A DNA stretch of 64,000 bases, taken from contig OZ024743.1 in the NCBI GenBank assembly GCA_964016885.1, positions 200,384,001 to 200,448,000 on the forward strand, in the 5' to 3' direction. Source of the DNA: Eledone cirrhosa (Eukaryota). The position numbers and the translations under genes were made by a program. Each line of letters begins with the position of its first letter. Position 1 is the stretch's first letter. Under the pieces are notes generated by a model, which saw only the letters and a list, made by a program, of their open reading frames with translations, ran no database searches and was not told the origin of the DNA. Of this stretch, positions 1 through 64,000 are shown one piece after another.

Positions 1-15974: not shown

Positions 15975-16170
15975 TGGTTTCTTATATAGGCACAAGGCCA
16001 GCAATTTTGGGAGAGGGGACAGTCGATTAAATCGACTGCAGTGCGTGACTGGTCCTTTATTTTATCGGCCTTGTAAGGATGAAAGGCAAAGTTAACCTCG
16101 GCGGGATTTGACCTCAGATCACTCTATGCTGCAAAGCATGGCATCCGACCCTCTACCGATACTGCCAAAT
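15975..16170 (-). mobile_element. tRNA-derived SINE (family 1, diverged)
   Basis: Reverse complement of tggcagtatcggtagagggtcgga...aaatcccgccgaggttaactttgcctttcatcc...gctggccttgtgcc. Confidence 0.85.
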
Positions 16171-17184
16171 GTTCGGAATTTTGGAGAAATGCATAGCCGT
16201 TACAATTCCAAGAATATGACCCTGCGAGAATGAAAAAATAAATTTAACTCCCGCTGGATTTCACCGCAGAAAGTAAAGGACGTAACTATTCACAATAAAA
16301 AATATTTCAGTACTACACTAATGCGAATTTGGCTATGATTGTCTTGTGCATGTGTGTGTGTGTGTGCGTGTGCGTGTGTGTGTGTGTATGTGTGTATGTG
16401 TGCGTGTGTGTGCGTATATGTCAGTATGGGAGTAATGTAAGTCGAAAACAGCTTTTCTTTCAAACACATTGAAAACACGACTAGGTTCCTGCGTGATAAT
16501 TTTTATTTGGGATTTTGTTCGTGCATGTGTGTGTAATCCTTTGTTGAATACCACAACCAATTAATTCAAAATCCAAACGTTTAATCTACTTATTAATTTA
16601 TTTGAATGTTCAGTATATTTAATCAGTCAACTTACTTTAAGTTAATAACGATGTTGTAGGGAAGCATATGCATGTATATATATGTATGTATGTATGTAAT
16701 GTTGGTGGTGGTGGTGGTGGTGGCGATTTTTAACACATGCACAAAAACATTCATTATTTTTGTTTGTCTGGATGGGGTATATTGTCGATTAAATCGACAC
16801 CAGTATTGTTGGTTTGAATAACCATAGAAGAAAATCTTATCAGATCAAAATATAACCGATAAGAAAATCTCTTGGAATCCCCACAAGATAAGTTCACTAG
16901 AAATAAGAAAGGAAGTAGTTAACTAGAACTTAAATCCAGACCAAACTCTACGAGACTGAGAACAAAGAAATAGTGACGTTTGTAAAGCGGCAAATTATGT
17001 TTTGTTGTTGGTTCATTCTGTCAGGCAACAGGAAATCAAATATGCTGCCAGACAGGAAACACTCCCTACAACTGTAAAGAGACAAAATCTTGTTCGGTAC
17101 GGACCTGTATCCTCCCACAACACATGGTCTAAAAGTATTCCCTAGGAGTGGGGCGGGTGGGGTGGGGGTCGAGGAAGATGCAAA

Positions 17185-17570
17185 CAAAGACATTTCTTGT
17201 CCGATAACATCATGCAGTAAACAGATCACGACACTTTCACCCTTCTGCGTATGACAGAGGAGAGAGAGAGACCAGTGACGAGTGCTGACTGCCAAAACAT
17301 CTTGAAGGGTACCCCAACACTTAATGCATGTTACAAATGGCGTAGTTTGTTTAATTACATCAAATGTGTCCCTTACGCCAAAGACATTTCTGGTCCGATA
17401 ACATCAGATACTGAACAGATCACGGCATGTTGACCCTTCTATGCATGACAGAGGGGAGAGAGACCAGTAACAAGTGCTGACTGCCAAAACATATCGAGTG
17501 GCACCCCAACGACTGCTGCAGGTTATGAATGGCGTATCTTGTTTGATTACATCCAATGTGTCCTTACCAA
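17185..17570. repeat. Diverged tandem duplication of a ~194-bp complex unit
   Basis: caaagacatttct(t/g)gtccgataacatca...gtgctgactgccaaaacat...ttacatc.aatgtgtcc starts at ~17185 and again at ~17379. Confidence 0.85.
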
Positions 17571-17796
17571 GGATATATATCGCCTAGTTTCGATGGCTGA
17601 TATTAGAAGTTTTAATGATAATCAGGCTTCAAGTAAATTGCAATTTCTTTAAACTGCAATTGATACCAATAGTCTATCATGCAACACGTGAAACATTGCC
17701 ACAGTGGGGCTGATTCGGTTGTTATTGCTGTTGCAGCTGCTGTTGTTGTATTCGTTGTTGTTGTTGTTGTTGTTGTTGTTATTGTTTGATATTGTT

Positions 17797-18012
17797 GTGA
17801 AGGCGTGTGGCTGAGTGGTTAGAGAATTGGATTCGCAATCGTGAGGTTGTGAGTTCGATTCCAGAACCGGGCGATGCGTTATGTCCTTGAGTAAGACACT
17901 TTATTTCACGTTGCTCCTTCTACCTGGAGTTGCGACCGATAGATAGTATTAGCAATTGGAAAGACCAATGGAAACATTGTTTCCTCGGTCCGATTTGCCG
18001 AAAGTCGATCGT
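17797..18012 (+). mobile_element. tRNA-derived SINE (family 2) with CORE-like central domain
   Basis: A box TGGCTGAGTGG, B box GAGTTCGATTCC, then gtccttgagtaagacacttta. A second copy lies at 57321-57500. Confidence 0.8.
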
Positions 18013-18225
18013 TCAAAAAAAAAAAATTGTAGTTTTAGCTCCAGATCTGCTTCTTTATAGAGTGGTGAAGGTGTTGATGGTGATGATAATGGCGATGTTG
18101 ATGTTGGAGCTCAGTAAATGCGACGTTGATGGTTGGGAACTTAAAATAACAATAAAAAAAACACATAAAGGAAACATACCTACACTCACGTACATGCATG
18201 CACACACACACAAGCACACACACGC

Positions 18226-18262
<37 letters not shown>

Positions 18263-18457
18263 CAAAAATGAGCATCAACAAATATTCGTAATCGCATGCA
18301 TAAAAGTATGCATACATCTATGTATGTACATATGCACGCGTATATACGTATAAACATAAGGTTAGGCGCACACATGTTTACACACAATCATGCGCACACA
18401 GATACAAAATCACTCTTACACTTACTTATTCGCTGCCCTCCCCCTCTCTCTAGATAT

Positions 18458-18512
<55 letters not shown>

Positions 18513-18678
18513 CAACAACACAAAATGGTATGTAATTAAAAAAATAGATATCAAAACAACAAAATATACGAAAATATAATAGAAATCTGTACATGAGTGA
18601 GTGTCGCATTCATACACACACACATATGTACACATATACAACCACCCACCAACCACACACGTTCACAAAATACACATA

Positions 18679-18714
<36 letters not shown>

Positions 18715-18827
18715 GCGCATGTTTGTATATATGTATGTATGTTAGTAGGTATGTATGTGAGTTGGTTTGTGTGTATGTAATGTATATTGATATATATATA
18801 GAGAGAGATATATAGATATATATGTGG

Positions 18828-18883
<56 letters not shown>

Positions 18884-19443
18884 AGAGAGAGAGAGAGACA
18901 ACATATATATAGACAATATATATATTAATATCTAAATAATGTGCTGCTGTTCATGCTCAAGATATTTCTAAAAAGAGGAAGTGAACCTAAGTGAAAATCG
19001 TTCCTTTTCCATTGTTGCTACGCAATACTTTATTTAGTCATTCATCCTGAGGATTTTTGGAAGTTTTCTCTGGATTTTCTTTATTTATTTTCATTGTTAT
19101 GGACTTTTTTGTGTACGAAGTGGGTTTTTTTATGTTTTCGTTATGTTTTTGTTTCTGCACTTTTTTTTTCGTCTGTCTTTTTTTTAAAACTAGAATTGCT
19201 TTGGTGTGGGGGGGGGGAATAGATTCTCGTCTAAATGTGTGTGTGTATAAAAGTACGTTTGTGTGTGTTTTTTATTGTACTTTTTGGTTGTTGTTGTTCT
19301 TTTTTTTCATCGGAAATGAATAAGAATAGGTTTTAAATTTTAATATAGGGTACAAATGGAAAATTCTTATCCGTGCAAAAAATAAATAAATAGAATAAGA
19401 TAATGATAATAATAATAATAGTAATAATAATAATAATAATAAT

Positions 19444-22400
19444 GCTATCTTTATTAACCACAAGGGTTTACATAAAGTAGACATTAAGCACAGTACAGGA
19501 CAATACAGGACGGTACAAATGGGCATTTTTGCGTGTAAAAAAAACAAAGGATGTAATAAAAAATAACAATGAAAAATTCCCCAATAGGGGAGAGACTTCC
19601 GAGGGACATTTGTGGAGAAAGCCCATTAAAAGGCCACAGTGACCCTGACCACCGGGGCAAGTGCCCTCTCCCAGTTTTCCACCTTTAATTTACAGACAGA
19701 TACTCAGAGTAGGCCCATTCACACGGGCCATACTTGCTTCTCTCACCCATCTTTCAACAAAATGCTGGGAAGAGAGCACTTCCCTCTCTACCCTGATTTT
19801 CCTTTTCAAATGAAATTTGAAAAAGTTAATCAGGGCATCACCGAAGAGGTAAGTGCTCGTCTTCAGCCCTTTCAAACGTGTCCACCATACTATCTCTTTC
19901 GCCATGGCCACCAGACAGATAAAAACTGCCTGCCCTTCTCGGCTAAAGGAGGAGGGCGGGGCAATCCTCACGATGGACTCAGCTGATAGCTGCATCCGTC
20001 CTACACGTTGCAGCAGGTGTTCGACATAAACCCACAAGTCAGCAATGCTCGGACACTGGACGAGTGCGTGCAGGACGGTTTCGTCGTCCTGAGCGTATCT
20101 TGGACATGCCCGGCTGAGGGCACCTTCATGCCTGTAGAGTTTATCCCGAACTGGCAAAGCACCCCGGTAGCACTGCCAGGCCAGGGATTTCTGGAAGTTG
20201 TCCATAGGCCCCGGCCCGAAAGTCCTTCCAAAGAGATTGGCTAGTTGATTTTCGTCGACGCCTAGAGTTTCTCCAAGTACGTCGTCGCTCTTCCCCTCCA
20301 CTAATCCTCTATAGAACTCCAAGGTGGAGATTCCACCGATCACATTGCCCGATTGGTCGAGGGCTGTGAGCGCCTGAAGACATTCCAGTCTCCAAGCGCT
20401 CCCTCTCGGTCTTCGCTTGACCCAGGACTGCAGCTCCGTCAAGGAGACGAGCTGGGGAACAACGTGTCTAGCAAACAGCGACCACACCTGATCACCGTCG
20501 AGGAAGAGGTGGAAATGTCGTAGCCTGAGCGCGTGTCTGCGCATCATCAGCCACGGCATTCCCAGCCCTCCACGTAGCGGGTGTTGACAGCAGATGGACC
20601 GTCTGACCATCGGAGCGCGTCCCTTCCACAAAAAGCGAAAGAGCAAACGCTCCAGCGCAGTCAGGCGGGGCTTAGGACAAGGTACGACGGTCAGGCAGTA
20701 GTAGATGACGGACGCGATGTACGCGTTAGCCACCTCCGCTCGATCTTTCAGGGATAGCTTCCTCTCGGCCCATTTCTGGGTGAGAGAAGCCACCCTGCTC
20801 GTCACCTCGTCCCAGTTTTTTTGTCCGTCAGGAGGTCCGGACCGAACCAGACCCCTAGCAATTTAACCGGTCCGTCCGTCCAGTGCCCGACGACGCTGTT
20901 GGACGGCATGGACCTCCCTCTCCAGGTGCCGAGCTGCAGGCCCACTGACTTTTCCTGGTTGATCATTGCTCCTGTCATCGCTTCGTATTCTCTTAGTATA
21001 GTGCCGATCTCCTCGATGTGTTTGGCGTTCGACACCACTACGGGGACATCGTCCGCATATGCTGATACGGATCTTCAGCGTCCTAATTCGCGCGGGACGG
21101 CCCTCAACGTCTCCAGTTTGTGCAGTAATGGCTCGAGAGTCAATAAGTACAAGAGGGACGAGAGGGGATATCCTTGGCGGACCGAGCGCATGATATTGAA
21201 TGGTTCTGAAAGGTGACCGTTCACTCTCACCACAGAGCAGATGTCGCTGTGCATGGCAGCGATCCAGCCTCTGAAGACGGGCCCAAAGCCAGCCGCCTTC
21301 ATGACTGACGCTAGGTAACGATGGTCGACCCTATCGAAAGCTTTCGACTGATAAAAATTGACCAAGGACACACACGTGCCAGGTTCCCTAGCTACCCTCT
21401 CTAAGATGTATCGCATGAGGTGGAGGTTGTCGTGGATGGCGCATGTCTGCGCCTCTCCCACCAGACCACCAACGACAAGCGCCAACCTCTTTGCTAGCAC
21501 CTTGACCAAAATTTTGAACTCTGTGTTTAGCAGAGTTATGGGCCTGAAATTATCTATTAACCCCCTTGTTCGGATCCTCTCTCAGCAGCACCACAGCTCC
21601 TCGGCTCACAGAGATTTGAGTTCTCTCGTTCTGTGGCCAGTTGCAGTAGACGTCCGCCAAGAGGCCTCCGGACAAGTCTGGCATCTGTACGTAAAGTTCA
21701 TAGGGCAGACCATCCAAACCAGGCTATTTACCCCTTGTGCAGCCAGTCATTGCCTCCCGTACTTCAGCGGCTGTTATCGGCTTTTCGCAACACTCCACCT
21801 CAGTGGCCGAGAGCCGCGGCAGCCCGTCGAGGTAGACAGTAAAGTCCATCCCTCGACACAGCGCACCGCTGCCCCCGAACAGCTGAGCGAAGTGTCGCTG
21901 AAAAGCTTCACACATTTGCCCGGGATCGAGTAGCATGCGCCCGTTGTGGTCCACCAAAGACCGGATCGTGGCTTTGTTGCCACGACGCGCCTCCGCCACT
22001 CGGGCCCATTGAACGGCTTTCGTCCCTTGGTGTCTGAGAGCACGCACCGTAGCTCTGACAAAGCCTTCGTGCTTTGCAATGAAGAATTGCACCCTCCTAC
22101 CCTATCCGCTAATCCCACAAAGTTCCAGCGTGCATCTAAGATCCCGTTCCAGTCGCCCATTAACACTAAAGAGCGGGACGTTCCAAGAAAGGTCTCCAGA
22201 CGCCGGAAGAAATCAGGCCGCCCTGCTCCTGTCGGGGCATAGACGGCCACTAGCCTGAAAGCTTGCCCGTCTCCGCTGGTTAATTTTAGTTTCAGTTGTG
22301 GTGGTGGTGGCGTCAGTGGTGTTCAGTGTGGAAGAGTTCATTTTGGCTGAATTCGTTTCGATATCACGAGATAATTTATTTTTTTCTTTTGTTTCTGTTG

Positions 22401-22836
22401 TCGCTGTTGTGGTGGTTGTGGTGGGGGTGGCTTCACACACCTGCAGTCATTGGTAATGGCGCAAAATGAATGTCTGCCTGAGACAAATTTAAAATATTGC
22501 TACTGCTTATATTTTTAGTGTTGGCAAACGTAGTAATATTTACAATGGTGGTGTCGGTGAGAGGTGTTAGTTTGTGAGGAAGGCTCTCAGCTACTGGGTT
22601 CAGCTGTGAGTCGGCCATTATTTTTCAAATAAATTTTTTTTTTTGATTGATAATTCTAAAAGTTTAAATTTTGGGCTCAAGGCCACAATCTTTTTGCGTG
22701 TCCTTTTCAGAAAACAATGTATGTGCACTTATATACAGTTAACAATAACATTTTTTCATAAATGGCAATTTTAAACAACTGAAAATAACAAACCTTTGCG
22801 GAGCTCACGATAATACGATTTACTATGTAGGTCGCC
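19444..22836 (-). mobile_element. Tx1-like LINE, same subfamily as 32849-38700, with large internal deletions
   Basis: 5' end ggcgacctacatagtaaatcg matches 32849. ORF1 start is fused to the APE region. RT SAYADD and zf-RVT remnants are present. (AAT)n lies on both sides. Confidence 0.92.
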
Positions 22837-22865
<29 letters not shown>

Positions 22866-22867
<2 letters not shown>

Positions 22868-23093
22868 CTTTCTTTATTAACCACAAGGGTTTACATAAAG
22901 TAGACATTAAGGACAGTACAGGACAATACAGGACGGTACAAATGGGCATTTCTGCGTGTAAAAAAAAACAAAAAAAAAACAGAGGATGTAACAAAAAATA
23001 ACAATGAAAAATAGTGGAGAGACTTCCGAGGGACATTTGTGGAGAAAGCCCATTAAAAGGCCACAGTGACCCTGACCACCAGGGCAAGTGACC
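22866..23093 (-). mobile_element. Tx1-like 3'UTR-only copy
   Basis: Near-identical to 19444-19665; flanked by (AAT)n. Confidence 0.9.
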
Positions 23094-23104
23094 TTATTAA
23101 TAAT

Positions 23105-23142
<38 letters not shown>

Positions 23143-23209
23143 AGTAATAATAACGATAATAACAATAACAAAATAAAGCAAATATACAGGGAAAAAGATG
23201 ACAATTAAA

Positions 23210-23440
23210 TGTTTATTTATGCCCTTGAGAAGCCCAACTAGGTGCTGTTTTAAATAAACATGTTTTAACGGTCTATTCTCCGATTTCTTACGCTCTGCTA
23301 ACTCTCTAGCCCACTAAATATTAACACTTCGAATATTTAATACTGCCGGCACTAGTATCGAGCACCTTTGGCATACGCTACTTGGCAAATAACTATATGT
23401 ATCACCTATCCTCCCCTTTTGTTCTCTCTCTCGATACGTA
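23210..23440 (+). mobile_element. 3' tail fragment of the PLE family at 47380-49077
   Basis: gcccttgagaagcc...ttttaaataaa...ctgccggcactagtat matches the reverse complement of ~47380-47620; hammerhead stems II and III are deleted. Confidence 0.75.
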
Positions 23441-23447
23441 AATACTG

Positions 23448-23549
<102 letters not shown>

Positions 23550-23650
23550 ATAGAAGTTAATATACCCAAGGATACTAAGTACCCCTGAAAATATATAGGT
23601 TGTCGATATATTTTATCGTTCCTGGGTCTTTAGCCCTAGGAAAGAAAAAT

Positions 23651-23732
23651 GCTTCTCTGATGAACTTTGATTTTCCATTAGAAATCCATTGGATTTCTGG
23701 TGTTTTACAAAGCGAAACCGATCGGTCAGGGC
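23651..23732 (+). ncRNA. Type I hammerhead ribozyme candidate with palindromic stem III
   Basis: ttct-CTGATGA-actttg...caaagc-GAAA-CCGATCGG-TC-aggg; GUC cleavage triplet; lies in a ~270-bp cassette between (TA)n tracts. Confidence 0.7.
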
Positions 23733-24181
23733 GAAAAGGATAGGTAAATATTTAAATTATATTTTTTAATTTATTTAAAAAAATTGGTTGAATTTTGCTT
23801 GTTCTGCTTATCTTAATATATATATATATATATATAATATATATATAAGCGGAAAAAATGAAAAGAAATTTCATTTCTCACTCTTAGTACGGCTGTTACT
23901 TAATTATAAGTATGTATACGTACATACATATATACAGACGTAGAGTATATATACATACATGCACACATATATATATGTACGTATGGATTCACCGAACATT
24001 TATTATAATGCTCGGTGTGTTTGTAAACAAACATCCTGAATTAAGCCGTACAGTGTCTAGCAACCATCGTTGCTCATTTGTTCAACACTGACAAAGGAAC
24101 GCTGTACTAGTTTCAAGCTTATTAGCTATCGTCAGTAACGTATACCTTGCTGCCAGATGGTTCAATATATATATATATACA

Positions 24182-24299
<118 letters not shown>

Positions 24300-24372
24300 C
24301 ATACATACATATATATATATATACTAAATTTCCAATTATATATACATATATATATATATACATATATATATA

Positions 24373-24446
24373 TTAGGTTGTAACATAAATTCCCGCCGTT
24401 TTTATTACAAATTATAACAACGGCGGGAATTTGTGTTACAACCTAA
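24373..24446. mobile_element. MADE1-like mariner-derived MITE (74 bp)
   Basis: TIRs TTAGGTTGTAACATAAATTCCCGCCGTT and its complement; TA on both sides; ends resemble mariner TTAGGTTG termini. Confidence 0.8.
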
Positions 24447-24458
24447 TATATATGGTTG

Positions 24459-24586
24459 TAAATGTGTGAGTGTGAGTGTATATACTTCTATATATCTATA
24501 TATACACACACACACATATATATATATATATCAGTGTGTGTATATATAGATATATAGAAGTATATACACTCACACTCACACATTTA
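24459..24586. repeat. Low-complexity inverted duplication around a (TA)n core
   Basis: taaatgtgtgagtgtgagtgtatatacttctatatatctatatatacacac and its exact reverse complement. Confidence 0.85.
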
Positions 24587-24613
24587 TGTATATTCAAACA
24601 CGACTATACATAT

Positions 24614-24696
24614 AGAGGGCGCCCCAAAATATGTATACACACTTCAACAGCATGCTAATAAAAATGTGTAAACATTTGGGGGGGGGGGACACGCTA
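24614..24696. mobile_element. Degenerate Tc1/mariner MITE, same family as 61842-61940
   Basis: agggcgccccaaaatatgtatacac...gtgtaaacatttgggg..gacac. Confidence 0.55.
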
Positions 24697-25064
24697 TATA
24701 TGCGTGTTCATGCGTGCCTGTGTAACTGTGTGGTAAAAGGTAGTATTTTTATTGGTATGTGTAATCAAATGTACCACCAATTTACTATATCTGTTTCTCT
24801 TTTACTCTTTCACTCTTTTACCCGATCCAGCCATCCGGCTGAGGCCATGCTGGGGCACCGTTGTTTTTCATGTCTATTTTCCTTCTGCATTGGGTAAGAG
24901 AGAAATAAAGAAAGAGGTTGTGTGAAAATGAAATTTATTCGTTATCCCATTCTTTCTTAACAGATTATTTGAAGCCACATCAATATCAACAAAACTTAAT
25001 GCTGTGATTATAATAGATTTAATTGCTTACGATTAAAACAATGCCAAGGACGTCAAATGAAATA

Positions 25065-25235
25065 TTCTTCTTCTTCTTCTTCTTCTTCTTCTTCTTCTTC
25101 TTCTTCTTCTTCTTCTTCTTCTTCTTCTTCTTCTTCTTCTTCTTCTTCTTCTTCTTCTTCTTCTTCATCTTTACCATCATCATCTTCATCATTATCATCA
25201 TCATAATGTTTCTTCTTCTTCTTATTATTCTTCTT
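25065..25235. repeat. (TTC)n/(ATC)n microsatellite
   Basis: Directly visible. Confidence 0.95.
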
Positions 25236-25285
25236 ACCAGTAATGCACTGGGTAATTGCTGGCCTTGTGCCTAAAGTAGAAACAG

Positions 25286-25322
<37 letters not shown>

Positions 25323-25441
25323 AATCCCGCCGATGTTGACTTTTATCCTTACGGGGTCGATAAAATAGAGTACCAGTAATGCACCGGGTAATTGCTGGCC
25401 TTGTGCCTAACGTAGAAACAATTATTATTATTATTATTATT
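25235..25441 (+). mobile_element. Two 5'-truncated family-1 SINEs, each with an (ATT)n tail
   Basis: taccagtaatgcac.gggtaattgctggccttgtgccta..gtagaaaca occurs twice. Confidence 0.85.
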
Positions 25442-28400
25442 GGTCTAATCGGACGCATTTTGCTCGATCCCAGTAAGTCGCTTTATTTGCCTGTTAAAAT
25501 TATTTGTTGTTAAATATTTCTTGTTGTGTAAGGGATATAAGCCATTAGACTTTGCCCTGTGAAGGGGAAAGTATAATATTTGGGCCTTTTGGCCCAAATA
25601 TTTGAACTTTTTTTTACATGTTAAAAAATTTACGGAGGAAAAAAAAACATGGCTGAGCCACACCCCCCAGCGATATGTCTGCTGTCGAACCACAACGACG
25701 TAGAAGTTGAGAGGAGCGCTACAGCGAAATTAACACAAATTGATAACACAAACACCATCACAAACAAGGTAAACAAAGACACCAATGATACCAATAAGAA
25801 CTCTAATTTTGAAAAAAATTACAGTAACAGCGACAACGAAAATACAGATAGACAATCCCGGAACACATTCGCCTTCAGAATGGGACGGTCATTCACATTA
25901 TGACCGAAGGCAAAAGACCGCAGTGTTTTGTTTGTGGGGAAAAAACCCATTTGCGAGCCTTCTGCCCTCAACTGCTGAAAGAGGCAAGGGGTCGAAAGGC
26001 TCCACTGCTGCCGTCGCCGGGGCGAGGACCATAACCAACACCAGCACCGGCAAAACCACCAACAACAACACCAATAGAAAGACCACCACCAACATTGACC
26101 ACCCAGGGGGGAAACGAGGAAAGCTGTCAAATTCCGCCCCCCCCCCCCAAAAAAAAATACACACACCAATAAAACCATAAACATACATACAGACACACTT
26201 ACAGACACAGACCCCCTCATCTACCAGTAGTGAAAATGAGGGAAAACCAAAGTCCCCCAAAATACAAAAAAGGAAACACAAAAAGAAAAAAAAAACTCAA
26301 CAAAGCACAAAATCACCCCCAATAAAAAACGCAGACACCACCCACGCAAACATCTCTACAATAACACCAACATCAACACCACCATCACCATCACCAGAAT
26401 CCTCCAAACGCAAACAACCTAAACAGACGAAAGAACAAATATACACACAAACATCTGAAACCACAGACACCGCACTCACAACAAACACAGACACAACCGA
26501 AACAACACCACCAAAACCATCACCACCACAGCAACGCAAACAAATAAAATCACACCAACAAAATATACAAAACTTCGTGCTCGTCAGGAGGGCCAACAAG
26601 GAACTGATGTCCCTCGTACCACGAAGTGAAAATATACAAAAAGAGGGGGAAATTTTTAAATCGAGCACATTTCGCGTGCCGGAAGATTTGGTTCTGGTGC
26701 GAATGTAGATCGATTTATACAAAGAAATACGAGACAGCTTTCCTCGGGACGTGGGAACCCCGAACGTAAAACCCACTTCAAGACTTTTAAAGGGGTTCCC
26801 AAAAGAAGCCCCACCAACTATGGAGGTCGAACAACCCGACCTTCACAAGAGCCCGGAAGGTAAGTAAACCTTTCCTCTCTCTCTCTTTTTAACCTGCCAA
26901 CATGACCATATTAAGAGTAGGATGTTTAAATGTTCGAGGCCTGGGATCGTCCTGGAAGCAGGGTCACCTGCTCAATGACCTCAGGTCTCTAGAAATGGAT
27001 GTAATTGCCGTCAGCGAGACGAGGATTTCCGACACGCGAGCACTAGCCCGCATTTGTGACGACTATCAGTCTTTGCATCTGTTAGCCGGCCGGGAATGGG
27101 AGGTGGGGTGGCAGTGTTGTTTAGGAAAGGCCTGGATCTCGAGGTAAGGTCGATCTTCCGGGACCCGGACGGAAAGTTGGTGGTCCTGGACGTGAACAAT
27201 AACGAAGGTGGTGCCTTTAGACTGGTAACCGTCTATGCTCCTACTGGGGCAGGACGGCCGGACTTCTTTAGACGCCTGGAAGCCTTTATGGGCACGTCTC
27301 GCCCTTTCCTGTAAGCGGGGGACTGGAACGGCATTTTAGACGCACCCTGGGACTGTGTGGGAGTATCCGATAGGAGCGGGGAGTGCAAGAGCCTCAAGAA
27401 CCTGATCAGCCAGTTCCAACTGTCTGACAGGTACCGACTAGATTTCCCTAATGCGCCAGTGTGGACCCGGGCTAACCGCATACGGTCATCTAGATCGTAT
27501 ATAGACAGGATATTCATTAGGAAAATAGACAGAAATAGTGTAAGCTGTCCACGTTTTGAAACGGTCGCCTCTTCAGATCACAAGTTTGTGATCTGTATGG
27601 TCGACCTAGATAAGACGTGGAAGCTAAACGTGTCATTTCCGGCACGTAAGACTTACAGGGACCAGGTCAACAATTTAGTTAAGAAAAAGTTGACAGGGGG
27701 AGTCGTCAACAATAGATGGTGGGGGCTCTCAAAAGAGAGATTAGAGTAATGTCGATAGAGTTTAGCAAAGAAGTAGCGTTAGAGAAAAATAGAAAGGAGG
27801 GGGAGTTGGTAGATAAGTTAGACGAGGCTATTGGTAGTGACATTGCAACTGACGTGCTAGCGGCGAGAATGGCATTAGACCATTTCTTCAACGCGAAACA
27901 CGAAGGTTGCATTGTCAGAGCTAAGGCGCGTGCTCTGAGAAACGAGGGAACCAAAGCTGTCGATGGGCCCGCGTGGCAGAGGCGCAGCGTGGTAATAAAA
28001 CCACGATTCGGTCTTTGATGGACCGAGACTGGCACGAGCTGAGCGATTCCAAGAGGATGTGTGAAGCCTTTCGCCAACATTTTGCTCGGTTGTTCAGGGG
28101 AAGTGGCGGGTCAGAGATGACGGCTGACGCTGGGCGCTGCGAAAGGCCAATTACTTCAGCCAAGATTCAGGATGCCCTTGTCGGCTGCATGAGGCGCATG
28201 TCACCGGTTTGGATGGTCTGCCCTACGAGCTTTACGTAAATATGCCAGACTTGTTCTCCAATCTCCTCGAAGCCCTCTACTGCAACTGGCAGCAAAACGG
28301 GAGTATTCCCAGTTCTGTGAGCCGGGGCGTATGACGCTGATAAAGAAAGACGAGAACAAGAGGGACACATTAGACAATTTCAGGCCCATAACTCTGCTCA

Positions 28401-30522
28401 ACACAGAGTTTAAGATTTAGGCCAGGGTGTTAGCGAAGAGGTTAGCGCTTGTCGTCGGGGATTTGGTTTGGGAGGCGCAAACTTGCGCAATCCCAACCAG
28501 GTCCATACACGACAACCTCCACCTAATGCGATACATCATAGAGAGGGTAGGGTGTAAACCTGGCTTCGGTGGGGCTCTGATCAATTTAGATCAATTAAAA
28601 GCATTCGATAGGGTCGACCATCGGTACCTGGAGGCTGTCTTCAAGGCGGCTGGCTTCGGCCCCGTCTTCAGAAGCTGGATCGCTGCAATGCACAGCGGCA
28701 CCTGCTCGATGGTCAAAATTAATGGCCACCTCTCGCAACCGTTTCAGGTCTGCCGATCGGTTCGTCAAGGGTGTCCCCTCTCCTCCCTTCTGTACGTATT
28801 GACTCTCGAGCGTTTACTGCGGAAGCTGGAGCTGTTGCAGGGCATCCCGCTCGAACCGGGACGCGGAAAAGCTGTGTCGGCTTATGCGGACGACATCAAG
28901 GACTTCACCGTGATGGTGTCGGACACCTCAGAAATTGAGGTGGTCGGCAACTTATTGGAAGAATATGAAAGGTTGACGGGAGCAAAACTTAACCCGGAAA
29001 AGTCGGTGGGCTTGCAACTCGGCACCTGGAGAGGCAAGTCCATGCCGTCCAACAGCGTCGTTAAGCGCTGGACGGACGGACCGGTAAAGTTGCTAGGGGT
29101 TTGGTTCGAGCCAGACCTCCAGGTGGATAAGAATTGGGACGAGGTGACGGGCAGGGTAGCCAGTCTCACCCAGAAATGGGCTGGCATGAAGCTATCACTG
29201 AAAGGTCGGGCGAAGGTGGCGAACGCGTACATCGCGTCCGTCATCTACTACCGTCTGACCGTCGTCCCTTATCCCCCGTTCGCGCCTCGCCATCTTGGAG
29301 CGGCTCCTCTTCAAATTCTTGTGGAGGGGTCAGGTTCCGCTGGTGAGGCGGTCCATCTGCTGCCAGCACCCTCTACGCGGAAGGCTGGGCATGCCGTGGC
29401 TAATGATGCGCAGGCACGCGCTGAGGCTCCAGCATCTCCAGATATTCTGCCTAAACGGTGGACAGGTGTGGTCGCCGTTTGTCAGACGGGCCTTTCCGCA
29501 GCTCGTTTCTTTGACTGAGCTGCAGTCCAGGGTCAAGAAGAGACCGAGACTGGGTGACTGGCATCTGGAATGTTGCTTGGCACTCACTGCCCTCTACCAC
29601 GCGGGCAATGCGGTCAGTGGAACTTCCACTCTCGAGTTCTTTCGAGGGTTAGTGGTGGGCAAGTGCGACGACGCACTCGGAGAAGCTCTGGGAGTCAACT
29701 AAGTCGAACTAACCAGTATGTACTGGAGGACTTTCGAGCCGGGGACGATGGATAATTTCCAAAAATCCCTCGCTTGGCAGTGCTACTGGGGGGCACTTCC
29801 GGTTCGAGATAAACTCCTCAGGCATTGACGGACCTGCCCTAGATGCGCGCAGAGCGACGAAACCGTTCTGTACGCACTCGTCCAGTGTCCGTGCATTACT
29901 GACTTGTGCAGTTATGTTGAACAGCTGTTGTCGCGTGTAGAACGAATCCGGCTATCGGCCGAGTCCATAGTGAAGATCGACCCGCCGCCTTCTTTTGGCC
30001 AGGAAGGGCAGGAAATTTTCCTCTGTCTGGTGGCAGTAGCGAAAGAGGTTGTATGGTGGACGAGGTTGAAAGGACTGAAAACAGACACTTTTCTCTTCGG
30101 CCAATGCTACATCAACTTTTTCAAGTTTCACTTGGAAAGGAAGGTGAGGGTGGAGAGAGAAGTGCTGCCCCCCAGTACATTTTCTGAAAGGTGGGTGAAT
30201 GTGGCGAGAATGGCCCGTGTGAGTGGGCCTACTCTGGTCATGCGTCTGTAGATAGGTAAATTTGAGGAGGAGAGGGGGTGCCCTTCCAGGGTGCTCTCGA
30301 AGCGTCGGGGCGTTCAGGATTGATGGGGTACCTGAGAGAACCCTGGATGGCCATCCCCCCTATTGGGGAATTTTTTCTTGTTGTAATTTTCTTGTTACAT
30401 TGTTATTGTGATTCATATTGTTTACTCGATTTTTCTGTAAAATCCCACTGTCCCAGTCTTTTGTATTGTCCCCTATATGTCGGCCCTTGTGGCCAATAAA
30501 TGAAATCATTATTATTATTATT
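25442..30522 (+). mobile_element. Tx1-like LINE, 5'-complete, decayed
   Basis: ORF1 remnant with a zinc knuckle (CFVCGEKTHLRAFC-like) and a Thr/Pro-rich tail. ORF2 from 26902 (MTILRVGCLNVRGL): APE, RT (VRQGCPLS, SAYADD), zf-RVT, ending 30251. 3' cccttgtggccaataaatgaaat(CATT/ATT)n. Confidence 0.93.
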
Positions 30523-30524
30523 AT

Positions 30525-32115
30525 TGAAGGACTATGAAAGGTTGACAGGAGCCAAACTTAACCCGGAGAAGTCGGTGGGCTTGCAGCTCGAAACCTGGAG
30601 AGGCAGGCCCATGCCGTCCAACAGCGGCGTGGGGCGCTGGACGGACGGACCGGTAGAGTTGCTCGGGGTTTGCTTCGGACCAGACCTCCAGGTTGAAAAG
30701 AATTGGGACGAGGTAACGAGCAGGGTAGCCAGTCACACCCCAAAATGGGCTGGGAGGAAGCTATCACTGAAAGGTCGCGCGGAGATGGCGAATGCGTACA
30801 TCGCGTCCGTCATCTACTGACCGTCGTGCCTTGCCCCCGACCGCGCCTCGTCAATTTGGAACGGTTCCTTTTCAAATTCTTGTGGAGAGGACAAGTTCCG
30901 TTGGTGAGGTGGTTCATCTGCTGCCAGCACCCTCTACGCGGAGGGCTGGGCATGCCGTGGTTAATGATGCGCAGACATGCGTTGAGGCTGCGACATCTCC
31001 AGATATTCTGCCACAACGGTGAACAGGTGTGGTCGCCGTTTATCAGACGGGCCTTTCCGCAGCTCATTTCTTTGACTGAGCTGCAGTCCTGGGTCAAGAA
31101 GAGACCGAGACTGGGTGACTGGCACCTGGAATGTTGCCAGGCACTCACTGCTCCCTACCAAGCGGGCAACAAGATCAGTGGAACTTCCACTCTCGAGTTC
31201 TATAGAGGATTAATGGTGGGCAAGTGCGATGACGCACTCGGAGAAGCTTTGGGCCTCGACGAAGTCGAACTGACCAGACTGTATCGGGGGACTTTCGAGC
31301 CGGGGACGATGTACAATTTCCAGAAATCCCTCGCTTGGCAGTGCTACTGTGGAGCACTGCTGGTTCGGGATAAACTCTACAGGCACGGAAGTGCTGTCAG
31401 ACGGATGCCCAAGATGCGCACAGAACGACGAAACCGTTCTGCACGCACTTGTCCAATGTCCGTGCATTACTGACTTGTGGAGTTATGCCGAACAGCTACT
31501 GTCGCGTGTGGAACGAATCCGGCTATCGGTCGAGTCCATAGTGAAGATCGACCCGCCGCCTCCCTTAGGTCAGGAAGAGCAGGAAATGTTCCTTTGTCTG
31601 GTGGTAGTTGCGAAAGAGGTTATATGGTGGACCAGGTTAAAAGGACTGAAGACAGACACTTTTCTCTTCGGCCAATCCCTCATCAACTTCTTCAAGTTTC
31701 ACCTGGAAAGGAAGGTGAGGGTGGAGAGAGAAGTGCTGTCCCCCAGTACATTTGCTAAAAGGTGGGTGAATGTGGCGAGAATGACTCGTGTGAATGGGCC
31801 TACTCTGACCATGCGCCTATAGGCTAGCTAACTTGAGGAGAGGGGTGCTCTTCCTGGGTGCCCTAGAAGCGCAGGGTGATTCAGGATTGGTGGGGTACCC
31901 GAGTCACCCCAGGGTCGTCTAACCCCTATCGGTTAATTTATTTTGTTATATTTATACATAGTTTATTTTATATTCTTATATCTTCATTGTTAAATTAGTC
32001 TTGCCATTGTGCACTTTTACTCGACATTATTGTAAATCCCCACTGACCCTGTCTTTGTATTGTCCCCTACATGTCGGCCCTTGTGGCTAATAAATGAAAT
32101 CATTATTATTATAAT
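30525..32115 (+). mobile_element. 5'-truncated Tx1-like LINE
   Basis: Begins right after the previous tail at YERLTGAKLNPEKS; CPRCAQNDETVLHALVQC; (ATT)n tail. Confidence 0.92.
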
Positions 32116-32119
32116 TATT

Positions 32120-32413
32120 TCCAGCATAGTTACGTTCCTTTACGATATGAGTTCAAATCCCGCCGAGGTTAACTTTGCCTTTCATCCTTACGGGGTCGAT
32201 AAAATAAAGTACCAGTAATGTACTGCATAATTGCTGGCCTTGTACCTAAAATAGAAACAATTATTATTATTATTATTATGAGTTCAAATACCGCCGAGGT
32301 TAACTTTGCCTTTCATCCTTACGGTGTCGATAAAATAAAGTACCAGTAATGTACTGGATATTTGCTGGCCTTGTGCCTAAAGTAGAAACAATTATTATTA
32401 TTATTATTATTAT
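32120..32413 (+). mobile_element. Two 5'-truncated family-1 SINEs in tandem
   Basis: B box GAGTTCAAAT(C/A)CC, body and (ATT)n tail, present twice. Confidence 0.88.
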
Positions 32414-32848
32414 TCAAATTTCACTTGAAGAGGAAAATCAGGGCGGAGAGGCAAGTGTTGCCTTCTAGCAAGTTTGTTGAAAGGTGGGTGAATGTACTCT
32501 GAATATACGTCTGTAGTTTGAGAGATGGAAAAATAGAGAGAGTGCGCTTTCCCTGGTGGTCAGGGTGGCCGTGGTCTTTTGTGTGGTTTTCGTCACGAGT
32601 AACCCTCGGAGGTTTCCCCCCTTATTGGGAAATTTTTCATTGTTTCAATTTTCATTTTTATTGTTTATATATATATATGTTTCTATGTCCTTTTTTTTCT
32701 TTTCTTATATAAATAATAAAAATATTTACACGCACAAAACCCACATCGTACCGTCCTGTACCGTCCTGTGCCGTCTGTAATGCTTTTCTTGATGGCAGCC
32801 CTTGTGGCCAATAAAGAAATCATTATTATTATTAGTAGTAGTATTATT
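32413..32848 (+). mobile_element. Short Tx1-like 3' fragment (another subfamily)
   Basis: FKFHLKRKIRAERQVLPSSKFVERWVNV, a 3'UTR, then cccttgtggccaataaagaaatcattatt. Confidence 0.85.
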
Positions 32849-33305
32849 GGCGACCTACGTAGTAAATCGTATCATCGTGAGCTCCGCAAATGTTTGTTAT
32901 TTTCAGTTGTTTAAAACTGCCATTTATGGAAAATTTTTATTGCTAACTGTATATAAGTGCACATACATTGTTATCTGAAAAGGACACTCAAAAAGATTGG
33001 GTCCTTGAGCCCAAAATTTAAAATTTTATAATTATCAAACAAAAATTTTTCTTTGAAAAAATCATGGACGACTCAGAGTCACTCCTTCCTCACAAACTAA
33101 CACCTCACACCGACACCACCATTGTAAATATTGCTACGTTTGCCAACACTAAAAATATAAGCAGTAGCAATATTTTAAATTTGTTTCAGGCACACATTCA
33201 TTTTCCGCCATTACCAATGACTGCAGGTGTTAAAGCCGCCACCCCCACCACAACCACAACGACAACAGAAACAAAAGAAAAAATAAATTAACTCGTGATA
33301 TCGAA

Positions 33306-34999
33306 ATGAATTCACCCAAAATGAACTCTTCCACACCGAACACCACTGACGCCACCACCACCACAACTGAAACTAAAACTAACAATAACAAAAATAACGA
33401 TAACAACAACAGCAACGATGAAATTAAGAAAACCACCCTGTCTTTTGCCAGAGTAGCAAAAAAGTGCGAAGCATTCCAGGTAACTCAGGAGGAATTAGAA
33501 GAAGCCAAAATAATGGTAAAGAAAGATGGGTACAGGGTCAGCCTCACCCCCACCCCAAACACACACACACTCACACACCTAATAAAATGGAGCATCGGCG
33601 CCTATGCACCGTGTCTTATCGGACGATTAACATAAAATTGCGCCGAGTGGAACGGGCATCCGAGTCCCAAATCCAAAAAGCTTTCGGAGATGTGTGGGCA
33701 AAAAAAACCCACAACATACGTGGGCAGAAATATGGAACCGTGGACGTGTTCTTTGAAACACCACAGGAGGCCAGAGAACACTCCATGGCTCAATTAAGAA
33801 GTGACGACTTCACACTCATCCCAAGCTATTGTGGCCAGAGACTCGTGAAGATCAGGGTGACCCACATTCCACCGGCCATCGAAATTCCCTGGCTAATGGC
33901 TGCCGTCCTCGCCGGCATCAAGGCCAAGACAAAGATAATCGAAATAGCGAAAGAAAAGCAGGAGAAATGGTCCGGATCTGGGATGGAGCTCCTGATCCAA
34001 GCGGACCAAAAAAGCATTGAGGAGATTCCAGAGGTAATAGACCTCACTGACGGCAGCCACCTCACCGTAATCGTCGAGGGCAGAAGGCCTAGGTGTGTCG
34101 TTTGTGGTGAAGGAACCCACCTAAGGGCTTTCTGCCCTCAGGCTAAAAGGTTAAGGCCACCTCTCTTACCCACCCCAGTGACTCAACCATCAACATCACC
34201 AGCAGCAGAAATGGCAGCAACAACAGAAGCAACTGTAACAGCAACAACCCCAGCAACAGTAGCAAAACCAACACCACGACCACCCAACGCGCCAGAACTA
34301 GCACCAGCGCCTACACCATCCACCACGCCACAACCAAAACCAACGCCTGTGGAGGATTTTCCACTCCCCGACCTATCGCAACTGGAGACAGATTGTGACG
34401 ACGAGGAGTGGGAAACGGTATCAGGAAAAAAGAAAAAAAGAATAAGAAACCCCAAAAGAAAAAAACCTCTTCCTTCCCCCTCCAAAAACAAAATACAGAG
34501 GGAAACAAATAAACTATCAAACAAAAAAGTTAGGACAGATATGCCACCATCCACACTAGCATCACCACCCCGATCACCACAAACACCAACACCATCACCA
34601 TCATTAACCCCCAACACGACCATCACCAACACCACAAAAGTCACCAAAAAGCGAAACAGAAACAAACCCACAACAAACGCAAACAAAACAAAACAACCAA
34701 AACGATACACACTACACAGCATTAAATTTGAACAACCAATTATTACACTACATCCAACACAACACCAGCATCACAGAAAAAGACTACACAACAACCCAAA
34801 AGTTCACACCATCTCCACACATACAAATCACTTGCATCACACAGAAAACGTACACGACACTAAAACAAAAATTCCCCAAAACATCGGAGACTTCGGACAA
34901 GCACTCTCCAGGAGGATTTATAAGGACATCCTTCCTGAGGAGGCCACAAGCAGTGAAAAGGATGGACAAACCATCCTTCCTCTACGAGAAGTAAGGTAA
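33306..34999 (+). pseudogene. Tx1 ORF1 (gag-like): RRM-like region, CCHC knuckle, Pro/Thr-rich region, basic NLS-like stretch
   Basis: 511-aa frame with YGTVDVFF, CVVCGEGTHLRAFC and WETVSGKKKKR. The probable start near 33306 is in another frame (frameshift). Confidence 0.85.
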
Positions 35000-35033
35000 G
35001 TGGTCTTTCCCATCTTTTCCACGCCATTTCAAC

Positions 35034-38000
35034 ATGACCTCACTCAGAATAGGCAGCATAAATGCGCGTGGCTTGGGGTCGTCATGGAAGCAGGGCCACC
35101 TGCTCAATGACCTCAGGTCACTAAACATAGATGTAGTGGCCATCAGCGAGGCCAGAATTTCCGAAGCACGGGCCTTCGCACCAATCTTCGTCGGCTACGA
35201 TGTGTACGCATCTCCCAGCCGCCCGGGATCGGGGGGAGGAGTTGCTGTGCTTTTTCAGAGAGGTTTGGATCTCGCATTACGGGCCATCTTCCTGGACCCA
35301 GAGGTTAAGTTGGTGGTGCTGGACGTGACCAGCGGAGACGGGTAAGCTTTCAGGCTAGTGGCCGTCTATGCCCCGACAGGAGCAGGGCGGCCTGCTTTCT
35401 TCCGGCGTCTGGACACCTTTCTTGGAACGTCCCGCGCTTTAGTGTTAGTGGGCGACTGGAACGGGATCTTAGATGCACGCTGGGACTGTGTGGCATTAGC
35501 GGATAGGGGAGGAGGGTGCAAGAGCCTCACCAACCTGCTCAGGCGTTTTGAACTGTCTGACAGGTACCGATTGGATTTCCCGAATGTGCCAATGTGGACT
35601 TGGACAAATCGCCTTAGGTCATCCAGATCATATCTAGATAGAGTATTTTGTAGGGAAATAGATAGGTCTAGCATAGGCTGTCCACAATTCAAGATAGTCA
35701 GCTACACGGACCACAAATTCGTGATCTGTGTGCTTGTCTTAGATAGGCTTCATAGACGAGGACCCGGCTACTGGAAGCTAAACGCGTCCTTACCAGCACG
35801 CAAGGCCTACAGAGACCGGATTAGCGGACTAGTTAAGCGGGCGTTAACGGGGGCCATTGTCAACGACAAGTGGTGGTTTGCTCTGAAAAGAGCGATTAGA
35901 ATAGAGTTCATTAGGTTTAGTAAGGCTTTAGCAATAGAGAAAAATAGAGCAGAGGGAGAACTAGTTAGAAAATTAGACGAGGGGCTTAGCAAAGGGATCG
36001 CGACCAACGTACTTGCGGCGAAATTGGTCCTTGACCAATTCTTCAATGCAAAGCACGAAGGCTGCGTTGTCAGAGCTAGGGTGCGTACTCTCATACACGA
36101 GGGAACGAAAGCCGTTCAATGGGCCCGAGGGCGGAGTCGCGTCGTGGCAACAAAGCCACGATCCGGTCTTTGGTGGACCACGACGGGCGCATGCTACTCG
36201 ATCCCGGGAAAATGTGTGAAGCTTTTCAGCGACACTTCGCACAGCAGTTCGGGGGCAGTGGCGGGCCGGATTGAGGGATGGACGGACTGCCGCGGTTCTC
36301 GGCCACTGAGGCGGAGTGTTGAGAGAAGCCGATAACAGCCGCTGAAGTACGGGAGGCAATGACTGGCTGCACAAGGGGTAAATCGCCTGGTTTGGATGAT
36401 CTGCCCTATGAACTTTACGTACAGATGCCAGACTTGTTCGGAGGCCTCTTGGCGGACGTCTACTGCAACTGGCCACAGAACGGGAGATTACCCAGCTCTG
36501 TGAGACGAGGAGCTGTGGCGCTGCTGAGAAAGGATCCGAACAAGGGGGATAACATAGATAATTTTAGGCCCATAACTCTGCTAAACACAGAGTTCAAGAT
36601 TTTGGCCAAGGTGCTAGCAAAGAGGTTGGCGCTTGTCGTTGGTGGTCTGGTGGGAGAGGCGCAGACATGCGCCATTCCCGACAGATCCATCCACGACAAC
36701 CTCCACATAATGCGGTACATCGTAGAGAGGGTAGCTAGGGAACCTGGCACGGGTGGGTCCTTGATCAATTTAGATCAGTCGAAAGCTTTCGATAGGGTCG
36801 ACCATCGTTACCTAGCGGCAGTCCTGAGTGAGGCTGGCTTTGGGCCCGTCTTCAGAGGCTGGATCGCTGCCATGCACAGCGACATCTGCTCTGTGGTGAG
36901 AGTGAACGGTCACCTTTCGGAACCGTTCAACATCATGCGCTCGGTCCGCCAAGGATGTCCTCTCGCGTCCCTCTTGTACGTATTGACTCTCGAGCCATTA
37001 CTGCACAAACTGGAGGCGTTGAGGGGGGTCCCGCGCGAACTAGGATGCGGAAGTTCCGTGTCAGCATATGCGGACGATGTCACCGTAGTGGTGTCGAACG
37101 CCAGACACATCGAGGCGATCGGCACTACACTAAGAGAATACAAGGCGGTGACAGGAGCAATGATCAACCAGGATAGGTCAGTGGACCTGCAGCTCGGCAC
37201 CTGGAGAGGGAGGTCCATGCCGTCCAACAGCGTCGTCGGGCGCTGGACGGACGGACCGTTTAAATTGCTAAGGGTCTGGTTCCATCCGGACCTCCAGACG
37301 GACAAAAACTGGGACGAGGTGACGAGCAGGGTGGCTTCTCTCACCCAGAAATGGGCGGAGAGGAAACTATCCTTGAAAGGTAGAGTGGAGGAGGCTAACG
37401 CGAAGATCGCGTCCGTCATCTACTACCGCCTGACCGTCGTAACTTGTCCTAAGCCCCGCCTGACTGCGCTGGAGCGTTTGCTCTTTCGCTTTTTATGGAA
37501 GGGACGCGCTCCGATGGTCAGACGGTCCATCTGCTGTCAACACCCGCTACGTGGAGGGCTGGGAATGCCGTGGCTGATGACGCGCAGACACGCGCTCAGG
37601 CTACGACATCTCCACCTCGTCCTCGATGGTGCTCAGGTGTGGTCGCTGTTTGCTAGACGCGTCTTTCTCCAGCTCGTCTCCTTGACGGAGCTGCAGTCCT
37701 GGGTCAAGCGAAGACCGAGAGGAGCGCTTGGAGACTGGAATGTCTTCAGGCGCTCCCAGCCCTCGACCAATCGGGCAATGTGATCGGTAGAAACTCCACT
37801 TCGGCATTCTATAGAGGATTAGTGAAGGGGAAGAGCGACGACGTACTTGGGGAAACTCTAGGCGTCGACGAAAATCAACTAGCCAATCTCTTCGGAAGAA
37901 CTTTCGGGCCGGGCCTATGGACAACTTCCAGAAATCCCTGGCCTGGCAGTGCTACCGAGGAGCTTTGCCAGTTCGGGATAAACTCTACAGGCATGGAGGT

Positions 38001-38432
38001 GCCGTCAATCGAGCATGTCCGAGATACGCGCAAGGCGACGAAAACGTCCTGCACGCACTTGTCCAGTGTCCGAGCATTACTGACTTGTGGGTTTATGTCG
38101 AACACTTGCTGTTACGTGTAGGACGGATCCAGCTATCAGCTGAGTCCATCGTGAGGATAGCCCCGCCCTCCTCCTTTAGCCGGGAAGGGCAGGCAGTTTT
38201 TATCTGTCTGGTGGCCATGGCGAAAGTGATAGTATGGTGGACACGTTTGAAAGGGCTGAAGACGAGCACTTACCTATTCGGTGATGCCCTGATTATCTTT
38301 TTCAAATTTCATTTGAAAAGGAAAATCAGGGTAGAGAGGGAAGTGCTCTCTTCCCAGCATTTTGTTGAAAGATGGGTGAGAGAAGCAAGTATGGCCCGAG
38401 TAAATGGGCCTACTCTGAGTATGTGTCTGTAA
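35034..38432 (+). pseudogene. Tx1 ORF2: APE endonuclease, reverse transcriptase, zf-RVT
   Basis: MTSLRIGSINARGL, GDWNG, YTDH, NFRPITLLN, LDQSKAFDRV, VRQGCPL, SAYADD. In-frame stop at ~35343; frameshifts near 36130, 36280 and 37720-37920. Confidence 0.93.
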
Positions 38433-38699
38433 ATTAAAGGTGGAAAACTGGGAGAGGGCACTTGCCCTGGTGGTCAGGGTCACTGTGGCTTTTTAATGGG
38501 CTTTCTCCACGAATGTCCCTCGGAAGTCTCCCCCCTATTTGGGAATTTTTTCATTGTTCTATTATTACATCCTCTGTTTCTTGTTTTTTTTACACGCAGA
38601 AATGCCCTTTTGTACCGTCTTGTATTGTCCTGTACTGTCCTTAATGTCTACTTTGTGTAAACCCTTGTGGTTAATAAAGAAAGCATTATTATTATTATT

Positions 38700-38762
38700 A
38701 TAGTAATGCACTGGGTAATTGCTGGCCTTGTGCCAAAAAGTAGAAATAATAATTATTATTAT
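38700..38762 (+). mobile_element. Family-1 SINE 3' end
   Basis: agtaatgcactgggtaattgctggccttgtgccaaaaagtagaaat followed by (ATT)n. Confidence 0.8.
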
Positions 38763-38764
38763 TG

Positions 38765-40825
38765 TTCTTTGTGTCTCAGTCATTGATGTTGTTTAACTGG
38801 AAAGTTTGTTGAAATGAATATCAAGCTACTACCTGCAGCCTCAGATATTTAGGACGTATCGGAGGGTTCTTGCTGTTCCCAGCAAGCATGCCTTTTGAAG
38901 TGTTCCCAAAGGCGGGGCTGGACTAATATTCTTTAACCATCCTTGGAAACTCTTTGAGATAGTACCGAGTGCGCCTATGACAATCGGGACGACCTTGATT
39001 TCATGGCAGTTCCAAATCATTTTTACCTCCCACTTTAAGTCCTGGTATTGGTTAATTTTCTCCCTCTCCTTCTCTTGCACTCTCGTGTCGAATGGGCAGG
39101 CCACATCCCCAATCAGGCACGATCTTTTTTCCTTGTCCAAAATCTCCAGGTCAGCTCTATTGTGTTCCAGTTTCTTGTCCGTCTGTATCCTAAAATCCCA
39201 CAGCACCATCACCTGATCGTTTTCTATCATCGAATCTGGCTTATGCTCATACCACTTCTCAGAATGTGGTAAATTGTTTACTTTGCATAGGTGCCAGTGG
39301 ATCACCCTGCCCATTACATCATGTCTCCAGCCTTTATAGTGAGTCTGGGCTAGGTGTTTACACTCGGATACAATGTGAGCCACAATCTCGTCTCTCTCAC
39401 TCCACAGATCCTACACAGTGGGCTAGCCTCCTCCTTGTAAATATGGTGTTTCAACCACCTCGTTTTGAGGGCCTGCTCTTGCGCAGCCATTAGCATTACT
39501 TCTGTAGCCTTTTTAAGGTCTCCTCTTTTCAACCAGTTCCATGTCTGTGGATCTCTAAATTCAGTTTTCTCAAAGAAGGTACTATGAAGGGATTTTTCAT
39601 AAAGGTTGCTCTCCCTCCTTGTTATTTCCTCCTTGGACATCCCCTGGTCTATTATCCTCTCCTTCAGTACAATTATGAGCATTCGCTCCCTACTGTCAGT
39701 CACGTATTTGTGTAGGTTGTTTTCTCCATCTGAACACAGTCCTCTATGCTGATAAGACCTCTTCCACCTTCAGATCTCCTTAAGTAGAGTCTATCGACAT
39801 CACTCCTCTTGTGGAATATGTTGTAGATAGTCAATAGCTTCCTAGTCTTCCTATCCATTTATTTTTGTTCAGCAACATTCCATTTTAGAATTCCCACACT
39901 GTACCTAATAATAGACACAGCTCGGGAATTTACTGCACTTATGGCATTCCTACTGTTCAGATGTGATTTTAATACCCTCCTTACTCTCCGAATGTACTCA
40001 GATCTTATCAATTCCTTCATTTTTTTTGTTCTTGATGTCATCTGCCTTCAGTGTCAATGTCCTTTATCATCTCACCTGTTGATACCTGGATTCCGTTGCT
40101 TCTGCTCAATTTACCCCTCTTCATCACTAGGACTCCACACTTACTAATACCAAATTCCATACATATATCATTGCTGAAAATACAGACAGTGTCAACAAGC
40201 ATATCCAACTCCTTCTCACTCTTCCCGAAGAGCTTCAGATCGTCCATGAAGAGTAGGTGATTGATGGTAAGCTCTCCTTTTCCCAACTTGTATCCTACTC
40301 TGACTGTTCGCAGTATAATGGTCAGGGGTATCAGGGCAAGGACAAACAACAGAGGGGACAAACTATCTCCCTGGAAGATACCTCTCTTGATCTTCATGCC
40401 TCCCAAGGATTCTCCACCCGATGTTAACTCTGTTTTCCAGGACTTTATACTTTTGCTCAACAACTGTCTGATGTTATCTGCCACCTTGAAGATCTCTAGG
40501 CTTTTGGTGATCCAAGAATGAGGTACCATGTCGAATGCCTTTTTTTAGTCTATCCATCCCATGGCAAGACCAGTGTGTTTCCTCTTGCAATTCCTCATTA
40601 CCATCTTATCAATAAGTAACTAGTCCTTTGTAACACGGGACTTCTTTCGTCATCCTTTCTGTTCGTCCGGTAAAAAAGTTTTTATGTGGAGGTGATGGTA
40701 GATTTCCTCAGACAAAATGCTTGTTAACAGTTTCCACATTACGGACAGACATGTGATAGGTCTATAGTTGGTAACATCATTACCCTTGATTCGGTCTTTC
40801 ATTACCAGAACTGTGGTATCTTTTG
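38765..40825 (-). mobile_element. R4/Dong-like LINE (RT + CCHC + restriction-like endonuclease), 5'-truncated, decayed
   Basis: NYRPITC, AFDMVPHSWI, GIFQGDSLSPLLF, HLLFMDDLKLF, CRICG...HIVSEC, RHD, WDFRIQTD..HNRAD, DVACPFD...EK..KYQDL; (AAT)n tail. Confidence 0.9.
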
Positions 40826-40979
40826 TCTTCTAGTGGCTCCTTTATTTACTGTATGTGAGATAATATAACACAAAAACCTGAAGTAAAGTAGCAAAAGATG
40901 TTATGATATACGAAGTAGTAGAATGGAGCCAGTTTTAAAATATTAAGATATGACCGGTTTCTCTCTCCCTCCCTCTCTA

Positions 40980-41055
<76 letters not shown>

Positions 41056-41094
41056 TGGGCGGAGGGAGATAGATAGATAGATAGATATACATAT

Positions 41095-41282
41095 TAGAGA
41101 GGGTGAGGTAAGATACCAGGTGGACCAAAACCCACCAGAGTGCTCGATACTTGGGGTAGTAGAGTGGGTAATAAGATTCAGGACGCCGGCGGTTGAGCTC
41201 CGGCCGTTTCTACAGCTAAATCCGAGTTAGGATCTAGCTGTTGATACGGCTGAGCTCAGCCGCCGGCGTCCTGAATCTTTTC
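41095..41282. mobile_element. Tail-plus-hairpin element (hairpin 41173-41279)
   Basis: aagattcaggacgccggcgg...ccgccggcgtcctgaatctt; tail shared with 42696 and 46683. Confidence 0.75.
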
Positions 41283-41313
<31 letters not shown>

Positions 41314-41334
41314 TATAATAATTATATTATAAAA

Positions 41335-41908
41335 CTAGCAGTGGTACCCGGCGTTGCACGGGATAAGATATTTTGGAACGCAAGGCGCCAACAGACCTCA
41401 TCGTGGAAAAACTGCATGCCTGGACCAAATGTAAAGAAAATTATCCGAATACTCTGGTGGCTGGATAATCTTTAAAATTTTCCTCGATGAAGCATGAAAA
41501 ATTCAGGTTTTCACCTAATCAAGAAAATGAATTTTTTTATGTGCATAATATGCCTTGAAATTTCGGGAAAATCGGCTAGACGTGAAAAATCGGCTAGCCC
41601 TAAAAAGATGCAAAAAATGAAGTTTTTCAGCTAATGCGGTCCCTAGGCCATAAAAAAGTTGGATTTTCTTTGCTCATGGTATGAAGAAGAGACTGATTAA
41701 TACATAGTTACAATTTCAAGGAAATCAGTCTGACGTAACGCCCAAAAAGAAAAAAACCTAAAAAGCTGAATAAACGCAGTTTTTCACCTAATGCCGGCCC
41801 AAGGGGGTCTAAAGGTTATGTGCATAACACTCCCTGAAACATAAGTAATACACATGTAAAGCTTGAAAAAAATCGGTTGGGTACTTCTCGAGTTTCAGGG
41901 ATTCAAAA

Positions 41909-41992
<84 letters not shown>

Positions 41993-42013
41993 CCTCAGTT
42001 TTATATATATAGA
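41335..42013 (-). mobile_element. Non-autonomous Helitron
   Basis: Minus strand 5' TCTATATATATAAAA, then (TG)n, then 3' hairpin CCCGTGCAACGCCGGG and CTAG; inserted between A and T with no TSD. Confidence 0.85.
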
Positions 42014-42190
42014 TAACAGGAGGCTGGACTGGTGTAATTCCTTAAAAGGTTTATTATACTATGATTACTTCAGTAACCGGGTTCAGTATGAATCCGGTGA
42101 CATCATCAGGTATTCGAAATTTTACAAATGATCATAGTATAATAAACCTTTTAAGGAATTACACCAGTCCAGCCTCCTGTTATCTTATAA
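42014..42190. mobile_element. MITE-like palindromic element with ~50-bp arms
   Basis: taacaggaggctggactggtgtaattccttaaaaggtttattatactatgat and its reverse complement. Confidence 0.85.
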
Positions 42191-42605
42191 TAATTAACTC
42201 CGTACTCGCAGCACCACCAACACAAACGAAGACGAGTGAGTTGCATTACGTCGAGTGCTCTCCCTAATATTACATCGAGGTTGACCATACGGAATGACCA
42301 GTTCTCTCCAGTGGTGAACCAACAAACCTAAATATATATATATATATATATATAACTGTGTGTGTGCGTGCGCGAGTGTGTGTGCGTGTGGATGTGTGTG
42401 TATTAATAGTTTTATTATACAAAAACTACGTAAAATGACGGCTGCAGCTTGATAACATCCGTCAACCCCATACTAGTTGCTGGTATTGAGGGCTGGTTTA
42501 AAGACAATAATAAGAGCAGATCAGCGACTGGTTTAACAGTATATTCTGTTCATTTTGTCTACGAGTTTGGGCAATCGACGTTCTTATTTACATGCATACA
42601 CACAG

Positions 42606-42691
<86 letters not shown>

Positions 42692-42695
42692 ATAT

Positions 42696-42903
42696 AACGA
42701 AGGAAATGTGGTACGGAACCAGGTGGACCATAACGCACCAAAGTACTCAATACTTAGAGTAGTAGAGTGGGTAATAGGAACGAGTAGGACCCCGACGGCT
42801 GAGCTCAAGCCATTTCGACGGCTAATTCTGGACTAACATTTTAGTCCAGAATTAGCCGTCGAAACGGCTTGAGCTCAGCCGTCGGGATCCTATTCGTTCC
42901 TAT
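42696..42903. mobile_element. Tail-plus-hairpin element (palindrome 42774-42903) in (TA)n
   Basis: ~63-bp arms around a ~4-nt loop; ~80-bp one-sided tail gtggtacggaaccaggtggacc...gtagagtgggta. Confidence 0.85.
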
Positions 42904-42928
42904 ATATATATATATATATATATATTTA

Positions 42929-42988
<60 letters not shown>

Positions 42989-43699
42989 TTACACCACACT
43001 AATTCAACTTGCTACTACAATGCTCACCAGAATGCAGTGAAAACAAAATTCTCCTCCATCAGCTGCAGGTGCTCGACAAAATCCCCCACCCCACCAACGG
43101 CATCTAGTGAAAAGACTACATACAAGAACCGATACCACAAAAGCATTTTTTCTTTCCTTTTCTTTTTATTCTATGAAGACTATAACCGTCATGAAGAATA
43201 TGTTATGTATACAAATTACAAACCTGACGAAAAGAAACAAAAGATAAATAAAATAAAAAAGCGGTACGGAGAGACAACTCTGTACCCTTGGCAGTAGTTT
43301 ATATTATATTTTATACAACAGCAGTGACGTTTATTTATATATTTATTGTTTAATAAGCAGTAAAACTTTCCAGATAAACGCTGAAACAAATCACCTTCAT
43401 TAAGATAATCATCTTAATGAGATTTACTCATTAAATTAAATATATATCAACGTATCTCAGTCATTAAGATAAACATTTTCAAGCATGTGATATAGTCATT
43501 ATAGGTCGTCATTAGTATTGTTATTGTTATTCTTTATACTTGCTACTGCTTTGTACTGGTAGCAGCTGTTGTTACCGAGCTTTGTTGATGTTGTTGTTGC
43601 TGCTGTGGTTGTTGTCATTGTTGTTGTTGACGGCGTTGCGTGTGTTGGTGTTTGTGATGGTTGTGTTGGTGTTACTTTTTCTGACTGTTGATTTGTAAT

Positions 43700-43830
43700 T
43701 TCTATAACTGAGTTTGTTGGAGGCTCTTCCTTTCCAGATTGTCCTTGACAACAATATCCATTTGATTAGACTCGCATTTCCTGTCAGCATAGATTGGCAT
43801 ATCCCACTGTGTGGTCGATTTGACATGGTA
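43700..43830 (-). mobile_element. Old R4/Dong-like endonuclease fragment
   Basis: WDMPIYADRKCESNQMDIVVKD resembles the WD.PI.TD...NRPDIVV motif of this endonuclease domain. Confidence 0.5.
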
Positions 43831-43961
43831 TTTCAAATCTAGGAATACATAATCCATCACGTCCCTCTTTTCACAAAGGAATAGGGTGTGATATGAAGTA
43901 GAATCGATTGCCATTTCTACACAGCTCTTCTATTGGCTCCTTTATGTACTGTATGTGAGAT

Positions 43962-44144
43962 AATTGTTTCTACTTTTGGCACAAGGCCAGCAATTACCCA
44001 GTGCATTACTGGTACTTTATTTTATCGACCCCGTAAGGATGAAAGGCAAAGTTAACCTCGGCGGGATTTGAACTCAGAATGGCAAGGGCCGTAACTATGC
44101 GTCAAAGCATGGCGTCCGACCCTCTACCGATACTGCCAATCCAC
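43962..44144 (-). mobile_element. Full-length family-1 tRNA-derived SINE
   Basis: A box TGGCAGTATCGG, B box GAGTTCAAATCC, body, 3' ggccttgtgccaaaagtagaaacaatt. Confidence 0.9.
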
Positions 44145-45031
44145 ATAACACAGAAGCATGAAGTAAAGTAGCAAAATATATATGATATACGATATACGAA
44201 GTAGTAGAATGGAGGCAGTTTTAAAATATTAAGATATGACCGGTTTCTATGATGTGATATAAAAGAACAAAAACAAACATTGAAAAGAATCAGAGAAGTT
44301 GGTTTGCACAGTTTGGATATGTTACTATGAGTCAGTATGGATGTTTGGGGTAATCTTATCGTCAGCATATGATGTCTATTCTTTGAGACGGAGACATCTG
44401 TGACAGTGGGGGGAGGGTACTATCCTGTTATTGATGGAACCTTCCATAGTTTAAAGATAAAACTGTTCCGGTGAAGGCCTCGTTCGAAGAACCCTTGTGT
44501 TGAGACCATTGGTGAAATTATTTAGATTCTTAACTGACATATTTCTGCTGTCATTGGAATATTATCTGGATCTTCTTTAGATAATATCAACAGCAGAGTC
44601 TATGGCCTTTCTTCAAATAAAGACTTTTTCGAAAGAACAGTTGCTTTCAGGAAACAATCACATGTATAAATGCACATATGCAAGCGTGTATGTGGTTGCA
44701 TATGTATCCAGGAAGCATGAGTGATACAATATTTGACACCTACTCTGGTTAGCACCATAAGACCTCTTTTCGGTCCTTTCTACATGCTAATATCTATTGC
44801 CTCCCCGGTTTCACGAACAAAATCTATTGTCTCCTTTTACCAATTCCCCCATACTAGTTTCGTTTCTGGTCCCTTTGTCCCGTTGAAGAATATTTTTCTT
44901 ACAAAACAGAGTGAGCCGCCGAGGATTGGGGCACTTATTTGTCGTACCCAGGGAAACAATTGTGACGTATTGTATTTTGTCTGTAATTAAATAATATGTA
45001 TACCTAAAGACACACACACACATACAAACGC

Positions 45032-45066
<35 letters not shown>

Positions 45067-45150
45067 CAATATCAAATCAACCTTCTCAAATGCAAGTAGA
45101 TGTTGTTACGGTATGTCGAATCTATTTATCTATAAAACTGTTTATATTGT

Positions 45151-45214
45151 ATTTTGTCTGAGGAAGGCATAGCATATTGTTAATATGATATCCCTGAAAT
45201 ATATATAATGAAAT
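45151..45214 (+). ncRNA. Type I hammerhead ribozyme candidate
   Basis: attttgt-CTGAGGA-aggcatagcatatt gtt aatatgatatccct-GAAA-TATATA-TA-atgaaat, followed by AATAAA; paralog of 63003. Confidence 0.7.
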
Positions 45215-45342
45215 AAATATGGTTTTATAAATATAGTTTCCATTTATTTAATATTGTAAATATACTCCAAATATTTGTCGAGTGCTTTTATATCAGTTAT
45301 AAATATTTACTAGTTGTAACCCAACAATTTAAATATAACTTT

Positions 45343-45378
<36 letters not shown>

Positions 45379-45614
45379 TATATATATGCATATATATATG
45401 TGTGTATATATGAGCCCTCTTTGGATTGTAGCTAAAATACTTATAGTTATGCATAGTCGTTAATATGTGTGTATTATTTATATAAATAATTTGTAACAGC
45501 ATTTAGCTCTGCAAATATATAATGCATATTTTCCAGGGCATTATTATCAAAATACGTATGTAGCATAATTAATGACTTTCATATATGTATGTATATATAC
45601 TATATATATACACA

Positions 45615-45651
<37 letters not shown>

Positions 45652-45723
45652 TGTGTGTATGTGTGTGTATTTGCATACGAATAAGTGGTATATATGCAAA
45701 CAATATTCTTTGTATCTAAATAT

Positions 45724-45759
<36 letters not shown>

Positions 45760-45910
45760 CTCTCTGTGTGTACGTGTGCGTGCGTTTGTTTGCGTGTTAA
45801 TATGCGCATATATATATATATATATATGAGTGTGTGTCTATATGTGACCGAGTCTCTGTGTGTGAGTGTGTGAGTGTGTGTGTGTCTATGTGTGTGTGTG
45901 CGTGTGTCTG

Positions 45911-46034
<124 letters not shown>

Positions 46035-46631
46035 CGTGTAATAGAAGCAATTTTAACTTGATGTGATTTTTATTCGCTTTGTTGTCCATAGCTAAATTTA
46101 TTGACGTTATGTGTCTCACTCCATTAATACTGGGTAATCCCTTGACAATTTCATATAACTCATGCTGTTCCTATTCACGTTCACTTATATCCATCCACTC
46201 AAGCTTAATTTGCTTTTACATAGATTTTTTTAGAAATCCTGAAATTGTATATTCTTATAATTTCCGTATCATTATATGCAAATATATATATCTTTGAAAT
46301 AACGTTGCTATTCCATTCTATATTGCTACTAATATTTTTTTTTACTAAATCTTTCTCATACGATTCTATTAGTATTGTTTTGTCGCTATTTCCCACTGCT
46401 ATTGTTAATCTTTCTTGCATTGTATTTCACGTATGTGAGGATCCTAATGTCGATATCAAACATGCAATCGGTTATTGAATAATTCGATTTACCATCATCG
46501 AATTGTAGTTTTTTGATTGGGAAAAAGTAATGGCGAATAATTTTTTTAAATGGTTTTTCTCAGCATGCAACACAGAAATGCTGCTGCTGTTAGTATATAT
46601 ATATATGTGTGTGTGTGTGCGTGTGTATGTA

Positions 46632-46679
<48 letters not shown>

Positions 46680-46682
46680 TAT

Positions 46683-46820
46683 AACAAAGAAGGTGTGGTA
46701 AGATACCAGGTGGACCATAATGCACCGGAGTACTCGATACTTAGGTTAGTAGAGTGGGTAATAGATAGGAAAAGAGGGAAACGGCCGGATCTCAGCCGTT
46801 GGGGTCCTGATTTTCTTCCT
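46683..46820. mobile_element. Tail-plus-hairpin family member (one arm mostly absent)
   Basis: gtggtaagataccaggtggaccataatgcaccggagtactcgatacttagg...gaaacggccggatctcagccg. Confidence 0.7.
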
Positions 46821-46918
46821 ATATATATATATGTGTGTGTGTAAAAGGTAAACAACACAATCGGTACAGTATATAGAAGGTATATATTAGGTTAACGATT
46901 GATATAGCAGGAAGAGGG

Positions 46919-46957
46919 TCTTAACGTTTTGGCGGACGCTAGTCCTTCATCAGAAGA
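46919..46957 (-). ncRNA. Degenerate minimal hammerhead motif
   Basis: tctt-CTGATGA-aggactagcgtcc-gcc-AAAA-CG-TT-aaga; the GAAA core is damaged. Confidence 0.4.
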
Positions 46958-47182
46958 AAGAATGAGAAATAAAATAGAAAAAAGGGACGGGTGTGATAGA
47001 ATTGGAAAAAATGTCTTTAGATGAAAATAATAGGTCCATTCATGTTGAAATCTCTTGCAAAACTGTTGGTGCTGGCGTTTTGTGTATGATTTTTATTTTA
47101 GAAAAGTGACGCGCGTCTACCTGAAATGGAAAAAAAAACGTTTTGTAAAAAGAGCTATACTTGAGCACGTGCGTAAGCATGA

Positions 47183-47351
<169 letters not shown>

Positions 47352-47379
47352 GAGATAGAGAGAGGCAGATAATATTCAA

Positions 47380-49076
47380 GTAGCAAGAGAGAGAAGGAGG
47401 GATAGGCTATACATGTAGTTATTTGCCAATAGCGTATGCAGAGGGTGCTCAATACTAGTGCCGGCAGTGTTAAATATTAGAAGTGTTAATATCTAGTGGG
47501 CGAGAGAATTAGCAGAGCGGAAGCACGTGGAGAAGTAAATAAAGGAGAACAAACCGTTAAAATATCTTTATTTAAAATACCACCTACGTACGTTTCGCCC
47601 GAATCGGCTTCTCAGGGGCATAAACAACTAAAAAGCGTTCCTTACATGACCCGGAATGGGTTTTTAGAAATGAGTTCACATCAGAGTTCATTCTTCGTAA
47701 AAAAACAAGTATTGATTTTGCAGTAGGTCAAGGGAAATAACTCTAGCCGGTGTTAGGGCAGTATTTTCCGGACGGCTTTTTTATCCGTTACTACTATATG
47801 GTTACTACCCTACCATTATCGATACGCACAGGGTCAGGTATGCAACGTTAGTTTCGAGATGTTTGTTTGCTGCGCCTGCTTGCCCGGGTCGATTCATGCC
47901 AGGTCTGGGATGCATGGTTAGTGTCCGGATGTTTTTTTGCAGCGCCTGCCCGCCGGGGTGTTAAAGTTTGGAGCAGGGAGACCCGGTTTACGGTTTCCAC
48001 TCCTCGTTCTTATTCCATTTGGAGTAGGATATATTTTAAGCGGTGTGTACAGCTTATCGTCGTTTCAGCTCTGCTGTTGATGAGCTTATGGAGTGCCGTT
48101 ATGATATGGTAGAGCTCCATGAGGCAAAGCTCGCACTTCCTCTTGAAGTTGTACGGTGCTGCTCTGCCGACAATTTCCCAGTGCGTTGAGAAGCTGTTTT
48201 TTTAGTCTTTTAATGCTGCCTAACTGATAGGGTTATATATAGGTGCACCGTAACTAGCTATAATAGCGTTAAACATTATATAGGGGCTACCTCTGGCCCG
48301 TTCAAAAATAGATTTCGAACACATCTCCACTCTTTCGCAAACAAGAAACTAAGACACTCCACTTCGCTCGCGAACTACATGACAGCATTAAAAGACTCAA
48401 ACATCAGCTTTTCCACGCACTGGGAAATTGTCGGCAGAGCAGCACCGTACGACTAAAAGAGGAAGTGCGAGCTTTGCCTCATGGAGCTCTACCATATCAT
48501 AACGGCACTCCACGAGCTCATCAACAGCAGAGCTGAAACGACGATAAGATGTACACAGCGCTTAAAAATATCCTACTCCAGATGGAATAAGAACGAGGAG
48601 TGGAAACCGTAAACCGGGTCTCCCTACACCAAACTTTAACACCCCGGCGGGCAGGCGCTGCAAAAAACATCCGGAAACTAACCATGCATCCCAAACCCGG
48701 CATGAATCGACCCGAGCGGGCAGGCGCAGCAAACAAACATCTCGAAACTAACGTTGCATACCTGACCCTGTGCGTATCGACAATGGTCGGGTAGTAACCA
48801 CATAATAGTAACGGATAAAAAAAGTCGTCCGGAAAATACTGCCCTAACACCGGCTAGAGTTATTTCCCTTGACCTACTGCAAAATCAATACTTGTTTTTT
48901 TTTACGAAGAATGAACTCTGATGTGACCTTATTTCTAAAATCCCATTCCGAGTCATGTAAGGAACGCTTTTTAGTTGTTTATGCGCTTGAGAAGCGGATT
49001 CGGGCGAAACGTACGTAGGTGGTATTTTAAATAAAGATGTTTTAACGGTTTGTTCGCCTTTATTTACTTCTCCACG

Positions 49077-49077
<1 letters not shown>
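47380..49077 (+). mobile_element. Penelope-like element 3' end (GIY-YIG with CxxC...C tail) with a ~700-bp inverted duplication
   Basis: + strand ~48217-48570 (not in the ORF track): CLTDRVIYRCTV...HYIGATSGPFKNRFRTHLHSF...TSLANY...WEIVGRAAPYD*KRKCELCLMELYHII...INSRAETTIRC. Arms ~47523-48220 and ~48382-49077. Confidence 0.88.
48983..49020 (+). ncRNA. Minimal hammerhead variant (U3-A8 core); mirror copy at 47582-47619 on the minus strand
   Basis: TTGAGAA-gcggattcgggc-GAAA-CGTACG-TA-ggt, followed by AATAAA; palindromic stem III. Confidence 0.6.
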
Positions 49078-49107
<30 letters not shown>

Positions 49108-49134
49108 TATGTGTGTGCGTGTGTGTGTGTGTGA

Positions 49135-49185
<51 letters not shown>

Positions 49186-49238
49186 CGTTTTTTATCTAAT
49201 TGTATCGTATCTTATTTTCAATTTTTATATTTGATTGC

Positions 49239-49620
49239 ATTATTATACAGGCAGTATCGGTAGAGAGTCGAACGCCATGCTTTGAAGCATAGAGTTACGT
49301 CCCTTTATGATCTGAGTTCAAATCCCGCCGAGGTTAACTTTTCCTTTCATCCTTACGGGGTCGATAAAATAAAGTACCAGTAATGTACTGGGTAATTGCT
49401 GGCCTTGTGCCTAAAATAGAAACAATTATTATACAGGCACTATCGGTAGAGGGTCGGACATGCTTTCCAGCATAGTTACGTCCCTTTTTCGATCTGAGTT
49501 CAAATCCCGCCGAGGTTAACTTTGCCTTTCGTCCATACGGGGGTCGATAAAATAAAGTAGCAGTAATGTACTGGGTTATTGCTGGCCTTGTGCCGAAAGT
49601 AGAAACAATTATTATACAGG
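49239..49620 (+). mobile_element. Head-to-tail dimer of family-1 SINE
   Basis: Two near-full copies; attattatacagg at 49239, 49425 and 49608. Confidence 0.9.
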
Positions 49621-50049
49621 TGCTTCTACTAGGAAGGTTTTGCGAAACTATAGAGCAGGTGATCTGCAACAAGGCTTCCGATAGTGCCATGCCGTGGGTA
49701 CAGAGCATTTCTGTGACTCCGTCTATTCTGCGGACTTTCTCATGGTCTGAAATATGAGTACTTGGTGGTAGATATCCGCAGGGCCGGTTCAGTTAATTAG
49801 CATTCTAATTAGATGACCAAAGCATATGTTGCATTGTTGCGCATGACCACAGTCTAATGAATGAAACCAGTAATAGAATAAAAGAATGAACGAATACATC
49901 TAATTTCACTGAGCGTATTTAAATTGGGAACATATCACGGGTGTATTGGTGCATACATTTCATTGCTGTTACAGATCTTCAGTGACACTTAGACTTGGCA
50001 ACTGATGTAAAGAAATCAAAATCGTCTCATGAAAAGCAACGTCAAATGA

Positions 50050-50345
50050 AGCGTTTTGTTCAAGAACAAAACGCACCTCTCGGCCCAGGAATAGAACCCA
50101 CAATCATATAATGGTGTGTAGAACAACTTAAGAATTAGGCTACGAGTGTTCATATACAATATGTTTGCTTATAAGAGTATATTTACGCCAGCAATTACTC
50201 CAGTGCATTACTGGTGCTTTATTTTATCGACCCCGTAAGGGTGAGAGGCAAAATCAACCTTGGTGGGATTTTAACCCAGACCGCAAAGGGGCGTAACTCT
50301 ATGCTCCAAAGCATGGCGTCCGACCCTCTACTTATACCGCCAGGA
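50050..50345 (-). mobile_element. Degenerate family-2 SINE head (~50050-50150) and family-1 SINE (~50187-50345)
   Basis: Similarity to the better-preserved copies in this window. Confidence 0.7.
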
Positions 50346-50770
50346 AATAACGAAGTATAAACATATTTAAAAAATGGTTTTTCAAATATAGAACTGGTAC
50401 ACTACCACAAGTAAAACAGACCAAAACATTTGCTGTCTAAACGAATCTAAAATTTAAACTGCAGTAAGGAAATAAGGATTACCGCAAGAAAAATACAAAG
50501 CTGCAAAACGACAAATATTAGAAGCAGAAACTGAAGCAAAATTCCGGGTAAAGAAAAATACTAACGGACTAAATGAATCAATGCCAGAAGTAGAAAGATT
50601 ATGAATTATCGAAAGGAAGCAAAACGAAAAACACGTCATTCGATCACTCAGATGGAGAAATTAATTAATTTCTCGCATCATTGAATGCTTATGGACTGCC
50701 TTAAATAACTCGACTGATATCTGTACTATTGCAGCTTCATCTTCAATATATATATATATATATATATATA

Positions 50771-51267
<497 letters not shown>

Positions 51268-52369
51268 GGCCTGCCAGTAAATTTGAAAGAGTTTAGCTAC
51301 CAAGGAATAAATAAACAACGCAAGATACATATAACAATTTCAAAGGGGTGACATGGTTTGAGACATGTAAGTACGTGCAAAAATGTATTTCGACTGAGAC
51401 TGAAATACATGAGAAAATACGATTGTGCACGAAGGTAATACGAATGTAAAGGAAATAGAGTGAGTCGTTCGAACAAAGTCCTTGAACAGAAAGATGATAT
51501 TGGAGTAGAGACGAAGACGCGACAGGTTCTATTGCGGATGTATCGAAAAGGGAAGGAAATAGACGAGACAGTGGTTCTACTTTCTTGTCTTGTATTTCAA
51601 TCAAAAGACTATCCCCTACGTACTTACATATCTCAACACCCTATGTTACTTCGGTATATATATCTTTTCATGTTTTGCTTTCCTTGTCTTATTCCCCAGT
51701 AACCCAGCTCCTAGTAATGTACACTACTGATAGGTACCTTCGTGTTATTTTGTTTATATTTAATGACATAATACAACTTATTTGAATATTATGTTGTTTC
51801 CTTCTCTCGGGGTGGCTAAATCCTTAATATGAAACTCGTGGCTCAGTGGTTAATATGTTTGTCTCACTGACACAAATTTGTTATTTCGATTCCCGGCAGT
51901 TCATTCTGTTACTGAGAAAAGCATTATATCCCACGACGTTGTTCCAATTTACTCAGATGGCAAAAAATAGTTGTATCTTTAATTGCAACAAAATATTAGG
52001 TCACAAAGTATGAAATTTGTAGAAATTTATGGAAAAATAACAAATTTCTACAAATGTTATACTTGACGATCCAATACAATTAGATGTTCTATGTGAAAAA
52101 GCTGGGACGTTCATTAAATATTAGATGATTCTTAATAACTTGAGAGATCACGTAAAACATCACATCAGTAAGTTTTGGTATCGACTCGTGTCATAATCGT
52201 TTAGTGGCTTGTAAATAATGAAATTATACTCAAATCATGCTGAGAGTTGTGTTTTGAGCTGCTTGTATCCGTATATCTTTCACTCATTTCTATATGTTCT
52301 ACTTTTCTATACATATACAGTACATGTACGTATGTATGTACATATATACGTGTGTAAACCCCCAACACA

Positions 52370-53470
<1,101 letters not shown>

Positions 53471-54704
53471 ACATATGCATGGACCTATCTATTGTGAGTG
53501 AGTGTGTGTGTTTGTATTTGTGTGTACATATGTATGACTCTGCCTGTCATGTTTAAGACTTTATATACTTGCATGTTTATACATATGTATATATATGTAT
53601 ATCTATATATGTATGTGTGTGTGTGTGCGTATGTATGTCTGTGTGTGTGTATTTGTGCATGAATGCCGAAGCCCTCCCTGCCCTCAGCTAGTTATGCATA
53701 CTTTATTGTAAGAAATACATTGAAACTATTTTTTCTTCTTCTACTTCTTCTTCTTCTCTTACATACGTACATCTCCCTCCACCTCTACCCTCCACTCTTT
53801 TCCCATTACTTCATTCTTACACCACGTGCAACTAATTAATCCTAGAGAATTCTCTAGATGTTTCACATTTCTTGCTATAGTTTCTTGGGGGTGTGTCTAC
53901 GATAGAGTTTGTTGTGGTGGGACGGTGAAGATTTTAGTATTTTGGGTGTATGGTAATGCCGAGGGTGCCGGTGTAAGAGGTGGTGGTGTTAGCAGTGAAG
54001 TGAATGGTACTGATGATAGTGAGAGTGGTGGTATTGGTAGTAGTGCTACTGGATGTGGTACTAAAGCTTTTTGTGGTGCTGTTGAGGTTTGTATTCTTAT
54101 TGGTGGTTGGGAAGGGTTGGTACTGTTAGTAATATTGGTATCTAATTTAGGCACAAGGCCAGCAGTTGTGGGTGAAGACAAAGTTGATGATACCAACCCT
54201 GTACTTAATTAGTACTTTATCTAAAAACCTTGGAGTGGTGAATCTCGGCTCAATGATACGAATAGGGATTCCCTATCATTGCAACATCCTGGAAACCTTC
54301 TGAGATATGTATACTTGTAGGAGGTCAACTAAACATACACAGATCTGAACTTTAATAACAGGGATATGATATTGGCTGATATGATATTGATTACCAACAT
54401 TTAAAATTATCCTAGCCATGACCATCAGATCTATGTTAGAATACATTATCTAATGTGTCCTCTACTCTGATTTGCTGGAGATTTGAGTGTTGGCTGTGAT
54501 AATGGTGGTGCTGATAGTCGTAATAGTGGTTTTGGTGTATGTGGTAGTTGTAGTGGTGGTGTTGGTGCCGTTAGTATTGATGCTGCTGATATTGTCTGCA
54601 TTACTAATGCCGTTTCGTAATAATGTAGTTCTGGGCAAGTGTCTTCAATTATAGCCTGGGGCTGGCCAATGGCTTTTGGACGTAATTTGGTAGATGGAAA
54701 TGTA

Positions 54705-56880
54705 TATATTGTTATATTTTGGGAGGATCATGCTGCCAATAAAAACACATGCACCTGTTGGTTTTCACTTCAATTCATCATAAATTTCGGGTTGGTTGGT
54801 TGGTTCGATAACCGGATGGTTGTTTATATATTGTCAAAGCTCTTTCGTCACACATTCTGTGACCTCCTCAGTGACCGGTTTTTTATTTTGTGTCTCTCCT
54901 TTGATCTGTCCTACTCCATCTTGTTTTTGTGTGTTGTGTGCTTAGTTTGTGTATGAGTTACACCCAGGTGTATGTGTGTTTTTATTTATTTATGTTTATT
55001 TACTTGTCACTAGTTGGTTGTTTGTTCTATCTGTGTGTGTCTGATTTGTTTTGTTAGTTTTTTTGTGAGTTTGTATGTCTTCATTTTGTCCTTAATTACT
55101 AGTTGTGATGTTGCTATTCGACTCATGTTTTCTGTTTAATTTTGGCTGGAGTTTGTTTATGTTTGTCGCTTCTGTGATTTGTCTGAGCATTGCATCTTTT
55201 CTGTGTGTGGATATCATTTTTATCTCCATGTTTTCTAATGTGCACCTATGTTCTATTTTGGCATGTTGGTGGAGTACTGATGAGTGTTTCCTATCCTGGA
55301 GTTCTCGCCAGTGTTCACTTATTCTTTCTCCTACGCTAAGGGCTGTTTCACCTATGTATGTTATATTCTTATTCCTACACTGTCCCTCAGTACATCTTAT
55401 GCTATATACTACATTCCTAATTTTACAGTTTTGTTGTGGTCTTAGCTTGCAGACTACGAATTTCCTATCAGTACAGGGGGGGGGGGGGGGTCTTTGAAAT
55501 GGGTATACTTTACTAATTAGGGTTTTTATGGGAATACATGGTCTTTCAACTATCTTAATATTTAATTTGAGCTTGTATAGGTCCCCTCTAAATCTATAAG
55601 TTAGTTCGCCTCTATGGGTTGTATTGACGAACATTACAGTATGGTATTTATTGCTCTTATACCATGAGCTGATTTAATTTGCCTTATTCCTAATCCTTTC
55701 TATCCTGTTCCAAAATTTGCTCCTATATATGGAGCAAGTTCCATTTGCATTATTTTCTACAATCTTTGCCCATTTGGTTCTGGCTCCTTTATATACCTTG
55801 ATCTCTGCTTGTCGCCAGAGAACTGCATGCGGTGGGTCAAGTGTTGTATATGTCTCTCTAATTCTTTAGGGTTGCACATGTGGGACACGTTCCTCATCAC
55901 TTTTACTAAGTCCGCAATAAGTATATTGAATTTTATGTGAACCGAAACAGTTGAGTTTCGCTGGATCAGGTATTTGGAGGTCATGGGTTTGGCATAATGC
56001 GAATGGAGGATTTGCGTTCTATTGCTAATAGCTTCCCACCAGGGTTCTGTTTCTAGTACGGGTAATCTATAGTTGGGGTGTTTATTTGGGTAGTCCATAG
56101 TAATTTTAAAACTCTGGTGGATGGAGTTAGCTATTTGCTGGAGGCTTTCCATGACTGTTCCCATGTGTGGGTGTTTTTACTACGATGTTTATGTCATCTA
56201 CGTAGCGGCAGTACATAGTCAGGGTTATAAAATTGCCGTCTAATTGTTCCTTAAGTCTTCTGTCCCGCCATACCATAAATAGGCTAGCTATGTGACCTGC
56301 AATACTAATGCCAATAGCTGCCACTCTCCTTGGGCATATGTTTTGCCATTAAATTTGAACATAGGTTCCTTAAGGGTTAATCTTATACTGGCCCCCATCG
56401 CACGCGCGATCATTTTTTTTAAATTCATCGTGGTTTTCAAGGCTCCGTATGGTTCTTGTCCACCCGCTCCACCATTCTGTGTGAGTCTTCTTGGCCATTG
56501 CGGTAACAGTAGGTGGTCTGCTTCTTTCTGGCCTTGTTGGCTGCTGAGGTCATGTGTGTCTAAATACTCCTTATTGTATGTGAGTTTAAGTAGAAGTCCC
56601 AGCTCACTGGTATCAATCTCATGGAATACCACATACCTCTCGCTGGTCATTTCTACGCATTTTTCCACAGCAAAATCAACGATGGATGGGTATAGAGATA
56701 CGACATCCATGCTACCTATTGCACAGCCTGTTAGGTTCCTAGACAGATTGCATTCGCTGATTCTGCAGAGGAGATCCTCCGTGCTGTAGCATTTATCTGG
56801 GGACATCTAGATGATAAAGCGCATGATCAGGGACAGGAAGTAAGAGATCCTGTGGTTGCTAGCAATTGGACCTCCACAGA
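54705..56880 (-). mobile_element. Penelope-like element: decayed RT plus C-terminal GIY-YIG endonuclease
   Basis: RT motifs GSMDVVSLYPSI, AIGISIAGHIASLFM, YCRYVDDI, LPVLE...YAKPM. Endonuclease NVVYSIRC...YIGETALSVGERISEH...RQITEA...LNRK, stop at 55092. Confidence 0.9.
54833..54875 (-). ncRNA. Minimal type I hammerhead ribozyme in the PLE 3'UTR
   Basis: gtca-CTGAGGA-g gtcaca gaatg tgtgac-GAAA-GAGC-TT-tgac; perfect stems I and II. Confidence 0.8.
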
Positions 56881-56943
56881 CTGGCCGTGTTGGTGGTCAT
56901 ATATATATATATATATTATAATAATAATAATAATAATAATAAT

Positions 56944-57260
56944 ACGAGAGTGCAAGAGAAGGAGAGGGAGAAAATTAACAGATACCAGGACTTAAAGTGG
57001 GAGGTAAAAAGGATTTGGAACTGCCATGAAGTCAAAGTGGTCCCAATTGTCATAGGCGCACTAGGTACTATCTCAAAAAGTTTCCAGGGATGGTTAAAGA
57101 AAATTAGCCCCTTCACGCTTTTTGGAACGCTTCAAAAGGCATGCTTGCTGGGAACAGCAAGAACCCTCCGATACGTCCTGAATATCTGAGGCTGCAGGTA
57201 GTGGCTTGATATTCACTTCAACAAACTTTCCAGTTAACTAACATCAATGACTGAGACTCA

Positions 57261-57261
<1 letters not shown>
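56944..57261 (+). mobile_element. 5'-truncated R4/Dong-like copy inside (AAT)n
   Basis: TRVQEKEREKINRYQDLKWE...LQKACLLGTARTLRYVLNI*, close to 38770-39090; (AAT)n on both sides. Confidence 0.92.
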
Positions 57262-57320
<59 letters not shown>

Positions 57321-57500
57321 TTGTCGATTGACTTTCGTCAAATCCGACCGAAGAAATAATGTTTCCGTTGGTCTTTCCAATTGCTAATAATATCTATCAG
57401 TCGTAACTCCAGGTAGAAGCAGCAACGTGAAATAAATTGTCTTGCTCAAGAACATAACGCATCGCCAGGTCCAAGAATCGAACTAACACCCTCATGATTG
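57321..57500 (-). mobile_element. Family-2 SINE
   Basis: Reverse complement aligns with 17840-18010. Confidence 0.85.
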
Positions 57501-57559
57501 CAGTTAGTGATCTCTCTGTCTTTCTTAGTCTGTATTTTTAGATAGATACATAGCTATAA

Positions 57560-58557
57560 CGTCGCGCCCTTATAATATCTGTCTGTATGTCTGGCTGTCT
57601 GCATTACGATATTATGACAAATATTGTTCTCATTGCTGACGTATTATCTTCGCTATTTTCCGTTCATTGCCAGGGAACGTCTTCATAAACCAAAGTATCG
57701 TCTTCCTGTTTTCCTTCGGTTGCAACGTTTTTCGAAATATTTACTTCTGCGTTCACAGATTGATTTTTTTTTAGTTTCAGAAGATCCCGTTAAGGGTAAA
57801 AGCAGTGATTCTTTGTTATTTTAATATATATTTTGGAAGAGTCATGTTTTTCACAAGGGCAACTATACATTGGCTGCTCAAGAGTGGGAAACAAGACAAA
57901 TCTCTTTGCATATGCCCGACACGGAAGAACAAGGAACATTGTGTACAAGGAGGTGCTACAATCATTTTTTTAGGTAGACGAGGCAGAAGGGAATATACAC
58001 GATTGGCTGAAGAAGGACGAGACGGTGTTAGTAGTACGACTAACGGCTGCAGTCACACCAACAGCAGCAAAAACAACAACAAAAAAGAGAGGGAACGCAA
58101 TTACATGCTTTTGAAAATTCGTAATGGAAAATTATTTGCCTATTCACCCAAGGCGACTTCACTTTTTATTAGGACTTCTGCATCAATTGGTGAACATACG
58201 ACGAAACATTGAAAGGAGTAAGACAACACCACTCTCCACCACTGCAGTCCCACATGCTTACTGCTCTGTAACTATTGCTTTCATTGTACCATAGCACAAC
58301 AAATACATGTTCGGTTTGTCGAATGCCTTTTTACTTAACCCTATCGCCTTGGCTTTCGTGGGTTGAATATTTTACTCTCAGGCACCCAATTAAGTTAAAC
58401 CCCTGGTAATCTACGACGAACATTTTTTATAACCACAAAATGTAGACACCATCCCGAAGTCGAAGTATTCCGTACTTCTCTGTACTGTTTCAGAAAGGAG
58501 GGATAAACATGCCAATCTATGTTTAGAATCCCGAGCAACGCCGGGCCATTCTGCTAG
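57560..58557 (+). mobile_element. Probable non-autonomous Helitron (3' end clear, 5' end uncertain)
   Basis: 3' CCCGAGCAACGCCGGGccattctgCTAGt matches the terminus of 41335-42013; (TCTG)-type repeat near the putative 5' end. Confidence 0.55.
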
Positions 58558-59034
58558 TAGAATACTATAATAGAATAACAGAATGTATATTTTCAGCCAT
58601 TTTGAAATGGAAAGTTTTACTGAAATATAACAACATTTATATCTCTTCCGAGTTGACGGCATAGTTATGGTTTCTTCATCTCTCTTTGAGTAATACGAGA
58701 TTTATAATAAGAGCATTACAATAAATATTGTCTCTCTATTCCGCTTTATTGGTAAATTCTGACTAAGCAAATTCTTGTTTGATAATTATGAAACTTTATA
58801 ATGATGTCAACCAGTTAAGCATACATTTGGAATTTTAATTTATAGTAAGGCTTTACGTCTAATCAAAGTGTAACTTTTAAATCAACACAGAACGCCAAAC
58901 ACAATTCTAAGATATTTACACATTAAAATAGAATTAATTAGCAGGCACATTGCATGTTAATTAATAATAATAATTATTATTATTATAACAACAACAACAA
59001 CAACAAAAACAACAATAATAATAATTATTATTAT

Positions 59035-59210
59035 TATTATTTCTACTTTTGGCACAAGGTCAGCAATTATGCCACTGCATTACTGGTACCTTATTTTATC
59101 GATGAAAGGCAAAGTTAACCTCGGTGGGATTTGAACTCAGACCGTAAAGAGGCGTAACTCTATGCTACAAAGCATGGCGTCCGACCCTCTACCGATACTG
59201 CCAATCCACC
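59035..59210 (-). mobile_element. Family-1 SINE in an (AAT/AAC)n tract
   Basis: A and B boxes plus the body with a small deletion. Confidence 0.88.
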
Positions 59211-61789
59211 GTAATAATAATAATAACAATAACAACAACAACGTGTGTGTGTGTGTGTCTTCATGAGAAACTAGGGCACTGTTATGTTAAAAACACTTCC
59301 AACGTAATATTTTAGGTTCCTTTTTTAAACATTACAGCGTGTCAACTAAAGATTCTCAATGTCTTCACAGACCTTGTTAAAAGTAAAAGACCCCACATGT
59401 CCATCGAGCAGCACATTAATACCGTAATACGTAAGGACAGGATCTATAACGTAATCCGTGATACTCTTAAAAAGACAAGATGATCATAACTAGAATGCCT
59501 TTTTAATTGTTTTTAGGTCAGCTCGATCAAGGTTGGTTGGGGGTTAAACAGCATCAACAACGTAAATCGCAAAGAAAACAATACTTTTGTCTTTATGGTC
59601 ATTTAATTTAACCTGTTGTAAACAAACCGTTAAATTTACGGCTAGAAGTATTAAAACATTCTGATAATTAAAAGCTATTATTAGTCATTATCAGTATAAT
59701 CCTACCTAGCCTGAATTTTATGTATTAAATATAAATAAGTAGGTAAATATATATAGAAATCTTTAAAGAAAATTCCCTTTAAAATAATACAACCAATTAC
59801 CCTACAGTAAAATCACAAAGTATCATAAAATGTATTATCTAAACCAGATGCACACTATATTTAAAACAGATGAGTGTATCCCTCAAGTGAATTATAAATC
59901 ACAATACATGAGGCAACATTAAAACTATCTCATTATGAGCAATAAAACCGACACTATAAAAATGCCGTAATCAATAAGATATAAAAAAAAAAATAATAAA
60001 ACATGCTAAAAATATAATACAAATTATCAATGTAATTCACCTCTCTCAATGTAAGCACGATTATTGTAAACCTCATGAAAACAGATGTTACGTAAGTGGT
60101 ACAGAGAAGCATTGGATTCGTTGGCGATAATGCATGAAACAATCAACTACTATTTAGTAGAAAAATAATATAATGACCAACAAGAATATTTTAGAAAAAT
60201 ACACAAATATATTGTAATTTCATACAACCTTCATCGTATACACAAGCATTTACACAGAAACAAACATAGATACAGACACACATACGCATATACAAACACA
60301 CATATACAAACACACACTTAGAAACCAACATGCACACAGACACACGCACATACACACATACACATACAAGCACAAGGACGCACAATAACACACTAACACA
60401 TGCACATACACAGAAAGAAACCTAGCTATGATAGACGGCAATAAAATTCCAAACCTCAACACACAAAAATAGACACGGAGATTGCTTTGAAGCTTTCGTG
60501 TTAATATCATTCTATAAATCATCACGTGTATTCGAGTCAACTATGTAGTCGCATTACATGTTACAAATAACAGCCATATTTCCCTCAAATCATAGTTTAT
60601 TCTCTTGAAAAAGGACGGGCACATAAAGTAATCCCATATATATTATAGTTGTATAAAAAGCACCGTAATCACAAATAAAACAACTTTAATCACAAGTTTG
60701 CTTGATAAAGAATGACATTAGTTAGCAAACGTCTCTTCTAGATCTCTTTTATCTTTCCATCCAACCTCATTCTTTTTTATTAACCCTTCTCAGACTTTTT
60801 CCTTTAAGTCTAACTAATCTTATTCCATGATATCCAATCAACTTCCACACGTGGATCTCTTTAGACAGCTAATCCTTCCTATATTTAATCTCTAATCTTG
60901 TATATAAGAGATTAACAATTATTTAACACTAAAATAAAGTTATTTTTGCTTTAGCCAAAATTATAACTGCCCCACGTTTTCTGGATTACTTAGAGTTTAT
61001 CTCTTGTGTCACAGCATCCGCCTTTAACTCTGTTCATATTGCATTTATTTTCGTTGTGTGCTAGCTAATATTAGAAATCCATATTCTCTGTGTTGTTACA
61101 TTAATCTCGGTTATACGACTAAGACTATTATACGCATATATTTGCTACACTTCAACAAACGGCTGATATTTCAATATTTATCGCTCATCCTTGCGTTCTG
61201 ATTGAAGATATCATTTTTGTTTTTAAATCCGACATAATATATCGAGAAATATTTAATATAATTGTTATAGTTTCCTCAATACGGTAAAATGACATATAAT
61301 GGAATTTGGCTGCAATGTTTAGTAGGTCGATTCAAAAGAGTGAGGGTCTCTCGGTGGTTTAAGTGACAATAAAGCAACAAAACAAGATTTTACGAATGGA
61401 CACAATTTCTTCTTCTTTTTTTAATTTAATCTCCGAAGTCTTAGGCTAAATTTAAAATAGGAAAATAAATAGACTTGGTAGTTGTAAACATTTAAATATT
61501 ACTTTCAAAACTTATAATTAAAAAAATTGTCACCCTTTTTTAGTCATGTTTTAGTAATTTTAAATTAAAACAAATATACTGGGATGAAGTGGGAATATTT
61601 AGAATACCGCCTCACTAGGATAAACACATGGTTTTACTTCCCTTGTTATAAACCAGATGGTTGCATTGTCCCTGTAACTTTGTCGAACTGACTGGAAACA
61701 GTTGTTCCTTCCTATCTGATGCATTCGATGGGTATTTGCACATGGTTAGTGTCACGTTGTAACCTCAAATCCGGTGAATTCGGCAGAAT

Positions 61790-61838
<49 letters not shown>

Positions 61839-61841
61839 ATA

Positions 61842-61940
61842 CAGGGTGTCCCCCAAAATATATACACAAAGGCTGTGCTTCTTAATAAATATTGTCTGTA
61901 CAGGTAATCAAAGTGTGTACATATTTTTTGGGACACCCTG
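61842..61940. mobile_element. Tc1/mariner MITE (99 bp)
   Basis: TIRs CAGGGTGTCCC..AAAATAT.TACAC and its complement; TA on both sides. Confidence 0.85.
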
Positions 61941-61980
61941 TATATATATGTATATATATACATATGTGTGTGTGTGTGTG

Positions 61981-62062
<82 letters not shown>

Positions 62063-62839
62063 ATATATCTATATGTATTTCATCTGATTCACAGGCAAGG
62101 TTGTGGGGTTTAGTAGTTCGCTATGCGACCATGTGATGTTGGATTAAACTACATCGTGTGACATCTTGGTCGATTGTCTTCTATTACAGCCTAAAAAATG
62201 CCTGTTGTTTTGAAACAACGTTATCAATTCTGTACCAATCCTCGCCAAATTTCGCACAGAAGTAAAGATTCATCCCAAAATAATTCATAAAAGAATATTA
62301 ACACGATAAAAAAAATTCAAATGAATTTAAGAGATGAGGTAGAGAAAGACTGAAAGTTATATTGGAGTGTAAGCTAAAATCCATATGAAAAAAACAGTTA
62401 AAAATGGCAAAATAGAACAATCAACTATTACACTTTCTCTCTCCTTCTCTATATATCATTCTCTCTCTACCTCTCTCATTTTCTTTTTCTCTTACTCTAA
62501 ATCTATCAATATATCTTTCATTTTCTCTTCATTTCTATTTCCCTTTTCGCTGTCACATATAGATACGGTGTGTGCGTGTGTGCCTGTGTGTGTGTGTATA
62601 GAATCATTAGAATATTTTGTAGTTGCCTGCGTGCTTTTGCAAATTCATTTACATACATCAGGTGTTTCCATGTGTTTATATGTGATTGTAAATGTACTAA
62701 CGATCCATTTTCTTTTTGTGAAGTATACATGTGTATGTGTGTGTGTGCATGTGTAAGTGGATATGTGCATTTAGAGATATATGAACTCATATATACGAAT
62801 ACAAATATTTTTCTGTGGAGGCATATATATATATATAAG

Positions 62840-63103
62840 TAGAAGGGGTATTTAATTTGTTGGAAGTCCAACAAATATAAATGTTTATAACTGATATAGA
62901 GCACTCAACAGTTTCCTGGAGTAAATATTCAATGATATAGAATATCCAACTGATAAGGTTTGATTTTCCTGGGTATGTCTCTATTTATAAAACAAATTTT
63001 GCATTTTATCTGAGGAAAGCGTACCAATGTGTTTTGGTACCCTTGAAATATATATAATAAAATAAATATGGTTTTATAAATATAGTTTCCATTTATTTAA
63101 TAT

Positions 63104-63110
<7 letters not shown>
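62840..63110 (+). mobile_element. Hammerhead-bearing cassette with inverted tail, in (TA)n
   Basis: 62970-63110 is homologous to 45110-45260. 62840-62940 is the reverse complement of the tail seen at 45250-45345. Confidence 0.75.
63003..63063 (+). ncRNA. Type I hammerhead ribozyme candidate
   Basis: attttat-CTGAGGA-aagcgtaccaa tgtgtt ttggtaccctt-GAAA-TATATA-TA-ataaaat; 7-bp stem I. Confidence 0.75.
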
Positions 63111-63171
<61 letters not shown>

Positions 63172-63224
63172 ATGTATGTATGTATGTATGTATGTATGTA
63201 TGTATGTATGTATGTATGCAACTC

Positions 63225-63560
63225 TGATGGTATCCAATGATGTTGACTTGTTCTTCTTTTTGGTAAATATCATCTTGGTTAAGAGAGTGAGACTGGCTTC
63301 GTGCAGTGCCTTTGCTCACTATAAAAGCTTCACGGCACAGGCATTACTTTATATCTGGAGATCTCTCTCCACTTGTCGTCACATGGTACCATGGGCCCAG
63401 CACTATGTGTCAATAATTGTCAAAAGTGTAGTGTTTGTACAAGAGTTTTCAAGTCGCTGGCTGGACTAAAAAGTCACACTCGTTCAGCGCATCGGTAGGG
63501 GTTCTCCTACATGGATATAAAGTAGTGGCCGTACTCGAAAACGAGTTGGCAGCCACCATG
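63225..63560 (+). mobile_element. RTE-clade LINE 3' fragment with C2H2-like end
   Basis: KCSVCTRVFKSLAGLKSHTRSAHR*, followed by gtggccgtactcgaaaacgagttggcagcc. Confidence 0.65.
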
Positions 63561-64000
63561 TATGTATATATATACTCATGTAAGTATATATATATATATA
63601 TAATATATACATGCTCATGTAACTACTTATATGTGTATGAGTAAAAAGTATTTATTTAATTATAACACTATTTTATCTATCTATCTATCGATATAAGTAT
63701 CTATCCATCTATGTCCTGAGCCCACTGGTAGACATTTGGCGTCCTAGTTTAATCCTACAATGTGCGCCCCTTTTCTCCTATATAAAAGCATTCTAACACA
63801 GTTTGCTAAGCTTATAAACCTAGCTGATGTGTGGAGCACTATTCAATGTAACTACATTGTATATAACATCTATCTTTGTCTTATCGAGTGCGTGTGTGCG
63901 TTGATGTTCTCTCTGTTTCACTCACTGCCTCCATCTCTCTCGCTTTCGCCATCTCACACTATTATAAGCAAATGGAAGCCCATATTCTGACCGTCACGTG

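What the first reader, a model, noticed from the sequence alone, without database searches (positions are those of the whole stretch)
25235..38762. 13.5-kb co-oriented retroelement train linked by (ATT)n tails
Seen in order: SINE, SINE, Tx1 (5'-complete), Tx1 (truncated), SINE, SINE, Tx1 fragment, Tx1 (full length), SINE end. All nine units are on the + strand, each begins immediately after the previous (ATT)n tail, and there is no host DNA between them. Both 5'-complete LINEs start GG after ATT. Inference: strand-specific targeting of (ATT)n, where each insertion creates a new target, gives self-propagating arrays.
Basis: partly seen in the sequence, partly recalled or inferred. Interest (0 to 1): 0.75.

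Follow-up and report, generated by a model that had tools for sequence, protein, structure and literature searches.

The report
ATT-targeting retrotransposons stack head to tail
Nine jumping-gene copies sit head to tail on ATT repeats here, and across the genome 93% of one family's full-length starts directly follow ATT while none follows the reversed repeat, likely because these elements insert into ATT and likely leave a copy of that target on both sides so that chains grow; similar repeat-targeting elements are already known from fish and crocodilians.

Summary
Confirmed. 25,235-38,763 holds nine + strand units (5 SINE pieces, 4 L1/Tx1-type LINEs of families A, A2, D, B) joined only by 16-36-bp ATT-type linkers. 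Genome-wide, 1,570 of 1,687 exact family-B 5' ends follow ATTATTATT; 2,586 starts follow ATT, 0 follow AAT; background 0.07%. Corrections: the 'tails' look mostly target-derived (11-18-bp duplications start at the element's last base); the SINE needs only ATTAT; unit 3 has a ~760-bp deletion; unit 1 follows (TTC)n; the chain continues into an antisense Dong-like LINE. Additions: sister families sit in (TATC)n; SINE and LINEs share a 3' hairpin; truncations recur at internal ATT microhomology. No intact ORF2 among 60 sampled loci; units cannot be age-ordered. Microsatellite-targeting Tx1 (Kibi, Koshi, crocodilian) and TAA-targeting Dong are published; ten literature searches found no ATT/TATC Tx1. 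Tx1 membership itself was not tested phylogenetically. This scan already reported the same system at eight or more other loci of this genome. Verdict: real, a new member of a known kind, interest 0.42.

The parts
25065..25234 (.). (TTC)n/(CAT)n compound microsatellite, 5' flank of the train (not ATT)
25235..25284 (+). unit 1: 3' end of the SINE (5'-truncated)
25285..25320 (+). linker GTTGTT(ATT)10
25321..25420 (+). unit 2: 5'-truncated SINE
25421..25441 (+). linker (ATT)7
25442..30507 (+). unit 3: L1/Tx1-type LINE family A, 5'-complete, ~760-bp deletion in ORF1, ORF2 broken
   Evidence: RVT_1; comparison with 20 other A copies
30508..30525 (+). linker (ATT)6; its last ATTATT matches an internal ATTATT of subfamily A2 at the truncation point
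30526..32101 (+). unit 4: 5'-truncated LINE, subfamily A2 (84.5% identical to unit 3)
32102..32121 (+). imperfect ATT linker
32122..32259 (+). unit 5: 5'-truncated SINE
32260..32277 (+). linker (ATT)6
32278..32390 (+). unit 6: 5'-truncated SINE
32391..32414 (+). linker (ATT)8
32415..32821 (+). unit 7: 3' fragment of LINE family D
32822..32848 (+). linker (ATT)4AGTAGTAGTATTATT
32849..38684 (+). unit 8: full-length LINE family B (5,836 bp; ORF1 with CCHC knuckle, ORF2 APE endonuclease-RT-zf-RVT, broken by stops/frameshifts)
38685..38701 (+). linker (ATT)5AT
38702..38747 (+). unit 9: 3' end of the SINE
38748..38763 (.). AAT/ATT tract shared with the Dong-like element
38764..40824 (-). 5'-truncated Dong/R4-like LINE (RT plus C-terminal restriction-like endonuclease motifs; family name recalled), tail to tail with the train

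Best explanation
The train is a stack of nine retroelement copies joined only by ATT repeats, likely built by independent insertions of L1/Tx1-type LINEs (and a SINE that likely borrows their machinery) whose endonuclease is inferred to nick the AAT strand of ATT repeats, each insertion likely leaving target sequence on both sides so that the next one lands beside it in the same orientation. Shown: strand- and phase-fixed junctions genome-wide; duplications of 11-18 bp that begin at the element's last base at imperfect sites; clustering of full-length copies at one element's spacing; neighbours in a train belong to different subfamilies; Dong-like LINEs use the same tracts antisense; sister families sit in (TATC)n. 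Inferred: target-primed reverse transcription from a nick just before an ATT unit, RNA 3' end (after a short hairpin and AAUAAA) pairing with the nicked AAT strand, 5' joining helped by ATT microhomology, and SINE mobilisation in trans by these LINEs at relaxed ATTAT sites.
For: 1,570 of 1,687 exact B 5' 21-mers follow ATTATTATT; ATTATTATT+start 2,586, AATAATAAT+start 0. Last 12 nt upstream is ATT repeat in 28 of 29 B and 29 of 29 A top-scoring copies, AAT in 0; family C: TATC in 24 of 29, ATT in 0 (loci). Background 0.067%. Among 58 copies picked by their 3' end, 21 of 22 5'-complete ones and 14 of 36 incomplete ones follow an ATT tract, 6 more an ATT-like degenerate tract, none an AAT tract (read by eye). 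Duplications of 11-18 bp start at the element end in L067, L084, L239, L251, L263 and in 15 of 17 SINE duplications (17 of 33 SINEs; swapped-flank control 46 of 611). Of the first 100 listed B starts, 18 of 99 gaps are under 20 kb (2.4 expected), 15 of 18 same strand, six gaps are 5.93-5.98 kb. Beside 331 ATT tracts: LINE sense 232, antisense 10; SINE sense 112, antisense 4; Dong-like antisense 72, sense 0. Unit 4's truncation point is an internal ATTATT of its subfamily and an unrelated copy (L300) is cut at the same base; L290 repeats unit 7's point. 3' hairpin shared by LINE families and SINE with double changes at 3 of 4 pairs. ATT-type copies fall on one side of a 100/100 branch apart from TATC-type copies.
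Against: 16 of 36 incomplete copies have no ATT at the 5' junction (5 are joined inside another LINE copy, which looks like later deletion; the rest are unexplained). No fixed duplication length for full-length copies: unit 8's imperfect 5' linker is not repeated at its 3' side, and L285, L151, L158 allow only 5-13 bp. No empty-versus-filled allele was compared for a LINE, no enzyme was assayed, no intact ORF2 was found (longest open stretch 842 aa in 40 A/B loci; 523 aa in 20 C loci). Top-hit samples are not random. The hairpin has only 4 pairs and was chosen from these same sequences. 23 of 47 random (ATT)3+ tracts have no recognised element beside them, so tracts also arise otherwise.
Confidence: 0.82

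Rival explanations
1. Element-encoded tails seed the targets: each LINE RNA carries a long (AUU)n tail that is copied at insertion, and later elements insert into those tails.
For: All 58 copies picked by their 3' end are followed by ATT or a short ATT-like start; 84+23 of 313 tracts have an A/B/D 3' end on their left. In pure tracts tail and target cannot be told apart.
Against: Wherever a duplication is visible it starts at the element's last base, and mismatches (ACTAT, ATTGTT) are in both copies; no LINE case of 'tail, then duplication' was seen by eye; SINEs usually have 0-2 ATT units (31 of 33).
Confidence: 0.15
2. Specificity comes mainly from RNA-DNA pairing at both ends (an AUU 3' end primes, and AUU read through from the upstream tract anneals at the 5' end), with a loose endonuclease.
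For: 5'-complete copies follow ATT far more often than incomplete ones (21 of 22 vs 14 of 36, Fisher p 1.6e-5); 22 of 58 copies are 5'-complete; truncations recur at internal ATT microhomology; the endonuclease hairpin loop differs only slightly between ATT and TATC families; the SINE, at ATTAT sites, is much looser.
Against: L285 has only TTATT before the start; later deletions can explain part of the complete/incomplete gap; published work makes the endonuclease the main determinant (PMC4494074 passage; PMC1950540 passages). Not exclusive of the best explanation.
Confidence: 0.3
3. The train is a product of tandem duplication, unequal crossing-over or co-mobilisation of a read-through transcript.
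For: Neighbouring SINE units are 94% identical; tandem SINE runs with one repeated spacer exist (L185, L190).
Against: Units 3 and 4 are 84.5% identical and sit in different subfamilies; the junctions 3|4 and 6|7 are spanned by no other held locus, and genome-wide the same truncation points recur only with other upstream flanks.
Confidence: 0.05
4. Passive accumulation: random insertion, with survival only in gene-poor microsatellite-rich DNA.
For: The region is repeat-dense; passive accumulation is invoked for Drosophila Waldo (PMC3812793 passage).
Against: Base-exact phase and strand (2,586 vs 0) and family-specific repeat choice (ATT vs TATC) cannot come from selection on location.
Confidence: 0.01

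Closest known systems
Kibi (TC)n, Koshi (TTC)n and crocodilian (TTCC)n/(TTTC)n Tx1 families (PMC4494074 passages and section 15; PMC3812793 passages)
   Same: APE-type LINE with two ORFs inserting specifically into a microsatellite; several sister families with different repeat units.
   Different: Targets here are (ATT)n and (TATC)n; host is likely an octopod (inferred, not shown); thousands of 5'-complete copies; relation to Kibi/Koshi by phylogeny not tested.
Dong (R4 clade; name and endonuclease type recalled), TAA-specific, including DongBg of a snail (PMC3812793 passage)
   Same: Same microsatellite; Dong-like elements occupy the same tracts here.
   Different: Different endonuclease class and opposite orientation relative to the repeat; the train's nine units are not Dong.
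SINEU / Tx1-Mar pair in crocodilians (PMC4494074 section 16)
   Same: A SINE inferred to ride on Tx1 because it shares target and age.
   Different: There the link is target plus snRNA heads; here it is a shared 3' hairpin plus ATT-start duplications, and the SINE target is looser than the LINE's.
Telomeric TRAS/SART, Zepp, GilM/GilT, Tx1-1_ACar and HeT-A/TART arrays (PMC10088271 passages); Alu/L1 insertion into earlier poly(A) tails (recalled)
   Same: Orientation-fixed, head-to-tail retroelement arrays on a simple repeat that insertion regenerates.
   Different: Here the arrays are interstitial, dispersed over the whole genome and mixed from several families.

Membership tests
L1 clade (L1/Tx1) LINE | ORF2 with N-terminal APE endonuclease, RT and C-terminal zf-RVT | tested here: met
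   Exo_endo_phos, RVT_1, zf-RVT on unit 8 pieces; the 40%-identical intact relative P0004 hits human L1 ORF2p at E 5e-73, R2 at 6e-27
L1 clade (L1/Tx1) LINE | Separate ORF1 with CCHC zinc knuckle | tested here: met
   CxxCxxxxHxxxxC in ORF1 of B, E and F copies; no Pfam family passes
Tx1 clade | RT phylogeny groups with Tx1L/Keno/Kibi/Koshi rather than L1 proper | not testable with these tools
   No named Tx1 sequence came back; the atlas gave no answer. The Tx1 label rests on architecture, target specificity and recall.
Tx1 clade | Target-sequence preference (over 20% of flanks, the criterion in PMC4494074) | tested here: met
   93%; 57 of 58 A/B copies
Kibi/Koshi lineage | (TC)n or (TTC)n target | tested here: not met
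   Targets are (ATT)n and (TATC)n; only occasional (TTC)n 5' flanks at compound tracts (L225, L285)
Dong (R4 clade) | Single ORF with C-terminal restriction-like endonuclease | tested here: not met
   Not met by the nine train units (APE type); motifs of this kind, recognised from recall, are in the neighbour at 38764-40824
Stringent SINE-LINE pair | Shared 3' end with a conserved stem-loop | tested here: inconclusive
   15 natural ends: 80% of cells paired vs 67.8% shuffled, covariation 0.367 vs 0.166 (1 of 500 shuffles), but only 4 pairs and the structure was picked from these sequences
Stringent SINE-LINE pair | Same insertion signature and age | tested here: met
   ATT-starting duplications of 10-18 bp in both; copies of both 94-96% identical to nearest held relatives
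Stringent SINE-LINE pair | Trans-mobilisation shown by assay | not testable with these tools
MetaSINE / other SINE superfamily | Central conserved domain | not tested
   Resemblance is recalled only; PMC4824008 passages list no octopus MetaSINE; no Rfam or tRNA hit in the window

The most novel reading that the evidence does not exclude
A radiation of Tx1-like LINEs that has switched microsatellite target (TATC versus ATT) with little change in the endonuclease loop, aims largely by pairing its RNA ends with the repeat, and drives one of the genome's commonest SINEs through a shared CUUGU hairpin: a natural, thousands-of-copies test bed for whether nicking or RNA-DNA pairing decides where a LINE lands, and an undescribed 3'-end-sharing Tx1-SINE pair in an animal.
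Probability: 0.3. Interest if true: 0.65.

Novelty: new member of a known kind. Interest (0 to 1): 0.42.

Why it matters
It shows how a large invertebrate genome packs retroelements into polarised, interstitial chains on one microsatellite, shared by two unrelated LINE classes and a SINE. Sister families with different repeat targets, many full-length copies and visible duplications make the question of endonuclease versus RNA pairing in target choice testable. For annotation it means that (ATT)n 'tails' here mark the target, not the element. The principle (microsatellite-specific Tx1, arrays on a regenerated target) is already in print, so the gain is a new target, host and partner rather than a new mechanism.

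Tried and rejected
Age ordering within the train: no gradient; units of 100 bp or more are 94-96% identical to nearest held copies (A2 89.5%, few copies held), terminal branches 0.028-0.039. Search for an intact ORF2: none in 40 A/B loci or 20 C loci. Naming the clade: homologue searches returned almost only unnamed proteins; the atlas gave no answer; a frameshifted endonuclease piece found nothing useful in the PDB. Rfam and tRNA scans of the window were blank. Expression: no RNA holder listed; no reads were laid. Tandem duplication, co-mobilisation and passive accumulation were considered and rejected (see rivals). One of 40 random control stretches did not exist and was dropped; 9 of 105 tree segments were dropped for low coverage and one copy (L134) is in the tree twice. 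Literature: 10 searches found no ATT- or TATC-specific Tx1; Repbase, Kojima and Fujiwara 2004 and supplements were not seen and may hold such families.

Full report
Observation. Reading the sequence, a self-comparison and an exact cut confirm nine + strand units from 25,235 to 38,747: five SINE pieces and four LINE pieces (families I call A, A2, D, B), separated only by 16-36-bp ATT-type linkers. Unit 8 is full length (5,836 bp) with APE endonuclease, RT and zf-RVT pieces. Unit 3 is 5'-complete but lacks ~760 bp of ORF1 compared with other A copies. Unit 1 follows a (TTC)n/(CAT)n tract. The last tract abuts a 5'-truncated LINE on the - strand (38,764-40,824) with RT and C-terminal restriction-like endonuclease motifs, which I recognise from recall as Dong/R4.

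Targeting is real and strand-specific. Genome-wide, the exact 21-nt start of family B occurs 1,687 times, 1,570 of them (93.1%) directly after ATTATTATT. A shorter start occurs 2,586 times after ATTATTATT and 0 times after AATAATAAT. Among top-scoring copies (30 loci each, of 2,053, 1,598 and 796 candidates; the window's own copy left out), the last 12 nt upstream are an ATT repeat in 28 of 29 B and 29 of 29 A copies, AAT in none; a sister family C (window 9,305-13,709, - strand) follows (TATC)n in 24 of 29 and ATT in none. Background in 39 random 10-kb stretches is 173 of 259,740 positions. Beside 331 ATT tracts in element-anchored loci the LINEs are sense 232 times and antisense 10, the SINE 112 and 4, Dong-like elements 0 and 72.

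Copies chosen without regard to the 5' end. Of 58 A and B copies found by their 3' end (extended in 38, 63; read by eye from 42, 43, 67), all are followed by ATT or a short ATT-like start. 22 are 5'-complete, and 21 of these follow an ATT tract. Of 36 incomplete copies 14 follow an ATT tract, 6 a degenerate one, 16 none; 5 of the 16 are joined inside another LINE copy, which looks like later deletion (internal deletions are common), and the rest are unexplained. None follows (AAT)n.

The tail is mostly target. At imperfect sites a duplication of 11-18 bp begins at the element's last base (L067, L084, L239, L251, L263). In random DNA 28 of 33 SINE ends are followed by ATTAT (background 0.26%) but only 2 of 33 by three or more ATT units; 17 of 33 show a 10-18-bp duplication (control 46 of 611), 15 of 17 starting at the last base. 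So a new landing site is most simply made by splitting and partly duplicating the old one. Against a simple fixed stagger: unit 8's imperfect 5' linker is not repeated at its 3' side, and L285, L151 and L158 allow only 5-13 bp.

5' joining. Unit 4 is cut at a place where its subfamily carries an internal ATTATT (8 internal matches), and an unrelated copy on another contig is cut at the same base after an ATT tract; unit 7's cut also recurs once with another flank. Complete copies follow ATT more often than incomplete ones (Fisher p 1.6e-5).

Trains. Of the first 100 of 2,586 listed B starts (contig C1), 18 of 99 gaps are under 20 kb against 2.4 expected, 15 of the 18 on one strand, six at 5.93-5.98 kb, one element length; at longer gaps 48 of 81 share a strand. 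Units 3 and 4 are 84.5% identical and in different subfamilies, and junctions 3|4 and 6|7 are spanned by no other held locus, so the LINE units are independent insertions. Age ordering fails: units are of one age class. No intact ORF2 was found in 40 A/B or 20 C loci. In random DNA 24 of 47 (ATT)3+ tracts touch a recognised element.

Families and partner. A tree of 96 natural ORF2 3' segments (105 found, 9 dropped; midpoint root, bootstrap not fully settled) puts all ATT-type copies on one side of a 100/100 branch apart from the TATC-type copies. The predicted endonuclease hairpin loop differs at two or three residues between A/B and the one TATC subfamily read; this loop affects target choice in L1 (PMC1950540, passages). 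LINE and SINE ends share a short hairpin with a mostly CUUGU loop before an A-rich stretch; on 15 natural ends 80% of cells pair, 3 of 4 pairs change on both sides, covariation 0.367 against 0.166 in shuffles, with the caveat that the stem is short and was chosen from these sequences.

What is known. Kibi (TC)n, Koshi (TTC)n and crocodilian (TTCC)n/(TTTC)n Tx1 families, and SINEU mobilised by Tx1-Mar (PMC4494074: passages, sections 15 and 16). Dong on TAA, including a snail element (PMC3812793: passages). Head-to-tail and telomeric arrays (PMC10088271: passages). L1-Tx1 and Dong-R4 families are listed as recently active in Octopus vulgaris, with no target analysis in the passages read (PMC13282606); PMC9115989 (passages) has no Tx1 mention; PMC4824008, PMC3747384 and PMC4758252 (passages) describe SINE-LINE 3'-end sharing but no such pair. 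Ten searches found no ATT- or TATC-specific Tx1; Repbase, the 2004 Kibi/Koshi paper and supplements were not seen. L1-clade architecture is met; Tx1 membership by phylogeny could not be tested. The scan has reported this system at eight or more other loci of this genome; none near this window.

Verdict. A real and well-supported case of microsatellite-specific LINE insertion that builds polarised chains; new target, host and probable SINE partner within a known kind. Interest 0.42.

Noticed in passing
window 19,423-23,140 (- strand): Second ATT train: a B 3' fragment followed by a 5'-complete B copy with large internal deletions, (ATT)n at all three joints.
   Followed up: partly
window 9,305-13,709 (- strand): Sister LINE family C starting GG after (TATC)n and ending in (TATC)n; such families also form head-to-tail trains (L092-L120, L200-L219).
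   Followed up: yes
window 49,239-49,620: Two SINEs in tandem with the same ATTATTATACAG before, between and after them: a duplication-regenerated target in miniature.
   Followed up: partly
window 43,960-44,150 and 40,826-40,962: A SINE inside a repeat whose paralogue 3 kb away looks like the empty site; the SINE ends at ATTAT with no added tail.
   Followed up: partly
window 56,920-57,501: Dong-like 3' fragment with (ATT)n on both sides, next to a different SINE-like repeat that also occurs at 17,835-18,011.
   Followed up: no
window 25,065-25,234; L130, L225, L229, L285: (TTC)n directly upstream of ATT-family insertions, at compound (TTC)n(ATT)n tracts; (TTC)n is the published Koshi target.
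   Followed up: no
L185 7,071-8,091 (- strand) and L190: Runs of up to six tandem SINEs of alternating variants separated by one 12-bp spacer.
   Followed up: no
L146 ~7,446-10,000; L138 ~7,272-10,000; L227: Further 5'-complete families (E, F) starting GA after ATT, with open ORF1; one E head is joined to a B-like ORF2 and 3' end, suggesting exchange of 5' modules.
   Followed up: partly
L165, L170, L190, L195: Another common repeat ending ...CACAATAATTTC followed by (ATT)n; not classified.
   Followed up: no
window 47,525-49,077; 50,771-51,267; 14,603-14,949; 15,159-15,419: Long near-perfect inverted repeats or palindromes (94-96% identity), possibly MITE-like or AT-rich fold-backs.
   Followed up: no
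L121-L160, L220-L288: Unusually high share of 5'-complete copies (22 of 58) and frequent internal deletions in them.
   Followed up: partly

What the first reader, a model, noticed from the sequence alone, without database searches (positions are those of the whole stretch)
47380..49077. 1.7-kb inverted PLE structure with an unusual GIY-YIG and U3-A8 hammerhead
The endonuclease (CL..VIY..YIG..FK.R..H..SF..W.I..CxxC..E..N.R.E..C) resembles the Hydra-type PLE group rather than the one at 55 kb, and is absent from the ORF track. The ~700-bp arms flank a ~160-bp spacer, and the inverted arm extends further, the same asymmetry as the small palindromes. This links those non-coding hairpins to PLE integration. 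Two of three family copies read UUGAGAA, a compensatory 3-8 core pair.
Basis: partly seen in the sequence, partly recalled or inferred. Interest (0 to 1): 0.7.

Follow-up and report, generated by a model that had tools for sequence, protein, structure and literature searches.

The report
Head-to-head Hydra Penelope retroelement stump
This 1.7-kb mirror repeat is two cut-short, decayed tail ends of a Hydra-type Penelope-like jumping gene joined head to head in a TA repeat, a known kind of insertion; sister copies suggest both halves were likely written in one event from two fixed start points, and the family carries a known U-A variant of a predicted self-cutting hammerhead RNA.

Summary
Observation confirmed: 694-bp arms, 94% alike, 164-nt spacer, left arm ~155 nt longer at its outer end, (TA)n outside. 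The parent is a Hydra-clade Penelope-like element (PLE; ~3.45-kb unit) meeting the published Hydra motifs I could test. UUGAGAA (U3-A8) is the family majority (38 of 41 copies; 113 exact genomic matches versus 0 with C3-G8), but U3-A8, inverted truncated copies and one-sided tails are all in print, and both hammerheads at this locus are damaged. Additions: (1) the tail is ~155 nt (published 30-40) and is the element's own 5' leader; (2) 32 of 34 head-to-head pairs join one tail-less end to one tailed end, in 19 of 32 with the tail on the arm starting further 3', which favours priming from both DNA ends over simple fold-back; (3) a second Hydra family, parent of the 42.7-kb palindrome, has U3-A8 in its young subfamily and unpaired C3·A8 in a more diverged one (56 of 57), and does not group with this family (p-AU 0.00025). 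Cleavage, expression and editing untested. The scan noted similar insertions, two-start-point readings and U3-A8 cores elsewhere in this genome.

The parts
47184..47371 (.). (TA)n then (GA)n microsatellite flanking the tailed end; the (TA)n is the likely target
   Evidence: tailed ends of sister copies also end in (TC)n/(TA)n
47372..47524 (-). ~155-nt 'tail' (end B): the element's own 5' leader, present on this arm only
   Evidence: in tandem copies L032 and L067 the tail runs on 46-47 nt to the ORF's ATG; L053 also runs into the ORF
47525..48218 (-). left arm: 5'-truncated inverted copy (end of endonuclease, 3' UTR, hammerhead)
   Evidence: 94% identical to right arm
47577..47621 (-). left hammerhead motif, damaged: CUGAGAA (C3·A8), stem II 3 of 4 pairs
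48216..48218 (.). head-to-head junction with 3-nt overlap (CTG)
   Evidence: BLAST overlap 3 nt; sister copies read GGTAACTG|CCT; the strict measure did not score it
48219..49077 (+). right arm: longer 5'-truncated copy ending at end A (no tail); 48219-48382 is the unpaired 164-nt spacer
48217..48612 (+). remnant of Hydra-type GIY-YIG endonuclease (VIY..YIG without CCHH cysteines, CxxC before E, CxH site after N decayed to CTQ here); stop at 48454-48456
48641..48781 (+). two ~70-nt tandem units (78% alike) in the 3' UTR, shared by the family
48981..49025 (+). right hammerhead motif: UUGAGAA (U3-A8), palindromic short stem III, predicted cut after 49017; stem II 2 of 4 pairs and stem I mismatch, so predicted inactive
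49078..49103 (.). (TA)n flanking end A
   Evidence: 67 of 72 A-ends of sister copies are followed by a TA run
23212..23445 (+). third window copy of the family: short 3' stub plus tail, hammerhead second half deleted

Best explanation
This is a decayed, 5'-truncated head-to-head insertion of a Hydra-clade Penelope-like retrotransposon in a (TA)n repeat, likely made in one event in which both ends of the target cut primed reverse transcription on the element's RNA at two fixed internal start points about 155 nt apart. Shown: identity of the parent, the two fixed 3' ends (A and B), the tail being the element's 5' leader, one A and one B end per pair, TA targeting, damage to this copy. Inferred: the endonuclease cut both strands; one end was extended from B (tail included) and the other from A; both cDNAs stopped early and were joined at their 3' ends, often over 2-4 nt of microhomology. 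The family hammerhead (UUGAGAA, GCCC/GGGC stem II, self-complementary ACGUACGU stem III) is predicted to be a dimer-type minimal ribozyme kept by selection on source elements; its cleavage is likely not needed for insertion, and the two copies here would not cut.
For: Parent ORF has RVRWKA, SDKT, MGSSDSAQ..YRDD, CxCX5C, no CCHH, CxxC..E..N..CxH = Hydra definition; nearest proteins are Hydra-like. Of 44 head-to-head junctions, 10 with an arm ending internally were dropped; of 34, 32 are A+B, 1 A+partial tail, 1 B+B, 0 A+A, while single ends split 80 A: 80 B: 5 partial of 165 (p 2e-9 against 50%). In 19 of 32 the tailed arm starts 3' of the other arm (5 are tail only), so neither arm contains the other. 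Microhomology >=2 nt in 12 of 34 junctions versus 14.8% by chance (p 0.0025). The window's arms are closer to each other (94.5%) than to any of 73 other copies (max 93.5%). In vitro a PLE protein cuts and extends both strands and starts at two internal sites bounding the tail, and hammerhead mutants still insert (PMC11167929). Hammerhead 41 of 42 positions kept between two subfamily majorities whose flanks are 311 of 393 identical (p 0.0016). None of 85 5' truncations lies within 5 nt of the predicted cut.
Against: All mechanism evidence is genomic; no biochemistry for a Hydra element. Only 7 of 14 pairs with long overlap have arms above the 95th percentile of other copies. 15 of 34 junctions show inserted or mutated bases rather than overlap. 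No significant bias for the tailed arm to be shorter (19:11, p 0.20). Loci were picked by similarity or by an intact hammerhead pattern, not at random. Target-site duplications are hidden by (TA)n. The stretch just downstream of the hammerhead is also conserved between subfamilies, so the conservation may reflect a protein-binding element rather than catalysis.
Confidence: 0.65

Rival explanations
1. Same element, but the mirror arises by self-priming (fold-back) of one strand, and the tail is then trimmed from one arm when the endonuclease resolves the intermediate.
For: Self-priming was proposed for head-to-head PLE repeats with palindromic junctions (PMC3846280) and the tail was ascribed to endonuclease resolution (PMC8557442); short junction overlaps fit; in the 42.7-kb family about half of 20 loci turn round at nearly one self-complementary spot (by eye).
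Against: Without trimming it cannot give the 19 of 32 pairs, the window's included, in which the tail is on the arm that starts further 3'; with trimming it needs a precise ~155-nt offset at A on either arm; in vitro the tail ends are RT start sites.
Confidence: 0.25
2. Two independent insertions of the same family into one TA run, or a later DNA-level inverted duplication.
For: TA runs attract many PLE insertions in this window; some pairs have arms no closer than unrelated copies (L082, L214, L070).
Against: No TA or host DNA at the junction; 0 A+A and 1 B+B among 34; window arms share 15 of 33-35 differences from the family majority and are closer to each other than to 73 other copies.
Confidence: 0.05
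3. The locus is a functional host hairpin (editing substrate, siRNA source) or an active ribozyme switch.
For: If transcribed, 694-bp arms at 94% identity would form long double-stranded RNA (duplex energy); PLE copies give small RNAs in rotifers.
Against: Arms have drifted 6% apart with indels, the ORF has a stop, both hammerheads are damaged; the window's longer ORFs are mostly other retroelements or low-complexity (by eye).
Confidence: 0.05

Closest known systems
Hydra-clade PLEs (Craig et al. 2021, PMC8557442): Hydra-1_Obim, Penelope-13_HM
   Same: C-terminal GIY-YIG without CCHH, CxCX5C linker, RWK and DKT motifs, CxxC/CxH, (TA)n targeting, hammerhead in 3' region; Penelope-13_HM has a 5'-truncated inverted copy; Hydra-1_Obim is from an octopus.
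   Different: A different family (N-terminal and RT sequence differ from Hydra-1_Obim as displayed, compared by eye); ~3.45-kb unit and ~940-codon ORF with two long inserts versus generally <3 kb; all Hydra hammerheads listed in File S2 have C3-G8; tail ~155 nt versus 30-40 bp.
Minimal hammerheads of PLE pseudo-LTRs, U3-A8 variant of Schistosoma mansoni Cercyon (Cervera and de la Pena 2014, PMC4209133); natural U3-A8 also in Perreault et al. 2011 (PMC3088659)
   Same: Type I layout, short palindromic stem III predicted to work as a dimer, U3-A8 covariation, dual motifs on opposite strands near each other.
   Different: Here in the Hydra clade; 4-bp stem II with no extra base after A9; a sister family shows an amplified C3·A8 state.
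Penelope insertions of Adineta vaga (Arkhipova et al. 2013, PMC3846280) and PAc of Anolis (Frangieh et al. 2024, PMC11167929)
   Same: Inverted pseudo-LTR with a tail on one of the two copies; N-rich inserts in the ORF; tail bounded by two RT start sites.
   Different: Tail five times longer and lying wholly upstream of the ATG; a counted one-A-one-B rule was not found in my searches.
LINE-1 twin priming (recalled, no call)
   Same: Both target ends prime cDNA on the RNA; products joined by microhomology; the 5 tail-only pairs are non-duplicating inversions.
   Different: Here both start points are fixed and internal, and the arms usually overlap, giving inverted repeats.

Membership tests
Hydra-clade PLE | Single ORF with PLE RT and C-terminal GIY-YIG | tested here: met
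   L031-L036 give RT core, thumb and endonuclease in one run, broken by stops and frameshifts in each copy
Hydra-clade PLE | RWK motif and DKG changed to DKT | tested here: met
   RRVRWKA and VTSDKT in L033; SDKT in L031, L032
Hydra-clade PLE | CCHH absent; linker CxCX5C | tested here: met
   one Cys between VIY and YIG; CNCRDRGRC; the 55-kb endonuclease has two Cys there
Hydra-clade PLE | [quoted passage not shown] | tested here: met
   CELCLME..INSR..CTH in family copies; CTQ in the window's right arm
Hydra-clade PLE | Insertion into (TA)n | tested here: met
   67 of 72 A-ends followed by a TA run
Hydra-clade PLE | Placement inside the Hydra clade in an RT tree with named references and other PLE clades | tested here: inconclusive
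   trees hold only unnamed Hydra-like relatives, quick method, no named Hydra reference and no other PLE clade
Hydra-clade PLE | Generally under 3 kb (descriptive) | tested here: not met
   ~3.45 kb because of two ORF inserts; a tendency, not a diagnostic motif (Penelope-13_HM is 3045)
PLE hammerhead (type I, minimal) | Core with 3-8 pair, stem II, GAAA, UH site, stem I in the family majority | tested here: met
   UUGAGAA GCCC AUUC GGGC GAAA CGUACG UA GGUGC; stem I is short and bulged
PLE hammerhead (type I, minimal) | Intact motif at this locus | tested here: not met
   right arm stem II 2 of 4 pairs; left arm C3·A8 and 3 of 4 pairs
PLE hammerhead (type I, minimal) | Self-cleavage | not testable with these tools
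   needs an assay; Rfam listing showed no hammerhead family among the 150 of 190 rows shown; monomer fold not favoured over shuffles

The most novel reading that the evidence does not exclude
Octopod Hydra elements swapped the hammerhead's 3-8 pair from C-G to U-A at least twice, once through an unpaired C3·A8 state that still amplified (odds ~0.35 for this part); boldest form: the C3·A8 ribozyme is switched on by host A-to-I editing of A8, so that editing gates cleavage of the transposon RNA and only unedited, uncut RNA is copied. Against it: 0 of 57 such copies carry G8, and nothing on editing was measured.
Probability: 0.04. Interest if true: 0.85.

Novelty: new member of a known kind. Interest (0 to 1): 0.3.

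Why it matters
The locus itself is a dead transposon stump. Its family gives a cheap test of how Penelope-like elements make inverted repeats, an open question in the papers read: the unusually long tail makes the two ends easy to tell apart, and the one-A-one-B rule predicts two RT start sites 155 nt apart used on opposite ends of one cut. The set of Hydra families in this genome, some young with open ORFs, offers a natural series of hammerhead cores (C3-G8, U4C, C3·A8, U3-A8) to ask whether PLE hammerheads need to cut at all.

Tried and rejected
Rfam scan: only microsatellite-driven miRNA noise in the rows shown. Pfam found nothing for the window fragment or two family ORF pieces. Expression/editing: no RNA holder listed; the three listed runs are contigs of one sample and add only that the family is abundant there. 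MFE folding does not favour the monomer hammerhead (z between -0.73 and 0.68 in 5 of 5 folds), as expected for dimer-type motifs, so it is no support. Idea that copies start at the hammerhead cut: 0 of 85 truncations within 5 nt. Idea that the tailed arm is systematically shorter (trailing RT): 19:11, p 0.20, not supported. Idea that the half-deleted hammerhead at 23.2 kb marks a subfamily: seen in no other of 343 loci held. Parent of the 15.1-kb palindrome: an endonuclease ORF 1.7 kb upstream in 1 of 6 extended loci could be a separate insertion. My first window-wide hammerhead script missed both arms because their stems are broken; one search counts include duplicates and were replaced. One search covered the wrong stretch and only returned more copies of the same family. 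The DNA tree held almost only young copies and does not order the two subfamilies. The careful tree did not finish; quick trees were used.

Full report
Observation. The inverted repeat is real: 47525-48218 pairs with 48383-49077 at 657 of 697 columns (94%), with 164 nt between. The left arm continues ~153 nt to 47372 and then meets (CT)n and (TA)n; the right arm stops at 49077 in (TA)n. The right arm begins inside an endonuclease: CLTDRVIY..YIG..FK.R..H..SF..W.I..CELCLME..NSRAE..C at 48217-48606, with a stop at 48454 and no start codon, which explains its absence from an ORF track; Pfam does not see it. It matches the Hydra-like protein P0005 at 44% (E 4e-20) and not the 55-kb endonuclease (E 7.2), which has two cysteines between its VVY and YIG motifs.

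Parent. A DNA search of the own genome (3.0 Gb) gave 2522 candidates; the 40 scored gave full-length or near-full-length hits at 88-100%. Eleven extended loci give a ~3.45-kb unit with one ORF of about 940 codons, broken in every copy examined, carrying RRVRWKA, VTSDKT, MGSSDSAQATDLVG..YRDD, CNCRDRGRC (CxCX5C), a GIY-YIG without CCHH, and CxxC..E..N..CxH. These are the Hydra features in PMC8557442 (section 11 read whole; other passages; supplement part 2 and searches), which lists Hydra-1_Obim from an octopus and Penelope-13_HM with an inverted truncated copy. Named protein relatives come from Argonauta, Octopus bimaculoides and a sea cucumber (3 of 40 rows named), so the host is likely an octopod (inference). 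The family is not Hydra-1_Obim (by eye) and has two long ORF inserts; N-rich ORF inserts are known from rotifer PLEs (PMC3846280, passages).

The tail. Copies end at two fixed points, A (..CTCCACGT) and B (~155 nt further): 80 A, 80 B and 5 partial among 165 ends; 67 of 72 A-ends are followed by a TA run. In tandem copies the tail runs on 46-47 nt to the ATG (L032, L067), so it is the next unit's 5' leader. Published tails are 30-40 bp and optional on one inverted copy; in vitro the tail lies between two internal RT start sites, the protein cuts and extends both strands, and hammerhead mutants still insert (PMC11167929, parts 1-2 of 4 and a term search).

How the mirror likely forms. Among loci L001-L101 and L194-L253 I found 44 distinct head-to-head junctions; 10 with an arm ending internally were dropped. 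Of 34, 32 join an A end to a B end, 1 A to a partial tail, 1 B to B, none A to A (p 2e-9 against an even split; in L032 the B end lies at the far end of a tandem). In 19 of the 32 the tailed arm starts 3' of the other (5 are tail alone), in 11 it starts 5', in 2 level. When the tail is on the arm that starts further 3', as in the window, neither arm contains the other, so one strand folding back on itself cannot make both unless the tail is trimmed afterwards. Junction overlap of 2 nt or more occurs in 12 of 34 against 14.8% by chance (p 0.0025), while 15 of 34 show extra or mutated bases. The window's arms are closer to each other than to any of 73 other copies, but only 7 of 14 pairs exceed the 95th percentile. 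I infer priming from both target ends at A and B, akin to LINE-1 twin priming (recalled). Searches for this rule in print found nothing relevant (PMC2377424 two passages), though one-sided tails are described. The sample is biased to well-kept copies.

The hammerhead. The majority reads UUGAGAA GCCC AUUC GGGC GAAA CGUACG UA^GGUGC with a self-complementary stem III (dimer duplex -11.8 kcal/mol, no monomer fold of that piece). Exact genomic matches: 113 with U3-A8, 0 with C3-G8 under two patterns. In loci not picked by that pattern, 38 of 41 are U3-A8, 2 C3·A8, 1 gapped; a sister subfamily has 20 of 25 UUGAGAA, 2 CUGAGAA, 1 UGGAGAA, 2 unread, and the two majorities agree at 41 of 42 motif positions against 311 of 393 in the flanks (p 0.0016). 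U3-A8 is published for Schistosoma PLEs (PMC4209133, parts 1-2 of 4) and for other natural hammerheads, active in vitro (PMC3088659, passages); the Hydra hammerheads tabulated in PMC8557442 File S2 are all C3-G8. At this locus both copies are damaged. No 5' truncation falls within 5 nt of the predicted cut (0 of 85).

Small palindromes and a second family. The 42.7-kb palindrome is the end of another Hydra family (3.53-kb unit, ~78-nt tail). A pattern open at positions 3, 7 and 8 found 57 exact copies of its more diverged subfamily: 56 C3·A8, 1 U3-A8, 0 G8. Its young subfamily (20 loci picked by open ORF; most rows 96-100% alike to one copy) has U3-A8 in 29 of 30 motif rows. Five other Hydra families here keep C3-G8: CCGAAGA and CCGAUGA (U4C) in the two nearest to the window's family, CUGAUGA, CUGAGGA, CUGACGA in the others (two of these rest on one copy read by eye). 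A tree holding the two U3-A8 families together is rejected (p-AU 0.00025, 15 rows, quick tree, group named after seeing the first tree). This suggests two origins of U3-A8 and a transposition-competent unpaired state, unless 3' modules were swapped between families; the order of C3·A8 and U3-A8 is not established. The 15.1-kb palindrome family shows the same one-sided tail (~35 nt) but no proven parent.

Verdict. A new family of a known clade, in a known insertion layout, with a known core variant; this copy is dead. Cleavage, transcription and editing are untested. Earlier scan notes (looked up after my reading was formed) report like insertions, two fixed start points and U3-A8 cores on other DNA; look-ups by this sequence and for the C3·A8 state returned nothing. 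The retrozyme preprint 10.64898/2026.07.22.740005 (term search) and PMC7151607 (one passage) added nothing on these points.

Noticed in passing
window 42697-42903; L142, L193, L304-L343: Palindromic end of a second Hydra family whose hammerhead has a long loop II and 6-bp stem III; C3·A8 in 56 of 57 copies of one subfamily, U3-A8 in the young subfamily; many short copies turn round at nearly the same spot in loop II.
   Followed up: yes
L175, L176, L182, L188-L191 (G000): Very young Hydra family with many open 832-codon frames and a U4C hammerhead core (CCGAAGA); a candidate for biochemistry.
   Followed up: partly
window 15125-15419; L123-L141: Palindrome with ~35-nt one-sided tail; longer sister copies hold a hammerhead-like relic reading CUGAUCA..UCAAA in place of CUGANGA..GAAA (by eye); parent not established.
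   Followed up: partly
window 14533-14949 and 50771-51267: Two more palindromes; the first has a one-sided extension, the second has (TA)n in its centre as well as on one flank, unlike the head-to-head type.
   Followed up: no
window ~1010-1095 (-), ~24095-24150 (-), ~46920-46960 (-), ~54820-54875 (-): Further hammerhead-like motifs with C3-G8 cores (CUGACGA, CUGACGA, CUGAUGA, CUGAGGA); the last lies downstream of the broken non-Hydra PLE at 55.1-56.8 kb.
   Followed up: no
window 23212-23445: Family stub whose hammerhead lacks its GAAACGUACG half; the deletion was not seen in other loci held.
   Followed up: partly
window 9.5-11.7, 19.4-22.3, 26.9-32.1, 35.0-38.7 kb: Several related non-LTR retrotransposon copies (70-92% alike) with endonuclease and RT remnants; a short interspersed repeat occurs at 43960, 49240-49620 (two tandem copies), 50187, 32120-32400 and 59030.
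   Followed up: no
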